In this document: positions 1 through 64,000 of the stretch, one piece after another
How positions within the stretch are numbered: the first letter of the stretch is position 1
How the letters are laid out: each line of letters starts with the position of its first letter
Program-made: the position numbers and the translations under genes
DNA from: Armatimonadota bacterium
Lineage (GTDB): Bacteria > Armatimonadota > Zipacnadia > JAUWAU01
Assembly (NCBI GenBank): GCA_030601885.1
Contig: JAUWAU010000016.1
Span: 66,817 to 130,816, forward strand
DNA length: 64,000 nt
Direction: 5' to 3'
The notes under the pieces: generated by a model
What the model saw: the letters and a program-made list of their open reading frames with translations, nothing else
Told to the model about the DNA's origin: nothing
Database searches by the model: none

Positions 1-102
1 CGAGTTGGCATCCTCACAGCGGGTGCGGCTGGGGCGAGATGAGGCGCTGTGATCGAGAACAGGAGGGGTTACGACGAGGGGCGATCAAGGCGAGACAGCC
101 GG

Positions 103-133
103 CAAGAATTAAGCAAGGTGTCCCCGGAATTCC
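103..133 (-). repeat. J-repeat copy 1 (32-bp junction repeat family), reverse orientation
   Basis: Reads CAAGAATTAAGCAAGGTGTCCCCGGAATTCC. Its reverse complement matches the unit GGAATTCCGGGGACACCATACTTAATTCTTGG at 4295..4326 with a few mismatches. Confidence 0.8.
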
Positions 134-200
134 ACCGGGCCCTCTCCTAATGAAGCAGAACCTGATGACATGCGGGCCCCCGGGATCGCCCAGCAAGGGA

Positions 201-1073
201 CTACAGAGTCCCCGGAACTCCTAGGGCGTACTGGCGTCGAAGCCACCTCCAGTACCCGATGAGCGTGAGCAGCATTGCCGCGGCAGTCACGCCATGGACG
301 CCAGCCGGGCTCCGCGGCACCAGCCCGAGCCACGCGAGGCCCAGGTACCACCGGCCAACCCAGGTCGCGGCGGTCCACAGAAGAAGGAGGCATGCGAGCT
401 GGTACGCACGGGGGAAGTCCGCGGCTCTAAGGGGGAACCAAAATTGCCGAAGCGTCATTCGCCGGCCAGTGAGGGCGGCACGGACGAACTCCGCCTCGCC
501 CGCCGGTCGAACGGCCCAGGCGGACCGGACCACCGCCCTCCGATGGCGCAGGAAGGCACCTAGAGCCAAGCACCCCCAGAGCAGGTCCGCCGCCTGCCCG
601 ACGCCCGCCAGCAAGTATACCAACCACAGCTCGTGCCCGGAATCAAGCAGTGCTCGGACGAACGGGTTCGCCTCCTGCGATAGGTCGGGCGTGTGCGCAA
701 GCGTCGCGCCCACGTCGAGCATAGACCCTCCCAACATGAAGGCACATCCGGCGCAAAAGGCGCCGCGGGGCACGTCAGCGTCGCCTAGCAACGCTATACG
801 ACGCACCAATCCCAGTAGGAGAGCTAATGAACCCCCAAGAACCCAGACGCAAGCTACCCGAAGGCCACGCAGCTCCTCGACGTATAGGACCGACGCCAGC
901 CCCAGCGAGATAATCGTGAAAGTAACGAGATACCATCGCGCGAGATGGGTCGTTCGCTCCGCCACGGATTGGCTCCGGCTCACTGCCCTTCGCACCCATT
1001 CCCAATCGCGCGAGAGCGGCTGGGCCCACAGGCGGCGGCGTGAAGGTACGGCACGCCTGCTCTCGCACCACAC
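201..1073 (-). CDS. Multi-pass membrane protein of unknown family; candidate immunity partner of Rhs fragment 1
   Basis: 290-aa ORF with several long hydrophobic segments (WYLVTFTIISLGLASVLYV, ACVWVLGGSLALLLGLV, LWLVYLLAGVGQAADLLWGCLALGAF, LACLLLLWTAATWVG). It starts 41 nt after the Rhs fragment stop on the same strand. No family recognised. Confidence 0.55.
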   Translation of the reverse strand: MWCESRRAVPSRRRLWAQPLSRDWEWVRRAVSRSQSVAERTTHLARWYLVTFTIISLGLASVLYVEELRGLRVACVWVLGGSLALLLGLVRRIALLGDADVPRGAFCAGCAFMLGGSMLDVGATLAHTPDLSQEANPFVRALLDSGHELWLVYLLAGVGQAADLLWGCLALGAFLRHRRAVVRSAWAVRPAGEAEFVRAALTGRRMTLRQFWFPLRAADFPRAYQLACLLLLWTAATWVGRWYLGLAWLGLVPRSPAGVHGVTAAAMLLTLIGYWRWLRRQYALGVPGTL

Positions 1074-1114
1074 GGACGGACCTTGCCGCGCCGACGCCCG
1101 CCCATCCGTCGCCT

Positions 1115-2245
1115 CTACCTGGGAGAGTAGTCGTAGTCGTGGCCGTCGTCGCCGCTGTCATCATCCGGGAGGGGCCCCACAGGCGGCCCACCGCCCTCGC
1201 CGTCGCCGCTCCCGTTGCACCCCCTCCAGCACCAGATCCACACCAGAATACCCGCGAGGCAGATCGCTACCCAAAAACGTCCGGCGGGATCGACGTACCG
1301 CGTCGGCGTGCCGCGTGCGTACGCGTACCAGTTCAGGCCTTGTCTGCTCGGGTCCAGCGAAACAAACCGACCGGACCCGGCGTCGTAATACCGCGCGCCC
1401 AGCAACGACAAGCCCAGATCGCCGTCCGCGTAGTAGCCGAACCCGCCCACGAACTTGCAGTGGTTCGTCGTTGAGCCGGTCGAAGTGCTGACGTTGCCCC
1501 ATGCATCGTACTTGTGGGTATCCGTGACCGTCTCCCCGGTGTTCGTTAGCGCCCGCGTGGAGCCCAGGTGGTCGAAGTGATACCAGTACAGCGTACCGCT
1601 CCGTTGCATGGCGATGAGGCCGCCCCCAGCGTTGCGGCGGTACTCAGCCGCCTCATTGCCCAATCCGTCCGTCTCAAACGCAACAGCGCCCACTCCGTAG
1701 AGGAACTTCGTGATCGTCCCGCCGAGGACCTTCTTGACACGCGTGCCATCCCCATCATACCTCATGACCGGATCGTCGCCCGTTGGGAAGTCCACGTTGA
1801 GCATCTTGTTGCGGAAGTCCCAGGTGTAGGTGGTGGTCTGCTGGTTGACCGTCTTGCTCGCCATGTTGCCGGCGTTGTCGTAGGTGTAGGTGATGTTGCC
1901 GGCGGCCGTCATCTGGTTCATGTTGTTGTACGTGTAGTTCGTATCGCTCGGCGCTACCTCATCGCGCTTCTTCGTTCGATTGCCCACGGCGTCGTAGGTG
2001 TAGCTGTAATCGTACAGGGTCTGCTGGCCGGAGTCCTCCTTCGTCTCGCGGGTCAGCCGGTATAGATCGTCATACGTGTAGTCCGTCACATCCCCGTTGT
2101 TCTCGGTCGCCGTGGTCGGATTCCCCAGCTTGTCCTGCTCGTAACTGATGCTCAGGAAGGTGGAGTTGTCGCTCTTCTTGTGCGTGATGGCCGTCAGCCA
2201 GTTGCGCGTGCTGTAAGTGTACAATGTATATGTCCCGTTTGGCAC
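1115..2245 (-). CDS. Rhs/YD-repeat protein, C-terminal fragment only (orphan Rhs tip 1)
   Basis: YD repeats are present (YTYDDLYRL, YSYTYDAVGN, YTYDNAGN, YTWDFRNK). The Rhs-associated core end is present (HFDHLGSTRALT, GARYYDAGSGRFVSLDP, NWYAYARGTPTRYVDPAGR), followed by a 53-aa tip. The ORF is only 376 aa with a GTG start, so the large N-terminal Rhs shell is missing. Confidence 0.85.
   Translation of the reverse strand: MPNGTYTLYTYSTRNWLTAITHKKSDNSTFLSISYEQDKLGNPTTATENNGDVTDYTYDDLYRLTRETKEDSGQQTLYDYSYTYDAVGNRTKKRDEVAPSDTNYTYNNMNQMTAAGNITYTYDNAGNMASKTVNQQTTTYTWDFRNKMLNVDFPTGDDPVMRYDGDGTRVKKVLGGTITKFLYGVGAVAFETDGLGNEAAEYRRNAGGGLIAMQRSGTLYWYHFDHLGSTRALTNTGETVTDTHKYDAWGNVSTSTGSTTNHCKFVGGFGYYADGDLGLSLLGARYYDAGSGRFVSLDPSRQGLNWYAYARGTPTRYVDPAGRFWVAICLAGILVWIWCWRGCNGSGDGEGGGPPVGPLPDDDSGDDGHDYDYSPR
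1799..2041. repeat. Highly similar Rhs core segment shared with 4051..4293
   Basis: Long runs of identical bases are shared with the second copy, e.g. GAGCATCTTGTTGCGGAAGTCCCAGGTGTAGGTGGTGGTCTGCTGGTT and CGTCATCTGGTTCATGTTGTTGTACGTGTAGTTCGTATCGCT. The offset between copies is 2252 bp. Confidence 0.85.
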
Positions 2246-2530
2246 GTCTAGCCGAAAGGCAGGAAACAGGGTCGAGGGAAAAGAGAGAAGGCGGCATCAA
2301 CAGGGCCGTCCCCGGCGGGGGCGATGGGCTGAGGTGAGGCATCCGGTGGGGCAGGTGCTGTGAAATGCTTGGTCGCGCCCGACCGCGGACCTCTTAGCCT
2401 GAGATGGAAAAAGCTCGTTCGGCACCCACCGGCACCCGTGCCGCCAGGGGGGCACCATAGACCGCTGCCGACGGGGAATCTCCTTTTTCCCCAGAGGCTG
2501 TCGACATGGGCAGCCCCACAACTACCTATC

Positions 2531-2550
2531 ATGAATGTCCCCGGAATTCC
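2531..2550 (-). repeat. J-repeat copy 2 (partial), reverse orientation
   Basis: Reads ATGAATGTCCCCGGAATTCC and contains the core GTCCCCGGAATTCC of the J-repeat. It lies 33 nt downstream of the stop of membrane-protein gene 2583..3176, between that gene and Rhs fragment 1. Confidence 0.6.
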
Positions 2551-2582
2551 GACTTGACCGGCGTGTCCCCCACAACCCGTCG

Positions 2583-3176
2583 TCATCCCCGAGTGACCGC
2601 CCGGTACACCGCCGCCAAGCCGGTGGCGCCCGCCAGCAGCAGAGCGACCGCGAACGCGGCCCTCGTGAAAGGAGGCCCTTGGGCGAGCGCCTGTGCCTGC
2701 CGGGCCATGACCGGTGCGACCCACGCATACGCGAGGGCGGCCGTCACGCAGAAGGCCCCCACCGCTAGCCACCATATACGCCTCGGCACGCCCGCACTGA
2801 GCTCCCGGCCCACGGGGCGGCCGCCCCGCCGGCGCTGCCCGGCCAGCGAGGCCCCCAATCCCGCGAGGGCCACCACAGCCAGAGCGCCAGGTGGGCAGTG
2901 GGGCCACCAGGCAAAAAACGCGCACCACAACCCCAGCAGAATGCCAGCCCAGCGCTGCCAGGAGTTGAGTCGGGTGATTCCCACGGCCATCGCCACACAC
3001 ACAAGCGAGAGCGTGACCGCCAGCCAGTGGGTGTGCTGATCGGCCGGGAAGGGGCCTCTGGGCTGTTGTCCGCTGAGTGCTGAAACGAGGGCTCGGGCAC
3101 ACAGTCCCACCAACACCACGGCGGCAACGACGCGGCTGAACTGCGGCAGGGCCACCCGACCCAATGGTCTCTTCAT
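2583..3176 (-). CDS. Multi-pass membrane protein of unknown family; candidate immunity partner of Rhs fragment 2
   Basis: Five or six hydrophobic segments are present (VVAAVVLVGLCARALV, WLAVTLSLVCVAMAVGI, WAGILLGLWCAFFAWW, IWWLAVGAFCVTAALAYAWV, AAFAVALLLAGATGLAAVY). An ATG at 3176 is preceded by GGGGAGG. The track ORF starts 9 nt earlier at a TTG. The gene lies about 30 nt downstream of the Rhs fragment 2 stop. Confidence 0.6.
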   Translation of the reverse strand: MKRPLGRVALPQFSRVVAAVVLVGLCARALVSALSGQQPRGPFPADQHTHWLAVTLSLVCVAMAVGITRLNSWQRWAGILLGLWCAFFAWWPHCPPGALAVVALAGLGASLAGQRRRGGRPVGRELSAGVPRRIWWLAVGAFCVTAALAYAWVAPVMARQAQALAQGPPFTRAAFAVALLLAGATGLAAVYRAVTRG

Positions 3177-3207
3177 GGAGCCCAACCTCCCCTCGCTCTA
3201 GCGGGCC

Positions 3208-4294
3208 CTACGCACCGTACTCCAACCAGCACACGCCATAGCATGCCGCCCAGGCTACGCTGCACGCTGCGAGGCAGCGCCCGAGCGCTTGCACCGCCAG
3301 CTGGTAACAGACGTACATGCATCCACCGCAAAGCGGGGGCGTGATGATGCATACGATGGCGCAACTCACAACGCACGCCGCCACCAGGGAACCGAAGACC
3401 ACGAGGCAGAGGGCCGCGCACCCGGCCATGCTCGCGTCGCAGTCGTCGAGGCAGCACTGCAGCGGGGTCCGGCCCTGCAAGCCCGTCGGATCCAGATGAC
3501 CGAGCGGGCTCGCCATGGCATACAGGTACAGATTGGCCCCCACGTGCAGCGGGTCCACGGAGACGAAGCGGCCTGCCTCGCGTGAGTACCACCTCCCCTG
3601 CAGCAGGAGGAGCCCAACGTCAGGGTCGGTGTAGTACCCCAGCGCTCCAACGAACTTGAAGGGGTTGGCGGTCGAGCCGCTCGAGGCAGTACCCTCGCCC
3701 CAGGCGTCGTACTTGTAGGTGTCTGTGACCGTCTCGCTCGCGTTCGTCAGGGCGCGCGTGGACCCGAGATGATCGAAGTGGTAGTAGCTCATGGTGCCGC
3801 CGCGCTTCATCGAGATGAGCTCCCCGCCCGACGAGCGCCGATATTCTCCGGTCTTCGATCCCTGCCCGTCCGTCTCGAACAGCAGCGGCTGAACCCCAAA
3901 GAGTATCCCGTCCGAGTTAGGCGGACGCACGGCGAACTCGGCCTGACCATACAGGTATCTGGTAACCGTCGCGCCCATCTTCTTGTAGACCCTCAGCCCG
4001 TCACCCTCGTACCGCATCACCGGGTCATCGCCGCTCGGGAAATCCACTTTGAGCATCTTGTTGCGGAAGTCCCAGGTGTAGGTGGTGGTCTGCTGGTTCA
4101 CCACTTTAGTCAGCATGTTGCCGGCGTCATCATACGTGTAGGTGATGTTGCCGGCAGCCGTCATCTGGTTCATGTTGTTGTACGTGTAGTTCGTATCGCT
4201 CTGCGCGACCTCATCGCGCTTCTTCGTGCGGTTGCCCACGGCGTCGTACGTGTAGCTGTAATCGTAGAGCGTCTGCTGCCCGGAGTCCTCCTTC
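3208..4294 (-). pseudogene. 5'-truncated Rhs/YD-repeat fragment (orphan Rhs tip 2)
   Basis: Rhs homology to fragment 1 begins exactly at KEDSGQQTLYDYSYTYDAVGN, immediately after J-repeat copy 3. The core end is GRWYSREAGRFVSVDP ... PLGHLDPTGL, followed by an 89-aa Cys-rich hydrophobic tip. The track ORF extension 4295..4476 reads through the repeat and overlaps the hepT gene in another frame. No credible start codon exists at the homology boundary. Confidence 0.8.
4051..4293. repeat. Highly similar Rhs core segment shared with 1799..2041
   Basis: Second copy of the segment described for 1799..2041. Confidence 0.85.
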
Positions 4295-4326
4295 GGAATT
4301 CCGGGGACACCATACTTAATTCTTGG
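4295..4326 (+). repeat. J-repeat copy 3, forward orientation
   Basis: Reads GGAATTCCGGGGACACCATACTTAATTCTTGG. It abuts the point where Rhs fragment 2 is truncated. Confidence 0.85.
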
Positions 4327-4379
4327 GTCGTGGCTTCCGCGGGCGGCGAACGCGTGGGATATTCTCTCGGACCGGGTAC

Positions 4380-4838
4380 TCACGGCTCTTCGCCCTCCAA
4401 GAAGACCTTGAGCTCTGTCTTGAGTCGCTCCAGCACGTCTTCCGAGCGAAGGACCAGGTCGGCCATTTTCGTCCACTGCAGCTCAAATGTGTAGGCATGG
4501 CGAAAGACGTGCCTGAACTGCATGTACTTGCCGAGCTGCGCACAGAGATCTCCGGATATGGCGGCTGGACGCTCAGCGAACGGCTTGGCCATCCGCAAGA
4601 GCAGATCAGCGTGCCATCGCTCTCCTGCAGGGAGTGAGGCGTCTATCTCGAGAGCTATTCGCTTGAATATGTTCTCAATGCCGGTATAGAGCGCGTGGAG
4701 AAATGCCGAAAGGGCCGACAGTTCAATGCTGTCCGGCTCCACGCTGCGCACTTTCACCAGCAGAGGCCGGTGGGTCTCAGCCAGACGTTGCAGAAGGGCG
4801 AGTTCAAGATTCACCTTCTCCCCAGTTTCAGGCCACAC
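4380..4838 (-). CDS. hepT: HEPN-domain toxin (HepT-like / nucleotidyltransferase substrate-binding family)
   Basis: 152 aa. It carries the Rx4H HEPN motif in FRHVFRHAY. It overlaps the upstream minimal nucleotidyltransferase gene by 11 nt, the classic MNT/HEPN arrangement. Confidence 0.75.
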   Translation of the reverse strand: MWPETGEKVNLELALLQRLAETHRPLLVKVRSVEPDSIELSALSAFLHALYTGIENIFKRIALEIDASLPAGERWHADLLLRMAKPFAERPAAISGDLCAQLGKYMQFRHVFRHAYTFELQWTKMADLVLRSEDVLERLKTELKVFLEGEEP

Positions 4839-5115
4839 GCCTCAGTTCGCCTTTCTTCTCCAAGTACTCGGTAAACGGATTGCGCTCGTCCAGGTCAATC
4901 AGATCGAAGGGCCTGGAGATGGCGAGAGCAGCCCTGCTCATGGCGTCGAAGAATCGTTCGGGCGGCAGCCCTCGCACAGCGAGGTCGAGGTCGGAGCTTG
5001 GCCCTTGCGCCCCGCGGCTGGCAGAGCCGAACACGAACACCTCCCGGGCACCGGCCTCCCGAAGAATTCCCGCCGCCATCTCGATGTCATGCTGTAGGGT
5101 ATTGACTGTGGTCAT
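4828..5115 (-). CDS. mntA: Minimal nucleotidyltransferase antitoxin (MntA-like)
   Basis: 95 aa. It carries the polymerase-beta-type NTase signature FVFGSASRGAQGPSSDLDLAV (GS...RG...DxD). It is translationally coupled to the HEPN gene. Confidence 0.8.
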   Translation of the reverse strand: MTTVNTLQHDIEMAAGILREAGAREVFVFGSASRGAQGPSSDLDLAVRGLPPERFFDAMSRAALAISRPFDLIDLDERNPFTEYLEKKGELRRVA

Positions 5116-5193
5116 CGCTGCACTCCTGAACGCTGTCTCATTGTATCACATTCTGCACCCACCGTGAATTCGGCGTCAATTCCTGAAATCCGG

Positions 5194-5225
5194 GGAATTC
5201 CGAGGACACCATACTCAATTCTTGC
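5194..5225 (+). repeat. J-repeat copy 4, forward orientation
   Basis: Reads GGAATTCCGAGGACACCATACTCAATTCTTGC, two or three mismatches from copy 3. It lies 79 nt upstream of the mntA start. Confidence 0.8.
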
Positions 5226-5428
5226 TCTGTGCCTTCTTGCGTAGGCCCTTGGACGATTCCGCCGACACAACACTCATTCTCTGCCCCCCAGCAACAACGC
5301 CCCGCCGCTCCGCCACGCTGAGCGTCCGGGCTGGCTGGCCGCGGCCGAGAAGGAGGTGTCAGGTGGTGGCAAGTCCAAGAAGCCCGGCACCGGGATTCGC
5401 ACAAGACGCATGAAGGGAGGAATGAGGC

Positions 5429-6469
5429 ATGCCGGATCGGAAGCCCGGCAAGACGGGCCGTCGCGATTTCCTCAAACGCGTTGGGGCGGGCGCGGTCATC
5501 GGCGCCGCCGGTACGGGGCTCGGCCCCACGGCCGGAGCGGCGCTGGCGACGTCGAAAGCCCCGAGTGGCAAGGAGAACATCGAAGACCGCCGTCTGGCAG
5601 AGACGAGCTCAAAGGAGGCGCCGGCTATGAGAATCGGCGTGAATCTGCTGCTTTGGTCAGCCGCAATGGGGAAAGAATCCCTGGGCCTCATTGAGAAGGT
5701 GGCTCGGTTCGGTTTCGACGGAGTGGAGATCTTCATCGACGAGCCCGCCAACATCGACCGCCGGGCCATCAAGAAAGTGGTGGATGATAACGGGCTGGGC
5801 ATCACGTGCTGCTCCATTGTTGGCCCGGACAGGCACCTGATAAGCGACGATCGGAAGATCCGCCGGAACGCGAGAGATTACCTCAAGGCTGCGGTCGAGG
5901 TCTCCCACGACGTCGGCAGCTCCATCTTCTGCGGCCCGCTGTATGCCGGAGTCGGTGTGCTTGTCGGCCGTCCGCGCACCGAGGAGGAATGGGGCCGGGC
6001 GGTCGAGGGACTGTCGGAGGTGGCCAAGGACGCCGAGGCGGCCGGTGTAACGCTATGCCTGGAGCCCCTCAACCGGTTCGAGACATACTTCGTCAACATC
6101 GTGGAGGACGCGGTGAAACTGGCGAAAGACGTGGACAGTCCCAACGTCAAGGTAATGGGCGATACCTTCCACATGAATATCGAGGAGAAGAACCTCCGTC
6201 AACCCCTCGTTGCGGCCGGGGACCTGCTTCACCATATGCATTGCTGCGGGAACGACCGAGGCACGCCGGGGGCAGGACACGTGGACTGGGACGACGTTTT
6301 TGCAGCCCTCCGCGATGTCGGCTACGATGGGTGGCTGGTGATCGAGTCCTTTGTGCTGGGCAACGAGGCCATTGCCAAAGCCGCCGCCATCTGGCGCGAT
6401 ATCGCCCCCTCTGGGGATGACTTGGCAAGGGACGGCCTCGCGTTTCTCAGGAGGATGTCCGCGGCGTAG
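5429..6469 (+). CDS. TAT-exported sugar phosphate isomerase/epimerase (xylose isomerase-like TIM barrel)
   Basis: A GGGAGGA RBS precedes the start. The twin-arginine signal is GRRDFLKRVGAGAVIGAAG. Family-typical blocks are present (MRIGVNLLLWS, FGFDGVEIF, LCLEPLNRFE, GDTFHMNIEE, HMHCCGNDRG). Confidence 0.8.
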   Translation: MPDRKPGKTGRRDFLKRVGAGAVIGAAGTGLGPTAGAALATSKAPSGKENIEDRRLAETSSKEAPAMRIGVNLLLWSAAMGKESLGLIEKVARFGFDGVEIFIDEPANIDRRAIKKVVDDNGLGITCCSIVGPDRHLISDDRKIRRNARDYLKAAVEVSHDVGSSIFCGPLYAGVGVLVGRPRTEEEWGRAVEGLSEVAKDAEAAGVTLCLEPLNRFETYFVNIVEDAVKLAKDVDSPNVKVMGDTFHMNIEEKNLRQPLVAAGDLLHHMHCCGNDRGTPGAGHVDWDDVFAALRDVGYDGWLVIESFVLGNEAIAKAAAIWRDIAPSGDDLARDGLAFLRRMSAA

Positions 6470-6583
6470 GGATGGGGCGCCAGGCACCCCTCTGCGGTCC
6501 GGACGCCGGATGTAAAGCTCGTCAACCTACTTGCTGCTCGGCTCCCACCGGCCCGTGGGTGAGACAAAGGAGAAAAGGCGAAG

Positions 6584-9436
6584 ATGATGCGCAGGCAACT
6601 GATTGCCCTTGCCGTGCTGACTGCTTTGTCGATCGCCGAGTCGTCGTTTGGCGTGGCTGCTCAGAGAGGCGAGGCAGAAGCTATCCTCGACCGGATCGGG
6701 ATCACTCGCGGGATTTGCGTCGTGCTCGGCGACAAGGAGTGTGAACTGGCCCTGGACCTCGCCCGGAACAGCGACCTGACGGTGTACCTGCAACTGGCCT
6801 CCGCCAGGGATGTGGAGGCGGCGAGCCGGGCGGCCGATGCTGCCGGGCTCCTTGGAACGCGGATATGGGTGGCAAAGGGCAATTCGACCCGAATCGGCCT
6901 TGCTGAGAACCTCGCCGACGCGCTCGTTGCAGTGGGCGATCCGGCGGGTGTGCCCAAGGCCGAGGTGCTGCGAGTGCTCAGACCCGAGGGGAAAGCTATC
7001 CAGGGGCGAGGAGAATTGGTCAAGCTCTTTCCCCAGGGGGCGGACGACTGGAGCCATCACTATCATGGGCCGGACAACAACCCCCAGTCCGAGGATCGTC
7101 TCGCCGTGGCTCCCTACATCACCCAGTTCATCGCTGAGCCGCGCTACGGACCGGGCCCGCAGGCTGCCGTCGCCTCGGCCGGACGCATCTTCATGGCCTT
7201 CGGGCATGTCGCCTGGCACAAGCGAGAAGAGCCCTGGCTGAACACCCTCGTCGCAATGAACGGGTTTAACGGCACCATTCTCTGGAAGCGACCACTGTCC
7301 CCGGGAATCATGGTCGATCGCAGCGCGATGATCGCGACGCCAACGACCCTCTACCTGGCGGACGACAAGTCGTGCAAGCTCCTCGACGCCGCCACCGGGA
7401 GGCTCACCGACGAGATCGTGGTACCGGCCAACCTCACGGACGGGCCCTTCTGGAAATGGATGGCGCTGGAAGACGGTGTTCTCTACGCGCTGGTGGGAAA
7501 AGCGGAACCCCTGGACCCCGTGGCACGCTGGCGCAGCGTCAGGCATGGCTGGCCGTGGAGCGGCGTATCGGAGGGGTACAACCGGTCTGAGTACACGTGG
7601 GGACTCGGGAAGACTCTCCTGGCGATAGATCCGAAGACGAAAAAGGTCCGTTGGCATCATCAGGAGGCCGTGCCAATTGACAGTCGGACGCTGTGCATGA
7701 AAAGCGGCCGCATCTACTACGGTTCTTTCGGCCAGTACATCGCGTCTCTGGACGCGAAGACCGGCAAGGTGATCTGGAGGAGAACGGCCGAGGATGACCC
7801 GGACGTCTTCAAGGCGATCGGGCCGTACCGCCCCGGCCACGGGTATGTCGCCGGCTGGAAGAGCACCGTGTATGTAAAATGCACCGACGAGGCGCTCTAC
7901 TTCGTGGGGCCGCAGGTGGAGTGGCTGACGGCGCTCTCGGCAGAGGACGGCCGAGTGCTCTGGACGTTCCCCAACAAAGACCTGCACGTGGTCATTCGCG
8001 ATGACGGTCTCTACACTATCGGCGCTCAGAAGAGCGAGGGACACACGAAGAAGCTAGACCCTCTGACCGGACAAGTCCTCGCCAGCTACGAAACACACCG
8101 GCGGGCGTGCACGCGATCCGTGGGCAGCGCCGATGGGATTCTCTTCCGAGCCAGCGGGGGCTCCGTGCGACTCGACTTGCCAACCGGCAAGCCGCAGTGG
8201 ATCTCGCCCATGCGCCCGTCGTGTCACATTGGCGTCCTCGTGGCCGGTGGACACCTCTACTGGGTGCCCTGGGTGTGCGACTGTAACCTCCAGATGTTCG
8301 GCGTGATCTGCTGCGGGCCGGCGGGCGGATTTGAGTTCGACCGAAGGGCCACCCAGCAGCAGCGACTCGAGAGGTCCGTTGACGACCGAACCAAGATCGC
8401 GCAATTCCAGGAGTCACCGGCTGACTGGCTCACCTACCGGGCGAATAGTGCCCGCACCGCCCGCACGCGGGCCGCGATACGCGATGAGGTGAGTCTCCTG
8501 TGGAAGTCTGAGCCAAAGGTGAAGTTCGAGCCCACGGCCCCGGTTGCCGCCGGCGGCATGGTCTTCGTCGGCGGCTCGGACGGTATCGTGCGCGCCCTGG
8601 ATGCGGCCACCGGAGCGCCTCGCTGGCGGGCCTACACGGGTGGCGCCGTGCGATTCCCGCCGTCGATCGCCGGCGGTCGGGCCCTTGTCGGATCCGGCGA
8701 TGGTTGGGTGTATGCTTTCGAAGCGGCCACTGGCAGGATGCTCTGGCGTTTCCGCGCCGCGCCGGTCGAGCGAAGAATACCGGTCTACGGCTCACTGCTG
8801 TCCACGTGGCCTGTCGCGAGCGGAGTGCTGGTCGAGCAAGGTGTGGCCTACTTCGCGGCCGGCATCAACGACTATGACGGCACCCACCTGTATGCCCTCG
8901 ACGTGGCAACCGGCGAGATCAAATGGCAGAACAACACGGCCGGCCACCTCGATGCCTGGTCCCGCAGGGGCATAGCCTGTCAGGGGGAGCTACTGCTGCA
9001 CGATGGCAAGCTGTACCTGGCGGGCGGCACCGCGGTGTCGCCGGGCGCTTTCGACGTCACGAACGGCGAGTGCCTCAACGATCCACCATCGTGGGTCGGC
9101 ACCCAGGCCCGGCGAGGCCGGGAACTGCGCCTTGCCAACGGGCGCGTGGAAGTCAGCGGACAGCCCCTCTACTCGCGAGCGGACTACCCCGTGTACGACA
9201 AGTCTGCGCAGTGGGATGACCCCGTCGTGGAGACGAAGAACGTCAGTCTCCTGTGCCGCCAGCGCGAAGATCCGCCGGGGGGCGTTTGGAGCCTCGTGGC
9301 CCGGGACCCCGCCAATGGCACTGATCTGTGGGAACAGCCGCTGCCGGACGAGCCGGTGCGGTGGGGCATGGCCGTGGATGCCGGTGGGCGCATCATCGTG
9401 ACGCTCCGAAACGGGCAAGTGCTCTGTTTTGGCTAG
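6584..9436 (+). CDS. Secreted PQQ-like (BamB-type) beta-propeller repeat protein with N-terminal degenerate methyltransferase-like domain
   Basis: AAGGAG RBS and a signal peptide (LIALAVLTALSIAESSFG). Propeller blades recur (LYALVGK, VIWRR, VLWTF, APRWRAYTGG, MLWRFRA, IKWQNN, LWEQPL). It is a paralogue of 25466..29053. Confidence 0.75.
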   Translation: MMRRQLIALAVLTALSIAESSFGVAAQRGEAEAILDRIGITRGICVVLGDKECELALDLARNSDLTVYLQLASARDVEAASRAADAAGLLGTRIWVAKGNSTRIGLAENLADALVAVGDPAGVPKAEVLRVLRPEGKAIQGRGELVKLFPQGADDWSHHYHGPDNNPQSEDRLAVAPYITQFIAEPRYGPGPQAAVASAGRIFMAFGHVAWHKREEPWLNTLVAMNGFNGTILWKRPLSPGIMVDRSAMIATPTTLYLADDKSCKLLDAATGRLTDEIVVPANLTDGPFWKWMALEDGVLYALVGKAEPLDPVARWRSVRHGWPWSGVSEGYNRSEYTWGLGKTLLAIDPKTKKVRWHHQEAVPIDSRTLCMKSGRIYYGSFGQYIASLDAKTGKVIWRRTAEDDPDVFKAIGPYRPGHGYVAGWKSTVYVKCTDEALYFVGPQVEWLTALSAEDGRVLWTFPNKDLHVVIRDDGLYTIGAQKSEGHTKKLDPLTGQVLASYETHRRACTRSVGSADGILFRASGGSVRLDLPTGKPQWISPMRPSCHIGVLVAGGHLYWVPWVCDCNLQMFGVICCGPAGGFEFDRRATQQQRLERSVDDRTKIAQFQESPADWLTYRANSARTARTRAAIRDEVSLLWKSEPKVKFEPTAPVAAGGMVFVGGSDGIVRALDAATGAPRWRAYTGGAVRFPPSIAGGRALVGSGDGWVYAFEAATGRMLWRFRAAPVERRIPVYGSLLSTWPVASGVLVEQGVAYFAAGINDYDGTHLYALDVATGEIKWQNNTAGHLDAWSRRGIACQGELLLHDGKLYLAGGTAVSPGAFDVTNGECLNDPPSWVGTQARRGRELRLANGRVEVSGQPLYSRADYPVYDKSAQWDDPVVETKNVSLLCRQREDPPGGVWSLVARDPANGTDLWEQPLPDEPVRWGMAVDAGGRIIVTLRNGQVLCFG

Positions 9437-9477
9437 CGCTTGATTGCGTCAATCGGCACGTGAAAGGCCTCGGGCCA

Positions 9478-9573
9478 GGAATGGCCCGCACACGCGGGCG
9501 GCGCCGCCCGCGGGCGACCCGCGGCCTCCCACCCACGCGTAGCTCGGGCTTTCGAGCGCGAGATTCCCGATCA
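9478..9573. repeat. REP-like GC-rich palindromic intergenic element (family copy D, diverged)
   Basis: Reads GGAATGGCCCGCACACGCGGGCGGCGCC...CCCACGCGTAGCTCGGGCTTTCGAGCGCGAG. It shares the GAATGGCCCGC...ACGCG / CGCGTAG.TCGGGCTTTC blocks with 19688..19806 and 23083..23276. Confidence 0.6.
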
Positions 9574-9670
9574 AACAACAGCTCTTGCATACCCATCGCC
9601 GGGCCCTTCCCCGTGTGCAATGAGCTGATCACACCTGTCTCTCGCATCCACGGAGCATCAGGAGAAGGAA

Positions 9671-10522
9671 ATGAGCCAAACCGCCGAAAGAAGCGCCGCG
9701 GGCTGGACGGCAAGACAAATCCGTCAGCGTCTCGGTATCTCGACCGCCATCTACCAGAAAAAGCGCCTGGGCGCTGGCGAGATCGCAGCGATACGGGAGA
9801 GAGGCATTCGGCGTATTGAGCTGCTCATAAAGCAGCCCTCCTTCGATTTCGAGGATCGCCACCAGGTGTCAGAGGTCCTCGGCGAATGTGAGAAGCAGGG
9901 CGTGGCGATCGTCTCCGTGCACGGCAGCCTGGAATTGGATTACAAAGCGGAAGACGAGACAACTCGGCGACAGGTCATCGGCGAGACCCTGAACTCGATA
10001 CGATTCGCCGAGGAGGTGGGCGCATCCGTCTTCGTCGCTCATTTTGGCTGGAATGAGAACACCGAGAGGACCGTGACAGAGCTGCTGGGCAATACCGACG
10101 GGTGCCAGGTGAGGCTCACTACCGAGAACATGCTCGGAAAGATCGAGCGGTATCTGCCCGTCGTGGAGGAGATAGGGACCGAGCGCTTTGGGCTGACATT
10201 GGATGTTGGCCACGCCAGAGACGCTGAGGGCCGCAATCCCTTTGCCATGAAACACCGCGCGCGCCGCGCTCTGGCTCAGTGCAGCGCCGGGCTTCTGCAC
10301 CTGCACCTCCACGAGACGTTTGATTTGGAGCAAAAGCGCGACCATTGGCCACCCCTGCACGAACGTGGGATCATCGCATGGGGAGAAGTCTTCGCCGCGC
10401 TCAGAGACATTGACTACCGGGGAGAGCTCCTATTCGAGGACGGCCGCGGCGAAGACCCAGAGGAATGGAGTCAAATGACCGGGGCCTTCCCCGAGAGCTT
10501 CGTTACTCGTTATGCCGAGTGA
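9671..10522 (+). CDS. Sugar phosphate isomerase/epimerase (xylose isomerase-like TIM barrel)
   Basis: AGGAGAAGG RBS. Family blocks are present (IRRIELL, VSVHGS, VFVAHFG, LTTENM, LTLDVGHA, LHLHLHE). Confidence 0.75.
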   Translation: MSQTAERSAAGWTARQIRQRLGISTAIYQKKRLGAGEIAAIRERGIRRIELLIKQPSFDFEDRHQVSEVLGECEKQGVAIVSVHGSLELDYKAEDETTRRQVIGETLNSIRFAEEVGASVFVAHFGWNENTERTVTELLGNTDGCQVRLTTENMLGKIERYLPVVEEIGTERFGLTLDVGHARDAEGRNPFAMKHRARRALAQCSAGLLHLHLHETFDLEQKRDHWPPLHERGIIAWGEVFAALRDIDYRGELLFEDGRGEDPEEWSQMTGAFPESFVTRYAE

Positions 10523-10692
10523 ATCGCTGCAGCTCTTGGGCCTCGCCGGGCACCCCCTGCCGTGCCCGCGCCCCCGCCTCGCGGAAGCCCGGAGGCCGTT
10601 CTTGCCGGATCGCGCGGCAGCATCCCTCCGGCATTGCCAAGGCTCTCAGGTTCTGCCAAGTAGGCTTGAACGGCAGGTTGCATTCCCACGTG

Positions 10693-11232
10693 CTACTCGC
10701 CTGACCTCGCCTTCGCAGCAACGGCCACCGTCGCGAGAGCGTGGGTGCCGTGGCAGTCGGTGCACATGGCCTGCCGAAGAATCTCCCGCCCATTCGGGCG
10801 CACCTTCCCCTTCCACTCGGCCAGGAATGCCGCGACTCTCTCGGGATGCTCGTGGGGGCCATGGCATCTCTCGCAGAACGGCGCCACCTCAGCGCGGCCG
10901 AACATGACGTCCGGCTTGATCTCGTGCCCCTCGTCGTCTGCATGCTCGGAACAGATCCCGTGGCAGACGGCGCAGGTGATGCCGAGTTTGAGATGCGTCG
11001 TGACGAGGAGCTCCTCTTCGAAGTTCGCGTGACAGACCAGGCAGGGCGAGTTGTCTTCAGGCAGCCTGGCTCTCAGGCCACTGCGTACAGCGTGGGCCGT
11101 GACTTGCTGCTGTATCTCCTGCTTGAATTGCTCGACCCTCGCGCCCATCTCCTGCGTCACGGACGACCCGTGGGCGGCCAGCCAGATTCCACCCGTGGCC
11201 ATCACCATGATCGCCGCCAATCTCCACTTCAT
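10693..11232 (-). CDS. Membrane-anchored tetraheme cytochrome c
   Basis: Four CxxCH motifs are present (CLVCH, CAVCH, CERCH, CTDCH). There is an N-terminal hydrophobic anchor (LAAIMVMATGGIWLAA) and a GGAGG RBS 7 nt upstream. It is a paralogue of 23273..23737. Confidence 0.85.
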   Translation of the reverse strand: MKWRLAAIMVMATGGIWLAAHGSSVTQEMGARVEQFKQEIQQQVTAHAVRSGLRARLPEDNSPCLVCHANFEEELLVTTHLKLGITCAVCHGICSEHADDEGHEIKPDVMFGRAEVAPFCERCHGPHEHPERVAAFLAEWKGKVRPNGREILRQAMCTDCHGTHALATVAVAAKARSGE

Positions 11233-11654
11233 TACTTTGCCTCCTACATCTGGTTCCAGGTCATAATGCTTTTTGTGGCCTCGAACATGAGTATCATGTC
11301 GCCGGAATTGCCTTGACGGAATAGAGCATCGCCGTGGGCCTCACGCCTCGCTGCGTGACGTGATGAGCAACTGCAGGAAGGACCGCTCGTGCCATTCGGG
11401 CGCCGGCAGCCAAGATACCAACGACTGCGCGCCATCGTCAAGAGAATGAGTACCATGCCTCCGAGTGCCAACTAACGGGTGTCTTTCAACAAGCCCCTTG
11501 TCTTGTCCCCATCTTGTGGCGAAACAGGTCACGGGTCATCCTCAGCAAAGCCCCCACGCGTCTCGCGTGGGGCAAGAGGACTCCATTCAGCTTTGCGCGA
11601 AGCTCGTCGGCGATCCCGCTGGGCGGGACCAGTCTCGTCACATGGAGAGCCCCA

Positions 11655-13008
11655 ATGAAACGACATCGCGTCCTTTGGCTCTTGCCTCCATTGGCATTGG
11701 CAACTGCCCCATTCGTCGCCACGCTGGGGATGGCTCAGGAGGGCAAAGACTCAGCGGTTCCGGCTCCAGCGAGAATCCACGAGTTGGCGAAGATGCTCCC
11801 GCAGTCGCCTCGCGGACTGGGCAGCCCCATCGAGGATCGCGAATCATGGCAGGCCATCGCCAACGTGCTGGGGGTCGAGGAGATTCTCTCTCGGGCCGAA
11901 GAGCTGACGAGGGGTGCGATCCCCGAGACCGTCGGCGAGGCGCTTTCCGGGACGCTCCGGCAGATCGCCGTTGTGGAGGCTCTACGAGCTGGCAGTGTAT
12001 CGCTTCCCCAATTCGGCAACCAGCAGGGCCGCCGTGGACAAGCCGCCCTCTGTTCCCCCTCGGCGCGACTACTTCCCGGAGGCTGGCGTGCTCATCTGCC
12101 GACCCGCCCCCGACAATCGGGGCCATGCGCTGGGCGTGGCGCTCAAGGGCGGTCATAATGGCGAGCACCACAACCACAACGACGTCGGATCGTTCGTCGT
12201 GGCGTTAGCCGGGAGAACCCCGCTGGTGGACCCGGGAAGGGAGAACTACTCCGCGCTGACCTTCACCGCCCGGCGCTACGAGAGCAAGCTGCTGAGCTCA
12301 TTCGGGCACTCCGTGCCGCGCGTGGCCGGCCGGTTGCAGCGTGCGGGCCGTGCCGCCGCCGCCCGGGTTCTTGAGACGGAGTTCACCGACCGGGCCGACA
12401 CGCTGGTGCTCGACCTCCGCGCGGCCTACGACGTGCCGGGCCTGCAAGGGCTCAAGCGGACCTTCGTCTTCTCCCGCGAGCGTGGCGGCAGCCTGACGGT
12501 AATCGACAGTGTCGAGTTCGCCGCCCCGCGGACCTTCGAGACGGCGCTGGTCACCTTCTCCCGGTGGCGTCAATTGGCCGCCGATCGCCTTTTGATCGGC
12601 GAGGGCCCCGAAGCCGTGCAGGTGGACATCGCCGCCCAGGGTGAGGAATTCGTGGTCCAGGCGGAGAGCATCGAGGCGGACCTCTCCGGCGGCCGACTCC
12701 CGACGCGTCTGGGAATAGCCCTGGCAAAGCCCGCCACCAACGCGACAGTCACAGTGACCATCGCCCCCGCTTCGCCGGACCAGGCGACCGGGCCAATGGA
12801 GTCCAAACGCGCCATGAAGCAAGCAGAGCGACCCATCTCAGACGTCCCCGGCATCAGCATCCCTGAGGATACCTCTCCCGTTCAGACGGCGGAAGTAACG
12901 GCGGAAGACGGCAACACAATTCAGATCGCCATCAGTAATTCTGGGGACACCATACTTAATTATTGGAGTCGAGTGTGGTGTCCGTCGAACTTCGGATTGG
13001 CCCAATAA
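11655..13008 (+). pseudogene. Heparinase II/III-family protein, apparently frameshifted and shortened
   Basis: A signal peptide (MKRHRVLWLLPPLALATAPFVATLG) and N-terminal region lie in one frame up to about 11990. The C-terminal heparinase II/III domain, with GGHNGEHHNHNDVGSFVV, continues in the +1 frame (track ORF 11914..13008). The combined length is much shorter than usual for this family. The last codons run into the J-repeat hairpin. Confidence 0.5.
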
Positions 13009-13033
13009 TTAAGTATGGTGTCCCCAGAATTAC
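12935..13033. repeat. J-repeat copies 5 and 6 forming a perfect 32-bp inverted repeat with a 35-bp spacer (MITE-like hairpin)
   Basis: 12935..12966 reads GTAATTCTGGGGACACCATACTTAATTATTGG. 13002..13033 reads CCAATAATTAAGTATGGTGTCCCCAGAATTAC, its exact reverse complement. Confidence 0.9.
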
Positions 13034-13036
13034 GGC

Positions 13037-13599
13037 ATGTGGATGGGTTCCATCCCCACGCATTCACTGAAGGGCTGCCTGGCCACCGCCCAGTTCATCA
13101 ATCGCTGCCTCGCCCGCGAGGAGGTGGTCGGCGCCAACTACCACAATGTGTCCGCCGGTGTCCGTGGGGCGTCATCTACCGGGGGAGAGAGACCGGAAAG
13201 CTCTACACGACCGGCATTCTCGACATGATCCGCGTCCTCAATGAGGGCGTGGGCGACCAAGTGGTGTTTTCCTCGGTCGAGGGGGAGCGCTGCGATCCGA
13301 GAAAGAGCGACATCAGTTTCACCGTCACCGCAATGACGACGCCTGAGGGGCTGAACCTGATTCTTGTCAACCGCGAAGCGGACGTCGCCCGCGATTTGAC
13401 GTTTCAGTTTCAGCGGGGCTATCGTTTGGTGGAAGAGATCTCACTCTCCGCCGAGTCCCTGGATTCCCACAACACCGAATTCCAGAGGGAGATTATCGTC
13501 TCCCGCGAGCGACCGCAGGTGCCAGAAGAGCTCCGGCGCTTCCTCATGCCCGCCAAAGCCCTGGCAACGCTCAAACTGAAGCTGATTCCCGGCACATGA
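13037..13599 (+). pseudogene. 3' remnant of a glycoside hydrolase (C-terminal beta-sandwich region), frameshifted
   Basis: Coding-looking sequence starts directly at the J-repeat. ATAQFINRCLAREEVVGANYHNV lies in one frame, and GKLYTTGILDMIRVLNEGVGDQVVFSSVEGE...LNLILVNREADVARDLTFQF...LMPAKALATLKL in another. No catalytic domain or plausible start is present. The family assignment is tentative. Confidence 0.4.
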
Positions 13600-13681
13600 T
13601 AGTCATTCGAGAAACCAGGGACAGTGGCGCTGTTGAAATACCCGGGCCCCGGCGGCTCGTTGTCTGGCCACCGGCCGCCCA

Positions 13682-13777
13682 CCGCGTAGGTCGGCCTTCC
13701 GCCTTCGCGAGAGGGACGAAGCTTCGGCGGAGTCCCTTCCAGGCCGACATCGCGGGCTGGAAGGCCCGCGCTACGCG
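13682..13777. repeat. REP-like GC-rich palindromic element (family copy C, permuted)
   Basis: Reads CCGCGTAGGTCGGCCTTCCGCCTTCGCGAGAGGGACGAAGCTTCGGCGGAGTCCCTTCCAGGCCGAC...GGCCCGCGCTACGCG. It shares modules with 23083..23276. Confidence 0.65.
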
Positions 13778-13893
13778 AACGGGTGTGTGGCCTGGGTTTT
13801 TCCACAGCCCCACAGTCACCCATTTCTGGGCACACGTTTACCCGCTGGGTTTGCCCGTCCGCCGAAACTCAGAAATAGGTGACTGTGCCTCGT

Positions 13894-15315
13894 TTAGATG
13901 CTCTCCTGCCAGTCCTTGATTCGCTTGGTCAGTCTCGCGATCACGTCGTCGTGCTTTCCGGAGTCGAAGAGGTTCGTGGTCTCGCCCGGGTCCTCGCTCA
14001 GATTGAAGAGCTGGCAGTGGTCCTCCCGGAAGAGACACAGCTTCCACCCGTCCGGGGACACGACGGTGCGGACCGGGGTGTTGCCGTGCCATTGGATGAA
14101 AACGTGGTCCTCGGCGACGGTCTCCCCGCGCGTCAGGGGGAGGAGGCTCTGGCCGGGAAGCGCCTCCCCCGCATCGGATCCCATCAGCTCCAGCAGCGTG
14201 GGGACCAGGTCGATATGGCTCACGGGCTGACGGATGACAGTCTCTTTCCGCCCGAGCCACGGGATACGCATGAGCCAGGGGACCCTGGAGGCCTCCTCAT
14301 ACATCACGCCCTTTGTCACCAGGCGATGGCTGCCCATCATGTCCCCGTGGTCGCTGGTGTAGACGACGATGGTGTTCTCGGTGAGCCCGAGATCCTCGAG
14401 GGCTCCCAGGATCTGCCCGACGCTCATGTCCACCTGGCTGCACAGCCCCCAGTACCTGGCAATCAGGTTGCGGAAGTCCTCCTCGGTCTCGCCGTACTTC
14501 TCCCGGTACCCCGCCAGTTTCTTGCGATAGGCCTCGGGCTCGTTCTCCTCCAGCGGGTCGTCGAAATTGGCCGGCAGATCCACATAGTCCGGAGCGTGCA
14601 AGTCGTCCAGGGGGCCGTAGAAGGGCATGTGGGGTTCGAGGAAGTTGACGTAGAGAATGAAAGGCTCACCGCGATGGCGCCTGAGGAAATCACCTGCGTT
14701 GTTCCCCAGGAATGCCGGTTTGCACTGCTCGATTGGCCTTCTGGCGGCGAAACCGCGGCTGAACTTGCCGTCCTTGGTGTCGGGCTCGTAGCCATGCTCG
14801 ATCAGGAAGTGGTGATAGTCGCTTCGGGCGTTCCTGTCGCGGCCTTCCCGGTAGTACTTCGCGTAGCCGTCCTCCATGGACACCCATTCCTCGAACCCGT
14901 GCTGGGCGAAGATCTCGTCGCCGAGGTGCCACTTGCCCATGTATGCCGTGCGGTAGTCCGGATCGGCCAGCACCTCGTTGAGGCAGGGGGTATCGAGCGG
15001 AAGCGGGATGTTGTTTTTGACGCACCCGCTCGTGTGGGGCCAAAGGCCGGTCATGACGGAGGAGCGTGAGGGCGTGCACACCGGCTGGGTGACGTATGTC
15101 TTCTCGAAGACGTAGCTCTCGGAGGCGAGCTTGTTGAGGTTCGGAGTCTTGATCTTCCGGTTCCCGTAGACCGCCATGGTGTCGGCGCGCTGCTCGTCGG
15201 TCCAGAGAAACAGCAGGTTGGGCTTGTCGCGCGGCGCCGAGGAGGCAGAGCGGCTCAGCCCCGCCAGGGACAGGGATCCGGCCGCACCCGCACCCAGGAA
15301 TTGTCTTCTGTTCAT
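13894..15315 (-). CDS. TAT-exported sulfatase (formylglycine-dependent, S1 family)
   Basis: The twin-arginine signal is NRRQFLGAGAAGS. Family blocks are NLLFLWTDEQRAD, the active-site CTPSRSSVMTG (CxPxR) and VVYTSDHGDM. Confidence 0.9.
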   Translation of the reverse strand: MNRRQFLGAGAAGSLSLAGLSRSASSAPRDKPNLLFLWTDEQRADTMAVYGNRKIKTPNLNKLASESYVFEKTYVTQPVCTPSRSSVMTGLWPHTSGCVKNNIPLPLDTPCLNEVLADPDYRTAYMGKWHLGDEIFAQHGFEEWVSMEDGYAKYYREGRDRNARSDYHHFLIEHGYEPDTKDGKFSRGFAARRPIEQCKPAFLGNNAGDFLRRHRGEPFILYVNFLEPHMPFYGPLDDLHAPDYVDLPANFDDPLEENEPEAYRKKLAGYREKYGETEEDFRNLIARYWGLCSQVDMSVGQILGALEDLGLTENTIVVYTSDHGDMMGSHRLVTKGVMYEEASRVPWLMRIPWLGRKETVIRQPVSHIDLVPTLLELMGSDAGEALPGQSLLPLTRGETVAEDHVFIQWHGNTPVRTVVSPDGWKLCLFREDHCQLFNLSEDPGETTNLFDSGKHDDVIARLTKRIKDWQESI

Positions 15316-15371
15316 TCGTTGCTCTCCTTTTGAGCTCCATGCGCGGCGTCCGTGATCACAATGACCGGCCG

Positions 15372-16124
15372 TTACGGATCTACGCGAGCGGCGGAGCCGT
15401 CCAGTTCGCGTATCCTGATATTGCGAAAGGCGACACGGGCGCCGTGGTCTTGGAGGAGAATGGCCCCTGTTTTGGCCTTAAAGAAATCCGCGGCGAAATG
15501 ATCCTTGGAGGACGGGCCTGCAAGCAGTTTGGACCATTCGCTACCGGGTGCGGGATCGACCATAACATCGACGGTCTGTGTGCCGTTGAGCCAGAAGCGC
15601 AGCCGGTCTTTGTTGTCACCGGCAGGTTCGAGCAGAATGCGAACATCGTTCCACTCGCCGGGTCGCTTGGCGAGGTCCTTGGGGGCGGCCACCAGGCCGT
15701 ACAGGGCTCCGGCGCAGCGATCGCCGCGGACCTTCACGTTGTATGAATCATAGAGTTGGTACTCGGGAGCGAGCCGCCACGGATGACGCTCCTCGGTCTC
15801 TTCGACCACGCGAAACATGACGCCGCTGTTGCCCTCTTCGGCAATGGTGTGTTCCAGCCGGAGATCGAAGTACCCGAAGCTCTCCTTTGTGATCAGGTCC
15901 CGGCCGCCCTTGGCGGTCATCACCATCGCCCCCTCGATGACCTGCCATTGCGGCTTGATCGTCTCTGATCTGTAGTTGCGCCAGCCGTCCAGGGAAGTGC
16001 CGTCGAAGAGGAGTCGGAAGCCCTGGTCCTTTTCCTCCGGGCTCAACTGGTTGAGCTGGTCGGCGGAGACGCCGGAGAAGATGAGCAGCAGGCAGATCAA
16101 GGCGAATGTGTGTGCCCTGTGCAT
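15372..16124 (-). CDS. DUF1080 (3-keto-disaccharide hydrolase-like) domain protein, secreted
   Basis: Signal peptide MHRAHTFALICLLLIFSGVSA. Family blocks are LFDGTSLDGWRNY, WQVIEGAM, DLITKESFGYFDLRLEH, GNSGVMFR and GAILLQDHGARVAFRNIRIREL. The track ORF starts 24 nt earlier. Confidence 0.85.
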   Translation of the reverse strand: MHRAHTFALICLLLIFSGVSADQLNQLSPEEKDQGFRLLFDGTSLDGWRNYRSETIKPQWQVIEGAMVMTAKGGRDLITKESFGYFDLRLEHTIAEEGNSGVMFRVVEETEERHPWRLAPEYQLYDSYNVKVRGDRCAGALYGLVAAPKDLAKRPGEWNDVRILLEPAGDNKDRLRFWLNGTQTVDVMVDPAPGSEWSKLLAGPSSKDHFAADFFKAKTGAILLQDHGARVAFRNIRIRELDGSAARVDP

Positions 16125-16232
16125 GGCTTTGGCTCCCGTGGAATGCATTGGGTATCCCTGTGTCCCCGGACTACAGGCAACGACAATGCAGGCAGGGATG
16201 CCTGCGTTCCCGGAGAGCGGAGGTCCTCTGAG

Positions 16233-17597
16233 CTACAGTGTCCAGCCCTCGCGGTAGGTCGGCTTGACGAGCTCGTTGGCCTCGTCGCTGTTGGTGAACT
16301 CCATCTTCTCGGCATCCCAGATCAGCTTCTCGTTCTTGATGCGCATGGCGATGACGCCGAGGAGGATGATCTCGGTGAGCGGTCCGCCATACTCGAAGCT
16401 GCCGCTGGCGGGCCTGCCGCCTTTGCAGGCTCTGACCCAGTCCTGCTGGTGGCCGTCTTTGCCGCCCTCGACGCGCTCGATGGCTTTGGGCGGGGGCTCA
16501 TTGTCCTCCAGTTTGTAGTCAGGGAGGATCTTGCAGCCGCCGGCGCCGTGGGAGCCGTGCATGATGACCCCCTTGTCGCCGATGATGAAGGCGCCGTTGC
16601 CGCCGAAGCCCTTGTGCGGCGGGTGCGGCTCGGGCCGGGGCGGGAGGAGGCCGCCCTCAAACCAGGTGAGCTTGACCGGGGGCAGATCGCCCCGGGCGGG
16701 GAACTCATAGCGGATGATCGAGGCGACGGGATAGGTCTCGGCCGCGACTTCGGGCTCGAAGTGCGTGGTATTGGCCTCCACCGAAATGGGCGCGCCGAGC
16801 TTCAGGGCCCAGAATGCCGGGTCGAGCGTATGGCAGCCGTAATCACCCAGAGCGCCGGTGCCGAAGTCGAGCCAGCCGCGCCAGTACCGTGGGCAGTATG
16901 CCGGATGGTAGGGCCGGTACTGCGCCGGGCCGAGCCAGAGGTCCCAGTTGAGGGTCTCGGGCACCGGGGGCGTGTCCTCGGGCCGGCGCATGGCCACGGG
17001 GAAGGAGAAGCCTCCAGGGGGGCGATTGCTCCAGGCGTGGATCTCGCGCACCTCGCCGATGGCGCCGTTCCAGATGGCCTCGCAGCAGAGGCGGATCTCG
17101 TCCGAGGAGTGGCCTTGGTTGCCCATCTGAGTGGCGACTTTGTGTTTGCGGGCCGCTGCCATCAGCCCTCGCACTTCGTAGATCGAATGGGCCAGGGGCT
17201 TCTCGCAGTAGACACGCTTGCCGCGCTCCATGGCAGCCATGGCGGCCACGTAGTGCGTGTGGTCCGGTGTGGCGACGATGACGGCGTCGATGTCTTTGTC
17301 CATCTCGTCCAGCATGACGCGGAAGTCGCGATAGACCTTGGCCTCGGGGTGTTTGTCGATGCCCTTTTTGCCCTGCTCCAGATCGACATCGCACAGGGCG
17401 ACGATGTTCTCGTCCGCTACGCGCCTCAAGTTGGCCCAGCCGCGGCCGCCGGCGCCGATGGCGGCGATGTTGAGCTTGTTGCCGGGGGCATCTTGACCCA
17501 GCACCCGGCCGGGGACGACGGTGAGGGCAAAGGCCGCCGAGGCCGCGGCGCCCATGAAGGTCCGTCGAGGAATCGTCCGCTTAGTCTCTTCTCGCAT
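16233..17597 (-). CDS. TAT-exported Gfo/Idh/MocA family oxidoreductase
   Basis: The twin-arginine signal is PRRTFMGAAASAAF. The Rossmann motif is LNIAAIGAGGRGWANL ... VALCDVD. It forms the usual pairing with the adjacent DUF1080 gene. Confidence 0.9.
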   Translation of the reverse strand: MREETKRTIPRRTFMGAAASAAFALTVVPGRVLGQDAPGNKLNIAAIGAGGRGWANLRRVADENIVALCDVDLEQGKKGIDKHPEAKVYRDFRVMLDEMDKDIDAVIVATPDHTHYVAAMAAMERGKRVYCEKPLAHSIYEVRGLMAAARKHKVATQMGNQGHSSDEIRLCCEAIWNGAIGEVREIHAWSNRPPGGFSFPVAMRRPEDTPPVPETLNWDLWLGPAQYRPYHPAYCPRYWRGWLDFGTGALGDYGCHTLDPAFWALKLGAPISVEANTTHFEPEVAAETYPVASIIRYEFPARGDLPPVKLTWFEGGLLPPRPEPHPPHKGFGGNGAFIIGDKGVIMHGSHGAGGCKILPDYKLEDNEPPPKAIERVEGGKDGHQQDWVRACKGGRPASGSFEYGGPLTEIILLGVIAMRIKNEKLIWDAEKMEFTNSDEANELVKPTYREGWTL

Positions 17598-17679
17598 GGC
17601 CCTGCCTCCTGCTGCTTACTTGAGCGCGTCTCCGTTCGGGCCCTTTGTGGCTTTGGCGCTCAACCCGGATGGCTGCCGT

Positions 17680-19593
17680 TCATCGTGGGTTGCCCTCGCC
17701 GACGCTGCGCCACACCTCGATGCCCGAGAAGTTCGCGGCGCCGCCGGTGCTCGTGATCTCGATCGTCCCGTCCGTCACCGTCGCAATCCACGGCCCTACC
17801 CGATGCCACTCTCCCTCAACCCCGCTGTAGTGATTCCGCGCCACTACGCGCCCCTCCAGCGAGATGCTCAACGTCTCCGGGTTGTTGTCCTCCCATACAT
17901 AAGCATACACCGCATACTTCCCGACGGGCACACTCGTCAGCGTCAGGCTCGCCCGCCCGTTCCATCGGAACGAGTGAATCATCCTCGCCCGCGCCTCATC
18001 CGTCGGCGGCCTCAACTGAACCTGCGGGCTGTTGAGCGCACGATCCTTGCAGACGAAGTTGGCCGCATCGTCCCCGTCCCACTTGTTGCCGTCGATCTCG
18101 ATGGCCGGCCCGTTGAGGTTGACGCCGCGATAGAACTCCCACCTCCCGGTCTCAGCCGGCGGCCCCCCGAGCTTCGTGATCGGCGTTCGCAGGTACACTT
18201 CATCCGTCCCCGTACCCGGCGGCGCCTCCACCGGCTCCCCGCTGACGTTCACAATCGCACGACGATACGCCGTCAGCGGCGGGTTCCCATCATCGACGAC
18301 CTCCAGGATCACATGGATCGTCCTCCCCGACGCCTCCTCTGGGACCGTGACCACGGCCTCAGTCGCGTCCGCACCACGAATCGGCGCCTCGGCCCAGTAG
18401 CTGCCGGCCTCCTTGTAGACCCACCATTTGTACGAGAGCTCATCGCCATCAGGATCCGACGACCCCGCCGCACTGAGCTCGACCTCGTCCCCCGGATCGG
18501 CGGATATCTCGAGCACCTTCCGCGTCGGGTCCCCATTGCACACCGCCGCCGGGTTATGGTTGCACTCCTCGTACGGCTTCACGCACCAGTCCGCCCTGGC
18601 CGCCCAGTCGTTCTGGAACGCCACGGCCCAGCGCAGAATCGATTCGTACCTGTTGCGCTCGTCCGGCGCCGACCTCCACGTGTCGCCGGCTCGCATAAAC
18701 CTGCCGCCCCAACCTCCGTAGGTCGGATGTTCGGCGCTGCCCAGGCCCACATCGATCGTGTGCATGAATGACGGGGAATCACCCTCGGACCGGAAGCTCC
18801 CGTCGTTGCGCGCCTCGTACATGGCGCACAGCGGGCCATGGTCGTTGAGTATATTCTCGTTCATCCATTCGGCGTCGAAGTACTTCTGCACCTCCGGAGA
18901 CTGTATGTCATCCCACCTATACGCAATCGCCCCGAAGGCGTTGCTTACGATGACCAGGACGTCCGGCCATTGCTCTGCGATGTAGTTGCGATATGTCTGG
19001 TCCTGCTCCGTGATGAGGTAGAGCCTGGCTTTCTGTGACACTTCGGCCATGCGGTCGGGGTGCTTCTCCTGGATCGTCTTCAGGGCACGGGCGATGGTGT
19101 TCGCCCCGCCCCAGGCCTGGAGCCACACTGGCGATGGATCGTCATCGAGCAGGACCTCCACGATGCGATCTGAGCCCGGAGTCGGCTCCCTCATGTCTCC
19201 CTCGAGCAGGATGTTGCCGACGAAGACCTGGCTGCGCAAGTACTCCGGGGAGGGATAGCCGGGGTCATTCTGCTTCAGGTAGGGATGGACCTCGGCGTAC
19301 TGGTCGATCTGCTCGTCGAGCCAGGAAACGTCGCGCCATGTCTTGCCCGGGTGGTCCTCGTCGCCCAGCCAGTGGTGCTTGGAGCTGGAGTGGATCAGCC
19401 CCTTGATGTCCCACTCGTTCGCGTACATCAGGAACCGAATCATGGAGCAGCGGTCGTCGATCTCGCCATCGGTGGTTGCGATGGCGCGGGGCTTCTTGCC
19501 GACGGGCGTGCCATCGCTGAGAGCGCAGCCATGGGAGATGGCGATGCAGAGGCATGCCAGGACGGCGGTTGACAGGAGGTGGGATGCGGTCAT
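17680..19593 (-). CDS. DUF1593 (nucleoside-hydrolase-like) protein with Ig-like and C-terminal carbohydrate-binding-like domains
   Basis: Signal peptide present. The DUF1593 block is ATTDGEIDDRCSMIRFLMYANEWDIKGLIHSSS. There is a PKD-like segment (LSAAGSSDPDGDELSYKWWVY). The C-terminal jelly-roll-like part is (NGPAIEIDGNKW ... GTIEITSTGGAANFSGIEVW). Confidence 0.75.
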   Translation of the reverse strand: MTASHLLSTAVLACLCIAISHGCALSDGTPVGKKPRAIATTDGEIDDRCSMIRFLMYANEWDIKGLIHSSSKHHWLGDEDHPGKTWRDVSWLDEQIDQYAEVHPYLKQNDPGYPSPEYLRSQVFVGNILLEGDMREPTPGSDRIVEVLLDDDPSPVWLQAWGGANTIARALKTIQEKHPDRMAEVSQKARLYLITEQDQTYRNYIAEQWPDVLVIVSNAFGAIAYRWDDIQSPEVQKYFDAEWMNENILNDHGPLCAMYEARNDGSFRSEGDSPSFMHTIDVGLGSAEHPTYGGWGGRFMRAGDTWRSAPDERNRYESILRWAVAFQNDWAARADWCVKPYEECNHNPAAVCNGDPTRKVLEISADPGDEVELSAAGSSDPDGDELSYKWWVYKEAGSYWAEAPIRGADATEAVVTVPEEASGRTIHVILEVVDDGNPPLTAYRRAIVNVSGEPVEAPPGTGTDEVYLRTPITKLGGPPAETGRWEFYRGVNLNGPAIEIDGNKWDGDDAANFVCKDRALNSPQVQLRPPTDEARARMIHSFRWNGRASLTLTSVPVGKYAVYAYVWEDNNPETLSISLEGRVVARNHYSGVEGEWHRVGPWIATVTDGTIEITSTGGAANFSGIEVWRSVGEGNPR

Positions 19594-19687
19594 TGCTCTT
19601 ACCTTTCGTGTGCAACTGGTCGGCGGATCGCCATCATCGGTAACTAGCGCTTCGTTCGGTAAGTTCGCGTGTCAAAGGCAGCGGGCC

Positions 19688-19806
19688 AAGAATGGCCCGC
19701 CTACGCGGCTGCGGCCTTCAGTGCGCCGCTCGCGGCCCGCATCCCCGCGTAGGTCGGGCTTTCCAGCCCGACAATTCCGACGCGGACCTACGAAAGCAGG
19801 CACTAG
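19688..19806. repeat. REP-like GC-rich palindromic element (family copy A)
   Basis: Reads AATGGCCCGCCTACGCGGCTGCGGCCTTCAGTGCGCCGCTCGCGGCCCGCATCCCCGCGTAGGTCGGGCTTTCCAGCCCGACAATTCCGACGCGGACCTACGAAAGCAGGCACTAG. It has internal inverted repeats (GCCCGCCTACGCGG / CCGCGTAGGTCGGGC; GTCGGGCT / AGCCCGAC). Confidence 0.85.
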
Positions 19807-19963
19807 CAGCAGGATGTGAATCGTCTTACCGCGGGCGTCCGTCGGCATTAGACGACCGTAATATGAACGAGCAACGGGCGGATATCAACCCGCCAACATG
19901 AGAAAAACGGGCCTCCACGCGGGATGCCCGCTCTTCCATTCATCCGCTTGAGCTCGTGCGACT

Positions 19964-21073
19964 CTAGACCCACTCCCAGTCCTTGAGCCACTGGTAATCA
20001 GCCGGAAGCTTGGCGTGCATCTCGTCGGCCGCCTTTTCCAGCTTGGCTTTCTCCTCGAGATTGAGCTCGCGCCGCTCGCGCACCGCCAGAGCCACGTTGT
20101 CCACCTGGTGCGTATTGATCAGGCCGGGGATCGGCGCGGTAATGCAGTCCGTGGCCAGGATGTTGCGAATGGTGAGCCGCGCGATCTCGTCGTCCTCCTC
20201 CGCGTGAGGGTTGCCAAGTGTGCTGTCGCCCTTGAAGAGCGAGTTGTTGGCGAAGGGCTTGATACCGAAGACTCCGACGTCGTACTTCCGCACGGCCTCA
20301 AACAGGCTGTCTGTACGCCGCTCTTTGCTCTTGGCGGTGAACGGCGTCGCGACGACCTGGACGGTCCCGGGATACGTCTCGATCATCCACTTGATATGGT
20401 CTCGATCGTGGGAGGAGAGGCCGGTAAAGCGCACCTTGCCCTGCTCTCGGGACTTCTCCAGGGCATTCATCATCTCCTCGACTTCCGCCTCGGTGTGCTC
20501 GCCGCTTCGCGAGAGCATGGTAATGCGCCAGACGTCCACGTAGTCCAGCCCGGCTTCCTTCATGCCCTTATCCAGCGTGCCGAGGAGCGCGTCCGCCGTG
20601 CGGTAGTTCTCCCTCCGCATCTCCTCCTGATACCACGAGAAGCCCAGGTAGACCGAGTCGCGCCGGCCCTTGAGGGCCTTGGCGTACGTCACGACCTCCT
20701 GCCAGGTGCAGGCGTCGATGTAGTTGATGCCGTGCTCGATGCAGCGGCTGACGACCTCGTAGCGGTTCTTATTGAAGTCCGAATTGCTCAGGTCGGCGTT
20801 GAGCCATTTGCCCTTCTCCCCGAACAGGCCCGGCACGAGCGTGTCCACGCGCTTCCAGTGCCCGCCCATGCACACGGCCGAGACCATCAGCCCGGTCTGG
20901 CCCAAGCGGCGGTACTCCATATCCGGATTATAGCTGCGCGTCTTCGTCACATCAACGGCCGCACTAGCCCCAGCGCCATCGAGCTGCGTGGCTGCCGCTC
21001 CGATAGCGGCTCCCGCGGCCGCGGTCTTCAGAAAATCACGCCGGTCAATCTTCTCGCCCTTGGGATTAGACAT
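19964..21073 (-). CDS. TAT-exported aldo/keto reductase
   Basis: The twin-arginine signal is DRRDFLKTAAAGAAIGAAA. AKR N-terminal block YRRLGQTGLMVSAVCMGG. Further blocks are INYIDAC and FTGLSSHD. Confidence 0.85.
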   Translation of the reverse strand: MSNPKGEKIDRRDFLKTAAAGAAIGAAATQLDGAGASAAVDVTKTRSYNPDMEYRRLGQTGLMVSAVCMGGHWKRVDTLVPGLFGEKGKWLNADLSNSDFNKNRYEVVSRCIEHGINYIDACTWQEVVTYAKALKGRRDSVYLGFSWYQEEMRRENYRTADALLGTLDKGMKEAGLDYVDVWRITMLSRSGEHTEAEVEEMMNALEKSREQGKVRFTGLSSHDRDHIKWMIETYPGTVQVVATPFTAKSKERRTDSLFEAVRKYDVGVFGIKPFANNSLFKGDSTLGNPHAEEDDEIARLTIRNILATDCITAPIPGLINTHQVDNVALAVRERRELNLEEKAKLEKAADEMHAKLPADYQWLKDWEWV

Positions 21074-21237
21074 ACACTACTCTCCTTTCTCCAGCCTGCG
21101 AAGAGCCGCAGGGAAGCCGGCAGAGGAGCGCGCCTACTGTCATGTGCGATCGCAGTAGAGGCGACTCTGTGCGGTCGCCCCGTTCTCTCCCGTATGAATA
21201 CGGGCTTCGCCTCCGATTACTCGTCCCCGCGGCTGGA

Positions 21238-22149
21238 TCAGCCCGCTGCGACCTTTGCGTAGCACTGCTTCAGATGGTCGCGCGCCATCGCCAGATGCTC
21301 AGACATCACCTCGGGCTCCGGCTCCCCGTGCATGAACGGGTTGACGTACCCGCGATAGCCCACGCTCGCCAGCGCCGCGATCCAGGGGGTGAAGTCCGCC
21401 GCGCCCACGCCGGGGAGCTGCTCTGCCCCCTTCGCCCGCTGCCACGCGTAGAAGAATAGCAATTGTCTCCCGCAGACGTCAATAGCCTTCGCCACCGAGG
21501 CGTTGAGCGCTTGCAGATGGTACGGCGCCAGCGCGATGCCGAGCCGCGGCGAGTCGTTGATGTCAACGAAGGCCTTCAGCGAGTCGATGGTGTTGAGCAG
21601 CCGGTTCCCGTGGTTCTCAATGGCCAGATACGAATCGTACTTCTCGGCAAGCTCCACCAGGGGCTTCAAGCTCTCAATGAAGGCCCTCATGTTCGCCGTC
21701 AGTTCCTCCGGCTCGCCGGGCTTCGTGCTCCCCTGCACGGCCACTCCGCCGCCGGCTTTTCCCAGCAGCTCCGCGTACTTGGCATATCCGCCCTTGTACG
21801 TGCTGAAGGCGAACAGCTTGAGCTTGTTCTTTGCGAGCATTTCCTTGAGCCCCTCAGGGCCCAGGCGCTCCAACACATCGTCCAGGTGCGGGCACCCGGT
21901 GTGTGCTGACCAGATGTCGATGGCCTCGAAGCCGAGCCTGGCGATCTCGGCACATGCCTCTTCAATCGGGAGTTGCTTGTAGTGTATCGAGGAGGTTGAC
22001 AGGCGGAGTTGCCACTTGCCCTCCGCTGCCACCGTCTGCCCTGCTCTGATGCTCTGCGCGGCGATGCCGGCGCCGCCGGCGGCCATCGAGATGAACTGCC
22101 GTCGGCTGAGCTTCCCACATCGCCGGGGACCTTTTTCTGCCCATCGCAT
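21238..22149 (-). CDS. TAT-exported sugar phosphate isomerase/epimerase (TIM barrel)
   Basis: The twin-arginine signal is SRRQFISMAAGGAGIAA. Family blocks are LGFEAIDIW, YLAIENHGN and LGIALAPYH. The start is uncertain: ATG at 22149 or GTG at 22173. Confidence 0.75.
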   Translation of the reverse strand: MRWAEKGPRRCGKLSRRQFISMAAGGAGIAAQSIRAGQTVAAEGKWQLRLSTSSIHYKQLPIEEACAEIARLGFEAIDIWSAHTGCPHLDDVLERLGPEGLKEMLAKNKLKLFAFSTYKGGYAKYAELLGKAGGGVAVQGSTKPGEPEELTANMRAFIESLKPLVELAEKYDSYLAIENHGNRLLNTIDSLKAFVDINDSPRLGIALAPYHLQALNASVAKAIDVCGRQLLFFYAWQRAKGAEQLPGVGAADFTPWIAALASVGYRGYVNPFMHGEPEPEVMSEHLAMARDHLKQCYAKVAAG

Positions 22150-22224
22150 GGTGCTCGAGCCTCGCGCCGTCACTCAACAGCCGTGGCGCCCCTTCCGCCT
22201 CGGCCAGTGCTTCCCTCCCTCAGT

Positions 22225-23067
22225 TCAGGCTTCGGCGAGCACCTGCTTCAGATACGCGATACTGCGCTCCGCCTGCTCTTCGGTGCCACATTCCACGGAG
22301 AGCACGCCGTCGAACCCCGCTTCCCTCAGCACCCGGATCACCGCGGGCCAGTCGATCACGCCATCGCCGCAGGCACAGCCGACCGGCGTGCCTGTGACCT
22401 TACCGCGCTCGGCTTCCTCCTGCTCGATGGAGATATCTTTGGCGTGGAAATGGACGACCCGGTCGGCAACGGCCTGCAGGTACTCGACGGGATCGTTCCC
22501 TGCCAGGAAAGCATTGCCGGCGTCGAAGTTGGCCTTCAGCATGGGCGAGGGGACCAGGTCGAGCAGCCGCAGATAGGTGTCCAGCTTCGTCGTGTAGATT
22601 TGATGCGGTTCGAGGCCGATGTAGACGCCGTGCCGCTCCGCCACGGGCAGCACCCGCTTGAGGGTATAGCGCATGATGTCGAAGGCTTCTTCATCGTTCT
22701 CGATCCAGGGCCCGCGCGGGCCTTCATCGGTGTTGACGACGGGAGCGCCGATGTCAGCGGCCCAGCGAATGGCCTGGGTCAAGTAGGGCACAGCTACCTC
22801 CGGCTTCATCAGCGGCGAGTGCGCCGACAGGCCCGACACCTTCAAGCCGCACTCGTGCAACAGCTCTTTGTAGGCCAGAGGGTCGTCCTCCATGCTCAGC
22901 ATGTGGTAGTACCCGGCTTCGGCCAACAGGTCGCGGCCCGTGGACACACAAGGTTCGACGTACTCGTAGCCCAATTCGGCGGCTCTCCGAGCGCCGTACT
23001 CGAAGTCCTTGTCCGCGTGGCGCACGTAGTCCAGATTGATGCCGATCCCGATCGCCATGACTCGCAC
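22225..23067 (-). CDS. Sugar phosphate isomerase/epimerase (xylose isomerase-like TIM barrel)
   Basis: 280 aa with blocks LGYEYVEP, VYIGLEPH, FDAGNAF, HFHAKD and GFDGVLSVE. Confidence 0.8.
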   Translation of the reverse strand: MRVMAIGIGINLDYVRHADKDFEYGARRAAELGYEYVEPCVSTGRDLLAEAGYYHMLSMEDDPLAYKELLHECGLKVSGLSAHSPLMKPEVAVPYLTQAIRWAADIGAPVVNTDEGPRGPWIENDEEAFDIMRYTLKRVLPVAERHGVYIGLEPHQIYTTKLDTYLRLLDLVPSPMLKANFDAGNAFLAGNDPVEYLQAVADRVVHFHAKDISIEQEEAERGKVTGTPVGCACGDGVIDWPAVIRVLREAGFDGVLSVECGTEEQAERSIAYLKQVLAEA

Positions 23068-23082
23068 CTCCGTACGTTCGGC

Positions 23083-23276
23083 GCGAATGGCCCGCCTACG
23101 CGGCTGCGGCCTTCAGTGCGCCGCTCGCGGCCCGCATCCCCGCGTAGGTCGGGCTTCCGCCTTCGCGAGAGGGACGAAGCTTCCGCCTTCGCGGAGGACG
23201 TAGCTTCAGCGGAGTCATCGGCGGAGTCCCTTCCAGCCCGACAATTCCGACGCGGACCTACGGAAGCAGGCACTAG
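23083..23276. repeat. REP-like element (family copy B = copy A plus a 75-bp internal module)
   Basis: The first ~85 bp and last ~45 bp match 19688..19806 almost base for base. A 75-bp block, CCGCCTTCGCGAGAGGGACGAAGCTTCCGCCTTCGCGGAGGACGTAGCTTCAGCGGAGTCATCGGCGGAGTCCCT, is inserted between GTCGGGCTT and TCCAGCCCGAC. Its last bases, CTAG, supply the stop codon of the cytochrome gene. Confidence 0.85.
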
Positions 23277-23737
23277 TGGGGCTTCTTCAGCCGCAGGCGC
23301 CTCTTCGCTTTCTTAGCTCTTTTGCCCGCCAGGATGTCGTGCGCCCCGTGGCATTGGCCGCAGTTCGGCGCCAGCCCGACGGCATCGGCCTTCCTCAACT
23401 GCTCCTTGTGGCACTCACCGCACAGGCTGGGGGCCGCTTCCTTTGTGAAAAGCCGGTCCGGCTTGACTTCGTTGTGCTCGTCCGTGACATGGCCCCGGCT
23501 CTCGCCATGGCAGGAAGCACAGGTCAGCCCAGCCGGGCCGTGCGCCCCAATGGCGAGCTGTTCCTGTAGATCCACGTGGCACATGGTGCACTTGGAGAAC
23601 ACCATCGCGACCGGCTGAGGCTCCGGCGCCTGTGCCTTCTCGTGGTCACAGCCGCCCCCGCCGCGGGCGCCAAGCAGGATCAGCACTATAATGCGAGCGA
23701 TGCGCCGAAGGGTCACGCCAGCCATCGCTTGGCCCAC
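23273..23737 (-). CDS. Membrane-anchored tetraheme cytochrome c
   Basis: Four CxxCH motifs are present (CTMCH, CASCH, CGECH, CGQCH). There is an N-terminal hydrophobic segment (IARIIVLILLGA). It overlaps the stop of the upstream AKR gene. Motif spacing matches that of 10693..11232. The start is GTG at 23737 or ATG at 23725. Confidence 0.85.
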   Translation of the reverse strand: MGQAMAGVTLRRIARIIVLILLGARGGGGCDHEKAQAPEPQPVAMVFSKCTMCHVDLQEQLAIGAHGPAGLTCASCHGESRGHVTDEHNEVKPDRLFTKEAAPSLCGECHKEQLRKADAVGLAPNCGQCHGAHDILAGKRAKKAKRRLRLKKPH

Positions 23738-24834
23738 TGGTACTCGGCCGTCAGCAGCCTGGGCACGTCGCGGCAGTAGCGATCGAGCGTTCGCAGCTCA
23801 GCTTGTGTCGGCGCTCCTTGCTTGACGACGGCGACGTTCTGCTCGACGTGCTCGAGTGTGTCCATGCCCGGGATAGTGACAGTTATGTAGGGGTTCGCCA
23901 GCACGAAGCGCAGGGCGAAGGCGGCAACCGTCTCCACCTCCCGCTTGTTGGCCTCGTAGCGCTTCTGGAACGCCTCTGTCCTGAACATGGCTGCTTTCAT
24001 GAAAGGCTTGATGGTCACAATGCCTCTGTCCCGGTTCTGGCATAGCTCGAAGAGAGTGCCCTCGCCTTTGGCCCCGGGATAGAGCCGGTCGGCGGCGCCG
24101 CTGAAGACGTAGTTGTAGGGCAGGTAGATGACGTCCACCTGCGGCTCCTCTCTGACCGCTTTGGCCTGGAAGGCCGGATGGTGGGTGGAGAGGCCCATGA
24201 AGCGGCATTTGCCCTCGTCGCGGAGCTTCTCGAACTCCTCGGCGAACCAGTGCACGTTGTGGAACTCCTCCATCGGCCATCCGAGCGGCATGGGGCCCTG
24301 CGGCACCGGCTCAGCGTTCGGATTCCCCTCCGGCGGCGTCATGCGGTAGACGTCTACGCAGTCTGTGCGCAGCATCTCCAGGCCCCGCTCCAGATGCTCG
24401 CGCACTACCCGCTTGTACTCAGCCTCCGGGCTCTGGCGCAGCTCGGGACGTCGAGCCTTCAGGAAATCGCGCACAATGTACGCCCGGTCGCGCCCCTTGC
24501 AGGCCTCCATGGCGATGCCCAGTTCCTTCGCCTCGCCGTCGCTGGTCGTGTCGAAGTAGTTGATGCCGAGACCCAGCGCCTTGGCGACTACGCGGTTGCG
24601 CACTTCCTGGTCGCCACCGCGATGATGCCCGCCCAGCCCAACATGGGAGCACCACAGCCCGGTCCGTCCGAGCCTTCGGTACGCCATGACCTCGTTGTAG
24701 TTCAGGATATCCTTGGGATTCATCTCCGCCGCCTCGGCAGCCGCACGTGCGAACAGGCCTGCTCCCACGGCAGCGGCCGGCAGCCGCTTCAGGAATCCAC
24801 GACGCCCCATTCCTCGCTCCGTCGGCTCGGACAT
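23713..24834 (-). CDS. TAT-exported aldo/keto reductase
   Basis: The ATG at 24834 is preceded by AAGGAGG. The twin-arginine signal is GRRGFLKRLPAAAVGAG. AKR N-terminal block is YRRLGRTGLWCSHVGLGG. The longer track ORF start at 24981 has no support. Confidence 0.85.
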   Translation of the reverse strand: MSEPTERGMGRRGFLKRLPAAAVGAGLFARAAAEAAEMNPKDILNYNEVMAYRRLGRTGLWCSHVGLGGHHRGGDQEVRNRVVAKALGLGINYFDTTSDGEAKELGIAMEACKGRDRAYIVRDFLKARRPELRQSPEAEYKRVVREHLERGLEMLRTDCVDVYRMTPPEGNPNAEPVPQGPMPLGWPMEEFHNVHWFAEEFEKLRDEGKCRFMGLSTHHPAFQAKAVREEPQVDVIYLPYNYVFSGAADRLYPGAKGEGTLFELCQNRDRGIVTIKPFMKAAMFRTEAFQKRYEANKREVETVAAFALRFVLANPYITVTIPGMDTLEHVEQNVAVVKQGAPTQAELRTLDRYCRDVPRLLTAEYQWAKRWLA

Positions 24835-25080
24835 GACAGCTTCCTCCTTACACGAGGTCTCGAGAGTCCGGACTGACAAATGGCGCCCTTGCGCCACCGG
24901 CAGCTTCGACATCTGTGCTCTACATCCTCCGAATACCGCGAATGGACCCGACAGGCGCGGCCGGGGCGTTTGCCAGTTCAAGGTGATCTCTTTACGTTTT
25001 CACACTGGCCCATTTCGCAGTTGCCGTACGACAACGACTCGTGGCGCTGCGGGAGGCACCTGCGCGAGCCATCGCATACC

Positions 25081-25455
25081 TCGCTCTTCGCGGACTTCGC
25101 CGAGACCTTTCTCGACTACGCTGGGGTGCCCATCCCGAAGGCGATGCGAGGCCGAAGTTTCCGTCCGCTTCTACAGGGCAAGACGCCAGCGGATTGGCGC
25201 AAGTCGTCGTTCTATGCCTACTGGGGCCGCCGAACCAAGCACTACGGAGTCCGAACCGAGAGATATAAGCTGGTGATTTGCCATACCGGTGAGCGCGAAC
25301 TGTATGACCTGAAGACAGATCCACAAGAGCGCAGGAGCGAGATCGGTAACCCCGAGTATGCCGCCGTGGTGAAAGAGTTTGAGGCGGAGCTGAAGAAAGT
25401 GATGGAGGAGATAAGAATCTCACAGGATGTTCTGCCCGGAAACCGAGGAGGATAG
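25081..25455 (+). pseudogene. 3' remnant of a sulfatase gene
   Basis: Only the C-terminal sulfatase region is present (FAETFLDYAGVPIPKAMRGRSFRPLLQG ... HYGVRTERYKLV ... ELYDLKTDPQE). There is no N-terminal catalytic CxPxR part. Upstream codons of the track ORF look non-coding. Confidence 0.65.
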
Positions 25456-25465
25456 GACCAAGACC

Positions 25466-28400
25466 ATGACTCAAAAGGTGCTGATTCGGCGGGCAATCGC
25501 GTGGATGAGGACGCCGGCCACGATCTTGGCGTTGGCTGCGGCGTCTGCGACCATGTCGGCGGCGGACTGGCCGCAGTACCGGGCCGACGCCACCCGGAGT
25601 GGATACGCGCCGGAGACGCTGCCGAGCCAACTCTCCCTCAAGTGGGTTCGCCATGCGAGGCATGCGCCCGATCGGGCATGGGTGGGCCGGAGCCTGGCGC
25701 GGTCACGGATGAAGTTTGACTGGGCGCACAGCGTAGTTGTGGCCGATGGCATCGGTTATTTCGGCAGTTCGACAGATGACAAGCTGTACGCTATCGACGC
25801 CGCCACCGGTGAAGAGAAATGGAGTTTCTTCACCGGCGGGCCCATCCGCCTTGCCCCTGCCGTCTGGAAAGATCGTGTGTTCGTCGTCAGCGATGATGGG
25901 TTTCTGCACTGTCTGTCGGCACTGGATGGCACGGAGCTCTGGAAGGTGCGCGGCGGCCCCGATCCCGATCTGGTGATCGGCAACGGGCGCGTCGTGTCGC
26001 GTTGGGTGGCGCGTGGCGGTCCGGCCGTTCGGGACGGCGTGGTCTACTTCGGCGCGGGCATCTGGCCCACGGATGGGGTCGCCATCTACGCCGTTGATGC
26101 TGAGAGCGGCAAGGTTCTGTGGTGCAATGACAACGCCGGCGCCCTGGAGATCGACCAACCGCACATGGGCGCCTATTCCCGGGGAGGCGTCGCGGCGCAG
26201 GGATACCTGGCGGTTACGAGCGACAAGGTGTTCGTAATGACCGGTCGCTCCATCCCGGCGGCGTTTGACCGGAAGACCGGACGCTTTCTCTACTTCCACC
26301 TGAGTCGGTACGGAGGGAAGACGCCGTGGGGTGTGGGCGGTGGCGATGTGGTAGCGACCGATGATGTCTTCTTCACGGCGGGCTTCGCCTTCGATACCGC
26401 AACGGGCATGCGACATCATCAAGTTGGCAAACGTAACTGGTGGATCCCTTTCGTCAGGGACGGACACCAGTATCACGGCGAATTCCTGGTAGGTGTGCGG
26501 CAAGTTATCGCTGCTACGCCGGATGGGTTCGTCAGGTCGGAGGGCTCGACCGTATACGGCTCCGCCCTCTCCAGGAAGACCTATGCTGTCCGCCGGGAAT
26601 GGGAGACCTCTGTTCATACGCCCCGCCTGGCATCTGTCGGACCGGCGAACAAGGGATACATGGAGAGAATCGACGACGCTCCTCTGGTGGCGGATCAGTG
26701 GTCTGTCGAAACAGACGGTCCGATCCAGGAGCTCATTGTCGCCGGCGGAACCATCGCGCTGGGCTCGGCCAACCGGGTCTTTCTCGTGGACGCAGTATCG
26801 AGGAGAGTCACGTGGTCAACCGAACTCGACAGCGCCGTCTACACATTGGCCGCATCGGACGGCTGCCTGTACGCCAGCACCGGCAAAGGGACCATCTACT
26901 GCTTCGGTGCGCAGGATGTGAACGCGGCTCCGAGAGAGATCGAGCTGAGCTCGAGGGCCTCGCCGTATCCGGACAACAGCCTCGCGCGTAGGGCGGCCCA
27001 GGAGATCATTCGCCAGACGGGCATCACCAGCGGTTACTGTCTGGATCTGGGATGTGGCAATGGTGCGCTGGCCTATGAGCTGGCGAAGCGGACCGATCTT
27101 CACATCATTGGCATAGATGCCAATCCGGCTAACGTCAGGGAAGCGCGGCGCAAACTGGATGCCGCCGGGCTCTACGGGGTGAGCGTGGCCGTCCTGCAAC
27201 GGGCTCTCTCGACCACGTATCTTCCCGACTACTTTGCGAACCTCATCGTCTCCTCATCGGCACTTCTCACGGGCACCGGCGGCTTGCCCGAGGGAGAGAT
27301 CGCCCGCCTCCAGCGCCCTTACGGCGGCACAGTTTGCCTGGGGACGCCGGGGGCCATGACTGTCAACGTGCGCGGCGAACTCGAGGGCGCGGGCAGTTGG
27401 ACTCATCCGCTTGGCGATCCCGGCAACACCATGTGCTCGGGCGATGAGCTCGCCAGAGGCCCGCTGGGGGTCTTGTGGTACAGGGACGAGACCCTCGAGA
27501 CCATTGACCGCCACGGCAAGAACCCGGCGCCGCTGTTCTACAAAGGCGTGCTGCTGCGCGAAGGCATCAACGCCATTGACGGAATCGACGCCTACAACGG
27601 CCGCGTCATGTGGCGCGTTTCTTTGCCAGAGCTGTTGGGCGCCTACCTGGGCGGCTCGGGCGTCGGGGCGACCCAGGTCGCAAACACGTACTGCGTCGCC
27701 GATGACGTCGTCTACGCCCGACAGGGGAGCCACTGCCTACTACTGCACGTCTACACGGGAAAACGTCTGGACAGATTCGAAGCGCCCAAGCATCCGGACG
27801 GACGCAAACACGACTGGACGTATGTCGCTTGTGAGGACGGCATTCTGTACGGCGCGCTCGCCAACGACACGCACATCGTCAAGTCGCAGCACGGAAGCGG
27901 AAACGAGCGCACGCAGGTCCCCATGGACAGGCACTTCACGGAATCCTCCATGGTCTTTGCCATAGACGCGGATACGGGCGAGGTGAAGTGGACGTGGGTT
28001 CCTGAACAGTCGATCCGGAACAATTCCTTCGCCGTCGGGAATGGCTGCATCTTCTTCATCGATCGCCCCGTGGCCGAGATTGACCGAATCCTCCGTGAAG
28101 TCGCCGAGGCGAAGCGCCGCGGAGGGGAGCCCCTGCCGGCCCATCCGCTCGGCAGGTTGTTGGCTCTGGACGGGAACACGGGGGAGTTGCTGTGGGATAG
28201 GAAAGACAATGTTCACGGTACCACGCTCGTTCTGAGCGCCAAACATGACGCGCTCCTCATGTGCTACAACCACGTCGGTCGCGCTCTTGCCTCGGATGGC
28301 TTCAATCAAGGAACCACCTGCTTTCGGGCGTCGGATGGAACGATTCTGTGGGAAACGACGCAGAAGCTGGGCGGGCAGCGTCCCGTGGTCGTCGATCGGA

Positions 28401-29053
28401 CGATGTACAGCCCCCCGGGCGCGTGGGATCTGCTGACGGGAGAGCCGAAGACCGTAATGCGAAATGGTCAAGAGGTGCTCTGGCAAATCAAGGACCGGCG
28501 GATGGGTTGCGGCCCGTTGGCCGGCTCGCAACACCTGCTAATGGGGCGCGCGGGGGCCATGGGATACTACGACCTGGCGTATGATCCCGGGAGATACGAG
28601 TACTTCGGCGGCGCGCGGGCGGGATGTTGGATCAACATGATCGCGGCCGGCGGCATCGTTCTGGCGCCTGACGACAGCCGGGCCTGCCGCTGCGCCTATC
28701 AGAACCAGGCGTCCGTTGCCCTCAAAGAGTATGGGGAACGTCCGCCGAGGGTCACGGTGGCGAGCGAACCGGCGAACTACGCCTATGACATCGCCAGGAG
28801 GTCGTATAGCTTCGTTGGCAAGCTCATCATCGAGATGAGTCATCCCAAGGACGATGTCGAGATACGCTACACACTGGACGATAGCTATCCAACGATGGGA
28901 TCAGCTCTCTACACGGGGCCCATTACATTGACGGAGACAATGCCCGTGCGGGCCTCGGCGTTCAGGAACGGCAGGAAAGTGGCCGTTCGCGACGGCATCA
29001 TCTTCACCAAAGTCCGGAAGCTGGACACGACCACCGGGAAGAAGGGGCAATGA
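25466..29053 (+). CDS. Secreted PQQ-like beta-propeller protein with an internal class I SAM-methyltransferase domain and a C-terminal chitobiase/hexosaminidase-type (Fn3-associated) domain
   Basis: Signal peptide present, followed by propeller blades (ADWPQYRAD, KLYAIDAATGEEKWSF, LHCLSALDGTELWK, VLWCND). The SAM motif I is GYCLDLGCGNGALAYELAKRTDLHIIGID. A second propeller follows. The C-terminal block is IRYTLDDSYPTMGSALYTGPITL. The start could instead be the ATG at 25427. Confidence 0.75.
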   Translation: MTQKVLIRRAIAWMRTPATILALAAASATMSAADWPQYRADATRSGYAPETLPSQLSLKWVRHARHAPDRAWVGRSLARSRMKFDWAHSVVVADGIGYFGSSTDDKLYAIDAATGEEKWSFFTGGPIRLAPAVWKDRVFVVSDDGFLHCLSALDGTELWKVRGGPDPDLVIGNGRVVSRWVARGGPAVRDGVVYFGAGIWPTDGVAIYAVDAESGKVLWCNDNAGALEIDQPHMGAYSRGGVAAQGYLAVTSDKVFVMTGRSIPAAFDRKTGRFLYFHLSRYGGKTPWGVGGGDVVATDDVFFTAGFAFDTATGMRHHQVGKRNWWIPFVRDGHQYHGEFLVGVRQVIAATPDGFVRSEGSTVYGSALSRKTYAVRREWETSVHTPRLASVGPANKGYMERIDDAPLVADQWSVETDGPIQELIVAGGTIALGSANRVFLVDAVSRRVTWSTELDSAVYTLAASDGCLYASTGKGTIYCFGAQDVNAAPREIELSSRASPYPDNSLARRAAQEIIRQTGITSGYCLDLGCGNGALAYELAKRTDLHIIGIDANPANVREARRKLDAAGLYGVSVAVLQRALSTTYLPDYFANLIVSSSALLTGTGGLPEGEIARLQRPYGGTVCLGTPGAMTVNVRGELEGAGSWTHPLGDPGNTMCSGDELARGPLGVLWYRDETLETIDRHGKNPAPLFYKGVLLREGINAIDGIDAYNGRVMWRVSLPELLGAYLGGSGVGATQVANTYCVADDVVYARQGSHCLLLHVYTGKRLDRFEAPKHPDGRKHDWTYVACEDGILYGALANDTHIVKSQHGSGNERTQVPMDRHFTESSMVFAIDADTGEVKWTWVPEQSIRNNSFAVGNGCIFFIDRPVAEIDRILREVAEAKRRGGEPLPAHPLGRLLALDGNTGELLWDRKDNVHGTTLVLSAKHDALLMCYNHVGRALASDGFNQGTTCFRASDGTILWETTQKLGGQRPVVVDRTMYSPPGAWDLLTGEPKTVMRNGQEVLWQIKDRRMGCGPLAGSQHLLMGRAGAMGYYDLAYDPGRYEYFGGARAGCWINMIAAGGIVLAPDDSRACRCAYQNQASVALKEYGERPPRVTVASEPANYAYDIARRSYSFVGKLIIEMSHPKDDVEIRYTLDDSYPTMGSALYTGPITLTETMPVRASAFRNGRKVAVRDGIIFTKVRKLDTTTGKKGQ

Positions 29054-29283
29054 GCGGCCCTGAAGCGCCGACACGAAGGGATGTCCTGAGCAACACAGTC
29101 TCGGCGCCGCGATGATGAGAGACCTGCCCACGATATTGCAGTTACTGCGCCTCGACAGTGCGGGCGATGTCCGTGAGGACCTCGGGGATCGCCAGGACCA
29201 GCCTGCGTCCGTCTGAGTGGGCTTCTGTGGCCGACGTTCGATGAATATCTTGGCGGATGATCCGCGTAGAACAGCGGCTTGCC

Positions 29284-30615
29284 TTATCCGGCGGCCATTT
29301 TCGGCTGCAGGCGGCGCGCGGCTGCCCACAGTGCAATGGCAAGCCAAAGCCGCATCTGTGGGGCGTAACGGCGCCAGGAGCGGACGAAGCTCGATTCGAA
29401 CACCCACGTCCACGCCAACGCGGCAGGCAGCGCCAGAAGTGAAGGCAATCCGCCAAGTGCCACCCAAACCTGCCCCCCGCCCGGTGCTGCTACTGCGCTC
29501 CACCATTCCCGCAGCGCCTCCGGGTATTGCATAGCCAGGCACACTACCAGGCCAATGAGGGCCAACTGAGCGACCGCCTCCCCCGCCACCCAGAGCACCG
29601 CCCACCACAACCTCCCCCAGGCGCTCCAGCCCTGCGTGGCTCGATTCATGGTCTCGGGCGCCACCAGCGAGTCGATGCGGTCGAGCAGATCCTCCCACGC
29701 ATCCGCATCGTCGAGCCGCACCAGACCCAACGCATCGGTCAGCAGCCACCAGCCATCGGTCCTCGTCCCGACAAGCAGGCACCAGGCTGCAGTGAACTGC
29801 AGGAAAAGCGCCGCGGCCAGGGCGGCGGGCCAGGCGGTGCCCACATAGATGGCATACGAAACGACCGCAGCCACAAGCTGAAGGTACACGCCACCAGCGT
29901 CCACGATACACCGCCGCGCGCGCGGGAGCCTCCAGGCTTCAGTGACATCCGCACTCCAGGATGCCGGCAGGAGCCCGGTCACATCGCCATGAGTACCGGA
30001 GAATCTTCGGCACGCTGCGAGATGACCTAACTCGTGCAAGAAGACGAGCAACGGCGCCAGGAGGCTCAAGACCAGGACGTCGAGCCACGAAAGCTGGTGC
30101 AGCGCGCGGGCTACTTGGGGAAGCCCATCGAACACGACCATCCGGACTAGCATGGCCAGTACGGCGACCAGTACAGCAGCCGCCACCGGCCGTGCGAATA
30201 GGACGCCCAGCAACGGTGTAGCCACCCCGAGCTGGCCCGCCTTGACAGTGACCCGCCAGGCACCCGCCGTTTTCTCGACAAAACGCGGAGGCACTGGCTC
30301 CATGTCCGGTTCGGCGTCGTCGTCCTGGGCGCGGCGGCCGGCCAGGAGGCCTCGTGGCCCCAGCCTATTCTCCAGAGCCCACTCAACCTCCCACCGCGTG
30401 ACGTGGCGGCGCCAGAGGCGGGAGACGGCGCGCGCAATTCGCTCCTCAGACCGCATCCCATCGATGCAGGAGAGGAGTTGATAGAGGGACTCGGAGATGC
30501 GGAAGAACCTGGCGTCCGGTAGCCGGACCAGGTAGGCCGGCTGGGGCAGATCCACGTCGAAGGGGCCGATCCAAACGCCCTCGGCGAGGCGTGGCTTGGC
30601 GGCGCTCGCGGGCAT
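29284..30615 (-). CDS. PqqD/RRE-like domain fused to an M50-like multi-pass membrane zinc metalloprotease
   Basis: The N-terminal block is FFRISESLYQLLSCIDGMRSEERIARAV (PqqD-like). HELGH sits within a TM segment. TDGWWLLTDALG resembles the second M50-type motif (xDGxxxLxD). At least six hydrophobic segments are present. The ATG lies 3 nt after the stop of 30619..32718. Confidence 0.65.
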   Translation of the reverse strand: MPASAAKPRLAEGVWIGPFDVDLPQPAYLVRLPDARFFRISESLYQLLSCIDGMRSEERIARAVSRLWRRHVTRWEVEWALENRLGPRGLLAGRRAQDDDAEPDMEPVPPRFVEKTAGAWRVTVKAGQLGVATPLLGVLFARPVAAAVLVAVLAMLVRMVVFDGLPQVARALHQLSWLDVLVLSLLAPLLVFLHELGHLAACRRFSGTHGDVTGLLPASWSADVTEAWRLPRARRCIVDAGGVYLQLVAAVVSYAIYVGTAWPAALAAALFLQFTAAWCLLVGTRTDGWWLLTDALGLVRLDDADAWEDLLDRIDSLVAPETMNRATQGWSAWGRLWWAVLWVAGEAVAQLALIGLVVCLAMQYPEALREWWSAVAAPGGGQVWVALGGLPSLLALPAALAWTWVFESSFVRSWRRYAPQMRLWLAIALWAAARRLQPKMAAG

Positions 30616-30618
30616 GGC

Positions 30619-32718
30619 TCAACTCTCTTGGAGGGCCGTGAGCAGCGCCCGGAGGCAGAAGGCGGTGGTCACCGTTGCGCTCTTGAAGGTCAACACGTGT
30701 GCAGACGTCGTCGCCTGCCGCTCCAACCGGAGGCGCGATAGGTCCACTTTCACGAAGGGACTGGCGGGCCATGCGCCGCTGCTGCGCTGGCGGCCGAGGA
30801 GATATGACAGCCCCCGCCTCCCGGCCGTGTCGAGCTCCGGTTGGCCCTCTTGCAGATCACACGCCAGTACACCGAAGGCCGTCTCCAGAGGCGTGCTTTC
30901 CGGTTCTCCCCATCCGCCATCCTGGTGCTGCGCCTGCAGCACGTACTGCAGCCCGCGCGCCAGCGGCTCGCAGTCGGGCTCGACATCAGCCAGAAGCCGA
31001 CAGCACAGCCACGTGGGATAGGTTCGACCCCAATACCAGTGGCCAGACCAACTGCCGTCCGAGTGCTGGACGCTCGCCAGGTAGCTTACACCGGCTCGCA
31101 GAACCTCGCCGAAGGCCTGCTTATCGTACAAGCAAACCCCGAACAGCGCATTGGCAACGACGTCCAGATCCGGCTCTTCGCCCCATGCCTCGTACATTCG
31201 TGCCTTGGCCCGCAGGGCGTCCTCATCGTCGGGGTCGGCCAGCCACGTGTCCACGGCACCATTTGAGCGCACATTGTGCTCGGCCAGCAGGGCCACGACA
31301 TCGCCGCACAGCTCGGCCATTCGCTCCGGCGCCGCACTGGCCAAGGCAGACAGGACGGCGCCCAGCGTGTCGGCATCCGCCGGCAGTCCGCTCACGCCCG
31401 GGATGTACGTCCATCCTCGTTGCGGGCCTTCGAGGCGGCTGCGTGCCAGGTAATCAACCTCGGCCTGCAACACTTCGTCAGGCACCATCAGACCGACGCG
31501 TCGGCAGTGCGCGAGGGCCTCCAGGATAAGGGCTCTGGCGAACACGTCGCCCGTGCGAAGGTGTCCACCCTTCGCCAGGGGCTCCGGTTGGGGGAAAAAC
31601 ACGGGGTGCCGTGCCTCGACAAAGCCCCGCTGCTGCTCCTGGACCAGCAGCCTCAGAGCCGACTCAGTCGCCTCGCGCGCCCGCTCTGTCGTCACTTCAT
31701 CCGATGCCGGTCTGGGGAGGGGCTCTGCCTCAATCCGGGCTCGCTCTTTTGTTGTAGCGCGGAGCAGTTCAAGGTCCTGCTGCAGGTTGGCTGAGCGAGT
31801 TCGTGCGCGCTGGACGTACCCCAGCCAGCCTGGACAGCCCTGCTCAGCGGCCAATTCGTGCGCGTGGTCAAATGCTGCGATGGACTCGCCCAGCGCCTCC
31901 TCAGCCAGCCCCGAGAAGTACATGAATTTGCCCACCAGCTCGGCGTCTGGCTTCTCGTCGCCCATGATCTGGTTGGCTAGGCCGCTTTCGATGAGGGTCC
32001 GGGTCAGGATGTAGGAGTAGTTCCCCCGCTCATAGTCGAACTTCCAATCGCAAAGATCGTCGTGCAATTGCAGGCCCATGGCGTGGTGGTCTTGGGAGGC
32101 GGTCAGCGGCTCAATCTTGTCGGGCTCGTGACCGAGCAGCCCCAGCGCCGTGGGGACCAGCTTGGCACATGCCTGCTTCCCCGTAGCCGAGCGCCAAAGC
32201 TCCTCTCCCGTGTAGGGGATCACTTGGCCGTCGTGGCGGCTGCGCTCCGCGACCATGACACCGGCCTGCTCCAGCCAGAAGGCGTCAAAGCGGAGCCAGA
32301 AGTCCGAGCTGGCGTCGAACAACTCCTGAAACGCGCGCGAGGCTTGCTGCAGACGATAGTGGCAACTCAGATAGCTGGCCAGGATGAACGGCCGCGCGTG
32401 TCCAAGCTGTGCGTCCACCAACTTGTCAAGCAAGATGGCGTGCTCAGCGACGAGCTGCGCACCAACCGCCAGTGTGCGCGCGTCCTCTGCCGTAACCCGC
32501 GGGAAGCCAGACAGAAACAGATAGACGTAATCATGGAACGAGCAATAGGCGGCGATGCTGTCAACCCACGTCCCGTCCTTCTCAATCACGCCGTCCATCG
32601 CTTCCCACTCGATGTAGGGCGATTGCTTCAGTGACTCATAGAAGCTGCCCACCACCTGCGTCGCGAGCGCCCAGACTTGCTCCACCTCGTGTGCCATGTG
32701 AGAATCGGGCTCCTGCAT
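30619..32718 (-). CDS. Fusion protein: N-terminal polyprenyl-synthase-like (class I isoprenoid fold) domain plus C-terminal QW-repeat prenyltransferase/terpene-cyclase-like alpha/alpha barrel
   Basis: N-terminal half: GLQLHDDLCDWKFD sits at about residue 215-228, where a second Asp-rich motif is expected. ATGKQACAKL is KT-like. A degenerate first motif, AILLDKLVD, sits at about residue 95-102. C-terminal half: four QW-like repeats are present (YLARSRLEGPQRGW, YLASVQHSDGSW, YVLQAQHQDGGW, YLLGRQRSSGAW), plus LPADADTLG. The ATG at 32718 is preceded by GAGGAG; the track start at 32724 is a TTG. Confidence 0.6.
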   Translation of the reverse strand: MQEPDSHMAHEVEQVWALATQVVGSFYESLKQSPYIEWEAMDGVIEKDGTWVDSIAAYCSFHDYVYLFLSGFPRVTAEDARTLAVGAQLVAEHAILLDKLVDAQLGHARPFILASYLSCHYRLQQASRAFQELFDASSDFWLRFDAFWLEQAGVMVAERSRHDGQVIPYTGEELWRSATGKQACAKLVPTALGLLGHEPDKIEPLTASQDHHAMGLQLHDDLCDWKFDYERGNYSYILTRTLIESGLANQIMGDEKPDAELVGKFMYFSGLAEEALGESIAAFDHAHELAAEQGCPGWLGYVQRARTRSANLQQDLELLRATTKERARIEAEPLPRPASDEVTTERAREATESALRLLVQEQQRGFVEARHPVFFPQPEPLAKGGHLRTGDVFARALILEALAHCRRVGLMVPDEVLQAEVDYLARSRLEGPQRGWTYIPGVSGLPADADTLGAVLSALASAAPERMAELCGDVVALLAEHNVRSNGAVDTWLADPDDEDALRAKARMYEAWGEEPDLDVVANALFGVCLYDKQAFGEVLRAGVSYLASVQHSDGSWSGHWYWGRTYPTWLCCRLLADVEPDCEPLARGLQYVLQAQHQDGGWGEPESTPLETAFGVLACDLQEGQPELDTAGRRGLSYLLGRQRSSGAWPASPFVKVDLSRLRLERQATTSAHVLTFKSATVTTAFCLRALLTALQES

Positions 32719-33045
32719 GCACAAACTCCTCTCTCGCCAGAGGGCGGAATGCGGTTTCGTTCAGTCTAGGCGCACTGACAGCGCTGCTGGCTCAGGGGCG
32801 GCGCCCGCTTCCGGCCCCAGCTACTTTGTCCGCACCGCGCCGGCCCGCCATGCGCGAACGCTGTGCTCAAGGCGGCACCGACATCGTAGATGCCTGCCCA
32901 TTGTTGGCACAGGCCATTGGCCGGCCGCCTATAGGGTCTACGTTCGGCAATGAACGGGATCCCGCGTGCGCGCGTTGGGAGGAGCGAGGGCTGTGGGGTT
33001 TTGTATCAGGAAGGCTCCATCCGGCCCCCGACGATGTGCAACTCA

Positions 33046-33176
33046 GAGCCTATCCCAAAACCCCTCGACTTGTCATGCTGAGCCTGGCGAAGCATCTCGC
33101 AATAGCCTCCGGGACGAGATTCTTCGCGTTGCTCAGAATGACATTTCTTCGAGCGGCTGGTTTTAGGATAGGCTCT
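33046..33176. repeat. Nested palindromic intergenic element
   Basis: Outer arms are GAGCCTATCCCAAAACC and GGTTTTAGGATAGGCTC. Inner arms are TGTCATGCTGAGC and GCTCAGAATGACA. Each pair has one mismatch. It lies in the spacer between the precursor peptide gene and the fusion gene. Confidence 0.8.
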
Positions 33177-33512
33177 AAATCACGGGACAGCTCCAGCACT
33201 GCCTTCCCAGCCCTCGAGAGCGATTCCCTAACCATCCCGTGTCCGCTTGCCGCTGCTGCCAAGCCCGAAACGGCCGGCTCTCGCGGCCCCGGGTAGTCGC
33301 AATGACACCCTTTCGCGGCTGCCGCCGGCCGGGGCTTGGTCCACGTTGTGCACCAGCGAAACGTCGCCCTGCCCGTGAGCACGTGTGCCCGTGCGTGCAT
33401 GAGCCCGTTCCCCAGAGCGTCACACCGCCTCGCGTCCACGGATAGCACCCCACGGAGCCCTGACCCTCCGCCTGCCCTCGCTGTGGTGCAGAGGGTCCAA
33501 TTCCCACAGCGG

Positions 33513-33704
33513 CTACTCCGGCTCTGGCTTCGGCATTTCTTTCTTGCCCCAGTCGCCGCACGCTTTGAAATTGTCGCACACGCACCCCCAAGCCTCCCCA
33601 CGAACGTCCAGCTCCTCCATGGCCAGCCGTTCCTCAAGCTCGTCTATGGACACCGCAGCGAACAACTCGGTGTTCAATGACTCGATTTGCTTACCAGGGC
33701 TCAT
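33513..33704 (-). CDS. Candidate RiPP precursor peptide (63 aa)
   Basis: The sequence is MSPGKQIESLNTELFAAVSIDELEERLAMEELDVRGEAWGCVCDNFKACGDWGKKEMPKPEPE. The ATG at 33704 follows a GGAGGA RBS (33711..33716) by 6 nt. It lies 97 nt downstream of the rSAM stop. It is hidden in the C-terminus of the 172-aa track ORF, whose upstream part overlaps the rSAM gene out of frame. Confidence 0.6.
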   Translation of the reverse strand: MSPGKQIESLNTELFAAVSIDELEERLAMEELDVRGEAWGCVCDNFKACGDWGKKEMPKPEPE

Positions 33705-33801
33705 GCTGTGTCCTCCTTGTGGAACCGCCACCCCGCCTCCGTGGGCTGCTGGATGCGACCTTTTCCAGGGCCCACACGGAGCCGAACGGTTCTGCTGTTC
33801 C

Positions 33802-35208
33802 CTATGCTGCCGCCGTAGATGAAAGCTGTTGCGCCGACTTGTCACTGTTGCGATCCAGCCACTCGACGTACGCCAGCGGCGCCACTCGTTGGAAGAGCTC
33901 GGGAAAGTCAGCGCAGTGCGGCTCGTACAGGTCGCCGGTTTCCCAAAAGGCGCGCTGCGCGCAGCCGCCTCCGCAAAGCAGGGCGTAGGGACATTTCCGA
34001 CACTGTGGTATGTTCGCCACCGTCCGCGCACGCCATCGCTCGACCGCCTCGTCGTCCAGCTCTAGATCCGGCACATACCTGCCCAGTTTGCCCTCCGGCG
34101 TCCGCACCGCTTCCCAGCATGCATACACATCGCCGGATGGGTCGAACAGATACATGGCTCTATTGGCGCCGCAGAAGGACGGCTGCAGGCGCGGAAGGCC
34201 CGTCTGCCGCAGCAGGCCAAACACGGTTCTGCGTAAGCCGAAGTCTGTACGCAGACACGAGAGTTCGGGATGGCTGGCCTGCAATCGCTGAAGGCCCTGC
34301 ATCATCTCGACCGGAGAAAGAGTTTGCCGAGCAGTCGATGGGGCATACACCACGTGGCAGTACGGGTGGAAGTTTTCGTGTGCCGCCCATCCCTGCTCCC
34401 GATAGAAGCGGGCCAGCTCCGGTATCAGGCTCAGATTGCTGCGGTCCACGTTCGTCCGCAGGCTCACGTCCACGCCGGCTTGAAGCGCGAGGGCGATGTT
34501 GTCGCTGATAGCAGCGAAGGTGCCGCGGCCGTCAGGCCCAATGCGGCGCTGGTCGTGGATCGGCTGGGGCCCGTCCAGGGTGATTTGGATCTCCTCGATC
34601 TTGCCCGCCCCCAGCAAGTGGCGGTAGTGTGCCAACCCTACGCCATTAGTAGTGGCGTGCAAGGCATAGCCGGCCTCAGTGCTCCTCTGGACCATGTACT
34701 CCACTATCTCCAGATTCCGGGGCATCAGCGGCTCGCCGCCATACAGCGTGATTGGCGCCCGCTGCTGGTCCTCGGGCTGCAGCTTCTCGATGGCCCGGAA
34801 CGCAGCGTCCACCGTGGCCTCATCCATGTGCGTCTCGCCACGCTCGGCGTCACGCCCGTCACGCCCGGCCTGAATGCAGTAGGGGCAGCGCAACTGACAG
34901 TCGTAGGTCGGAATCAGGTGAAATGTGGTGTACCGCCGATCCCGCCGATGAATCGCATCGGCAATCCGGCACATCAAGTCCCGTTCCTCTTCGGGGGTCT
35001 TGTCCGTGAGATACCCCCGCTGACGAAGCTGCGCCGCCGTTTGGGGCAGAATGTCTTCCGGCGCATGGGCGCAGCCATCCGCTGCCTCTCGCAGGAACGC
35101 TGCCACCTCACTAGCGACAACATCCACCGCACCCGAATAGCCGTGCACCAGAAGAACGCGACCCGATCCGGGCAAATCCGCCATCATCGTGTAGTCGCTT
35201 GTCCGCAT
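33802..35208 (-). CDS. Radical SAM / SPASM-domain peptide-modifying enzyme with N-terminal RRE-like extension
   Basis: CQLRCPYC (CX3CX2C) sits about 104 aa from the favoured start, MRTSDYTMM. The full 7-Cys SPASM pattern is present: C-x12-G-x4-C (CGANRAMYLFDPSGDVYAC), CX2CX5CX3C (CRKCPYALLCGGGC), then PHC. The track ORF starts 108 nt further upstream. Confidence 0.85.
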   Translation of the reverse strand: MRTSDYTMMADLPGSGRVLLVHGYSGAVDVVASEVAAFLREAADGCAHAPEDILPQTAAQLRQRGYLTDKTPEEERDLMCRIADAIHRRDRRYTTFHLIPTYDCQLRCPYCIQAGRDGRDAERGETHMDEATVDAAFRAIEKLQPEDQQRAPITLYGGEPLMPRNLEIVEYMVQRSTEAGYALHATTNGVGLAHYRHLLGAGKIEEIQITLDGPQPIHDQRRIGPDGRGTFAAISDNIALALQAGVDVSLRTNVDRSNLSLIPELARFYREQGWAAHENFHPYCHVVYAPSTARQTLSPVEMMQGLQRLQASHPELSCLRTDFGLRRTVFGLLRQTGLPRLQPSFCGANRAMYLFDPSGDVYACWEAVRTPEGKLGRYVPDLELDDEAVERWRARTVANIPQCRKCPYALLCGGGCAQRAFWETGDLYEPHCADFPELFQRVAPLAYVEWLDRNSDKSAQQLSSTAAA

Positions 35209-35318
35209 GTGCACCACCGGGCGTTGACATCTCCCAACGGCCAAACGCCAAGCCGGGGCAGCTTTGTCTCTGCTGGCTCGTCCCACCGCGCCCAGCCCGT
35301 TGAGGTAACCAGGCACGT

Positions 35319-35870
35319 CTATGCGTCGATCCGGCCCATTAGAGCCTCGCTGAATTGAAACTGCTGTGTCTCGACTGCACGGTTGTCGAGCGCGGACAGG
35401 CTGGACCTCACACCCCTGGTCTGGCTCATGCTGCGGGACATGCTGGGGTCCTTGACAACCATTATGGCCGTGTACATGGGGGCTCCTTCCGTGCCCACCA
35501 CCAGCTTGTAGATGGCTGCGCGCTGGATGCCCGCCTGTTTGCCGTACTGCGCAAACGCCTGCTGCAAGTCCGCCTCAAGCTGGGCCTCCTGCCCCGCTTT
35601 TGGCTTCCAGTACTGAGCCATGATAACGGGGCTGGCACGAAGCTGTGCAATGGTAGGCGCGTTCGGCATCACCCGTTCGACGCCCGCAGCCCGTGTGGAC
35701 GGTGTCCGCGTCCGACCCAGCGGGCCCCGCCGCGTTCGCAGTTGTGCGGAGGCGCGCTTGGGAAGAATCAGCGCACCCAGACCGCCCAGCAGCGATCCGG
35801 CTAAGGCGCCCAGTCGTATGAGCGCCCGGCGTCGGGCACTGCCTGCCTTCGTCTTACGGTCCTCTGGCAT
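35319..35870 (-). CDS. Hypothetical exported small alpha+beta protein (ABM/Dabb-like?)
   Basis: The N-terminus is TAT-like (SARRRALIRLGALAGSLLGG). The C-terminal ~100 aa (VIMAQYWKPKAGQEAQLEADLQQAFAQYGKQAGIQRAAIYKLVVG...AIMVVKDP) resembles a ferredoxin-like monooxygenase/stress-barrel fold. It lies directly upstream of the rSAM gene on the same strand. Confidence 0.45.
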   Translation of the reverse strand: MPEDRKTKAGSARRRALIRLGALAGSLLGGLGALILPKRASAQLRTRRGPLGRTRTPSTRAAGVERVMPNAPTIAQLRASPVIMAQYWKPKAGQEAQLEADLQQAFAQYGKQAGIQRAAIYKLVVGTEGAPMYTAIMVVKDPSMSRSMSQTRGVRSSLSALDNRAVETQQFQFSEALMGRIDA

Positions 35871-36397
35871 CTCTCAATCCTCCTTGTGCTGGACTCGCTA
35901 GCACGACTGCATTTCAGACTAATTCGGCTTTCTTCTCGGCCGAGTCGTCACCTCCTCCGTTTAGGGCCATATGCACACCCTTGCCGGACTCGCCGACCGC
36001 CGCACAGCGGCGCTGTATGCCATGGGCATGGCTGTTAGGGTGAATTGTGAGCAGTCTAACAAAGGGGGTATTGTATGTCAACCGCCGCCGGTTAGCGCGG
36101 TGGGAACGGCAGTTGACCGGCGACGACGGGCAGCGATGGCGTTAGTCTCCCACCGGAGCTTTGTCCGACTTTTCCCGCCCACGCCAGGATCCAGTTCCGG
36201 CACGCCCATCTCAGTGGAATGCGTGCGTTTCGTCGCGTCACGGTCGTCCTCGCCTCTTCGAGGGGCAGGGCGCGGAGTACAACCTGATGCTGACCTTCGG
36301 CCCGGCAGTCTCGCTGGTGCACTGAGGCAGCTTGCTCGGGCAAAGGACAATCAGCGGCGCTCGCGGAACGACGCCCGGGGGAGGTGCGGCGCACACC

Positions 36398-37492
36398 ATG
36401 GACAAGCAATCGAAGCCACTCGCCTATGTGGAGGCCGGAGTGGACCAGGCGCGCGAGGCACGTGCCCTCGCCGGGCTCGTCGGCTGGCTGGCGAAGGCGA
36501 ACGAGCTCCGCGACGGGATCGGAACGTCGGTATTGCCCTCCGGCCACTACGCCACGGTGGTGGACATCGGGCACAACACCGGCCTGGCGCTCTGCACCGA
36601 CGGCGTCGGCACGAAGGTGCTCGTGGCGCAGCTCATGGGCAAGTACGACACCGTGGGCATCGACTGCATCGCGATGAACGTCAACGACCTGATCTGTGTG
36701 GGGGCCGAGCCCATCGCCATGGTGGACTACCTCGCCGTCGAGGAGGCCGACGAGGAGCTGCTCGAGGGAATCGGCAAGGGTCTGTACGAGGGGGCGAAGC
36801 AGGCCAACATCACCATCCCGGGCGGCGAGGTCGCGCAGCTCCGGGAGATCGTCAAGGGCGCGGTCCAAGGCAAGGGCTTCGACCTGGCCGGCGCCGCCTT
36901 CGGCCTCGTGCCGCTCGATGGCATGATAACGGGCGAAGACATCAAGCCGGGCGATGCGATAGTTGGGCTGGCCAGCAGCGGCATTCACAGCAATGGCTTG
37001 ACGCTGGCGCGGAAGGCGCTCCTGGAGCAACTGGGGCTTCGCGTTGACAGCCACGTGGCGGAGCTTGGGCGCACCGTGGGCGAGGAGCTGCTCGAGCCGA
37101 CGAGGATCTACGTCCGGCCGGCGCTGGAGATGCTGCGCTCAGACGCTGACGTCAAGGGCCTCGCGAACATCACCAGCGACGGCCTCACGAACCTGGCTCG
37201 ACTCTCGCGCGAGGTGGATTACGTCATTGAGGAGCATCCGGAGCCCCCGCCGATATTCCCGCTGATCCAACGCGCCGCCGGCGTGACGGACGAGGAGATG
37301 TACACGGTCTTCAACATGGGCGTCGGCTTCTGCGTGGTGTGCGCCGAAGGGGATGCGGACGCGGTCATCGAGATCGCTCAAGCGCACGAGATAGACGCGT
37401 GGAAGCTCGGCAGTGTGGAACAGGGAAGCGGACGGGTGATGCTTCGGACGCGGGGACTGGTCGGTGAGGGCGGGGAGTTCCGGCGGGTGTAG
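36398..37492 (+). CDS. purM: PurM-type AIR synthase (phosphoribosylformylglycinamidine cyclo-ligase) family protein
   Basis: Family blocks are YVEAGVDQ, LCTDGVGTKVLVAQ, GIDCIAMNVNDLICVGAEPIAMVDYLA, IPGGEVAQL, GLASSGIHSNGLTLARK and FNMGVGFCVV. The start is the ATG at 36398 (MDKQSKPLAY). Confidence 0.7.
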   Translation: MDKQSKPLAYVEAGVDQAREARALAGLVGWLAKANELRDGIGTSVLPSGHYATVVDIGHNTGLALCTDGVGTKVLVAQLMGKYDTVGIDCIAMNVNDLICVGAEPIAMVDYLAVEEADEELLEGIGKGLYEGAKQANITIPGGEVAQLREIVKGAVQGKGFDLAGAAFGLVPLDGMITGEDIKPGDAIVGLASSGIHSNGLTLARKALLEQLGLRVDSHVAELGRTVGEELLEPTRIYVRPALEMLRSDADVKGLANITSDGLTNLARLSREVDYVIEEHPEPPPIFPLIQRAAGVTDEEMYTVFNMGVGFCVVCAEGDADAVIEIAQAHEIDAWKLGSVEQGSGRVMLRTRGLVGEGGEFRRV

Positions 37493-37501
37493 GGCGAAAG
37501 A

Positions 37502-37524
37502 CACGGGTTGACAAGCAACCCGTG
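37502..37524. terminator. Hairpin between convergent genes (possible bidirectional terminator)
   Basis: CACGGGTTG-ACAAG-CAACCCGTG forms a perfect 9-bp stem with a 5-nt loop. It lies between the purM stop (37492) and the stop of 37550..38005. There is no clear U-tract. Confidence 0.35.
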
Positions 37525-37549
37525 CCACACGGCGGTGATGGCGGGGTGC

Positions 37550-38005
37550 TCAGCCTCGCCGCCGAATGACCTTCGCCAGTCGCACCTCGTTGCCCCGCTC
37601 GTTGTACACGACTTCGTCAGCGAGTCTGGTGATCAGCAGCAGCCCCCGGCCGGATGGCTCTGTGGGGGAGACGCTTTTCAGCGCCCTCCCCAGACGTCGC
37701 GCCACGTCGAAGCCATTACCCTCGTCCTTGACGCGCACGATCAGGCGCCCGTCCTCGCAGGCATGCGCGATCTCAACTCGCTTCCGCACGTCCTGCTTGT
37801 TGCCATGCATGATGGCATTGACCACGGCCTCGTGCACCGCCAATGTCATGTCGAAGGCCTCGCGGGGCCCGAGGCCGACATGCTCAACGAGCTCTCGCAT
37901 CCACTGCTTCACTCGCCCGAGTTGATCCAGGGCACTCGCGATTACCATAGCACTTCGAGGAATCGATACCCGTCTCACTTTGCTGTCATCAGTTGCGTCG
38001 CCCAC
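37550..38005 (-). CDS. Anti-sigma regulatory factor / Ser-Thr kinase of the RsbW-SpoIIAB type (HATPase_c_2)
   Basis: Family blocks are AVHEAVVNAIMHGN, VKDEGNGFD and GRGLLLITRLADEV. Confidence 0.7.
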   Translation of the reverse strand: MGDATDDSKVRRVSIPRSAMVIASALDQLGRVKQWMRELVEHVGLGPREAFDMTLAVHEAVVNAIMHGNKQDVRKRVEIAHACEDGRLIVRVKDEGNGFDVARRLGRALKSVSPTEPSGRGLLLITRLADEVVYNERGNEVRLAKVIRRRG

Positions 38006-38154
38006 ACGGCCGTACTCCGAGGGGATATTCCATATCTGACAGGCTCATTCCCAGCCCGGAGCTGCCATCGGCCGCCAGCCCCAGCTCTACAACGAGATCC
38101 TTCGCTCCCGAAGGTCGCTCAGGATGACGTTCGCCAGCACGCTTCCTCGTCGCA

Positions 38155-38862
38155 TCAGTCAATGCCATATATGCGCGCCAGATTGCGCCAGAAGATCAGC
38201 TCCAGCTCCTCTTCGGAGAAGTCCTGTCGTTTGATCGCCTCCACGCACAGCACGGGTATGGCGCCGGGGGCGTTGCTGCCGAAAACGATGCGCTCCGCTC
38301 CGACGGCCTCCACCGCGCGCTTGATGACGATGGGCTCCGCCGTCGCGATGGTCGTGCCCAGGTAGATGTTCGGGCATTTCTCCGCCGCAAGCACCGCTTC
38401 CGCCGTGTGAAGACGGTAGCCCATGTGGTCCATTATGACGGACACGTCGGGATAGCGCTCCGCCAGAGCGGCGATTTGCAGCGGCATCGCATTGTAGTCG
38501 CCCGAATGTATGTTGACTGGTATTCCCAGCTCCTGCACCTTTTCCATGATGGGGTCGAGAATGCGGTCCGTGGCCGCGTACCCGTGATAGGTGGGCATGA
38601 GCTTCAGAGCGCGCATGCCCAGCTCGGTGACGCACATCTCCAACTCAGCCACGGCCTCTTGTTCAAATCGCGGATTGACCTGACAGCAGCCGATGAACCG
38701 GTCATCGCCGGCGATCAGCTCAGCCACCATCCGGTTCGGCGGTCGAAACTTCGCCGACGGCATCCCCACCATCTTCTCGATCCCGGCCTCGTCGGCCCAG
38801 ACGAGCAGTTGCTCCCTCTCCTCGGGATCAGTGACGTACACCTCGAAATCGTAGATCTTCAT
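38155..38862 (-). CDS. Amidohydrolase-2 family metal-dependent hydrolase (TIM barrel)
   Basis: The ATG at 38862 (MKIYDFEVYV) follows AGGAGAG. Family blocks are VNIHSGD, IMDHMGY and VFGSNAPG. Confidence 0.6.
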   Translation of the reverse strand: MKIYDFEVYVTDPEEREQLLVWADEAGIEKMVGMPSAKFRPPNRMVAELIAGDDRFIGCCQVNPRFEQEAVAELEMCVTELGMRALKLMPTYHGYAATDRILDPIMEKVQELGIPVNIHSGDYNAMPLQIAALAERYPDVSVIMDHMGYRLHTAEAVLAAEKCPNIYLGTTIATAEPIVIKRAVEAVGAERIVFGSNAPGAIPVLCVEAIKRQDFSEEELELIFWRNLARIYGID

Positions 38863-38965
38863 CGCGCCGACTCTCCTGGGCTCCAATGCGATCGTCAAGG
38901 AGCCAGTGTCATTTCACCAGGCCGCGCTGCCGGTCCTGCGACGAACGGCACGACCCGCGTTGCCT

Positions 38966-40210
38966 CTATTTGGGAACTTGAGGGGTGACCGCGGTCGCGG
39001 CCGGTCGGGCCTCGGTCGGTGGCGTGCGCACGAAGCAAGCTGCGCAGGCATATATGAATGCCAGCCCTGCGGCCCCGAGGAAGACGGTCGCTGCGGAGAA
39101 GCGGGCCCACACGTAGCCACCGAGAGTGGGAATCGACATCGACACGGCATGATCCAGGGTTACGCTGAGCGCCAGCGATGGGGTCACGTCCTCCCGCTTC
39201 AGGGCGATCTTGTCGAGGTATGTCGTGCGTGCCATGCCGACGGAGAAGAGGAGCTCATCGCACACGTAACACAGACAGATCAGATACAGCGTCCAGTCGC
39301 CCAAGGGCAGGCGATCGCCGTAACCGTAGCCGAGGCACACGAGGATGAGCGCCAGGCCTTCGCCCACCAGGATGATGCGCTCGCCGACTCGGTCGATGAG
39401 CTTGCCTATTTGTGGCTGCAAGAGCACGCCGATGACGGCATTGATCATCCCCAGCTTTGCCAAGGTGGACGCCGGCTGCTGAAAGATGCGGACGAGCACC
39501 CATGGGCCGAAGGTGAGAAAGACCTGCTTACGGGCCCCAAAGAGTACGGACAGCAGATAATAGAGGCCATAGCGCCTCCGGAAGACCAGCGGCCGCTGGC
39601 GGGTGCGATCGACCGGCTCCGATCGCATGCGGAGGTAGACGGCGCTTCCGGCCAGGGCGAATACGGCGCCGGCGATGAATACCGCCGAGTAGGCGCCCGG
39701 CCAGTGCTCCGTGACGATCCACACGACGGCGCAGCCGAGAATCGTCGCCAGTCTCCTGGTGGCCCCCACCTGCCCCAGTCGCCGCCCCCGCTCCCCGGCC
39801 CGCGCTAGCTGCAGCGCGAGAGTACTGGAGGCGGGTTGCGCCAGGTGGCTGCCGGCACTCCAGACCATGAGCGCTGCAATCATGGGGCTGTAATGGCGCC
39901 CTACGAGGCCCAGGCCCAGCATTCCTGCCGCCACTCCAGCCGACGCCACCGCCCCCAGGCGTGATGCCGACAGAAAAAACAGACCGGCCCAAAACGCGGC
40001 GGCGAGAAACCCGGGCAGTTCGCGGGGGAACTCGAGGCGGCCCCGCGTTTGAGGGCCCATGTCGAAGGTGTCGCTGAGGAAGTTGTTGATGGTGCTGTGG
40101 AATACGCCGGCGGTTGCACCCACGCAGGCGATGGCGCCGAGGAAGATGAGCAATTGGGGATCGGCCGCGCGCACTCGCTCGATGGCACGGCCCAGTGGCG
40201 ATCTCAGCAT
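38966..40210 (-). CDS. MFS transporter
   Basis: 414 aa with about 12 hydrophobic segments and typical MFS loop charge patterns (RGRLEFPRELPG, GRRLGQVGATRRLA). Confidence 0.7.
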   Translation of the reverse strand: MLRSPLGRAIERVRAADPQLLIFLGAIACVGATAGVFHSTINNFLSDTFDMGPQTRGRLEFPRELPGFLAAAFWAGLFFLSASRLGAVASAGVAAGMLGLGLVGRHYSPMIAALMVWSAGSHLAQPASSTLALQLARAGERGRRLGQVGATRRLATILGCAVVWIVTEHWPGAYSAVFIAGAVFALAGSAVYLRMRSEPVDRTRQRPLVFRRRYGLYYLLSVLFGARKQVFLTFGPWVLVRIFQQPASTLAKLGMINAVIGVLLQPQIGKLIDRVGERIILVGEGLALILVCLGYGYGDRLPLGDWTLYLICLCYVCDELLFSVGMARTTYLDKIALKREDVTPSLALSVTLDHAVSMSIPTLGGYVWARFSAATVFLGAAGLAFIYACAACFVRTPPTEARPAATAVTPQVPK

Positions 40211-40293
40211 TCAAATGTACCAGGCGTCCGTGCGCCTGGGGCGGCTGCGCGCGAGTGGGAGCAGGGGCGCAGCGGATGGCCCTGGTGCTTCCG

Positions 40294-40476
40294 TCACTGT
40301 TCGGCCTGAAGGTCGTACAGTACCGTCCCGCTTAGCAGCTTCGGATAGAAATACGTTCCCTTCTGAGGCATCTGCTGACCGGCAAGGGCCACCTGCATAA
40401 CCTCATCGGGTCGCGTCGCGTTCACAAACAGCGCCATGGCCGCCTCGCTGGCATCCACGGACTGCATCGCCTCCAC
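40294..40476 (-). pseudogene. Possible C-terminal remnant of a DUF1015-family gene
   Basis: The C-terminal motif QMPQKGTYFYPKLLSGTVLY resembles the conserved DUF1015 end (MPxKSTYFYPK). Only about 60 codons remain, and there is no upstream continuation in any frame. Confidence 0.35.
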
Positions 40477-40848
40477 GGCATCGCCACCACGCGCGAGGTG
40501 TCTCGCACTATCTCAGCATCATCGTGCAGCCTCGCAAACGGCTTGACAACCGCCATTTCCCCAATCCTTTTCCCGCCGACACCGACGGCAGAGTATATCA
40601 GAGCCCCACCGCCGACGCAAGGACCGCGGCCGACGTAGGAATCTTCGCCGGCGGCGCGGAATAGGGAACCGTCCGGCCTGGGGTCTTGCGGTGGATGCGA
40701 GCACCAGGGGGATCCCGGATGACGGCCGACTCAGACCGCACGCTGTGTTGGCACAAGTATGCGCAGACGGCGCTCTGTAGGCCGCCAAGGCAGCGATATG
40801 CATACATCACAACGAGGGGCGTTCGGCTTCTCGAAAGGGGCACACGAA

Positions 40849-41538
40849 ATGCCGACTCTGAAATACCTGGGACACACCTGCTTCACGGTGACCGAGGGCA
40901 CAGACTCCGTTATCTTCGATCCGTTCCTGGAGGGCAATCCGCAGGCAATTGTTGGGCCAGACGACGTGGACGTGGTGGCCGTACTCCCCAGCCACGGACA
41001 CAGCGACCACATCGGCGACACGGTGCGGATCGCCAAGCGCTGCGATGCGCTCGTCATCGCTCCGTACGAGCTCGCCGTGTACTGCGAGCGGCAGGGCTGC
41101 AAGACACATCCGCTGCACATTGGCGGCGGCCGGGACTTCCCCTTTGGTCGCGTCAAGCTCACCATGGCGCTCCACGGCTCTGGCATCATGGAGGAGGAGC
41201 CCCCCATTTACACGGGTCCCCCGTGTGGGTTCATCCTCACCATGGGCGGCAAAACCATCTACTACGCGGGCGATACCGGGCTCTTTGGCGACATGAAGCT
41301 CATCGGCGACCTCAACACCATCGATTTGGCCCTGCTCCCCATTGGCGACAACTTCACCATGGGGATCGATGACGCGGTCCACGCGGTGAAGCTCATCCGC
41401 CCGGCGAAGGTCGTGCCGATGCACTACAAGACGTTCGATCCGATCATGGTGGAGCCTGAAGAGTTCGCTGAAAAGGTGGCAGCCCAAACTTCATCAGAGT
41501 GTATCGTAATGGAGCCGGGCGCGAGTATTGACATCTGA
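40849..41538 (+). CDS. UPF0173-type metal-dependent hydrolase (metallo-beta-lactamase superfamily)
   Basis: Family blocks are MPTLKYLGHTCFTV, FDPFLEGNP, LPSHGHSDHIGD, HIGGG, YYAGDTGLFGDM, LPIGDNFTMG and VPMHYKTF. Confidence 0.85.
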   Translation: MPTLKYLGHTCFTVTEGTDSVIFDPFLEGNPQAIVGPDDVDVVAVLPSHGHSDHIGDTVRIAKRCDALVIAPYELAVYCERQGCKTHPLHIGGGRDFPFGRVKLTMALHGSGIMEEEPPIYTGPPCGFILTMGGKTIYYAGDTGLFGDMKLIGDLNTIDLALLPIGDNFTMGIDDAVHAVKLIRPAKVVPMHYKTFDPIMVEPEEFAEKVAAQTSSECIVMEPGASIDI

Positions 41539-41625
41539 GGACGGCCACGCCTCCCCGAATCTGCCACCGAGAAAACGATCGCCATAGGTGGACCCTCGCG
41601 GGCTGCCCGTGCGCCGATGTCGGGC

Positions 41626-41838
41626 CTATGCGAAGGCATCCTGCGGGACCTTGTCCAGGTACGGCTCCTTCGTCTGCACCAGGTGCTCCCGCAGGCGGCG
41701 GTGCAGACGGCGCACGACCTGGCGGCACTTGCGCTCCTCGATCCGGTTGACGTTCTCGTCCGGATCATCGACCACGTGGTAGAGCTCGTTGAAGCCGTTG
41801 GACCGGTACACGTACTTCCACTCCCCCTGGCGGATCAT
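41626..41838 (-). pseudogene. Displaced 3' fragment of a sulfatase gene (paralogous to the 3' end of 45787..47346)
   Basis: The 70 codons are MIRQGEWKYVYRSNGFNELYHVVDDPDENVNRIEERKCRQVVRRLHRRLREHLVQTKEPYLDKVPQDAFA. The intact gene ends ...MIRQGEWKYVYRSNGFNELYHVVDDPDENVNLVEDRKYRAVVREMHRRLRDHLAATKEPRLDQVPQDPFA. Confidence 0.85.
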
Positions 41839-41847
41839 GGGCGCGCA
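41758..41847. repeat. 90-bp exact direct repeat (partner 45911..46000)
   Basis: ACGTTCTCGTCCGGATCATCGACCACGTGGTAGAGCTCGTTGAAGCCGTTGGACCGGTACACGTACTTCCACTCCCCCTGGCGGATCATG is identical at both positions. Confidence 0.9.
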
Positions 41848-41987
41848 CGTCCGCGCCGTGTCCTTCTTTCTCGGCCTCTCCTTCGGCTACATGGCCGCCA
41901 CAGTGGCCGCCGTGTGCGTCGCCTTCGCCGTCGGCAAGCCCTTCAGCTTCGGCGCCGGCCGGCGGTTGTACTTCGATATCTGATGCA

Positions 41988-44900
41988 CTAAGGCATGAGC
42001 GCCTGGTCGAGCACGGAGAGGCTGTGGAGGTCGGGGTGTGCCTTCTCCATTTGCTGGATCTGCCACTGCAGGGAGCGGCGGAGCTGCTCATCCTCTGCGC
42101 CGAGCATGGCGCTGACGATGATCGGATAGGCCGCTTCGGCGTCGAGGGATGCGAGACTCCCCGCCAGCGCGCTGCCGTAGTTGCGGTAGTTCGTGCGCCG
42201 CTCCGTCGCTGCTCTCTGCCCAAGGCGAGCGTCCTCGGGACCCATCGCCATCAACTGCTCAAGCAGCGCCGCCACGTCGCGAAACGCCGGGCGATGCCCA
42301 TGCTTCCCGAGCACGCCCGCAGCACGCACCCGTGGGGCCAAGGCTGCCGCGCCTCGGAGCACGGAGTGCACCTTCTCAAGGCCAGCGCCGCCGAGGTTGG
42401 CGAGGGCCTCCATCTCCGCGGAGCGGGTCCAACTCGCCCACGTGGCGAGGCTGGTGTCGAGCGCTTGGGAGAGGTCGGGGAGGGCCTCCGTACATCTGAG
42501 CTCGCCGAGCGCGCGGGCCAAGCTAGCGCCGCGGCGGTCCCATGCACGGTAGGCGGCCAGCAGCGCCTTTGCCGCCCCGGGATCGCCCGACCCCGCAAGG
42601 TACTCTATCACCTCGCGTGGTGGATAGGGGCCCGACGCGGCCCAAGTCACCAACTGCTCGACGGGAGGCCAGTCGTCGCTCTCGTCGGTGAAGTTGCCGG
42701 CCACGTACACGAGCGCCTTGGCTGCCGCGACCTGCACAGCGGTGCTGGGATCGCGCAGCGCTTCGTACAGCGGGGCGCGAGCGAGGGCGAATGCATGCGC
42801 GCCGGCGGCGGACTGCTCGGGATCCGCCAGGGGGACTGCCCAGCCCGCGCGAGCGCCCCGCTCGCGATCCTCCGGGGCGAGCGTCCACCGGCGGCCGCGT
42901 TTGGTGGCCAAGGAGCCGAGCCCCTCCGCCGCGCCGAGGCGCTCGTTCGCGTCGGCGGATCGCCGCAGCACGTCCACTAGCAATGGCACCGCGTCCCTGC
43001 CCAGACGGCGCACGAGCGCTTTGACCGCGGCAGCACGCGTCTCGCGGGCTTCGTGGTCCCCCCCGGTGACTCCGAGCAACTTCACGCAGAGCGGTACGAT
43101 CCGCTCGTCGTCGTACGCGGCGAGCACATCGATGGCCTCCGCCCACAGAGTCGGCTCCTGCTGTCTGAGCAGACCGAGGACCGCCGAGACGAGGCGCTCG
43201 TCGTGGTACTCGCTGGCGAGGCGGAGGTAGGCCTCCATCGAGCGGTGCCAAGCCCAGTAGTCGGAGCCCGTGTCCTCGGGCCTCGGGACGCGCAGGCCGG
43301 ACACGATATTGTCCACACCCTTCACGTCTTCGGCCAGAGCAAGCGCCTCCGTCGCGCCACGGTGCCGTCGTGCGCGGACGCCAAAGCGCTCCTTGTCCGG
43401 ATCGGGGGTCGGGATGTGCTTTGCGGCCTCGATGCCCTTCTCACCGAACTCCTGCAGCGCGAGGGCCACCAGGCTGCCGCCGCGCGCGCCCCGCACCCTG
43501 GCGAAGGACTCGGCAATCACGGGCACCGAGCGTTCCTGCTTGAGGCACGCAAGCGCGCAGACGGCAATGCCCGGGTAGAGGGGGTCGGCATCGAAGGCGA
43601 GGGCTGCTTCTAGGAGGGGGATGCCTGCTTCGCCAACGGCGTCGGCCACGTGCCTGCCGGCGGCCTGGTAGTCGCCCACGCTCGGGCCGCCGCGGTTCAT
43701 GAAGCCGCGGGGCCTGAAGGCCGCGGCCTCCACAAACACCGCCACAAGCTCCGGCTCCAGGATGCGAATGAGCAGCGCCTCGCACAACACCCGCGGGTGC
43801 CAGTCGGTGGCCGAGTCCTTGTGCTTGCGAAGAGGACCGACGGCGCGACTGCCGAGTGCGAGGATGTCGTCCCGGAGCTGCCGGTGCATGTGCTCTCGCG
43901 CCGCGACCGCAGCGTCAAGAAGAATACGCAGCCCACGCGCGTCCCCTCTGCGGGCGAGGCAGCGCGCGGCCACCTCGCGTACGGTGGGCGCCTCGGCTTC
44001 GAGGAGCTCCGCGAGGCGCTGGCGGTCGCCCCCCATCGCCGGCAGCACCGCCTCAGCCAACTCGGCCGCGGCCCTGTACTGGGCTGCATGCGCGGCATCT
44101 GGATCGTCGGCTCGCCGCACGACTTCCTCGAGCATCGGGACGGCGTCACGGCTCCCGAGGAGCAACGTGGCCACGACAACAGAATCGATGTACCGCGTCG
44201 GCTCCGGCTCAAGTAGTTCGCGATACGCCTCGAGGGCACGCTTATCGCCCATCCCCGCAAGGGCCAGTGCGAGTTGTGGCCCGTACTCGTCAGAGAACTT
44301 GTGACGGAGCAGCCCGTCGGCGAGCACCTCGAACGCGAGGCTGTTCCCCTTCAGTCGCGCGAGGCGCAGGAGGTCCTCCGAACTGAAGTACACGTAGGCG
44401 CGCTCGATGAGCAGTGGGGCGGGAATCGCCTCGGGGGTCGCGTCAAGGCGGTAGCGTTCCCAGAAGTTGGTGCGACCGAAGAGCGGAGCAACGGTGCGAT
44501 AGAACGATGCCGCTGCCTCCGGGTGCTCGAGCTCGAACAGAAGGCCGGAGGCGATCGCGCGCGTTGTCAGAGGCCCATCGCCGTGGGCGCGCTGCTTCAG
44601 GAACTCCAGTGCCGCATCAGCGAAACTCAGCATGGCCTCCCGCACGGGGGTGTAGCGCCGTTCTCTCGACGTGTTATACCGTCGCTTGCCGTCGGGGCGG
44701 GCTATTCGCCCAAGCTCAGCAAAGACGAGGGGGACGGCCTCGGGCGCGCGCATCTCGCCGAGCGCGGCGCAGTAGCCCTCGGTCTGCTTCGAGTGTGTCG
44801 CCTCTTTGAGCCCGCTCATGAGGAGGGGCGCGCTTTCGGTGTCGCCGATCCGGCCGAGGGCGAGCGCGGCTCCCGTCGCCCGCATCATGGCCGGCCAGTT

Positions 44901-45626
44901 GCGCTCACGGGTCTGCCGTGCCGCTTCCGTATAGCCGTCGGGCCATTCGGTCGGGCAGTCCCGGACCGCATCGCGCAGCACGGGCGCCGCCGGCTCGCCG
45001 ATCGCTGCCAATGCATCGACGATGCTCGCGCCGTGTCGGGAGTACACGCCGTAGCGGTGAAGAAGGCCGGGGGCAGCCTCCGGAGCAGCGAGATGCTCCA
45101 GCACACGGAGGGACCGTCTCCACAGTACCTCGTTCTCGCTTATCCTTCCTCCGGCCGTGTCGCGCAGGCGGTCGAGGATGACGGGGACGGCGTTTCTGTC
45201 TATGACGACCGTTGTGGGCTCCGGCTCCGTGCCGGGTTGGGCCGGCTTTGGCCCCTCGTAGGGCGGCAGCGTGACGCGCACGGTCGCCTCCTCGCCAAGC
45301 TCAACTTCCGCATGCCGCGCCGCCATCGCATGCAGCCACAACGCCACCTTCTCCGGCTCTTCGATGCGAAGGATGAGCGCCCTCGCCAGATTCCGCTGGC
45401 GCCAGACGGGGCTGCTCGCCTTCTGCCTCAGGAACGGAAGGATGGCCTTTCCCTCGCGCTCGAAGAGGCTGCGCCCGATCGCATGGGCTTGGCCGTCGAG
45501 CTGCGCGGTCTGGATGAACGCATCCTCGCGGCTCAGTTCGATCGGCAGAGCCGGTGTCGCGAGAACGCTGAGCGCCGCCGGCAGGAGGACGATCGAGAAC
45601 CATCGGGGATAGTCACTGAGAGGCAC
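41988..45626 (-). CDS. Giant HEAT/Armadillo-type repeat protein with N-terminal signal/anchor
   Basis: 1212 aa. The N-terminal hydrophobic segment is WFSIVLLPAALSVLATPA. Throughout there are recurrent ~30-40-aa helical repeats with A/L/R-rich patterns (e.g. AVPLLVDVLRRSADANERLGAAEGLG, VREVAARCLARRGDARGLRILLDA). Confidence 0.7.
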   Translation of the reverse strand: MPLSDYPRWFSIVLLPAALSVLATPALPIELSREDAFIQTAQLDGQAHAIGRSLFEREGKAILPFLRQKASSPVWRQRNLARALILRIEEPEKVALWLHAMAARHAEVELGEEATVRVTLPPYEGPKPAQPGTEPEPTTVVIDRNAVPVILDRLRDTAGGRISENEVLWRRSLRVLEHLAAPEAAPGLLHRYGVYSRHGASIVDALAAIGEPAAPVLRDAVRDCPTEWPDGYTEAARQTRERNWPAMMRATGAALALGRIGDTESAPLLMSGLKEATHSKQTEGYCAALGEMRAPEAVPLVFAELGRIARPDGKRRYNTSRERRYTPVREAMLSFADAALEFLKQRAHGDGPLTTRAIASGLLFELEHPEAAASFYRTVAPLFGRTNFWERYRLDATPEAIPAPLLIERAYVYFSSEDLLRLARLKGNSLAFEVLADGLLRHKFSDEYGPQLALALAGMGDKRALEAYRELLEPEPTRYIDSVVVATLLLGSRDAVPMLEEVVRRADDPDAAHAAQYRAAAELAEAVLPAMGGDRQRLAELLEAEAPTVREVAARCLARRGDARGLRILLDAAVAAREHMHRQLRDDILALGSRAVGPLRKHKDSATDWHPRVLCEALLIRILEPELVAVFVEAAAFRPRGFMNRGGPSVGDYQAAGRHVADAVGEAGIPLLEAALAFDADPLYPGIAVCALACLKQERSVPVIAESFARVRGARGGSLVALALQEFGEKGIEAAKHIPTPDPDKERFGVRARRHRGATEALALAEDVKGVDNIVSGLRVPRPEDTGSDYWAWHRSMEAYLRLASEYHDERLVSAVLGLLRQQEPTLWAEAIDVLAAYDDERIVPLCVKLLGVTGGDHEARETRAAAVKALVRRLGRDAVPLLVDVLRRSADANERLGAAEGLGSLATKRGRRWTLAPEDRERGARAGWAVPLADPEQSAAGAHAFALARAPLYEALRDPSTAVQVAAAKALVYVAGNFTDESDDWPPVEQLVTWAASGPYPPREVIEYLAGSGDPGAAKALLAAYRAWDRRGASLARALGELRCTEALPDLSQALDTSLATWASWTRSAEMEALANLGGAGLEKVHSVLRGAAALAPRVRAAGVLGKHGHRPAFRDVAALLEQLMAMGPEDARLGQRAATERRTNYRNYGSALAGSLASLDAEAAYPIIVSAMLGAEDEQLRRSLQWQIQQMEKAHPDLHSLSVLDQALMP

Positions 45627-45786
45627 GCTGTTCCACCTCCACGGCCGGCCGAGCCGCCGAAGTGCGGCCCGGTCCCTTTCTCTTGGACCCCATGGACAAG
45701 GCCCGGCGTTGCCTGACTTCGCGAGCTACCGTCAGTACCTCAGACGCTCCGGATCTGTGGCGAGTTCAGCAGCCGGCGCCGCAGCA

Positions 45787-47346
45787 CTACGCAAAGGGGT
45801 CTTGGGGGACCTGGTCGAGGCGGGGCTCCTTCGTGGCGGCGAGGTGGTCGCGGAGGCGCCGGTGCATCTCCCGCACCACCGCCCGGTACTTCCGGTCCTC
45901 CACCAGATTCACGTTCTCGTCCGGATCATCGACCACGTGGTAGAGCTCGTTGAAGCCGTTGGACCGGTACACGTACTTCCACTCCCCCTGGCGGATCATG
46001 CGCATGACCCACGCGCCGGTTCCGTGGGCCGTGCGCTCGCAGAAGGCAGCTCTGTCGCGATCCTCCTTCTCCCGGCCCTCGATGAGCTGCCGGAGGCTGC
46101 GGCCATCGATTCCCTCGGGAGCCGGCACGCCGGCGTAGTCCAGCAGCGTCGGCATGATGTCCACGGAGTTGGCGGGCGTGTTGATCACCGTGCCGGGTCG
46201 AATTCGGCCGGGGAGGCGCATCAGCATCGGCACGCGGCCGACGGCGTCGTAGAAAGCGGGGAGCGACTTGCCTACCGACCCGTGTGAGCCCTGCATGTCA
46301 CCGTGGTCCGCGGTGAAGAGCACGAGCGTCTTGTCCGCGAGGCCCAACTCCTCCAGGCGCTTCAATATGCGGCCGACGTTCCAGTCGATGAATGACACCT
46401 GCCCGTAGTAGCAGCGCAGGTACTCCCGGATGCCCTCCGGGCCGATGCAGTCGCCGAGCCGGCGGGCGACGCTGGTGCGGTACATCTCGGGGCAGATGTC
46501 GAGGTTGTCGGGGAGGGGCATCGCCGCCGGATCGTACATGCTGTAGTAGGGCTCGGAGGTGACCCAGAGGGCGTGCGGCGGCGACCAGGAGCAGGTGATC
46601 ATGAAGTTGCGGTCGCGGTACTTCTCCAGCAGCCCCATAGTCTGCTCGGTCATGAGGCTCTCGGGCAGGCCCTCGGGCGGGATGACGCTGCGCCCGATGA
46701 TGGAGATGTCCTGCTTCGGGCGCCGATCCAACGTCGCCCATACCTTGCGCCCCTCCACGACCGCGTCGGTCATCTCGACGGGGCGCCCCCAGGCGCGCGC
46801 TTCGCCGGGCTTCTTCGGGTAATCGGCGGCCGGGGAGTGTTTCTCCTGGAACACACCGTACCCACTGACGTAGCCTCGGCCCTCGTCATCGCCGCGGTAC
46901 GCGCGGAAGTCCGCCTTCGGCCCGAGATGCCACTTGCCTCGATGGCCGGTGGCGTATCGGCGGTCGAAGAGCATGTCCTCGGTCGTCACCCAGTCGCTCC
47001 GCGCGGCGTGCTCGCGGCCCCGGACGTTGGTGTTCTGCCCGTGCCGATGCGGGTACAGCCCGGTGACGACGGATGCGCGCGTGGGCGAGCAGAAGGGAGT
47101 GGGACAGAAGGCCTGCGTGAACCGAACACCCTCGGCGGCGAGACGGTCGAGGTTGGGTGTGTGGATAAGCTCGTTCCCGGCGCAGCCAAGCGTGCGGTGA
47201 TGCTGCTGGTCGGTCATGAGGAAGAGGATGTTGAGGCCGTCTCCCTCTGCATGAGCCGGCAGCTCCATAGCCTGCACGGCAGCGGCTCCGAGCAGTGTGC
47301 CCCCGGTGCGCGTGATGAACTCCCGGCGGGTCATGTCACGACTCAT
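45787..47346 (-). CDS. TAT-exported sulfatase (S1 family)
   Basis: The twin-arginine signal is TRREFITRTGGTLLGAAA. Family blocks are ILFLMTDQQH, the active-site CSPTRASVVTG and VLFTADHGDM. Confidence 0.9.
   Translation of the reverse strand: MSRDMTRREFITRTGGTLLGAAAVQAMELPAHAEGDGLNILFLMTDQQHHRTLGCAGNELIHTPNLDRLAAEGVRFTQAFCPTPFCSPTRASVVTGLYPHRHGQNTNVRGREHAARSDWVTTEDMLFDRRYATGHRGKWHLGPKADFRAYRGDDEGRGYVSGYGVFQEKHSPAADYPKKPGEARAWGRPVEMTDAVVEGRKVWATLDRRPKQDISIIGRSVIPPEGLPESLMTEQTMGLLEKYRDRNFMITCSWSPPHALWVTSEPYYSMYDPAAMPLPDNLDICPEMYRTSVARRLGDCIGPEGIREYLRCYYGQVSFIDWNVGRILKRLEELGLADKTLVLFTADHGDMQGSHGSVGKSLPAFYDAVGRVPMLMRLPGRIRPGTVINTPANSVDIMPTLLDYAGVPAPEGIDGRSLRQLIEGREKEDRDRAAFCERTAHGTGAWVMRMIRQGEWKYVYRSNGFNELYHVVDDPDENVNLVEDRKYRAVVREMHRRLRDHLAATKEPRLDQVPQDPFA
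45911..46000. repeat. 90-bp exact direct repeat (partner 41758..41847)
   Basis: Identical to 41758..41847. It lies inside the 3' end of the intact sulfatase gene. Confidence 0.9.
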
Positions 47347-47367
47347 GTGATCGCCTCCCAGAGAAGG

Positions 47368-48777
47368 CTATTCCTGCTCGATGGAATGCGGCCCAATCGC
47401 CGCCGTGCGCATCGTCCGGTAGTCGGAGTTAAACAGCCACTCGTCGCCGATCTCCCGCATCTTCCGCCACATGCGCTTGGTCATGTCGATGAGCATGTCG
47501 CGATGGGCGGGATCTTGCGCGAGATTGTGCCGCTCGTCGGGGTCGTCGGCGAGGTCGTAGAGCTCGTCTATCCCGCCGGGCGAGAAGACGAACTTCCAGT
47601 TGTCGCGCCAGACGAGTCGCTGCGTGTAGAAGAAACGCTGGCTGTAGAACTCCGCGTATGCCTCGCGCCACTCGTCCGGGTCGGCGGTCCTTTCGAGCAC
47701 AGGCCGGAGGCTTCGCCCCTGGCAGGCCGGCAACGGATCCAGGCCGACGAGATCCAGCAGCGTCGGCGCGATGTCCACCATGCTCACGAGCGTGTCGGAG
47801 TCAAGGCGGCCATCGGTCATGCCCGGTGCGCGAAGGATCAGCGGGATGTTGTACACGTCCTCGTACGACAGGCAGAGCCCCAGGCCGATGATGCCCCTGG
47901 CGCCGACCATCTGGCCATGGTCCGATGTGAAGACGATGATGGTGTCGTCGTACGTGCCGGTCTCCCGCAGCACGTCGAGCACTCTCCCGACCTCGTGGTC
48001 CACGAAGGTGATGACGGCCAGGTACGAGGCGAGGGTCCTGCGCCACTCGTCGTCCGTGATGCTGCTCCACGAGTCGCGGATCCGGCGGAGCATTTCGGGC
48101 TTGTCGAGCAGGTCGTCATGGAGGGATGCGGGCAGGGGCACGCTCTCCACGTCGTACATGCTCATGAACTGGGTGGGGGCGACGAGGGCCCCGCCCGGCT
48201 CGATCATGGAGACGAAGCAGCAGAAGGGCGCATCGCCGTCGGCGTGCCTGCGGATGAAGTCGATCCCCTTCTCGATGGCCGGATGGCGGATCGGCTCGCT
48301 GCCATCCGCCGCCTCGGCAGTCAGGACGGTGTCGCGGTAGCCCTCGTTGTGCAGGACGACCTCGGTGCCCTTGACGCGCGGCACTCTCGCTCCCTGGACG
48401 TCGGTGTCGTACTCGTCCCAGCCGAAGCGCTTCAGCTTCTCCGACTGCTCGACGTGCCATTTGCCGAAGTAGGCGTTTCGGTAGCCCGCGTCGTGCAGAC
48501 GCTGCGGCCAGTGCACGAGATGCTGCCGGATGTCGAGCCACTCCTTCTGCTGCGTGTGGGTGCAGTCCCACACGCCGTGCGTGGACGGGTACGTGCCCGT
48601 CAGCAGCGACGCGCGAGAGGGAGAACAGATGGCATTCGTGGTGTAGCAGCGGCGGAAACGGATGCCTTCGGCGGCCAGGGCGTCCAGGTTCGGCGTCAGG
48701 CACTGGCCGCCCGGCGCCATCGCCTTCTCGCCCGCGTGGTCCGTCATCAGCAAGACGACATTCGGTTGACCCGGCAT
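47368..48777 (-). CDS. Sulfatase (S1 family) without an obvious signal peptide
   Basis: The ATG at 48777 follows GAGGAG by 7 nt. Family blocks are NVVLLMTDHAG, the active-site CSPSRASLLTG and IVFTSDHGQM. The N-terminus lacks a hydrophobic or RR leader. Confidence 0.85.
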   Translation of the reverse strand: MPGQPNVVLLMTDHAGEKAMAPGGQCLTPNLDALAAEGIRFRRCYTTNAICSPSRASLLTGTYPSTHGVWDCTHTQQKEWLDIRQHLVHWPQRLHDAGYRNAYFGKWHVEQSEKLKRFGWDEYDTDVQGARVPRVKGTEVVLHNEGYRDTVLTAEAADGSEPIRHPAIEKGIDFIRRHADGDAPFCCFVSMIEPGGALVAPTQFMSMYDVESVPLPASLHDDLLDKPEMLRRIRDSWSSITDDEWRRTLASYLAVITFVDHEVGRVLDVLRETGTYDDTIIVFTSDHGQMVGARGIIGLGLCLSYEDVYNIPLILRAPGMTDGRLDSDTLVSMVDIAPTLLDLVGLDPLPACQGRSLRPVLERTADPDEWREAYAEFYSQRFFYTQRLVWRDNWKFVFSPGGIDELYDLADDPDERHNLAQDPAHRDMLIDMTKRMWRKMREIGDEWLFNSDYRTMRTAAIGPHSIEQE

Positions 48778-48987
48778 GGAGGCACTCCTCACTCCCCAGT
48801 CGTCATGCCGTGGGGCGCAGGCCGCTGTCTGAAGCGGGGTCCCGTACGGGACTTCCAGCCTGCATCCCAGGCTTCCAGCCTACAGAAAGCGCCCATCCCG
48901 CTCCGCCCGCAGCGACCACAGGGCCGAATCCGACGGCGCCCGGCTCATCATGTCTGCGAGCGACATGGAGGTGAGCCTCGCTGGGGG

Positions 48988-50028
48988 CTAGTTCGACAGA
49001 ACGACCGGCCGACCCGATTCACAAGACTCATACGCGGCCACGATAACCTCGAGCGTCTTGCGACCTTCTTCGCCCGGTATATCCGCGGGCTCGCCATCCA
49101 GCACGGCAGCCGCGAAGCGGTCCATGGCAAGGACCCCACTATCCATGGACTCGAGCTTGAGGTCAGTCCACTCTCCACTCTCCAGCCCGGGGACTTCGCG
49201 CGTGGTATACACCTGTAGTCGCGCTCTCCCCTCGAAGATGATCTGCCCGTGGGTGCCGTAGATCCTGTTCCCCGGGCCGCGTCCACCGCGGGCGCAGGAG
49301 GAGCCCAGTATGTTGCCGACGGCGCCGTTGTCGTAGCGGAGCGTGACGCTGATGAAGTCCTCCACTTCGACGTCGGTGCAGAACGTGTCGTATTCGGCGT
49401 ACACGCGAGTGGCTTCCAGGCCGGTGATGTAGCGCAATCGATCGATATCGTGCACCAGGTTCATGATGAGAATGCCGCCGCCGGACTCCTCCTTCGACTT
49501 GCGCCACGTCGTCTGAACGCGCCCCGTGAAGCCGCCCGTCCAGTAACTGTCCGCCTTGTCCCCGGCGGCGGTGAACGTCAACGCAATGACGTCTCCAATG
49601 GCGCCGGCTTCGATGAGCTCCTTCGCTCGCCGTGCCGCGGGCGTGTACCGAGTGACGAGGCGCACCATGAGCACCACCGAGGCCTTGCTGCACGCGTCGA
49701 TCATCGCGTCGGCCTGCTCCAGCGTGCAGGCGATGGGCTTCTCCACCATCACGTGCTTCCCGGCCTCGGCGGCCTGGATGGTCTGCGGCGCGTGCAGGTT
49801 GTGCGGCGTGGAGATCACGACGGCGTCAACATCGTCGCGTTCCAGCACCTCGTCGAGGCTCGTCGTCCACTCCGTGTCATACTCGGCCGCGAATGACCTG
49901 GCCACTTCCTCCACAACATCCATGGCGACGACCATCTCGGTGCGGTCGGAGTTCCGGATCGCCTTGCCCGTGGATTTGTAGGCAATCTCGCCGGCGCCGA
50001 TCATCCCAAGTCGCAGTTTGGTGGGCAT
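48988..50028 (-). CDS. Gfo/Idh/MocA family oxidoreductase (cytoplasmic)
   Basis: The start is MPTKLRLGMIGAGEIAYKS. Family blocks are VVAMDV, VVISTPHNLH and HVMVEKP. Confidence 0.85.
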   Translation of the reverse strand: MPTKLRLGMIGAGEIAYKSTGKAIRNSDRTEMVVAMDVVEEVARSFAAEYDTEWTTSLDEVLERDDVDAVVISTPHNLHAPQTIQAAEAGKHVMVEKPIACTLEQADAMIDACSKASVVLMVRLVTRYTPAARRAKELIEAGAIGDVIALTFTAAGDKADSYWTGGFTGRVQTTWRKSKEESGGGILIMNLVHDIDRLRYITGLEATRVYAEYDTFCTDVEVEDFISVTLRYDNGAVGNILGSSCARGGRGPGNRIYGTHGQIIFEGRARLQVYTTREVPGLESGEWTDLKLESMDSGVLAMDRFAAAVLDGEPADIPGEEGRKTLEVIVAAYESCESGRPVVLSN

Positions 50029-50094
50029 GTGGTTCACCTGCTTCAAAGATTCGAGGCCTCTACTGTAGGCGAGCACCTGTGGCTCACCAGTCCG

Positions 50095-51231
50095 CTAAAG
50101 CCATCCCGTCAGCTTCGCCAACAGCCGCGTATACTCGATGAAGTTCGGCCAGGAGATGTCCGGCGGCACCCCGTGGTCGCACCCGGGGATGAAGCCGCCG
50201 TCCTTCAGCATAGGCGGCACCACGCGCATGACTTCCTCCTCCATGACCTTCCCGCCCGCCGCGATGGCGCGCTTGTCGATGGCGCCGTGGTAGGCCATGT
50301 CCTTCCCGAACTCTCGCCGGAACTCCACGATGTCGTTGTGCGCGGCGACCTCGATGGGGCAGCAGCAGTTGATGCCCGCCTCGATCCACAGCGGGATGAG
50401 CTCGCCGATGTAGCCGTCCGAGTCCATGTCGATGATGGGGCAGCCGCTTGCCTTGATCTCGCCGATCCACTGCTCGTAGGCGGGCATGAGGAAGCGGCGG
50501 CACATGGCGGGCGAGATCATGCTGTGCGCCTTGTAGGCCATGTCCTCCGAGATGCCCACGCGGTCGAGCTGGACGCGCTCCAGGATCGGCGCCATGGTGC
50601 GGGAGACGAAGTCGGCCCAGAATTCGCACATCTCGCCCACGAACTCCGGGTCGTCGGCCATCAGGATGCAGAGCCCCTCCATGCCGCACCACTCGCGGAG
50701 CTGCCAGAAAGGGCCGTTGAAGCTTATGCCCGTCACGTAGTCGCGGTTCCTGAGGGCTCTACATCGACGCTCGAAGTCCCTCGGGAAGCGCCCGGGCGTG
50801 TCCGGGTCGTAGCGCTCCTTCATCCGCTCCCAGTCGTCGCGGCCTTCGACGGGGAACTTGTGCCACTTGCGCGTGACGAAGTCCTTGGCGCTGCGCAGGT
50901 AGGTGTAGTCGAACTCGTCCGAGATCTCGACGACGGCGCCCATCCAGTCGCTCACGAGGTAGTGGCCGTCCTCGTGCTTGAGCACCTTCTCCTCGAACTG
51001 GGGCATCATCTTGAACGAGACGCCGACGCTTCGCGATGGCTTCGTCTTGTCGGGCTCGATGCCGAGGATCTCGAGCAGCGTGCTCATGTAATTCGCGCCC
51101 TCGGGCAGCCCCTGCTTGTACCAGGCCGCCCGTGTAGACTCCCTGGGCCCGCCGGGGCTCAGAGGCACTTTGTCCGGTTGGCCGAAGAGCAGTGTTTCGA
51201 GGTAGCGTTCGCGTTGGTTCATTGCTGTCAT
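50095..51231 (-). CDS. Uroporphyrinogen decarboxylase (URO-D) family protein
   Basis: The N-terminus MNQRERYLETLLFGQPDKVP is family-typical. The C-terminal block is GGFIPGCDHGVPPDISWPNF. It is a paralogue of 51429..52526. Confidence 0.7.
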   Translation of the reverse strand: MTAMNQRERYLETLLFGQPDKVPLSPGGPRESTRAAWYKQGLPEGANYMSTLLEILGIEPDKTKPSRSVGVSFKMMPQFEEKVLKHEDGHYLVSDWMGAVVEISDEFDYTYLRSAKDFVTRKWHKFPVEGRDDWERMKERYDPDTPGRFPRDFERRCRALRNRDYVTGISFNGPFWQLREWCGMEGLCILMADDPEFVGEMCEFWADFVSRTMAPILERVQLDRVGISEDMAYKAHSMISPAMCRRFLMPAYEQWIGEIKASGCPIIDMDSDGYIGELIPLWIEAGINCCCPIEVAAHNDIVEFRREFGKDMAYHGAIDKRAIAAGGKVMEEEVMRVVPPMLKDGGFIPGCDHGVPPDISWPNFIEYTRLLAKLTGWL

Positions 51232-51428
51232 CCGTTTTCAAGGTCCGGCCTGGTTTCTGTAGCCGGAGCAGCTTGCTCCGGCAGGCCTTAGGCTCTCCCC
51301 CTCGTGCCACAAGCCCGGAGCCCGGACTATGCAGGTCAGGCAGGGGACCCGCCTGGGCAAGCTGCCCAGGCTACAACGGGTGATATGAATGCTCGGAATA
51401 GGACGATGAGGCATTCTCCCACGGGCTA

Positions 51429-52526
51429 TCAGTTGAGCGCTGCCGGGCCCCACTCCGGCGCGTCGAAGATCTCGCGCAGCAGCTCGAGGTAGTACATGAA
51501 GTTCTCGAAAGGGATGTCCGGCGGGGCGGCGTGGTCCACCATCGGCCCGTAGCCGCCGGCCTCGACGAGCTGCGGCACCTTCGACATCACCTCTTCCCTC
51601 ACGGCCTCACGGTCCGCTGCCAGCGCCCGCTTATCGATGGCGCCGATCATCAGCAGCTCGCGCCCGTATTGCCCGCGGTACTTCAGCGCGTCGCAGTCCG
51701 CGGCCACCTCGATGGGATACACGCCGTTGACGCCGCCCTCGAGCCAGAGCGGGATGAGCTCGTCGGTGTTGCCGTCGCAGTCGAGGAGGAAGACGTCAAT
51801 CCCCCGAGCCCGCAGGAAGGCCGTGACGCGCTGGTAGCACGGCAGCATGAACTCGCGGACGAGCGAGGGCGAGATCAGGCTGCCCGTCTTCATCGCCATG
51901 TCCTCCCAGAGGACCGCGAAGTCCAGCTCCACTTCGTCCACGGCGCGCTCGATGGTGGCGATGACGAAGTCGGCGATGTAGTTGGTCATCTCGCGGACCA
52001 GCTCCGGATCGTCGTAGTACATGACCGCCAGGTGCTCCATCCCCATCCAGTTCCGGATCCAGCCGTAATAGGAGCCCCCATGAATGCCGAGCGGATAGTC
52101 GCGCCCGCTCCAGCCGCGCTTGGCGTCCTCCCAGTACTGCGGGTAGCGGCACGGCGCGGCCGGATCGAGCCGCTCCTTGAAGATCTCCCATTGCTCCCTT
52201 CCGCGGAGCGGATATGTGATCCACTGCGGCATGCCGATCTCGCGGTCCTTCCACACCCTCATGCGCCCGCCCAGCTCATCGGCGACGATCTTGTATTGCT
52301 CCGTCTCCTCTATCGTCTCTTGCTCCAGTCCGGGGACGAGCCCGAGGCTGATGGGCAGCGTCTCGTAGCGGTCGAAGCCGAAGAAGGCGTTGAAGTGGAC
52401 GTCCTTCGGGAGGCCCTCGTTCTGCCAGCGCTTCACCGTGTCGCGGAAGACCCACTGGGGCATCATGAAGGGTCGGTCGGGCTTACCGAAGTGCATGGTC
52501 TCGTGGAAGCGCTCGCGGGCGGTCAC
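51429..52526 (-). CDS. Uroporphyrinogen decarboxylase (URO-D) family protein
   Basis: The N-terminus is MTARERFHETMHFGKPDRPF and the C-terminal block is GGYGPMVDHAAPPDIPFENF. It is co-linear with its paralogue along the whole length. Confidence 0.7.
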   Translation of the reverse strand: MTARERFHETMHFGKPDRPFMMPQWVFRDTVKRWQNEGLPKDVHFNAFFGFDRYETLPISLGLVPGLEQETIEETEQYKIVADELGGRMRVWKDREIGMPQWITYPLRGREQWEIFKERLDPAAPCRYPQYWEDAKRGWSGRDYPLGIHGGSYYGWIRNWMGMEHLAVMYYDDPELVREMTNYIADFVIATIERAVDEVELDFAVLWEDMAMKTGSLISPSLVREFMLPCYQRVTAFLRARGIDVFLLDCDGNTDELIPLWLEGGVNGVYPIEVAADCDALKYRGQYGRELLMIGAIDKRALAADREAVREEVMSKVPQLVEAGGYGPMVDHAAPPDIPFENFMYYLELLREIFDAPEWGPAALN

Positions 52527-52735
52527 TGGGCATCGCCTCGTTTCGTGCGTGACGCGGCGGAGGCTAGTTCCACGCGGCGGCGATGTGTCCTGCCGAGCAG
52601 GCGAGGAGCCGGGTGAGAGCGAAGTAGGGGTCCGGGGTGCACGGCTTGGCCCCTGACCCTTCGGCCCCGTGCGGGATCCCGAAGGGGGTCAGGCGCCGTG
52701 GCACACGGATTCTCGAGGAATGGAGGGCTGGGAAA

Positions 52736-53698
52736 ATGAGCAGTCTAAGATTCGTTGTGGCTGGACTACTGCTCGTCGTTTCGCTGGCGCTTCTTGGAGA
52801 CAGAGGCCTGGCGCAGCAGGCGAGGCGTCAGCCGCCGAGGCCGGCGCCGGATGTGGCCGACGTCTCTTACGGCCCGCACGCGAGCAGCGTGCTCGACCTC
52901 TGGAAGGCCAAGTCCGACGAACCGACGCCGCTGGTCGTGTTCATCCACGGCGGCGGCTTCCGGGGCGGCGACAAACGGGGAGTGCCGGCTCCGCTGCTCC
53001 AGGAGGCTCTCGCAGCAGGCATGTCGGTGGCCTCCATCAACTATCGCCTGAGCAACGTGGCCACCTTCCCGGCGCCTATGCTCGACAGCACCCGGGCCAT
53101 TCAGTTCCTGCGCTCGAGGGCCGCCGAATGGAACCTCGATCCGACGAAGATCGCCTCCACCGGCGGGTCGGCCGGGGCCGGCATCTCCATGTGGATCGCC
53201 TTCCGCGACGACATGGCAAAGCCCGACAGCGACGACCCCATCGAGCGCCAGTCCACCCGGCTCTCGTGCATCGGGCCCTACAACGGTCAGTGCTCGTACG
53301 ATCCGCGCTTCATCAGGAAGCACATCGGCGGGAGCGACATTTCGCATTCGGCGCTGCTGGCGTTCTACGGCCTTGCGCGGGAGGAGTTCGACACGCCGAA
53401 GGCCCACAAGCTGTTCGAGGCGGCATCGGCCATCAACTACCTCACCGCCGACGATCCGCCCGTGTTCATGTTCTACCCGGCGAAGGCGGCTCCGCTTCCC
53501 CTTCCCGCCGACGTGGCCGAGGGCGTATGCATCCACCATCCGCAGTTCGGCGTCGTGCTGAAGCAAGAGATGGACAAGCTGGGGATCAAGTGCGAGCTGC
53601 ACCTGGCTGAGGAGTACGGGGAGGCACGGCAGAAGCTGCAGGCGACCGCCTTCGGCCAGATGGTGAAGTTCTTCGGAGAGTGCTTTGCAGGTAAGTGA
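52736..53698 (+). CDS. Secreted alpha/beta-hydrolase esterase (HGGG / GxSxG type)
   Basis: Signal peptide MSSLRFVVAGLLLVVSLALLG. The oxyanion block is VVFIHGGGFRGGD. The nucleophile elbow is STGGSAGAG. Confidence 0.8.
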   Translation: MSSLRFVVAGLLLVVSLALLGDRGLAQQARRQPPRPAPDVADVSYGPHASSVLDLWKAKSDEPTPLVVFIHGGGFRGGDKRGVPAPLLQEALAAGMSVASINYRLSNVATFPAPMLDSTRAIQFLRSRAAEWNLDPTKIASTGGSAGAGISMWIAFRDDMAKPDSDDPIERQSTRLSCIGPYNGQCSYDPRFIRKHIGGSDISHSALLAFYGLAREEFDTPKAHKLFEAASAINYLTADDPPVFMFYPAKAAPLPLPADVAEGVCIHHPQFGVVLKQEMDKLGIKCELHLAEEYGEARQKLQATAFGQMVKFFGECFAGK

Positions 53699-53715
53699 GG
53701 GAGCGAGGCAGCTCT

Positions 53716-53835
53716 ACGCCTGCGGGAAGCCCTCCTCGCGGAGGCGGGCGCCGATGGCGCGCATCTGGGGCTCGTCTCGGGGGTCGATGGAGCCGTCGCC
53801 CCGGGGGCCGGTGTTGAGGAGCAGGTTGGCGTTGG
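53716..53835 (-). pseudogene. Displaced 3' fragment of the GH29 fucosidase gene
   Basis: It translates on the minus strand to NANLLLNTGPRGDGSIDPRDEPQMRAIGARLREEGFPQA-stop. The intact gene ends NANLLRNTGPRGDGSLDPRDEPQMRAIGARLREEGFPG-stop. Confidence 0.8.
53724..53834. repeat. 111-bp near-identical direct repeat (partner 54768..54878)
   Basis: Reads GGGAAGCCCTCCTCGCGGAGGCGGGCGCCGATGGCGCGCATCTGGGGCTCGTCTCGGGGGTCGA(T/G)GGAGCCGTCGCCCCGGGGGCCGGTGTTG(A/C)GGAGCAGGTTGGCGTTG. I can see two mismatches. Confidence 0.9.
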
Positions 53836-53843
53836 CGTGGCGG

Positions 53844-54722
53844 CTACTGGGCTGCGCGGGTGAGGGCGCCCTTCGCCGCGTGCCACACGACTACAAAGGT
53901 GACGGCATAGGCGGCCGCTGAGCACACCGTGAGCCAGAGCGCGACCGCCTCGCTGGTGCCACCCAGAGAGTTGGCGGCAATTGACGCCAGCCGGCCCACG
54001 ACGATGGGGAGGCCCACCCCCGCGATCAAGACGCTGACCACGCCGGCGACCGCCCGGCGTCGCGTCAGGACGCCGACGAGGAGTCCGAGTGTGCTCGCGG
54101 CGAGAAGCTGCGTGAGGACGCCGATGGCCCAGACCACATGCAGACCCGGATGTGCGCCTGCGGCCATCGCGAGAGGCTCCATTGAAACGGCGCAGACTAG
54201 GCGCACCACACAGAATGGCATTGCCAACGCCCCGAGTCTGCCGACCAGAAGCTGGCGAACTGACGCGCCACTGGTGAGGGCTGCTGCCAGGCGGCCCTCC
54301 CTCCGGTCAGCCACAAGCGACATCGCGGCGTGCGCAGGCAGGACGTAGCGAGCGGCAACAAGCACTAGCCATTCGGCTATTCGGATGATGACTGCGAGAA
54401 TCGCACGCCAGTGTCCCGTCCACAGAGATGCCTCATAGGCGAAGACGGCTGGTCTTGGGAGCTCCGGAGGCAGGCCAGCTTGAAGGAGCCAGAATGTCGG
54501 CCAGACGCGGCTGTCCGGGTCGATCCGGTTGATGGCCAGGAGCGTACCGTGATACGCGACATAGTCCACGAGGGCGACCGGGGGCGCTACGAACAACAGC
54601 ACGCCGATCATCCACCCGGGCCACATCCGCCGGGCCTCGAAGCAGAATACGGAGTTTCTGCCCAAGACCGGCACGCGTTCCCAGCCCAGTCTGTCTGCGC
54701 GTTGCTCACCCGTGTCCGTCAT
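53844..54722 (-). CDS. Multi-pass membrane protein of unknown family (ABC-2-permease-like topology?)
   Basis: 292 aa with about 6-7 hydrophobic segments. It sits between the fucosidase gene and the displaced fucosidase 3' fragment. Confidence 0.55.
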   Translation of the reverse strand: MTDTGEQRADRLGWERVPVLGRNSVFCFEARRMWPGWMIGVLLFVAPPVALVDYVAYHGTLLAINRIDPDSRVWPTFWLLQAGLPPELPRPAVFAYEASLWTGHWRAILAVIIRIAEWLVLVAARYVLPAHAAMSLVADRREGRLAAALTSGASVRQLLVGRLGALAMPFCVVRLVCAVSMEPLAMAAGAHPGLHVVWAIGVLTQLLAASTLGLLVGVLTRRRAVAGVVSVLIAGVGLPIVVGRLASIAANSLGGTSEAVALWLTVCSAAAYAVTFVVVWHAAKGALTRAAQ

Positions 54723-54759
54723 TCCGAACGGCCTCTATCCCCGGGAGACCTCTCGGGCC

Positions 54760-55824
54760 TCACCCCGGGAAGCCCTCCTCGCGGAGGCGGGCGCCGATGG
54801 CGCGCATCTGGGGCTCGTCTCGGGGGTCGAGGGAGCCGTCGCCCCGGGGGCCGGTGTTGCGGAGCAGGTTGGCGTTGCCCTGGCGCGCTTCGCGCAGCGA
54901 CTCCCAGACCTCGTCGGCGGTCTTGTGGTGTGTGTCCTCCGCCTCCTGGTAGCCCCATGAGACGGGCGGGCCGATCATGGTGGTGCAGACCTCGAGTGGC
55001 TTCCCGGGCTGGGCGTACACCTGGCCCTGGCGCCCCTCGTCGCCCTCCTCCGGCACGTGGTGCTCCGGCGCGAAGAAATCCTCTGTGCCCAGCCACCCCT
55101 GCTTGTAGGTGACGAGCACCTGCGGCTGCATGCCGCGGATGAAGTCGTAGAGCTCCTGGCACTTGAACTGTTCCCCGGGGCCCTTGCGCGGGACCGCGAT
55201 CCCGTCCAGCCAGATGCCGGCGATTTGGCCGTAGTTCGCGAGCAGCTCCTTGATCTGCGCCGTCATCAAGTCAACGTAGATCTGCAGATCGTGGTCATCC
55301 CCGTACGCGTACGACGGCTCCGGCGGGTCGTACTTCGGCCGCGCGCTGCCTCCCCACTCGTCGTTGTTGGGCGCGTGGGGGTGCTTCCAGTCGCGGCCGT
55401 GGGAGTAGTAGAAAAAGAGGCCGAGGCGGCGCTTGCTGCAGGCTGCCGCGAGCTCGGCGAGGAGGTCGCGCTTCGCGGGCGAGTTGGCGCTGGTGAAGTC
55501 GGTCTCCCTGCTGTCCCACAGGCAGAAGCTGTCGTGGTGCCGAGTGGTGATGTTGATGTACTTCATGCCGCAGTCCTCGGCGAACGCGGCGATGTGGTCC
55601 GCGTCGAACTTCTCGGCGGTGAACTGGTCCTTGAGCTTGGCGTACTCGGCCACGGGGATCTTCTCCCGAAGCTGCACCCACTCGTGCCGACCCAGCAGCG
55701 AATACAGGCCGTAGTGCAGGAAGAGGCCGTACTTGGCGTCCCTGAACCACTCCGTGGCCGCGGCTCTGGGGTCCTGCTGGTACTGGTCCTCGTAGCCTCT
55801 CAGATAGCTCGGAATCTCGGCCAT
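54760..55824 (-). CDS. Alpha-L-fucosidase (GH29)
   Basis: The ATG at 55824 follows GGAGGG by 7 nt. Family blocks are AKYGLFLHYGLYSLLGRHEW, KYINITTRHHDSFCLWDS and FFYYSHGRDW. Confidence 0.85.
   Translation of the reverse strand: MAEIPSYLRGYEDQYQQDPRAAATEWFRDAKYGLFLHYGLYSLLGRHEWVQLREKIPVAEYAKLKDQFTAEKFDADHIAAFAEDCGMKYINITTRHHDSFCLWDSRETDFTSANSPAKRDLLAELAAACSKRRLGLFFYYSHGRDWKHPHAPNNDEWGGSARPKYDPPEPSYAYGDDHDLQIYVDLMTAQIKELLANYGQIAGIWLDGIAVPRKGPGEQFKCQELYDFIRGMQPQVLVTYKQGWLGTEDFFAPEHHVPEEGDEGRQGQVYAQPGKPLEVCTTMIGPPVSWGYQEAEDTHHKTADEVWESLREARQGNANLLRNTGPRGDGSLDPRDEPQMRAIGARLREEGFPG
54768..54878. repeat. 111-bp near-identical direct repeat (partner 53724..53834)
   Basis: It lies in the 3' end of the intact fucosidase gene. 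See the partner entry. Confidence 0.9.
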
Positions 55825-55906
55825 GAGGTATCCCTCCGATGTATCGTTCGTCACCACGGGCCGTTCGACTTCCCGGCGAGCATCCCCTGCCGACCCCTGT
55901 TGGCTG

Positions 55907-58117
55907 TCATCCTCGCCAGAACCCGAACACCTCGACGCCCCAGATGACGCCGATTATGCTCCACATTCCGCCGATGACGAACTCCCCGATTATCAGCCCC
56001 ATGAACAGCGGCAGCAGGCGCATGTACATCTTGTAGCCGCCGTAGCGTATGATGATGACCTTGGCGAGCCAGGCGATGAACAGGCTCGAGTACGACCAGC
56101 CCATCGACCATTCGCCTGAGATGGCATAGCCCAATGGGTGCAGCGGGAGCGAGACGAAGCGCGCCCGAAGGGTCATAAGCCCCAGGGCCGTGAGCAGCCC
56201 GACGGCGATGGCGCCGCTGACGTTGTAGTCCGGCTGCTGCCCCACCTCGAGCCACGTCTGCAGCCGCGTGAAGGCCTCCCGCCCGTAGCCGTGCGTGCCC
56301 CAGCCGGTCATCTTCCCCCGCACGCCGAGCCGGTACGCGATGTGCAGGTAGGCCCAGAAGTGGCTCAGGCAGCCGGCGAGGACGGCGATCATGATGGCGA
56401 AGGCCATGCGCCGCTGGGACATGCCCGTCCGCTCGCAGAGCTTGAAGCCCTCGAGCTGGTGCGGCATCGGGTGGCTGCGGTACGCCCGGTTGAACCAGCG
56501 ATAGAAAGTGAATACCGTGAGCGCCCGGGGGCCAAAAGCCCCCGTGCCGAGCACCGTCGGGAGCATCGCGTCGGGCCCCACGTGGTGCAGGTCGTGCGTC
56601 GGCGGGCCGAGCTGGGCGCGCATGCGGGTGATGGCGACGGCGATGATGTAGTACAACACGAAAAACGTTATGCCCGCCCAGATGGGGAGGCCTATGGCGT
56701 GCGAGAAGAGCACGAGGGCGACTATCCCGCCAAGAGCCCCATAGACGGCCGCCCGCGGCCGGAGGGCCTCCTTGTCGAACTCGGCGCTTTGCGGTCCAAC
56801 GAAAGCCATGCGCAGCACGCTGCCGAAGTATGCCCGGGCGGCATACACGGCGAAGAGGCAGATGGCGATGTAGGCGCCGAGTGCCTGCTCCTTGGCGTAT
56901 GGCCAGTAGCCCCGGCCGACCGGCAGCCCCAGAGCACTGGAGATGATGGCCTCGAGCTTCCAGATGATGAAGAAGAACCAGCAGCTAAAGAGCAGGTCCA
57001 CCGGCAGTAGGTAGCCGAGACCGACGACGAAGGGGAAGACCGTCACCGGCGTTGAGCCGATGCCGCTCCACGGACGCGCCCGGACGTACTGGCGGAGGTT
57101 GAACCGCTGCGCGTTCCACGCGGGCACGGACGGGAAGAACATGTGCAGGCCGTTGAGCAGATCGTACAGCCCCGCCAGCGCAAAGCCGATCCACATCATC
57201 TTGTCCCGCAGCAGAGAGCCCTGCGGATCGGTCATGTCGTACGGGAGCAGCACAATCGGGTACGTCAGCCGCTCCTGCTCCATCCAGCGCTTGCGCACGA
57301 TCGCACTGAGACACACCATCACGCCGAGCAGCACCATGATGAAGGCGGTCCAGATTAGCGAGGGCCAGAGCCACGTGAGGAGGCGTTCGGGCCGGTAGAA
57401 TGTCGAGCCGCCCTCGAAGTACGGCTTCAGCACGTCCATGTCGCTAACGCCCAGAAAGCCCGGCATGTGCTTGTGGAACATGTCGGCCCAGTCGTTTTCA
57501 GGCGTGGCGTACCAGTAGCCGTACGGCATGATGCAGATGAGCGGCTTGAGCATGTCGATGGAGCACAGGGCGGTGACCATGCAGAGCATGGTGTAAATGA
57601 CCAGCAGCTCGGTGCGGGCAAGGGCGATGCGGGGCCAGAGGCGCCGGAGGATGTGGTTCAGGAGCGTCAGGGCCAGGAGCGTGAGAACGACGTTGAAGAA
57701 GAGCGACACGGTGCTGGCGAAGCCCCGCCCGCGCACGATCTCCATGTGGATGAGCCAGTAGCATTGAAACGGCGCAAGCGCCACGCCGATGAGGATCGAC
57801 CGCCACGTGACGCCCTCGAGAATGGCTGTGCCATTCTCACTGATTCTCTCAATCGTGCTTGGATCAGCCACCGGGTTTGCCGTCGCTGGTTCGCTCTTCG
57901 TCCCTGGCGCCAGGCGTTCGCCTCTCGAGGCGAGGGCTCCTCTTGTGCGTGCGCACAGACGGCTGGTCCGGCGCCTGCCGGTTTCCCTGACTCGTCCCTC
58001 CGAAGGCAGCGGATCATCCTGCCATGGCGTCACGTTCGCTACTACTGGAGAAATGCGGTATAATCGCATGGGCCGGAACACGTCGGTGCACGAGAGGATG
58101 TGCGAGCGATGAATCAA
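55907..58117 (-). CDS. Large multi-pass membrane protein (resembles the DUF6785/DUF6784-type proteins of PVC bacteria); start uncertain
   Basis: About 14 or more hydrophobic segments begin at GVTWRSILIGVALAPFQCYW. The first ~100 track codons are Arg/Pro-rich and probably not all coding. It lies 82 nt upstream of the GH29 gene on the same strand. Confidence 0.6.
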   Translation of the reverse strand: MIHRSHILSCTDVFRPMRLYRISPVVANVTPWQDDPLPSEGRVRETGRRRTSRLCARTRGALASRGERLAPGTKSEPATANPVADPSTIERISENGTAILEGVTWRSILIGVALAPFQCYWLIHMEIVRGRGFASTVSLFFNVVLTLLALTLLNHILRRLWPRIALARTELLVIYTMLCMVTALCSIDMLKPLICIMPYGYWYATPENDWADMFHKHMPGFLGVSDMDVLKPYFEGGSTFYRPERLLTWLWPSLIWTAFIMVLLGVMVCLSAIVRKRWMEQERLTYPIVLLPYDMTDPQGSLLRDKMMWIGFALAGLYDLLNGLHMFFPSVPAWNAQRFNLRQYVRARPWSGIGSTPVTVFPFVVGLGYLLPVDLLFSCWFFFIIWKLEAIISSALGLPVGRGYWPYAKEQALGAYIAICLFAVYAARAYFGSVLRMAFVGPQSAEFDKEALRPRAAVYGALGGIVALVLFSHAIGLPIWAGITFFVLYYIIAVAITRMRAQLGPPTHDLHHVGPDAMLPTVLGTGAFGPRALTVFTFYRWFNRAYRSHPMPHQLEGFKLCERTGMSQRRMAFAIMIAVLAGCLSHFWAYLHIAYRLGVRGKMTGWGTHGYGREAFTRLQTWLEVGQQPDYNVSGAIAVGLLTALGLMTLRARFVSLPLHPLGYAISGEWSMGWSYSSLFIAWLAKVIIIRYGGYKMYMRLLPLFMGLIIGEFVIGGMWSIIGVIWGVEVFGFWRG

Positions 58118-58897
58118 GGGGCGAGCATCATGCTAACCCTGCGCGAGCGTGCCGGCTATGTGGATGTAGAGTCCTTTGTGACCGCTACACGCGCGCTGAC
58201 GGTCATTCTGCGTGAGGTCGGTTCGGCGATCCCTGGCGGGCCCGGCGAGGGCCTTCGATGGGGCGTCTGTGCGTTGAGGTCGGATGGTGGTACGCTGGAG
58301 GCGGTCGCTATTCCGAAAGACTGCGCAGCCGCTCAGGCCAGTCACGTGATCGCCGCGTGCGTGGCTGGACTCAAGCACCTTGAGCACCATGCAGAACCCC
58401 CCGAGTTCTTCACAGACACAGCCCTTGTGGAAGCCAAGGCTCTGGTGAACCTATTGGAGCGTGACGTGGGCCGCATTGCCGTCGCAGGTGCGAATCAGCG
58501 CGCCGTCATTACTCAGCACGTGGCGGCTCACGTGGACGAGATCCTCGCCCGCGGCTACACGACTCCTATCTCTGTGGAAGGCCAAGTGGAGAGCATCTCG
58601 CTCCACGATCGTCCCGTCTTTGGGCTCCGGGAGCGCTTAGGCGGGCGCCGCGTCGAGTGCCACTTCCCGAGAAAGATGCTCGACGATGTGCGGGAGGCAC
58701 TCGGCCGCCGCGTGCTTGTCACCGGCAACGTACGCGTCAGCGAGGTAGACGACCCGCCGAGCATCCAGGTAGCGGCGATTCGAGCGTTCCCGCCGGAGGA
58801 GGAGCTCCCGTCCACCGACAGGATTAGAGGCCTGGATCGCGACTTCACCGGGCCGACCGATTCCGCTACACATGTGCGGGGGCTGTACGATGCCTAA
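58109..58897 (+). CDS. Hypothetical protein (~260 aa), upstream partner of the PIN toxin
   Basis: The ATG at 58109 follows GAGAGGA. No domain recognised. Its stop (TAA, 58895..58897) overlaps the PIN start (ATG, 58890) by 8 nt. Confidence 0.55.
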   Translation: MNQGASIMLTLRERAGYVDVESFVTATRALTVILREVGSAIPGGPGEGLRWGVCALRSDGGTLEAVAIPKDCAAAQASHVIAACVAGLKHLEHHAEPPEFFTDTALVEAKALVNLLERDVGRIAVAGANQRAVITQHVAAHVDEILARGYTTPISVEGQVESISLHDRPVFGLRERLGGRRVECHFPRKMLDDVREALGRRVLVTGNVRVSEVDDPPSIQVAAIRAFPPEEELPSTDRIRGLDRDFTGPTDSATHVRGLYDA

Positions 58898-59369
58898 CAG
58901 GCCGCCACGCCGATACTGGGACTCGAACGTGTTCATAGCGCTCATAAAGGACGAAGAGGGTCGTGCCCCGACGATGGCTGCCATCCTCGATGCGGCTGAG
59001 CGGGGCGAGACCGAGATAGTCACATCGGCGTTCACGCTCGTCGAGGTCATTAAGACCCCGGATGCTGCGACCCCACTCACGGAAGCTGAGGAGGCCCTTA
59101 TCCGAGGTTACTTCGAGCACGAGTTCCTGCTCGCGGTGCCATTCGGCTTGGCTATGGCGCAGGACGCCAGGCAGCTCATTTGGCGGCACAACATCCGTGT
59201 TTCGGACGCCATTCACGTTGTCACCGCGTTGCACGCCGGTGCCGATGTGCTCCAGACCTACAACGCCCGCCTGCATCGCCTCACGGGGCAGGAGGGGATA
59301 TCCCCTCTCGTGGTCCGGGAGCCAACGTTTGAGGGCAAGGTCGCGACGGGCCGCGGAGGAGGCGAGTAG
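58890..59369 (+). CDS. PIN-domain (VapC-like) ribonuclease toxin
   Basis: The PIN acidic residues are in context: YWDSNVFIAL, SAFTLVEV and SDAIHVVTALHAGADVLQTYN. It is about 159 aa with a short C-terminal extension. Confidence 0.75.
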   Translation: MPNRPPRRYWDSNVFIALIKDEEGRAPTMAAILDAAERGETEIVTSAFTLVEVIKTPDAATPLTEAEEALIRGYFEHEFLLAVPFGLAMAQDARQLIWRHNIRVSDAIHVVTALHAGADVLQTYNARLHRLTGQEGISPLVVREPTFEGKVATGRGGGE

Positions 59370-59454
59370 GAGTCCGGTGCCGCGCTGTGGTTGCTGCGTC
59401 AGAGGCATACCCGGGCAATCCCAGTGAGGTGGGAAGGACTGCCCATGGGCTGGC

Positions 59455-60234
59455 TCACTGTGCCTGCCTCGTCGCGACCGCCAGCAGATGATCCCAGGTG
59501 CGCTCCTCGTACTCGGAGCCATCGAAGGCGCCGTAGAAGCCCACCTCGGAGAAGCCGGCGGCGTGGAGCTGGCGCTCGAGGTCGGTGCGGAACGTGGGCC
59601 GGTGCTGCGTCGTCTCCACATGGTGCGCCCACTTGCCGCCTTCTTTCATGAGCGTCACCATGTTGAAGCCCACGAGCTCCGCGCCGAAGTCCAGCACGCG
59701 CAGGAACACCATCTCTTTGCCGTCGCGGAGGCCCGACGACGGTGGCATGAAGCGTTCGCCGTCGGCGATCATCTGCGCGTAGTTCAGCGTCTGCAGCACG
59801 AGCACACCGCCCGGGCCCAGGGAGGCATGGAAATCGTCGAGGGCCTCCTGCGCCGCCGACTCGGTGAGCAGGTGGGGGTAGGAGCTGCCGAGGCAGGTGA
59901 TCGCGTCAAACGTGCGCCCGATCTTCGCCTGGATCTCCCCAAAGCCCACCGGCAGGAACTCAATGCCGAGTTCGCCAAAGCTGCTCTCGCACACCGCCAA
60001 CATCTCCCGGCTCGGGTCGCATCCCACCACCTCCAGGCCCCACTCCCGGAACAGCGCGGCGTGGGGACCGGTGCCACAGGCCATGTCCAGGACGGTGCCA
60101 ACGTCGTGCTTCGTGAAGAGCTGCTCGTAGAAAGGCCCCTCACGCGCCAGGCGCTTCTCCCAGTCGATTAGCAGATCGTAGTTGGCCCCCAGGGCGTCGT
60201 AGAAGCGTGTATCGCCGGTCATGTGATGGCCCAC
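59455..60234 (-). CDS. Class I SAM-dependent methyltransferase
   Basis: Motif I is VLDMACGTGPHAALFREWGLEVVGCDPS and motif post-I/II is FDAITCLGSS. Confidence 0.8.
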   Translation of the reverse strand: MGHHMTGDTRFYDALGANYDLLIDWEKRLAREGPFYEQLFTKHDVGTVLDMACGTGPHAALFREWGLEVVGCDPSREMLAVCESSFGELGIEFLPVGFGEIQAKIGRTFDAITCLGSSYPHLLTESAAQEALDDFHASLGPGGVLVLQTLNYAQMIADGERFMPPSSGLRDGKEMVFLRVLDFGAELVGFNMVTLMKEGGKWAHHVETTQHRPTFRTDLERQLHAAGFSEVGFYGAFDGSEYEERTWDHLLAVATRQAQ

Positions 60235-60364
60235 CTCCTGATCGTGGGTTGCAGTTGACGGCGGCGCACGGAAGATCGTATTGTATAGGGCCCGTCATCG
60301 CCGACGGGCGCCGGTCTGTCGCCCCCGGACAATGCCACTGCCAGCCCTGAAACGGAGGGCCCCA

Positions 60365-61036
60365 ATGAACTGGATAGTCAAAGGCTTGTTCACCGAGCAG
60401 ATGCTCCTCTTCGCAGCAGCGAGCACGTGCCTGTTCATCGCAAGTGCCTTCTCCGCGGCCTGGGCCCAGGCCACGGATACCATCATAGATGAATGGGCCG
60501 CTGTGAAAGCCCCACCACCGCCTGAGCTAGAGCCGGTAACTGTGGACCCAAAAGCGACGGCGCTCCTCGTTTTGGACATTCAGAACCAGAACTGTAATCT
60601 CGAGAGAAGGCCTCGATGTGTAGCTTCGTTGCCGGGAATCAAAGCCCTACTCGCGGAGTGCAGACGCAAGGGCATGCCCGTTGTTTACTCCTTAACGAGA
60701 AACGCGAGCAAAGCAGACATCAGGGACGAGGTAGCACGCATCGCAGAAGAGCCCATAGTCAAGGCTGGAGTGGACAAGTTCTTCGGGACCGACCTGGAGG
60801 GGATATTGAGGTCGAAGGGCATCGAAACGGTGATTTTGGTCGGGACTTCCGCGCACGGAGCTGTCCTCCACACGGCTACTGGCGCCGCTCTGCGAGGGTT
60901 CAGAGTCATCGTCCCAGTCGATGGAATGTCGGCCGGGGAAACCTATGCTGAGCAGTACACCGCCTGGCACTTAGCGAACGCGCCTGGCACGCGAGGCAAA
61001 ACGACTCTAACTCGGATCAGCTTGATCGGATTCTAA
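60365..61036 (+). CDS. Secreted isochorismatase-family cysteine hydrolase
   Basis: Signal peptide LLFAAASTCLFIASAFSAAWA. Family blocks are ALLVLDIQN, VILVGTSAHGAVLHTA and VIVPVDGMSA. Confidence 0.75.
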   Translation: MNWIVKGLFTEQMLLFAAASTCLFIASAFSAAWAQATDTIIDEWAAVKAPPPPELEPVTVDPKATALLVLDIQNQNCNLERRPRCVASLPGIKALLAECRRKGMPVVYSLTRNASKADIRDEVARIAEEPIVKAGVDKFFGTDLEGILRSKGIETVILVGTSAHGAVLHTATGAALRGFRVIVPVDGMSAGETYAEQYTAWHLANAPGTRGKTTLTRISLIGF

Positions 61037-61112
61037 GCGTGGCGAGGTCGCTCGCCGGCAATGCGCCAGGGTCGCCGGCGGCGAACACGACGACCGAACG
61101 GAGTGAGTTTGT

Positions 61113-62477
61113 ATGTGGCGGCACGTCATTATCTGGGTTGGCTTGCTGATGGCAGGACATGCAGCCTACGGACAGGGCGAATCGGCAAACGTGCCGACCG
61201 CCGACGAGGCCCGGGCCGGCCTGCTCCAGGCCGTCTCCGCCTTCCACGCCCTTTCAGTCCAGGGCGGGCACGCCAATGCGTACTCCCCCGACCTCAAGAC
61301 GCGGTACGACGGCAGCCACGGCAAGTACGGGCCCATCAGTGCGCCGGACCAGATCGAGATGGAGCCGCCGGCCACGCCGTGGATCGGCCGGACGATGCTG
61401 GGGGCGTATCGCGTGACGGGAGATGAGCGATACCTTCGGATGGCGAGCGAGGTCGCCGACGCCCTGGCCAAGGTGCAGGCCGAGTCGGGCGGATGGCCCG
61501 CCCGGGCGCGACTCAGCGGCCCGCGACCCAAGACCAGCGACATGGACGACAACCGGACGCAGGCGTGCGTGCTGTTTCTCGTGGAGCTGGCCGAGGTGGA
61601 GCCCGCGCCGGGGCACAGGGATGTCATGCTGCCGGGCCTGGACCTGTTGCTCAAGGCCCAGTACCCGAGCGGCGGCTGGCCGCAGGTGTACCCGCCGCCC
61701 GAGGATCAGGACAACTACCGCCGCTACCACACCATCAACGACGCCACGATCCCCGACTACATGCGCACGCTGCTGACGGCGTACCGCGTGCTGGGCGAGC
61801 AGCGATATCTGGACGCCGTGCTCCGTGCGGCCGATTGGCTCCTGCAGGTGCAGCTCCCCGAGCCGCAGGCCGTCTGGGCACAGCAATACTACGACGACTT
61901 CGTCAACGGCCCGCTGACGCCCAATTCTCCCGCGCCGGCGCGCTGGTTTGAGCCGACGGCGCTCGTCTCCTCCGAGAGCACGGCCGTGCTCCGTATCTTG
62001 ACGGAAATCTGGCTGGAGACGGGCGACAGGCGCTACAGAGACGCCATCCCCAAGGCGGTCAAGTGGTTCAAGCGATCGCGTCTGCCGGACGGTCGTTGGG
62101 CCCGCTTCTACGAGTTGTGCACGAATCGGCCATTGTATTGCACACCGGACCGCATCATCACGTACTCCGATGAGGACCTCCGCCCGGGCTATGCATGGCA
62201 GAGCTCATGGGGCGAGTCCGCCATTGCGCTCTGGACGAAGATCCGGAAGCTCGGGCGCAAGGGCATGCTGGCCGAGCGCGACCGTAAGCCCAGCGCGGAG
62301 CGCGTGCGTGAGCTCGGCGCAGCGGCCCGTCAGGCGCTCGACACCCTCGACGAGCGCGGGCTTTGGGTAACGGAGGGCTTCGAGGGCCACGAGCGCGTAT
62401 GGGCCGGCGCGTTCTGCAGCCGTGTCGGCGAGTTGTGCGCGTATCTGGAAGCTCTGAAGGCCCGCGAGAACGGATAG
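61113..62477 (+). CDS. Secreted alpha/alpha-barrel polysaccharide lyase, probably PelA/Pel-15E (PL10) pectate-lyase family
   Basis: Signal peptide present. Repeated SGGWP blocks occur (ESGGWPARA, YPSGGWPQVYP), followed by HTINDATIPDYMRTLLTAYRV. This assignment rests on my memory of the family motifs. Confidence 0.5.
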   Translation: MWRHVIIWVGLLMAGHAAYGQGESANVPTADEARAGLLQAVSAFHALSVQGGHANAYSPDLKTRYDGSHGKYGPISAPDQIEMEPPATPWIGRTMLGAYRVTGDERYLRMASEVADALAKVQAESGGWPARARLSGPRPKTSDMDDNRTQACVLFLVELAEVEPAPGHRDVMLPGLDLLLKAQYPSGGWPQVYPPPEDQDNYRRYHTINDATIPDYMRTLLTAYRVLGEQRYLDAVLRAADWLLQVQLPEPQAVWAQQYYDDFVNGPLTPNSPAPARWFEPTALVSSESTAVLRILTEIWLETGDRRYRDAIPKAVKWFKRSRLPDGRWARFYELCTNRPLYCTPDRIITYSDEDLRPGYAWQSSWGESAIALWTKIRKLGRKGMLAERDRKPSAERVRELGAAARQALDTLDERGLWVTEGFEGHERVWAGAFCSRVGELCAYLEALKARENG

Positions 62478-63021
62478 AGACTATCGCATCCAGGCAATAG
62501 CAGCGTCACCGTGCGGACTCCCATCCCTCCCGGCAGGCCGCTGACTTGTCGTGGCAGCTCGCGTGCCTCTGCTGCCATGGCACCTGCCTGCGCTGCAGCG
62601 AGGCGCCTCTGCGCGCAGATGGCCCCGACCACGACCTGCCGGTGTGCTGGCCACCTCATCTGCCCCAGCAGCCTGAAGCCTCCCTTGCCTCCGGTAACAC
62701 TGTGTCGCGTTGGCTGGGAACACCCGTGGGCCCGAGGCTATGTGCCCCACCGGCCAGTGCGGCCCAACGCGGTTGATGCTCCGGGATCGATGTTGTCACT
62801 TAACGTAGCACTATGCGCGCTCACTGGTTCCGCCCGCACGAGCGGTGGACATTTATCCAGCATATCTCCATTGCGGCAGGCACATTTGGACACCGAGCGC
62901 GCTGTTGGACAGGAAAAACGGCGCCAAACACCCCGTCGCACGGCGTTGCGCGGCTGAATCCCGCGCCCATCAGTACAACCTTTGCGCCAATCCTGGCAAC
63001 TAAGTAATCAAGAGGTAAACA

Positions 63022-63477
63022 ATGGAAACGCATGCTGTGGCGTGCCCAAATCCTGCCTGCGACAACTTCGGACGCCGCAGAAGCCGCGACATCGTGGCAG
63101 TGTCGCCCGTGGGCAAGGACAAAAAGCGGGAGCGCTTTCGGTGCAAGGCCTGCGGCAGGAAGTTCGTGGCAACCTGCGGCACCTTTATGTACCGGATGCG
63201 AATCCCGGAGGGAGCATTTCTCGATATTCTCAGGCGGCACCACCGCGGTCAAACGATTGCCGACATCGCAGCTTCTATCGGGGTTTCCACGGACACGGTG
63301 CTCCGCGTCTTCGATAGAACGCTGCCGTATCGCGAACAGGTGAATGAGGCGCTCATTATGGAGTGCAGCCTGCCCGCGCGAACGGCCGAGGAGATAGTGC
63401 AATTGATGGAACACCGGGCCCGGCAAAGGACCACCCAGCGCCGACAGCGGGCCCGCGAGACGGGCGTGCCACGGTAG
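63022..63477 (+). mobile_element. Transposase-like zinc-ribbon plus HTH protein (IS1595 / IS1 InsA-type N-terminal module) without a DDE domain
   Basis: The zinc ribbon is CPNPACDNFG...RFRCKACGRKFVATCGTFMY. The HTH is GQTIADIAASIGVSTDTVLRVF. It is 151 aa, and no catalytic transposase ORF follows it in the remaining 520 bp. Confidence 0.5.
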
Positions 63478-64000
63478 CGAGGCGCGAACGACACACTGGG
63501 GCGTGCTCCCAGCAGGCGGTGCGCACCGCACAAGCGTTTCTGTGACCGATTGCACGCGAGGCTGATGCGTCCCGAACTTGAGCTGAGACGCTCCGTCTGC
63601 AGCCCCGGACATACAGGGCGGTGATATACTGAGATGATTGGCTCAAAGGACAAGACGCGATACTGCACGATCACGATCTATGGGGAATTCGCAGAGGTCT
63701 TGGCGGGTACCGACATTGCCCGCGGCATTGCGGAACTGCAGGCAGAGACAGATGCCGCGCAGCACGTGAGAGACTGAGCTAGCAGCGTCAGTATTTGCAT
63801 CGCCGATAACACCCCTGCACTGATCTCCGCGCCACACTCGCAGCAGCAGTTCAGATGGCGATCGGACGGCTCACGGGCTGACGAGCCGTCGCACACCTGA
63901 GGCGACCTCTGGCGTCGGCTCACGTCGGTGCGGGCGAGCCAGAGGTGCGCAGGCACGTGCCATCCAGTACAGGAGGTCAAGGAGATGCACGTGTTGCATG

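Follow-up and report, generated by a model that had tools for sequence, protein, structure and literature searches.

Orphan rhs-CT/rhsI modules, which consist of a 5'-truncated rhs fragment with a stretch of conserved core, a divergent tip and then a small gene, are known from Enterobacteria (Poole et al. 2011, PMC3150448; Koskiniemi et al. 2014, PMC3967940). Two minus-strand loci in the 64,000-nucleotide stretch of DNA analysed here (the window) share this layout and, as in the enterobacterial orphans, identity peaks towards the 5' side of each fragment, a stretch through which it could recombine with a main rhs gene. Unlike those orphans, they have no main rhs upstream or in the assembly, and no T6SS sheath gene (TssC) was found in the MAG; moreover, REP-like repeats bound the cassettes, the tips appear to be tiny membrane peptides and the putative immunity role falls to polytopic membrane proteins.

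[quoted passage not shown] The Tse5 tip is released at a DPxGL-(18)-DPxGL motif, as the tips here would be, and both systems have tips with hydrophobic or amphipathic helices and no enzymatic domain, next to an integral membrane immunity protein (putative in our case). However, tip 2 lacks any sequence relationship with Tse5 and has no homologue among 1.84 billion protein representatives, and we found no mention of a Cys ladder in Tse5-CT. Also, Tse5 is delivered by a T6SS, of which this genome shows no TssC; related full-length Rhs proteins of this lineage have signal-peptide-like N-termini.

Our reading, slightly more probable than not, is that the window contains two orphan Rhs C-terminal cassettes, each consisting of the end of the Rhs shell (its last 270–320 residues), a polymorphic membrane-active tip and a cognate membrane immunity gene. 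Because the membrane genes are probable antidotes, the locus would be of an ordinary, already known kind with unusual payloads; these are very small peptides of membrane type, one of them (tip 2) without known relatives.

The Rhs fragments and their junctions

Rhs fragment 1 (1280..2245, minus strand) comprises 322 aa from the 3' part of an Rhs/YD core, within an ORF of 376 aa (1115-2245), and fragment 2 (3481..4294, minus strand) spans 271 aa, from KEDSGQQ to HLDPTG, within ORF 3208-4476; each core leads into a short tip and then into a polytopic membrane-protein gene. Both ORFs match Pfam RHS_repeat and RHS (RHS_repeat at E 2e-10 in fragment 1), and the match to TIGR03696 (Rhs_assc_core), over residues 246-322 of fragment 1 and at E 1.6e-14 in fragment 2, stops exactly at DPAG and DPTG, respectively. 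This DPxG motif of the Rhs-associated core ends both cores, in fragment 1 as DPSRQGL-(18)-DPAG, and the tips begin there. As the initial annotation had claimed, the fragments share a core and diverge after this motif: from KEDSGQQTLY onward they share 65% identity across 282 aa, which declines from 100% at the very 5' end to ca. 50% where the core stops, and no relationship exists between the tips. An aspartyl self-cleavage motif is present in the shell piece of both cassettes.

Fragment 1 aligns with residues 900-1222 of a 1377-aa Rhs protein from a genome of the same class, the ca. 900 N-terminal residues being absent. In fragment 2, genuine Rhs homology begins at 4294, cut exactly at a copy of the dispersed J/REP repeat (4295..4337, minus strand), and the ORF upstream of this point is non-coding by its GC3 of 0.45. 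No convincing translation start or promoter of its own was found for either fragment.

The search of the window agreed with the initial annotation in finding no full-length rhs, and none was found in the whole 95%-complete MAG either, where it had been proposed to look for one sharing the core. The MAG, with an estimated contamination of 6%, contains three more Rhs fragments or mini-YD genes, and the only intact YD gene in the assembly (C20) shows 39% protein identity to the cassettes; no rhs with DNA-level homology able to accept them was found in this assembly, of a type (MAG) that may miss repeated genes. Genomes of the same genus and the same order gave no Rhs matches.

Both core-tip-membrane gene junctions recur in a second strain, which was assembled independently (SRR25383458; L019 with 93.6% and L049 with 99.1% nucleotide identity), so they are not the assembly chimeras considered initially. 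A paralogous locus (C25) has a third Rhs fragment, which agrees with these in its core and in the 537-nt flank past the J repeat, and differs in its tip and downstream gene. Tip and downstream gene are exchanged as one unit between paralogous loci, while the core and the shared flank stay constant. The earlier proposal of displaced Rhs C-terminal cassettes is borne out in that the 3' end of a core, a polymorphic tip and a downstream gene occur in both.

Tips and downstream membrane proteins

Tip 2 (3211..3480, minus strand; stop codon 3208-3210) is, as first described, a hydrophobic peptide of 89–90 aa, although with 15 Cys instead of the about 17 reported. A single-sequence AF2 model (pLDDT 92) predicts a helix/Pro-Pro/helix hairpin, with helices at 9-49 and 51-91, and a 50-residue stretch without charge is centred on the turn. 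The Cys residues are mirrored across this turn (shuffle P ~1.5e-4): the positions add up to 100 in the pairs 13+87, 17+83, 24+76, 28+72, 39+61 and 43+57, and to 101 in 47+54. Likewise, 12 of the 14 gaps between Cys are of 4, 7 or 11 residues, a helical periodicity with P < 2e-4. Other Rhs tips of the class show the same mirrored design: in L036a five pairs flank a PFP turn (P 0.011), and L033 has three. The closest shapes, in matches that are not significant, are the membrane hairpins of ATP-synthase c-subunits and the hydrophobic head regions in the pore-forming toxins AhlB/SmhB. GC3 is 0.84 in tip 2 and 0.83 in tip 1, equal to that of the core, which supports that both frames are really coding. 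By the model and the Cys pattern, tip 2 would form a hydrophobic hairpin of two alpha-helices, ca. 90 aa in all.

In the mechanism that we propose, the seven mirrored Cys pairs could ladder both helices, either as disulfides in the oxidising envelope or as a small-xxx-small zipper within the membrane. The tip would enter the cytoplasmic membrane of the target cell as a transmembrane hairpin, and might then disrupt it via pore formation or depolarisation, like Tse5-CT. Among antimicrobials, disulfide-stapled helical hairpins occur in the plant alpha-hairpinins, with the pattern CX3C-Xn-CX3C (PMC7191063, PMC11591084), and glycocins have nested disulfides (PMC12139839). Tip 2 resembles them in its helix-loop-helix structure and in its Cys, one helical turn apart and facing mirror partners, which makes nested cross-links possible. 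However, those peptides, which have two or three rungs, are either soluble or amphipathic and leave the cell as free peptides, whereas tip 2 has seven potential rungs (of putative disulfides), 41-residue arms and its 50-residue uncharged core, and is fused to an Rhs shell.

The gene mem2 (2583..3176, minus strand) begins 31 nt past the tip 2 stop, preceded by the ribosome-binding site GAGGGGAGG, and encodes 197 aa with five or six hydrophobic segments, the putative immunity partner of tip 2. Its database matches are near-identical only, and the same genome contains a paralogue (C80:14686-15297; 40% identity, E 2e-20); being well placed for translation and having a diverged paralogue, mem2 represents a real protein family. 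Most of the 24 motifs surveyed in the class, own genome and sister strain included, are followed by an ORF for which one or more transmembrane segments are predicted.

Tip 1 (1118..1279, minus strand; stop codon 1115-1117) has 54 aa counted from the R after DPAG, that is, the 53 aa after DPAGR of the initial annotation, and it was correctly read as one hydrophobic helix, FWVAICLAGILVWIWCW, followed by RGC and an acidic tail rich in Gly, Pro and Asp. A word search of 5.8 billion proteins retrieved only the tip itself. Its architecture is kept in sister-strain locus L019, with 14.5 non-synonymous versus 1.5 synonymous changes, and no hidden continuation was found in other reading frames. It would be a peptide of bacteriocin size that crosses the membrane with one helix.

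Its putative immunity partner is mem1 (201..965, minus strand), a helical membrane protein of 254 aa with about six long helices (AF2 model with pLDDT 79 and pTM 0.76). A membrane gene had been placed 20–40 nt after each tip, which is right for mem2; for mem1, ca. 40 nt apply only to the longest ORF (GTG at 1073), and the gap is of 149 nt from the family-conserved GTG at 965. The protein has no fold match in PDB and no Pfam or NCBIfam family (best, DUF5658 at E 0.19), but belongs to an uncharacterised family with nine metagenome homologues and the invariant motifs HTPDLxxExNPxxRALLDSGH, LRHR and RWYLGLxW, all of whose invariant residues it keeps. In 11 of 26 other loci (4/6 from genomes and 7/20 from metagenomes), directly upstream of the mem1 homologue there is a gene for a small hydrophobic peptide with a double-glycine (GG) leader, of pattern MREL[ST]..E....GG plus hydrophobic helix plus GC. 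These loci are from gamma-proteobacteria and metagenomes. Against TIGR03949, a model of class IIb bacteriocins, the peptides reach E 8e-4 to 0.04, short of its cut-off; they also bear a lipobox-like L-[SG]-G-C motif, so that they could be tiny entericidin-type lipoproteins; many loci of the family have neither peptide nor Rhs upstream. The recurrence of the family after bacteriocin-like peptides gives independent support to an immunity role. Tip 1 and mem1 match pairs of class II GG-leader bacteriocins and membrane immunity proteins in gene order and peptide architecture, although tip 1 is an Rhs C-terminus without GG leader, and its similarity to the GG-leader peptides is not significant.

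Together, these data agree with the earlier view of the tips as of membrane type, not enzymes, and of the downstream products as polytopic membrane proteins. The tips would be small membrane-active peptides, with mem1 and mem2 as putative immunity proteins working within the membrane; it is our inference that the tips are toxic and that mem1 and mem2 protect against them, and so is the way in which membranes would be damaged.

Selection and competing explanations

Between the two strains, tips and membrane genes accumulate 37.5 non-synonymous versus 5.5 synonymous changes (pN/pS ~2.5), and the test rejects omega values up to 0.5 (P 6e-5): they show no sign of purifying selection. In the sister strain, tip 2 contains a premature stop (TGG>TAG) with loss of two Cys rungs, while the ORFs of mem1 and mem2 are intact in both strains. 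Because of this ratio and the nonsense mutation, the cassettes are at present most likely a silent reserve or decaying copies.

These same changes would fit pure relics, the debris of a lost rhs locus in which the tips are degenerate or truncated, with their real toxin domains deleted, and the membrane genes are decaying or unrelated passengers. The lack of a full-length rhs in this genome, and of any Rhs match in those of the same genus and order, points the same way, as do the 5' truncations at a mobile repeat and the lengths of 54 and 90 aa, unusually short in a phylum whose tips mostly have 100–230 aa. Still, we consider this rather unlikely: tip 2 is far too ordered, both membrane ORFs and the invariant residues of mem1 persist, and arms races between toxins and immunity proteins also produce excess non-synonymous change.

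It is less probable still, and in our opinion doubtful, that the hydrophobic segments serve only for entry into the membrane or for anchoring, with the toxic principle in a soluble domain that follows in complete tips and was lost here. Several related tips do open with a Cys hairpin, or else with one or two hydrophobic helices, and a larger domain follows (e.g. the 200-aa tip of C20 in this genome, L038, L036a, L033, L087, L089 and L094), so the short tips could be truncated. However, the last Cys pair of tip 2 matches the first, which indicates a complete, uncut hairpin; tip 1 does not continue in other frames; and Tse5-CT is an all-hydrophobic Rhs tip that is itself the toxin (PMC9637101). 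Finally, an artefact, be it a chimera in a contaminated MAG or one of the long spurious ORFs that arise in GC-rich DNA, is largely refuted by the second assembly, the codon-position GC of the tips, the non-random Cys pattern and the diverged homologues of mem1 and mem2.

Repeats and upstream context

Another J/REP copy (103..133, plus strand) lies just 3' of mem1, inverted with respect to that at 4295-4325, and the sequence past it is common to the paralogous C25 locus. The non-coding spacer between the cassettes (2257..2556, minus strand; J-like core at ~2540-2556) includes a dispersed element of ca. 240 nt, found also after the mem2 paralogue on C80, and a 39-nt CT-rich piece (2257-2295) common to the Y1-transposase copies of the genome.

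Directly upstream and on the same minus strand there is a MntA/HepT toxin-antitoxin pair (4380..5115; MntA 4828-5115, HepT 4380-4838), which carries the sole sigma-70-like promoter in positions 1-5400. The long ORF into Rhs fragment 2 (gene call P0012, 391 aa) begins with a GTG at 4383, which overlaps the stop of HepT (GTGA), and read-through from the promoter of this pair may provide transcription of the membrane genes. In this PVC-type genome, the surroundings of the cassettes are an accessory stretch rich in REP sequences and transposases.

Two displaced Rhs cassettes

The locus is of a known kind, a set of displaced Rhs C-terminal cassettes, and carries an unusual type of payload. In minus-strand order it opens with the genes for MntA (4828-5115) and HepT (4380-4838), both identified by profile matches, followed by a copy of a dispersed repeat that we call the J repeat (4295-4337). 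Next comes Rhs fragment 2, with its core at 3481-4294 and its variable tip (tip 2) at 3211-3480, and then mem2 (2583-3176), which encodes a membrane protein. After a repeat-filled spacer (2257-2556), the same arrangement recurs with Rhs fragment 1 (core 1280-2245, tip 1 1118-1279) and a second membrane-protein gene, mem1 (201-965), beyond which an inverted J copy (103-133) is the last element. Each 3' end of a core, together with its tip and the gene downstream, is referred to as a cassette.

In profile searches, both cores matched the RHS repeats PF05593 (E 2e-10 for fragment 1 and 2.5e-4 for fragment 2), the YD repeat TIGR01643 and the Rhs-associated core TIGR03696 (58.6 and 54.1 bits for the two fragments, against a cut-off of 32.5), this last match terminating exactly at DPAG or DPTG, with the variable tip beyond. 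The fragments are 65% identical over 282 residues, with identity falling from 100% in the 30 residues following KEDSGQQ to around 50% where the core ends; the near-identical segment is KEDSGQQTLYDYSYTYDAVGNRTKKRDEVA. The two tips are unrelated to each other. Both fragments contain a predicted self-cleavage motif, SLDPSRQGL-18-DPAGR in fragment 1 and SVDPLHVGA-18-DPTGL in fragment 2, in which the upstream DP...G element has the same 18-residue spacing as in the self-cleavage site of Tse5, DPxGL-(18)-DPxGL (PMC9637101). Codon-position GC gave a GC3 of 0.83-0.84 in the tips, equal to that of the core, indicating that the tips are in a genuine coding frame. The stretch PNGTYTLYTYS was considered as a candidate IS end and discarded, as relatives align across it as an ordinary YD repeat. 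In all, the initial annotation had described the fragments correctly except for two details: tip 2 contains 15 Cys, not about 17, and mem1 does not follow its tip at 20-40 nt, because its conserved start is the GTG at 965, leaving a gap of 149 nt.

Predicted form of the tips and their membrane partners

Modelled by AlphaFold2 from its single sequence, tip 2 is predicted to form two 41-residue helices joined at a Pro-Pro (mean pLDDT 92). Numbering from the P of DPTG, its Cys residues lie at 12, 13, 17, 24, 28, 39, 43 and 47 in the first arm and at 54, 57, 61, 72, 76, 83 and 87 in the second. Six Cys pairs have positions that sum to exactly 100 and a seventh to 101, a pattern matched by 3 of 20,000 shuffles, so that the Cys of arm 1 face those of arm 2 across the turn; likewise, 12 of the 14 Cys-Cys gaps are of 4, 7 or 11 residues (P < 2e-4), which places the Cys on one helical face. 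The sequence has no charged residue between positions 20 and 70, and an uncharged stretch of this length (50 residues) could accommodate a transmembrane hairpin whose two ends emerge on the same side. In the model, CX3C-type motifs mirror each other on the two arms of a helix-loop-helix, as in alpha-hairpinin-like peptides. Tip 2 would represent a design, the Cys-laddered hydrophobic hairpin, that we have not found described. The nearest shapes in the PDB (Foldseek) were ATP-synthase c-subunits and the hydrophobic heads of the pore-forming toxins AhlB/SmhB, none of them significant.

Tip 2 had no relatives in 79 genomes of the class and retrieved only itself among 1.84 billion representative proteins. 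Neither tip matched Pfam or NCBIfam models, and window positions 1-6000 had no match in Rfam. One weak match of tip 2 to another Cys-rich tip (z 4.7, locus L022) is not claimed as homology, because the gene downstream of the L022 tip is unrelated to mem2. The start of mem2 lies 31 nt past the tip 2 stop, after a good ribosome-binding site, and its product is also without a match in Pfam and NCBIfam.

A mirrored-Cys design appears in other tips of the class, with five pairs about a PFP turn in L036a (P 0.011) and three pairs in L033, while the L042 tip shows a strong helical Cys periodicity. The tips of the class are generally Cys-rich (5-12%), and in most cases the next ORF has predicted transmembrane segments, a combination that would fit envelope-acting toxins. 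Across the phylum, a sample of 26 tips consisted mostly of soluble domains (100-230 aa), and no additional mirrored-Cys hairpin could be clearly recognised in it, the best candidate being L086 (P 0.11). As a separate observation, Cys-rich hydrophobic tips with helical Cys periodicity or mirrored Cys were noted in L036 (G006:C58, from 2262 onward), L033 (G045:C41), L042 (G058:C627) and L086 (G106:C14), several of them followed by proteins with 2-7 transmembrane segments.

Tip 1 consists of one hydrophobic helix, an RGC motif and an acidic Gly/Pro/Asp tail, and a word-indexed protein search found no relatives beyond the sister strain. Its neighbour mem1 belongs to a rare, uncharacterised family with nine metagenome homologues and the invariant motifs HTPDLxxExNPxxRALLDSGH, LRHR and RWYLGLxW. 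The mem1 product is modelled as all-helical (pLDDT 79), with no fold match in the PDB by Foldseek (best E 0.37) and none in Pfam or NCBIfam, where DUF5658 appeared only at E 0.19. The initial annotation had named, as a case that would count against its reading, conserved housekeeping genes of genomes lacking Rhs. Members of the mem1 family do occur without an Rhs neighbour, in Armatimonadota, Alcaligenaceae, Pseudoxanthomonas, Stenotrophomonas and Legionellales; the genes are not housekeeping, yet neither are they specific to Rhs loci.

A small conserved ORF lies directly 5' of the mem1-family gene in 11 of 26 loci (4/6 from genomes and 7/20 from metagenomes), and has the form MREL[ST]..E....GG, a hydrophobic helix of about 14 residues, [SG]GC[AS]T and a basic tail. 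This peptide-plus-mem1 module is found in gamma-proteobacteria and metagenomes (L025 5590-5730, L026, L027 380-544, L028, L061, L062, L064 and L067-L070). The MREL peptides match TIGR03949, a model for class IIb bacteriocins, at E 8e-4 to 0.04, under its cut-off, and the lipoprotein/entericidin models more weakly, with a lipobox-like motif present. Comparisons of tip 1 with the GG-leader peptides were not significant (P 0.07-0.3, one comparison 0.007), and tip 1, unlike the peptide of a GG-leader bacteriocin/immunity pair, has no GG leader and is preceded by the Rhs cleavage motif instead. Both settings nevertheless place a mem1-family gene next to one for a small hydrophobic peptide, and the architecture of tip 1 is that of the single-helix peptides that are the recurrent partners of the family. 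This repeated pairing supports, apart from the Rhs context, a toxin/immunity or peptide/partner relation for the mem1 family, as judged from gene neighbourhoods.

Known Rhs payloads are overwhelmingly soluble enzymes, with Tse5 as the main studied pore-forming exception. We found no sequence homology of Tse5-CT to tip 2 (among the 1.84 billion representatives) or to tip 1 (word-indexed search); hydropathy and AF2 predict in our cassettes the features of Tse5-CT and its partner, a tip with hydrophobic transmembrane helices next to a putative immunity protein embedded in the membrane. On balance, we lean towards the tips being, or having been, small membrane-active toxins with membrane-embedded immunity partners, similar to Tse5-CT/Tsi5 yet unrelated to them. 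If the tips are active, Rhs cages can hold peptide-sized membrane toxins of 54-90 aa, and tip 2 would stand for a fold that is simple and designable, with a high-confidence single-sequence prediction; the link of mem1 to GG-leader peptides would likewise give an uncharacterised membrane family a testable function and an example of a single immunity family serving two delivery systems.

Missing shells and the state of the cassettes

The alignment of fragment 1 covers residues 900-1222 of an Rhs protein of 1377 aa from a genome of the same class; this protein has 17 RHS repeats and a signal-peptide-like N-terminus; some 900 residues of shell are therefore absent from it. Both fragments lack the complete shell of ca. 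1,200-1,400 aa, at whose N-terminus a secretion or delivery domain would lie, and the genome contains nothing longer. Upstream of the fragments we found MntA/HepT and sugar-metabolism genes, and no full-length rhs gene with a common core. The possibility, raised in the initial annotation, that such a gene resides elsewhere in the genome was not borne out in the assembly (6.8 Mb in 90 contigs, possibly incomplete), using as queries the fragment, RHS_repeat, TIGR03696 and the full-length 1377-aa relative. Five Rhs places were retrieved: fragments 1 and 2, an orphan fragment on contig C25, a mini-YD gene on contig C20 and a truncated copy of the latter. The C20 mini-YD gene (G000:C20:188972-194016) is intact and encodes about 600 aa, with a signal peptide, an Rhs core and a tip of 200 aa opening with a transmembrane helix; its truncated second copy lies 3.5 kb downstream, and J repeats are near.

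Rhs cores occur in 264 of 401 genomes of the phylum, many as arrays of short fragments, and are absent from the same-genus and same-order genomes, indicating that the Rhs locus is accessory. The genome has no T6SS sheath gene and contains 17 DUF1559-type genes, which we take to point to the PVC group. A broader proposal, which we advance only tentatively, is that Rhs shells of this PVC lineage, exported by a route other than a T6SS, deliver bacteriocin-like membrane peptides. Under this proposal, tip 2, which has analogues in other genera of the class, would exemplify a new toxin design in which as many as seven mirrored cysteines zip up a transmembrane alpha-hairpin. Toxin/immunity pairs would also switch delivery systems, with the mem1 family serving a GG-leader peptide among gamma-proteobacteria and an Rhs tip in the present genome.

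The main rival is that the cassettes are plain relics, which we consider unlikely. In this genome the cassettes themselves are probably silent or undergoing decay. No convincing start or promoter of its own was found for either fragment. The only sigma-70-like promoter in 1-5400 is that of MntA, and the HepT stop overlaps a GTG (GTGA, 4380-4383) that opens an ORF of 391 aa, which passes across the J repeat and continues into Rhs fragment 2. Read-through expression into the cassettes is therefore conceivable, and HepT and this ORF may be translationally coupled. Comparing two strains, the window and its sister strain (L019/L049), dN/dS was 0.24 for the Rhs core of fragment 1, with 14.5 non-synonymous versus 1.5 synonymous changes in tip 1 and 16 versus 4 in mem1; in cassette 2, each of the seven changes found across tip 2 and mem2 is protein-altering. 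The pooled pN/pS was 2.5, rejecting an omega of 0.5 or less (P 6e-5) with a slight excess over neutrality (P 0.035), and this pattern would fit relaxed selection, with the cassettes silent, or else diversifying selection. Some decay is favoured because tip 2 of the sister strain carries a nonsense mutation (TGG>TAG, W80*) that removes its last 14 residues, equivalent to two Cys rungs. Were the cassettes relics, the locus would still record how REP-type repeats and recombination break and shuffle polymorphic-toxin cassettes. G<>C transversions were unusually frequent between the strains (window 201-4039 versus L019 and L049), accounting for 11/20 changes in mem1 and 8/14 in cassette 2, compared with 13/55 in the Rhs core.

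It seems quite improbable that the hydrophobic parts of the tips are entry modules only; for tip 1, no hidden second helix was found in the other frames or in the 149-nt gap. Finally, an artefactual origin of the cassettes, suggested early on in the form of assembly chimeras, is essentially excluded because the Logan assembly SRR25383458, from another sample with a related strain, contains both core-tip-membrane junctions (the sister-strain loci L019 and L049 are 93.6% and 99.1% identical to the window).

Exchange of cassettes and dispersed repeats

The orphan fragment on contig C25 (G000:C25:14867-17751) shares 77% identity with fragment 1 and has no final DPxG motif; its Cys-rich tip contains HELVH, and downstream of the tip is a 371-aa lipoprotein-like gene with two repeats. 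C25 and the contig of the window also have in common a flank of 537 nt, 93% identical, that starts from the J repeat and in the window lies just beyond position 133. Between this common core and flank, both the tip and the downstream gene differ, indicating that the tip and the next gene are the unit of variation, as expected of toxin/immunity pairs. Homology is confined to the core and the 537-nt flank, and we therefore discarded that C25 is an allelic copy from a contaminating strain.

A diverged paralogue of mem2 on contig C80 (40% identical, E 2e-20) is preceded by a J repeat and not by any tip. This locus (G000:C80:14445-15846) comprises, in order, an N-terminal piece of an IS21-like IstA, an Rhs stub of 12 aa (VPNGTYATYTYS), the J repeat and the paralogue. 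Beyond the paralogue lies an element of about 240 nt that in the window also comes after mem2 (2316-2551). In its gene content the locus resembles an immunity-only cassette.

The J repeat, with core GGTGTCCCCGGAATTCC, has 94 copies in the genome versus one in the control. Those at 103-133, 2540-2556, 4295-4337 and 5194-5236 of the window mark the edges of the Rhs cassettes and the MntA/HepT pair, and Rhs fragment 2 is cut exactly at one of them. The repeat also adjoins multi-copy, frameshifted IS200-like Y1 transposase genes (e.g. G000:C70:3500-4700, locus L050), with the motif YCLMPNHVHLI and a match to PF01797 (E 1.2e-5). From its copy number and its flanking of Y1 transposase genes, the J repeat behaves like, and looks like, a REP/RAYT-type system. 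A 39-nt CT-rich piece at window 2257-2295, located 11 nt before the fragment 1 ORF, is also present inside all copies of the Y1 transposase, where the PGV and AEWCE codons flank it, and at several contig ends.

Follow-up and report, generated by a model that had tools for sequence, protein, structure and literature searches.

Fused prenyltransferase–cyclase (PC) enzymes were first reported in 2024 (Hubrich et al., Chem 2024;10:3224, via PMC13290415). According to PMC13290415, those PC enzymes that have been published take peptides as substrates: ChrPC, which joins a P domain resembling trans-IDS enzymes (isoprenyl diphosphate synthases of the trans type) to a C domain, uses C10–C20 donors to prenylate an internal Trp and then cyclises the chain, and a Gln just ahead of its SARM motif has been proposed to bind this Trp. 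In the steromaze pathway, NctPC geranylgeranylates Trp, after which its fused, MstE-like class II cyclase domain closes the chain into rings. The polyprenyl-synthase fold is also re-used for Trp prenylation of ribosomal peptides by ComQ/ComX and PalQ, but with other precursors, in a quorum-sensing context, and without a fused cyclase, radical SAM (rSAM) enzyme or M50-like protease. MstE itself is a stand-alone enzyme whose substrate is a small molecule, geranylgeranyl dihydroxybenzoate, and not a peptide-bound prenyl group.

Here we describe a RiPP biosynthetic gene cluster within a 64-kb window, the whole stretch of DNA that was analysed. By architecture and motifs, its PC enzyme appears to be kin to ChrPC. 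In both, a trans-IDS-like P domain is fused to a class II cyclase of the MstE-like, single-domain kind, a Gln precedes the SARM-type motif among the Asp-rich motifs, and the gene neighbours that of a precursor with a leader and an internal Trp. The present locus differs in its additional rSAM/SPASM enzyme and the cysteines of its core, in having a membrane HExxH protease as a fixed partner, and in carrying DADT instead of DADD. NctPC differs through an unlike precursor family and a P domain that is an ABBA barrel there and has the trans-IDS fold here.

A sequence-only reading of this DNA had known of no described RiPP class with such a set of enzymes. For the PC maturases this no longer holds, given PMC13290415; their chemistry had already been reported. 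rSAM, precursor, PC and HExxH genes together were not found described in the literature. The product is probably a small ribosomal peptide crosslinked by the rSAM enzyme and bearing a cyclised terpene on tryptophan.

Table 1. Features of the locus in window coordinates.
Feature	Position	Strand	Basis or remarks
Membrane HExxH metalloprotease, 443 aa, M50/site-2-protease-like	29284..30615	minus	NCBIfam, PF02163, motifs
PC maturase, 699 aa	30619..32718	minus	AF2 model, Foldseek, profile searches, motifs
MITE-like palindromic insertion, 133 nt	33046..33178		Inside precursor–PC spacer; outer palindrome arms 33045-33062 and 33159-33176
Precursor peptide, 63 aa, MSPGKQIESLNTELFAAVSIDELEERLAMEELDVRGEAWGCVCDNFKACGDWGKKEMPKPEPE	33513..33704	minus	RBS and leader motif; ATG 33704-33702, stop ends 33513, 63 codons
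Shine-Dalgarno GGAGGA of precursor gene	33711..33716	minus	Read from sequence; 6 nt 5' of precursor ATG
Radical SAM/SPASM peptide maturase, 468 aa	33802..35208	minus	PF04055, TIGR04085
183-aa protein, twin-arginine-like signal	35319..35870	minus	Upstream of rSAM gene, same orientation

Gene order and its conservation

The minus-strand layout and gene-level features were found where the first reading had placed them (Table 1). The precursor region begins 97 nt past the rSAM stop, behind its GGAGGA, and the HExxH gene starts 3 nt past the PC stop. Between these two halves lies a spacer of 794 nt to the PC ATG (788 nt to a TTG two codons upstream), or about 660 nt once a MITE-like insertion is subtracted; given this length, the rSAM/precursor and PC/HExxH halves may be separate transcripts.

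The gap raises the question whether the halves belong together at all. They could be two independent units, with the rSAM enzyme and peptide yielding a ranthi- or sactipeptide-like RiPP and the PC acting as a neighbouring small-molecule terpene synthase. Such a split would fit the spacer, the existence of PC-less rSAM homologues that share the leader family, and the Pfam and NCBIfam searches, which return nothing but squalene-cyclase similarity for the PC. We nevertheless consider it improbable. The order rSAM–precursor(s)–PC–HExxH recurs in L010, L012-L017 and L047 and is conserved in Chloroflexota and Acidobacteriota. The two gene pairs do co-occur in other genomes. Leader-motif precursors directly adjoin the PC in about 17 loci from at least six phyla, some without any rSAM gene; in Bacteroidota and Nostoc the order is precursor(s)–PC–HExxH. 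RiPP-type HExxH protease homologues lie directly 3' of the PC in 16 loci. The FARM-like motif is cut down to DxxxD in 39 of 41 family members, a form not typical of chain-elongating enzymes, and peptides are the substrates of the PC enzymes covered by PMC13290415. The original proposal of a RiPP locus is borne out.

Some relatives have a stand-alone polyprenyl synthase gene adjoining the PC (L001, L007, L024, L026, L034). There is none within the 64-kb window, so the prenyl donor must come from general metabolism.

The precursor and its leader family

The 63-codon open reading frame, annotated as a gene in public records, is the precursor of a RiPP. Its role had been suggested from its composition, and the leader motif IESLN…SIDELEERLAM now confirms it: about 45 small ORFs that neighbour PC homologues in at least six phyla carry the motif, as do ORFs adjoining rSAM homologues in metagenomes. 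Across all six reading frames of the window, a regular expression for the motif matched a single time, at this precursor, and every hit of a motif HMM run over 842,513 residues (six-frame, related loci and window) was a small ORF sharing the strand of the PC genes. The leader spans approximately residues 1-30, followed by a core with W39, C41, C43, C49 and W52. In four close relatives residues 1-53 are invariant, and variation is restricted to the C-terminal tail.

An EELExRLE leader is common to all family precursors, followed in nearly all by a nearby Trp. Cys, by contrast, is missing altogether from several of them (those of Nostoc L009, L011 and L022 and of Terracidiphilus L001), which suggests Trp, not Cys, as the PC target. 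The ComQ-like Trp prenylation put forward earlier is the best reading. The few precursors without Trp carry Tyr at the same position (L012, L016) or, in one L014 paralogue, Phe.

The radical SAM/SPASM enzyme

The rSAM protein matches PF04055 at 5.6e-14 and the SPASM model TIGR04085 with 56 bits (cutoff 27). It carries the CX3CX2C motif as C104/C108/C111 and seven SPASM cysteines (346, 364, 403, 406, 412, 416, 432) that are invariant in eight orthologues. In eight genomes such orthologues (34-39% identity) adjoin PC genes, with all Fe-S cysteines invariant.

As judged by sequence comparison, the enzyme is nearer to thioether-forming RiPP maturases than to anaerobic sulfatase-maturating enzymes (anSMEs). 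CteB is the nearest solved structure (5wgg, 3e-24), with anSME behind (1e-13), and the anSME model scores 68 against a cutoff of 349; its assignment as a peptide maturase therefore stands. The top NCBIfam matches are TIGR04463, CefB and PapB. With these and CteB it shares CX3CX2C, the seven-Cys SPASM domain, an extended N-terminus and, in its subfamily, precursors with Cys-rich cores. However, it falls far under every equivalog cutoff (125 vs 525, 114 vs 600, 103 vs 340) and stands in a clade apart, which has a leader family to itself. The N-terminal extension of about 95 aa is common to other RiPP rSAM maturases; alignment to these suggests that it may hold an RRE, as the first reading had it.

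The fused prenyltransferase–cyclase

The AF2 model of the PC maturase (pLDDT 92.4) comprises a trans-IDS-fold prenyltransferase domain (residues ~1-330) followed by a class II terpene cyclase of the single-domain type (~345-699), a QW-type alpha/alpha toroid. The polyprenyl-synthase-like half, already recognised from the letters, was recovered by both Foldseek (polyprenyl synthases, TM ~0.72-0.75) and the PC profile run against the PDB (polyprenyl synthetase, 2e-7). The C domain superposes on the myxobacterial cyclases 8PAK/8PAJ (TM ~0.8) and on MstE (~0.75; overall 0.72-0.81), all single toroids with the acid motif in the same position (PADAD-S/T). An exhaustive HMMER search gave about 326 family representatives at E<=1e-30, mostly of ~680 aa and with both domains; neither Pfam nor NCBIfam has a dedicated model.

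All family motifs are present here: D98xxxD102, Q217xxD220D221xxD224W225xxD228 and D448xD450. Ordinary trans-IDSs, too, have a Gln ahead of the SARM motif; it agrees with Trp recognition and is not diagnostic.

Could the PC prenylate Trp only, as ComQ does, with the cyclase-like domain reduced in this lineage to a non-catalytic scaffold or peptide-binding module? The idea derives from the lost third Asp: position 451 is Thr in the window protein and four other members (5 of 41), giving DADT in place of DADD. It seems unlikely to us, since 39 of 41 members retain D448 and as many retain D450, which sits at the usual general-acid position, and the QW motifs and remaining toroid are well conserved; moreover, PADADTLG aligns with PADADSTA of 8PAK, and DADS is found at this position in both 8PAK and 8PAJ, solved single-domain proteins of presumed cyclase activity.

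More remote still is a toroid that alkylates Cys in the manner of prenyltransferase beta subunits, as the sequence-only reading had it, or of LanC, giving an S-prenylated peptide without cyclisation: the shared toroid fold, PF00432 matches in 6 of 41 members and the three core cysteines favour it, but class II cyclases match best (squalene-hopene cyclase, 3e-35; Rab GGTase beta reaches only E ~0.4), the conserved DxD(D/T) acid motif aligns with that of single-domain cyclases, many family precursors are devoid of Cys, and the C domain gives no sign of a D/C/H zinc site, H371 being the one Cys or His among its invariant or near-invariant positions.

The membrane protease

The HExxH protein has at least six hydrophobic, TM-like segments, with HELGH at residue 194 after TM2 and TDGWW at 286. 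With PF02163 matching 13 of 14 family members, and the family profile matching the site-2 protease 3b4r at 9e-4, the earlier description as an M50-like membrane protease proves sound, and it is presumed to be the leader peptidase of the pathway. Polytopic membrane HExxH proteases also occur in other RiPP clusters, as the daptide HExxH intramembrane enzyme and the epipeptide protease YydH/LiaK, and the yydFGHIJ operon likewise pairs an rSAM enzyme with an M50-type protease. The present protease is related to these, yet it reaches only 59 bits with NCBIfam daptide_HExxH (3.9e-16; cutoff 300), matches the YydH/LiaK model at 0.003, and adds an N-terminal domain of ~100 aa. This domain is possibly a PqqD-like/RRE leader binder, as the previous reading proposed, with weak matches (PF05402 in 2 of 13 members, best 7e-4; PDB 5sxy, 0.04).

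A proposed pathway

The analysis itself shows which genes are present, their folds and motifs, the synteny and the family of precursors. For the chemistry of the locus, namely crosslink type, modified residue, chain length, order of steps and role of the protease, we infer a four-step scheme of leader recognition, crosslinking, prenylation with cyclisation, and leader removal, which we hold to be likely. The precursor would be recognised via its conserved leader, IESLN…(S/D)(I/V)(D/E)ELExRL(E/A)(L/M). The rSAM/SPASM enzyme would then introduce intramolecular crosslinks at the three core cysteines, most likely sacti- or ranthipeptide-type thioethers. For the PC, the reaction is taken over from what is published for ChrPC and NctPC: the P domain would use a cellular prenyl diphosphate to attach a C10-C20 prenyl group to a Trp indole, most likely that of W39, which occupies the conserved aromatic position immediately ahead of the first Cys, and the MstE-like C domain would employ D450 of DxD(D/T) as the acid to protonate the distal double bond and cyclise the chain to a polycyclic terpenoid. 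Finally, the HExxH protease may bind the leader through its N-terminal domain and remove it at the membrane.

Neighbouring elements

Two further elements had been listed with the locus. The nested palindrome (hairpin -82.6 kcal/mol, z = -8.4) is a MITE-like insertion and no part of the pathway: a relative ~98% identical is without the 133 nt, and in L035, whose spacer on either side is ~96% identical, the element is precisely missing at a T(T)A site. The 183-aa protein is doubtful as a pathway member, occurring in close relatives only and missing from all 28 distant PC loci. Pfam and NCBIfam searches gave no match to it. Its N-terminus is signal-like (RRRALIRLGA…ASA), and a sigma-70-like promoter match lies near its reading frame at 36081-36053.

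Gene order and boundaries of the cluster

The locus is real and coherent, and its folds, motifs, synteny and precursor family are direct observations of this analysis. On re-reading the sequence, the coordinates, motifs and spacings of the sequence-only reading proved correct, with one qualification. The 788 nt that it had measured between the precursor ORF and the gene for PC, the fusion of a polyprenyl-synthase-fold P domain with a terpene-cyclase-like C domain, are true from a TTG start, but this start gives a protein of 701 aa and not 699.

Features of the cluster and its flanks in the window
Feature	Coordinates	Strand	Remark
purM	36332-37492	plus	flank of cluster
Sigma-70-like promoter match	36081-36053		ahead of the 183-aa ORF
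183-aa ORF	35319-35870	minus	first gene in cluster order
Radical SAM gene	33802-35208	minus	second in order
Precursor ORF, 63 codons	33513-33704	minus	third in order, behind GGAGGA
Spacer, 794 nt		minus	from precursor to 699-aa gene
MITE-like hairpin, 133 nt	33046-33178		near-perfect nested inverted repeats, in the precursor–PC spacer
PC gene, 699 aa	30619-32718	minus	
HExxH gene, 443 aa	29284-30615	minus	begins 3 nt past the PC stop
1208-aa PQQ-propeller/methyltransferase gene	25427-29053	plus	convergent flank of cluster

A relative with a locus about 98% identical (L035, GCA_054773435.1) has the same five genes and a spacer about 130 nt shorter. At a T(T)A site, this relative lacks exactly the hairpin of the spacer (-82.6 kcal/mol, z = -8.4), the rest of the locus being about 96-98% identical, which marks the hairpin as an insertion, apparently a MITE-like mobile element. 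It occurs once in the window, is absent from 34 related loci and has no match in Rfam, which gave no match anywhere in the 64-kb window. A regulatory role of the palindrome in the cluster was also considered, and we rejected it because the insertion is absent from L035.

The gene content past the protease differs between the window and L035, which places the cluster boundary there. The 1208-aa protein encoded on this side comprises PQQ-like beta-propeller repeats together with SAM-methyltransferase and CHB_HEX_C/Fn3-associated domains. It was rejected as a cluster member, as its gene is convergent and is replaced in L035 by different genes, which marks this flank as variable; its tie to other loci is a generic methyltransferase domain only. 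At the other end, the 183-aa protein with a twin-arginine-like signal, encoded directly upstream of the radical SAM gene, has no detectable family and is conserved in close relatives of the window genome only. It was rejected as a core component, since tblastn found no homologue in any of the distant loci (28 loci).

The fusion enzyme

How widespread is the fusion? A word-indexed homology search returned only two full-length homologues, an undercount caused by the index, while exhaustive HMMER searching gave 1926 matches at E<=0.001 and 326 at E<=1e-30. The best 150 of these are mostly about 670-700 aa long and cover both domains. Clustered at 50%, the family has about 326 representatives from at least six phyla. 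The 2025 and 2026 releases of Pfam and NCBIfam contain no model for the fusion family, its precursors or the associated protease clade, and Pfam recognises in the 699-aa protein only the squalene-hopene-cyclase C-terminal repeat.

A profile of 41 family members was compared with the PDB. Its C-terminal half matched squalene-hopene cyclase (3e-35), 8PAK, 8PAJ and MstE, and its N-terminal half polyprenyl and geranylgeranyl diphosphate synthases (2e-7); 8PAK and 8PAJ are single-domain cyclases of 361 and 365 aa. An AlphaFold model built on the family alignment (pLDDT 92.4, pTM 0.89) led to the same structures in Foldseek searches of the PDB, with TM-scores of 0.78-0.81 for 8PAK/8PAJ, 0.72-0.76 for MstE and, for the N domain, 0.72-0.75 for polyprenyl synthases. 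One polypeptide is predicted to combine an N-terminal trans-IDS fold with a C-terminal single-domain class II cyclase.

The motifs of the P domain fit this architecture. The window PC and at least 38 of the 41 members have D98xxxD102 and Q217xxD220D221xxD224, the second extending in the window to Q217-x-x-D220-D221-x-x-D224-W225-x-x-D228. Its Q217 closely precedes the SARM-type motif; a conserved Gln at this place is the proposed Trp-recognition element of ComQ, PalQ, ChrPC and Ord1 (PMC13290415). The C-domain motif reads LPPDADDLAQV in the family and LPADADTLGAV in the window, where the acidic part is D448-A-D450-T451. DADD is found in 33 of the 41 members and DADT in five, Thr451 of the window included, and the aligned site is DADS in both 8PAK and 8PAJ (PADADSTA in 8PAK). 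When a 173-aa fragment around the DxDD motif was compared with the PDB, no useful match emerged.

Taken together, the cyclase profile, the Foldseek matches and the alignment of the acid motif argue that the C domain is a single-domain class II terpene cyclase, as predicted from sequence and model, and not a prenyltransferase beta subunit. The toroid had earlier been likened to the beta subunit of protein prenyltransferases, which alkylate Cys. This idea does not survive the profile comparison, in which Rab GGTase beta reaches an E of about 0.4 against the 3e-35 of squalene-hopene cyclase, nor is Cys a conserved target for alkylation, as several family precursors have none.

The radical SAM enzyme and the membrane protease

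With its CX3CX2C motif and seven-Cys SPASM domain, the 468-aa radical SAM enzyme (rSAM) belongs to the radical SAM/SPASM maturases (PF04055, 5.6e-14; SPASM model TIGR04085, 56 bits, cutoff 27). The three radical SAM Cys and the seven SPASM Cys are invariant in eight orthologues of 35-39% identity, all of which begin at the same Met as the start at 35208. The named proteins closest to it are RiPP maturases, all far under their curated equivalog cutoffs: TIGR04463 (125 against 525), CefB (114 against 600), PapB (103 against 340) and the geopeptide maturase. The SCIFF maturase model (69 against 425) is likewise under its cutoff. A firm grouping with anaerobic sulfatase maturases (anSME), which would have spoken against a peptide maturase, was checked and not seen: the enzyme scores 68 bits against TIGR03942 (cutoff 349), and the nearest solved structure is the thioether-forming CteB (5wgg, 3e-24), ahead of anSME (1e-13).

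The HExxH protein is a polytopic, M50/site-2-protease-like membrane protein with HExxH in a transmembrane helix and a DG motif downstream. In the window, HELGH is found at residue 194 past TM2 and TDGWW at 286, among at least six TM-like segments, and H194, E195, H198, D287 and G288 are invariant in the family. The family profile matches the site-2 protease MJ0392 (3b4r, 9e-4) in the PDB. Peptidase_M50 (PF02163) matches 13 of 14 family members and not the window protein. Searched alone, the latter stays under the equivalog cutoffs of NCBIfam daptide_HExxH (NF041824; 59 bits, cutoff 300) and YydH/LiaK (NF058609; 17 against 225).

Some 100 aa at the N-terminus of the protease form a domain that is weakly PqqD-like and may be an RRE. 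PF05402 matches two of 13 members (best 7e-4) and not the window protein, and a profile of the domain finds PqqD (5sxy) in the PDB as a weak match (E 0.04). An AF2 model of the protein based on a two-sequence alignment (pLDDT 37.6) is too low for a reading of the fold.

A family of precursor peptides

Small ORFs upstream of PC have a common leader, φ-(D/S)-(V/I)-E-E-L-E-x-R-L-E-(L/M), which in rSAM-containing loci is preceded by (I/V)xSLN, and they often form tandem arrays of two to five. When 842,513 six-frame-translated residues from the loci and the window were searched with an HMM of the leader motif, about 45 segments matched, all of them small ORFs on the strand of the PC gene. Within the 64-kb window, a regular expression for the leader finds the 63-aa ORF only.

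The window peptide matches the leader and also the core pattern of the family, in which an aromatic residue, usually Trp, follows RL(E/A) by about 10-13 residues and stands just ahead of the first Cys. The surroundings of this Cys read EAWGCVC in the window, DAWGSCC in L013, DDWGCPSVC in L014 and GVWCDC in L010. Potential Trp acceptors adjoin PC in the window (W39, W52), and Trp lies past EELExRLE in nearly all of the about 45 family precursors. Precursors from Nostoc (…AGWEIFGPNEPI) and Terracidiphilus (…SGWHVSVSVSVSRD) are devoid of Cys, and stand-alone polyprenyl synthases are found beside PC in five loci. The near-universal Trp, the Cys-free precursors and the adjoining polyprenyl synthases point to Trp/terpene chemistry.

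Residues 1-53 of the window peptide are identical in four close relatives and the C-terminal tail alone varies. Compared with L035, whose genome is about 98% identical, the peptide gene has four differing positions, too few for dN/dS. None of the NCBIfam precursor families matches the peptides; a weak CefA-like signal for the Ktedonosporobacter peptides is the only trace.

A conserved neighbourhood with exchangeable modules

Species-representative genomes were scanned with a four-sequence family alignment, which yielded 28 PC loci from Acidobacteriota, Chloroflexota (including Ktedonosporobacter), Bacteroidota (Flavobacterium, Emticicia), Cyanobacteria (Nostoc, Calothrix), Gemmatimonadota and others. 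By tblastn with the window proteins, eight of the 28 have a full-length rSAM orthologue (34-38% identity) and 16 an HExxH homologue, which in nearly every case lies shortly downstream of PC. The order of the window, rSAM–precursor(s)–PC–(0-1 gene)–HExxH, recurs in L010, L012, L013, L014, L015, L016, L017 and L047. The sequence-only reading had proposed that the two gene pairs belong together and that the 63-codon ORF accompanies the rSAM gene. Given the repeated gene order and the leader-bearing ORFs, both are borne out: the pairs co-occur elsewhere, and leader and core pattern recur beside rSAM homologues.

Along similar lines, metagenomes scanned with the window rSAM enzyme gave 30 loci. One of them (L036) is a same-species copy of the whole locus. 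L046, L047 and L054 contain rSAM, precursor and PC, with or without HExxH, and L040 and L044 have rSAM, precursor and HExxH and no PC. A further type is seen in L042, L045 and L053 (~7500-9000), in which rSAM homologues of 35-37% identity are followed by variant-leader peptides (EIVSLNEELFSLEAG…EEL.RRLELAVAA…CDTFTC…; cores of the type CDTFTCTTFTGSCGAFGCTTFKI) and neither PC nor HExxH lies within 6 kb. The next ORF in L042 and L053 is FtsX/MacB-type permease-like, a label given by eye from sequence. Variant-leader rSAM loci also include L049, L050, L055, L056, L059 and L060. All of these variant-leader loci make up a predicted sister RiPP family, which we did not find described in the literature.

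As the combinations of rSAM, PC and HExxH differ between leader-family loci, the leader family is common to a modular set of RiPP clusters, within which the window is the combination of rSAM, PC and HExxH.

Relation to known maturases and likely product

To our knowledge, the first reports of terpene-cyclised ribosomal peptides date from 2024, and the characterised enzymes amount to a couple. PMC13290415 describes two bifunctional PC maturases: NctPC, in which an ABBA-fold P domain is joined to an MstE-like cyclase and which attaches geranylgeranyl to Trp before it cyclises the chain, and ChrPC, whose P domain is trans-IDS-like. One PC product is called steromaze in PMC13647313. The window PC has the architecture and motifs of ChrPC when compared by the published description. 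The window locus is a varied form of a recently described kind and not a categorically new class. Its leader family, protease partnership and combination of rSAM with PC are absent from Pfam and NCBIfam, and we did not find them described in the literature, where Hubrich et al. 2024 is known to us via citing papers only.

The product would most likely be a leader-cleaved peptide with Cys crosslinks made by rSAM and, on Trp, a cyclic terpenoid derived from a prenyl group. The reaction of PC, in which Trp is prenylated and the attached chain then cyclised, is taken from the published PC enzymes and would apply here by analogy; we infer the crosslink type, the modified residue, the chain length, the order of steps and the role of the protease. 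Tentatively, and with somewhat less than an even chance of being right, the locus can be seen as an uncharacterised hybrid subclass in which rSAM Cys crosslinks meet a cyclised terpene on Trp. Such a subclass would lie within an SLN…EELExRLE superfamily whose rSAM and PC modules occur in varying combinations and whose M50-like protease, with a possible RRE, is found at most PC loci.

These observations show that trans-IDS-type PC enzymes form a large family, with a precursor leader that can be recognised from sequence and a membrane protease of its own. The subfamily that includes the window joins PC to rSAM/SPASM chemistry, a concrete and testable route to peptide–terpenoid hybrids with extra crosslinks. 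Leader motif, PC and HExxH together provide a handle for genome mining.

Other clusters in relatives

Several related loci are organised differently. In a Terracidiphilus MAG (L001, 5004-12097), the cluster around the PC homologue is of another kind. It encodes a 649-aa B12-binding radical SAM enzyme, a Cys-free precursor of 72 aa with GWHVSVSVSVSRD at its end, a polyprenyl synthase that stands alone and, in divergent orientation, an M48 (Ste24/CaaX-protease-like) peptidase. The cluster may represent a variant whose peptide is methylated and prenylated and which uses a different protease. The chromosome of Ktedonosporobacter rubrisoli (L017, 9471-21977) has two PC, one rSAM, one HExxH and six precursor genes. 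Five of the six lie in tandem and have "Cys-every-fifth"-like cores with Trp at the C-terminus (…CIGNACGANGCAGNYNGW), and these tandem precursors weakly match the CefA precursor model.

Duplicated systems with two HExxH genes are found in Flavobacterium foetidum and F. resistens (L019 and L021, ~3200-13000), cultured strains that are convenient for experiments. Both have four tandem precursors of 42-45 aa (FSIEELESRLEMKAWVE…) and a second precursor type (FQVEELEKRYEF(A/Q)W…) near the second copy of the fusion gene, which in L019 is apparently split into two ORFs of about 295 aa.

Finally, L023-L034 match in the cyclase domain only and are other architectures of the same cyclase clade. Their ORFs span 287-846 aa, several ended by contig ends; some, of about 380-430 aa, are apparently stand-alone and others are fused to different partners. 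In L024, L026 and L034, polyprenyl synthase and methyltransferase genes adjoin the cyclase.

Follow-up and report, generated by a model that had tools for sequence, protein, structure and literature searches.

The product of the gene analysed here is most probably the leader peptidase that serves a small RiPP cluster (29284–35870, minus strand), an intramembrane protease that would be guided by its RiPP recognition element (RRE) and act on a 63-residue precursor peptide. The protein combines an N-terminal PqqD-type RRE with a site-2-protease (S2P) core in which the catalytic residues are retained, and its membership of this family holds at the level of both sequence profiles and predicted folds. 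In the clade to which it belongs, the linkage of the protease with radical SAM (rSAM) enzymes and with precursors carrying an ELExRLE-type leader is conserved. A firm call can now be given for a gene that stays unannotated in standard domain searches, and with it for the probable final stage of a rare rSAM-plus-terpenoid RiPP pathway, the removal of the leader, which is needed for pathway reconstitution. Coordinates refer to the window, that is, the whole stretch of 64,000 nucleotides that was analysed (Table 1).

Table 1 Features of the protease gene and of its cluster in the window
Feature	Position	Strand	Evidence
RRE-fused site-2-type intramembrane metalloprotease gene	29284..30615	-	ORF, ATG start, 443 aa
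N-terminal PqqD-like RiPP recognition element, residues 8–90	30346..30594	-	AF2, Foldseek, family profile
Flexible acidic linker from RRE to membrane domain, residues ~91–130	30226..30345	-	pLDDT <50 at residues 98–107
S2P/M50-like catalytic membrane core, residues 131–300	29716..30225	-	Hydropathy, AF2 helices, Foldseek, profile
HELGH zinc-binding/catalytic motif, residues 194–198 (H194, E195, H198)	30022..30036	-	Invariant in alignments
Second S2P motif TDGWWLLTDALG, residues 286–297	29725..29760	-	D287 is the predicted third zinc ligand
C-terminal membrane extension, residues 301–443, at least 2–3 further hydrophobic helices	29287..29715	-	AF2 helices 325–363, 391–407, 418–442, lower pLDDT
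701-aa fusion: isoprenoid-synthase-like N-terminal domain (HDDLCD) and QW-repeat cyclase-like C-terminal domain	30619..32724	-	Pfam SQHop_cyclase_C 1.1e-14
63-aa precursor peptide, leader IESLNTELFAAVSIDELEERLAMEEL, core GEAWGCVCDNFKACGDWG...	33513..33704	-	Shine-Dalgarno, leader motif, leader HMM
Radical SAM/SPASM RiPP maturase	33802..35208	-	Pfam Radical_SAM, NCBIfam TIGR04463-like 3.5e-36, SPASM domain
183-aa ORF with TAT-like N-terminus, function unassigned	35319..35870	-	ORF list

Architecture of the protease

The four sequence features pointed out in the first-pass annotation were all recovered where it had placed them, on the minus strand, which it had left unstated. The N-terminal string AYLVRLPDARFFRISESLYQLLSCIDGMRSEERIARAVSRLW corresponds to residues 27–68 of the protease, and, as had been noted, exactly 3 nt (GCC) separate the TGA of the fusion gene (30619–30621) from the ATG of the protease gene (30613–30615). 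Comparison with the 69%-identical homologue at related locus L001 gave a dN/dS of ~0.21, and identity between the two proteins was highest in the RRE domain (89%), with 74% in the catalytic core and 38% in the linker. The gene is real and under purifying selection. It was carried by none of the 60 relatives of its own class whose genomes were searched, so that there is no vertical comparative signal, and a metagenome scan recovered two near-identical strain contigs only.

Word-indexed homologue searches returned only 2 and 7 proteins and were dominated by membrane-helix words; a full HMMER search was used instead. This search yielded 2523 relatives at E ≤ 1e-3, nearly all of which align from residue ~6 to ~300, and an HExxH motif was found at about position 140–310 in all 151 proteins listed (150 matches plus P0002). 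Related loci were gathered with a narrow alignment centred on the NPFxRFDGYW motif. Among the NCBIfam models, NF041824 (daptide_HExxH) matched the protease over residues 30–363 with an E-value of 3.9e-16, below its cut-off; 59 of 60 relatives match this model, and 58 of the 60 match the YydH/LiaK RiPP protease model NF058609.

The protease sequence alone matched no PqqD model of Pfam or NCBIfam; as the lone sequence has no Pfam match, the domains were assigned from family profiles and predicted folds. Pfam PqqD (PF05402) was matched by 43 of the 76 homologue N-termini (best 2.5e-6) and TIGR03859 PqqD by 7 of 60 full-length relatives, and a profile of the family N-termini searched against the PDB returned PqqD (5sxy) first (E 0.006). 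Consistently, the AF2 model of the N-terminal domain has strands at residues 15–19, 27–31 and 37–41 and helices at 42–49, 57–68 and 74–85 (pLDDT 82–97), and residues 8–98 modelled alone (pLDDT 86) gave a β1-β2-β3-α1-α2-α3 topology, the three-stranded antiparallel sheet followed by three helices within ~80–90 residues that defines an RRE. The five best PDB matches of the domain model in Foldseek were all the lasso-peptide RRE TbiB1 with bound leader (probability 0.89–0.96, TM 0.54–0.60), and the RREs of LynD/TruD, SkfB and McbB came after them; despite the high probabilities, E-values were weak (0.06–0.2 over this search and that of the full-length model). These results support the PqqD/RRE-like N-terminus proposed in the first-pass annotation.

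The membrane domain was also found as described, a multi-pass domain with HELGH in a transmembrane (TM) helix. Hydropathy and AF2 helices together place four TM segments in the core (~144–162, 175–206, 240–258 and 264–282), and HELGH lies at the end of the hydrophobic helix placed at 175–206 or 177–206, whose hydrophobic core spans residues 175–193. No variation was seen at H194, E195, H198 or D287 in either family alignment (60 and 77 sequences). The second stretch, TDGWWLLTDALG, earlier likened to the Asp-containing second motif of S2P-like enzymes, indeed holds D287, G288 and D294, which are invariant in the family alignments. The family consensus at this motif is LNPFxRFDGYWLLSDLxGV, in which N281 and P282 are conserved to at least 90%; both are replaced in the protease (L281 and V282) and in its closest homologue. 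Because the Asn and Pro of the S2P motif NPxxxxDG are replaced, catalysis could be altered or weakened. Pfam Peptidase_M50 (PF02163) gave an E-value of 1.4 with the protease sequence alone and matched 38 of 60 relatives at E ≤ 0.01. MjS2P (3b4r) ranked first when the family profile was searched against the PDB (E 0.0016) and again when the full-length AF2 model (pLDDT 80.9) was searched with Foldseek (probability 0.99), followed in the latter by SpoIVFB (8vjm, probability 0.90), at E-values of 0.1–0.2. These matches support the assignment of an M50/S2P-like protease domain.

Candidate precursor peptide and conserved gene context

The 63-residue ORF, which lies 3 kb upstream of the protease gene, had been singled out as the only candidate peptide substrate. 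A strong Shine-Dalgarno sequence, AAGGAGGA, is located ~7 nt upstream of it. Small precursors in 13 loci of the protease clade have the leader SLNxxLxxxFSIEELExRLE(T/M) in common, and a leader HMM built from the other loci only had one match among the 1271 frames of the window, namely the 63-residue ORF (E 0.0028; next best 3). The shared motif and this sole match support the candidate, and the ORF is kept in the near-identical strain L084. No curated NCBIfam family matched the precursors. The Pro that most relatives have after the motif is absent from this leader, and the sequence therefore gives no indication of the cleavage site; the C-terminus (...KPEPE) ends in Glu.

The rSAM ORF reaches 35316; since homologues align from M37, the likely start is at 35208. 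In 11 loci from at least six phyla, a full-length rSAM homologue (27–39% identity) is encoded next to a protease relative and in the same orientation, upstream of it in 10 loci and downstream in L013. A profile of the ~100 residues before the rSAM cluster returned nothing interpretable from the PDB. In about half of the clade loci, a putative lipidating enzyme adjoins the protease. It is a prenyltransferase-cyclase-like fusion in the window and in L001, L004, L014, L015 and L016, as well as in L011 (from neighbour clustering), and a lipid-A-type acyltransferase in L036, L049, L081 and L003, in the last of which it is fused to an RRE. Locus L015 additionally has an Rce1-like CAAX protease. The comparison of the fusion in the window with ChrPC draws on a review.

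The 183-residue ORF is 90% conserved in strain L084 and was not seen in the distant loci. Between the precursor and rSAM genes on one side and the fusion and protease genes on the other lies a 790-bp spacer, into which a palindromic element has been inserted; co-transcription across it is not assured. The cluster contained neither an exporter gene nor a second protease gene, and neither sigma nor anti-sigma genes were seen in it.

In a tree of 77 relatives, the protease falls, on a long branch (2.08), into a 22-member clade with 100% support, which holds all rSAM and prenyltransferase-cyclase (fusion) contexts in the tree. The first-pass annotation had suggested that this architecture be checked for co-occurrence with rSAM enzymes and small peptides, and both were found, the rSAM enzymes in 11 loci and shared-leader precursors in 13. 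Homologues were not consistently tied to HlyD-type export, as the HlyD-linked ones, RRE-M50-HlyD fusions, form a separate sister clade (100% support). The clusters of the 22-member clade include some in human-gut Bacteroidota and on a Muribaculaceae plasmid.

Proposed function and rival explanations

We propose that the cytoplasmic PqqD-type RRE (residues ~8–90) would bind the precursor by docking its leader segment S-I-D-E-L-E-E-R-L. A flexible linker of ~40 residues would tie the RRE to an S2P core of six or more helices, with a predicted zinc site (H194, H198 and D287) and a putative general base (E195) near the cytoplasmic end of a TM helix. The rSAM/SPASM enzyme would act first, on the Cys-rich core of the precursor, and the prenyltransferase-cyclase-like fusion probably lipidates this core. 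The protease would then cut the leader from the core at the membrane and might aid product release. We infer this order of maturation steps, as well as the point of cleavage and any role in export.

The S2P fold and the HExxH/D motifs are the same in RseP and SpoIVFB, and the 790-bp spacer sets the protease gene apart from the precursor gene, as would suit a regulatory S2P that cleaves some membrane protein, such as an anti-sigma factor, and adjoins the RiPP genes by chance. We rejected this explanation as extremely improbable, because the protease carries a PqqD-type RRE and has neither a PDZ nor a CBS domain, and because its RiPP context is conserved: the maturase-like fusion gene stops 3 nt before its start, the neighbourhood of rSAM and precursor genes is kept in at least 11 loci across phyla, and the best NCBIfam matches are RiPP proteases, whereas a sigma or anti-sigma gene was not seen in the cluster. 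A related question is whether the N-terminal domain recognises leaders at all. Structurally, RREs are winged helix-turn-helix domains; the Foldseek list also includes the non-RiPP winged-helix-like GdmN C-terminal domain and PKMT, and the protease sequence itself does not reach Pfam PqqD. The domain could accordingly be a generic winged-helix module binding DNA or protein, with substrate choice residing wholly in the membrane domain. This is very unlikely, given that the top five structural matches are an RRE co-crystallised with its leader, that the family profile matches PqqD first and more than half of the homologue N-termini match PF05402 directly, and that the clade is accompanied by a conserved leader motif. 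Further arguing for an RRE, RRE-Finder recognised the homologous domain of the daptide protease as one (bioRxiv 10.1101/2023.03.08.531785).

Whether the enzyme still cuts is a separate matter. In this lineage the second S2P motif has lost its conserved N and P, which, together with the long branch, would fit a catalytically impaired or inactive pseudo-protease that acts as a membrane leader-binding scaffold or exporter for lipidation, with another protease doing the cutting. The stronger conservation of the RRE than of the catalytic core (89% vs 74%, L001) and the additional CAAX protease at L015 point in the same direction. So does the behaviour of epipeptides, in which M50 proteases remove leaders and EpeP is thought to cleave and export: deletion of EpeP does not abolish their maturation. 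However, neither the protease nor its 69%-identical homologue has lost any of the three zinc ligands or the catalytic Glu, the dN/dS of 0.21 indicates that function is maintained, and the cluster in the window holds no other protease gene. We thus regard loss of activity as unlikely and favour an active leader peptidase.

Beyond this gene, the 22-member clade might tentatively be viewed as dedicated membrane-embedded leader peptidases, possibly releasers, for lipidated RiPPs, because putative lipidating enzymes adjoin the protease and its active site is placed in the bilayer, into which lipidated substrates would be expected to partition. A single ancestral address, phi-E-x-L-E-x-R-phi, may be recognised by the RRE throughout the RRE-S2P superfamily, which takes in the daptides, the 22-member clade and the HlyD tri-fusions; if this is true, leader and protease would form a portable pair. 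The leader shared by the rSAM RiPP clusters could also provide a handle for genome mining.

Relation to known proteases

The architecture was already published for daptides in 2023, and the present protease is a divergent further example rather than a new kind. The daptide 'RRE-peptidase' MpaP/DapP (NF041824), an RRE-dependent intramembrane peptidase, likewise has an N-terminal RRE fused to an intramembrane S2P (Ren et al., bioRxiv 10.1101/2023.03.08.531785). The leaders follow a related grammar as well, with ELExMEAP, which ends at position −1, in daptides (bioRxiv 10.1101/2023.03.08.531785) and ELExRLE(T/M)..P in the protease clade, and both pathways lead to hydrophobic or membrane-active products. 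Identification as a daptide protease was nevertheless rejected, since the score of 59.2 bits misses the NF041824 equivalog cut-off of 300 bits and the daptide gene set is absent from the cluster. This set comprises the DUF-RRE protein MpaB, the alcohol-dehydrogenase-like MpaC, an aminotransferase and a methyltransferase, and the C-terminal Thr of the precursor is invariant (bioRxiv 10.1101/2023.03.08.531785). In contrast, genes for an oxidative decarboxylase, aminotransferase or methyltransferase were not seen in the present cluster, whose partners are an rSAM/SPASM maturase and an isoprenoid-synthase/cyclase-like fusion; the present precursor ends in Glu, and, unlike in MpaP/DapP, the second S2P motif of the protease has lost N and P. 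Collectively, our results indicate that RRE-fused intramembrane proteases of the daptide type also occur outside daptides and serve a separate, phylogenetically wide set of rSAM RiPP clusters.

The YydH/EpeP/LiaK proteases (NF058609) are also intramembrane HExxH enzymes that mature an rSAM-modified RiPP. We rejected an epipeptide protease because the match reached 17.2 bits against a cut-off of 225 and covered residues 172–301 only, and because nothing in the model, which is 246 positions long, corresponds to the N-terminal RRE. The two systems also differ in their rSAM chemistry, which is that of an epimerase in epipeptides and of a SPASM Cys-peptide maturase in the present cluster. Like the protease, canonical S2Ps (MjS2P 3b4r, SpoIVFB 8vjm and RseP; PF02163) place HExxH within a single TM helix and take an Asp ligand from a ..DG motif further along the chain. 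They differ in carrying PDZ or CBS rather than an RRE as accessory domain, in cutting signal-anchored regulators, whereas a soluble leader-bearing peptide is proposed as substrate here, and in their NPxxxxDG motif, which is degenerate in the protease.

The uncharacterised RRE-M50-HlyD tri-fusions of Planctomycetota and Nitrospirota are homologous to the protease in their RRE and M50 halves, and the one at L027 matches Pfam PqqD, M50 and HlyD_3. Their extra periplasmic adaptor domain of ~330 residues is absent from the protease, and their operons contain GAF-HlyD and HlyD proteins in place of rSAM enzymes. At several tri-fusion loci, nearby cargo bears an N-terminal tag of the LExRxLL type.

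Domain architecture of the protease

The 443-aa protease very probably joins an RRE (RiPP recognition element) to a site-2 protease (S2P). Used alone, the window sequence matched no Pfam or NCBIfam PqqD model. A PDB search with a profile of 58 N-termini returned M. extorquens PqqD (5sxy) first (E 0.006), with two more PqqD entries listed. Pfam PqqD (PF05402) was matched by 43 of 76 N-terminal segments from genomic relatives (best 2.5e-6), and the TIGR03859 PqqD and RiPP-binding ApyI models by 7/60 and 3/60 full-length relatives, respectively. AlphaFold2 (AF2) models built on 77- and 76-row alignments showed pLDDT of 82-97 over residues 10-90, and the predicted order of strands and helices (b15-19, b27-31, b37-41, a42-49, a57-68, a74-85) is that of an RRE. 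When the isolated domain was compared with the PDB by Foldseek, five chains of TbiB1, a lasso-peptide RRE crystallised with its leader peptides, were returned (prob 0.89-0.96, TM-scores 0.54-0.60, ~87 columns), and the RREs of LynD/TruD, SkfB and McbB appeared further down the list. The E-values, at 0.06 or above, were weak, which is normal for a domain of 90 residues. The profile, Pfam, AF2 and TbiB1 results together support the PqqD/RRE-like N-terminus proposed by the first-pass annotation, whose quoted string was found at residues 27-68; the verdict comes from the agreement of these independent lines and from no single score.

The M50/S2P-like membrane domain described in the same annotation is likewise borne out. 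Its HELGH motif was located at residues 194-198 and its second-motif block (TDGWWLLTDALG) at residues 286-297, and no variation was seen at H194, E195, H198, D287, G288 or D294 in alignments of 60 and of 77 sequences. Pfam Peptidase_M50 was matched by 38/60 relatives. The family profile retrieved M. jannaschii site-2 protease first from the PDB, and the best two fold matches of the full model were the same protease (prob 0.99) and SpoIVFB with pro-sigma-K (prob 0.90). The family second motif, LNPFxRFDGYWLLSDLxGV, carries the S2P NxxPxxxxDG signature; its Asn and Pro are replaced in the window protein (LLVGTRTDGWW) and in a close homologue (LPAGHRTDGWW), with the Asp ligand retained. Profile and fold place the window protein in the S2P/M50 superfamily, its second motif being degenerate. 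About six membrane helices are predicted from hydropathy and the model; the second of these has HELGH at its inner end. The 141-residue N-terminal part contains 20 Lys and Arg, consistent with a predicted position in the cytoplasm, the compartment expected for a ribosomal precursor and a radical SAM (rSAM) enzyme.

Gene row and candidate precursor

The protease gene starts exactly 3 nt past the stop of the fusion gene (TGA to ATG), as first reported. The genes flanking the row on either side lie on the opposite strand and are unrelated; one encodes a 1208-aa propeller protein, and the other presumably a purM-type AIR synthase. No exporter gene was found in the minus-strand cluster. As drawn, the rSAM frame begins with GTG at 35316; all homologues align only from residue 37 (MRTSDYT...), so its true start is probably the internal ATG.

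Features of the gene row and its surroundings (window positions)
Feature	Position	Strand	Remarks
183-aa ORF	35319-35870	minus	first in row
Radical SAM/SPASM enzyme	33802-35316	minus	second in row; likely start M37, ATG 35208
63-aa ORF	33513-33704	minus	strong Shine-Dalgarno sequence
Spacer			790 bp, between 63-aa ORF and fusion gene
Palindromic element	33044-33174		131 bp of the spacer
701-aa fusion	30619-32724	minus	isoprenoid-synthase-like and QW-repeat cyclase-like
Protease gene	29284-30615	minus	end of row; ATG start, 443 aa
Propeller gene region	25054-28623

The same gene row is present on two near-identical strain contigs (97-99%). One of them (L084) lacks the palindromic element, its alignment to the window stopping at 33175 and restarting at 33043; the element resembles a small mobile element that entered the cluster recently. 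The other (L083) aligns with the window to either side of the propeller gene region, and the intervening segment differs in length, so strains differ in the genes found downstream of the protease.

In related loci, one to seven small ORFs lie between the rSAM and protease genes and share a common leader followed by a Cys-containing core, as in P. clara (..MTSLNSHLLSEFSIEELEARLETDP..), Balneola (..PLNEDIFDEFSIQELEQRLETKPWICGANC..), Eisenbacteria (..SSLNAADLDVEELESRLEMAAAVPNADCWANAC..) and Ignavibacteria (..TSLNDDLLVEMSLEELEKKIEFAAAPSSCC..); the window leader reads ..IESLNTELFAAVSIDELEERLAMEELDVRGEAWGCVCDNFKAC... No curated NCBIfam model matched the precursors. A leader HMM built from 16 leaders of other loci, with the window excluded, matched 1 of 1271 open frames in the window, that of the 63-aa ORF (E 0.0028; next best E 3). 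This supports the earlier choice of the 63-aa ORF as peptide substrate. The near-identical strain retains the peptide, differing only by two changes, both in the C-terminal tail. On the Ktedonosporobacter rubrisoli chromosome (L016:6034-7592), seven tandem precursor genes lie between the rSAM and fusion genes, with a near-identical leader (WEIEGLNDEDITAELLDERVE) and variable CxC-rich cores.

Relatives and lipidating neighbours

When 1.8 billion representatives were scanned in full with HMMER, 2523 relatives reached E<=1e-3, of which 1014 also reached E<=1e-10. The alignments mostly span residues ~6 to ~300, indicating that the N-terminal and HExxH domains travel together; HExxH is present in 151/151 proteins listed (150 HMMER matches plus one further relative, P0002). 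The gene was found in 0/60 genomes of the window's own class, which points to a sporadic distribution. Compared with a homologue of 69% identity from a metagenome contig, the protease shows dN/dS of ~0.21, as expected of a gene under constraint; residues 8-90 are 89% identical, the membrane core 74%, the C-terminal part 64% and the linker 38%.

The 80 loci recovered by a genome scan were searched with the window's own neighbour genes. The expected co-occurrence with rSAM enzymes and small peptides was seen: in 11 loci a full-length rSAM homologue (27-39% identity) sits beside the protease gene in the same orientation, on its upstream side in 10 and on its downstream side in L013, and small leader-bearing ORFs occur in related loci. 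The 11 loci with rSAM homologues belong to Ignavibacteriota, Balneolota, Bacteroidota (Paraprevotella clara, Segatella copri and a Muribaculaceae plasmid), Elusimicrobiota, Chloroflexota (K. rubrisoli), Eisenbacteria and two unclassified bacterial MAGs (L013, L035). Fusion homologues were found in 5 loci by search and in L011 by neighbour clustering. A tree of 77 proteases split into two clades (local support 100% each): 22 rows with the window protein and all rSAM or fusion contexts, and 55 rows from Planctomycetota and Nitrospirota. In the latter, the ~745-aa protein comprises PqqD, M50 and a C-terminal HlyD domain (Pfam, L027 scanned), and its gene comes after GAF-HlyD and HlyD genes. HlyD linkage, named beforehand as an argument against a peptide-directed protease, thus exists among relatives, but in the sister lineage and not in the window protein's own clade. 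The first-pass observations are confirmed, and their interpretation is supported.

Gut Bacteroidota (human or animal) carry a cassette of rSAM, ELExRLE precursor and RRE-S2P protease: P. clara (L008), S. copri (L012) and the one plasmid-borne relative (L010, 18.8-kb, CP061010.1). An outer-membrane beta-barrel/CarboxypepD_reg gene (Pfam) separates the rSAM and protease genes in L012, as does an equal-sized, putatively equivalent ORF in L010; an O-antigen-ligase-like/TPR protein gene lies 3' of the protease gene in L008 (Pfam) and L012 (same neighbour cluster).

Lipidating enzymes are common beside 22-row clade proteases. The isoprenoid-synthase/cyclase-like fusion occurs in seven loci, window included, and a lipid-A-type acyltransferase (~385-400 aa, PF03279) in four: L003 (3024-4181; 3.7e-12, fused to a C-terminal PqqD/RRE domain, 1.3e-6), L036 (7013-8233; match weak, below cut-off), and L049 and L081 (placed by sequence cluster membership). 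This protein could be a RiPP N-acyltransferase, a type for which we found no description. Trp was present in the precursor core of 5/5 fusion-bearing loci with a precursor found (window, L004, L011, L014, L016) versus 0/7 without the fusion (L003, L006, L008, L010, L012, L013, L049; Fisher p = 0.0013). The pattern would fit Trp as the prenylation site and agrees with the Trp specificity that is reported for trans-IDS-like peptide prenyltransferases, e.g. the P domain of ChrPC (review). An intramembrane protease may suit such bilayer-partitioning substrates. In L015 (Ktedonobacteraceae; 2286-3092), an Rce1-like CAAX prenyl endopeptidase (PF02517, 5.5e-17), a second membrane protease, lies between the fusion and the RRE-S2P protease, adjoining the prenylating enzyme.

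Proposed action and known systems

The window protein is likely the leader peptidase of the 63-aa peptide. In the proposed mechanism, the RRE would dock the ELExRLE leader segment in the cytoplasm, and the linker (low pLDDT, poorly conserved) would give the core access to the zinc site on the inner membrane face. Leader removal would come after the action of the rSAM and fusion enzymes. The protease might also double as exporter, by analogy with EpeP, the epipeptide M50 protease thought to cleave and also export (review).

The published precedent is the daptide RRE-peptidase MpaP/DapP (10.1101/2023.03.08.531785), to which the window protein is similar in architecture and, probably, in the way it acts; the corresponding intramembrane metalloprotease model, NF041824, was matched by 59/60 relatives. 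Equivalence to MpaP/DapP was rejected on three grounds: a score of 59 bits for the window protein where the cut-off is 300 bits, a cluster in which no daptide gene set was seen, and a precursor that does not end in Thr. Of the relatives, 58/60 matched the YydH/LiaK epipeptide protease model; we also rejected this assignment for the window protein, given its score of 17 bits against 225 and a model without an RRE part. Because architecture of this kind is already known, we regard the window protein as a new divergent member, in a different, rare RiPP cluster type.

The daptide leader motif ELExMEAP, which ends at position -1 (10.1101/2023.03.08.531785), is similar to the ELExRLE(T/M)x(x)P that most precursors of the 22-row clade carry. 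By this analogy, cleavage in Pro-bearing relatives may occur just past the Pro; the window leader lacks that Pro, so we predict no cleavage site for it. In the sister clade, an N-terminal tag, e.g. VERLEDRRLLAG or IESLEPRLALT, is found on large ORFs (790-2536 aa) in the vicinity of the RRE-M50-HlyD tri-fusion (L028, L047, L048, L057, L061, L069, L076, L080); this tag resembles both the rSAM-clade ELExRLE leader and daptide ELExMEAP.
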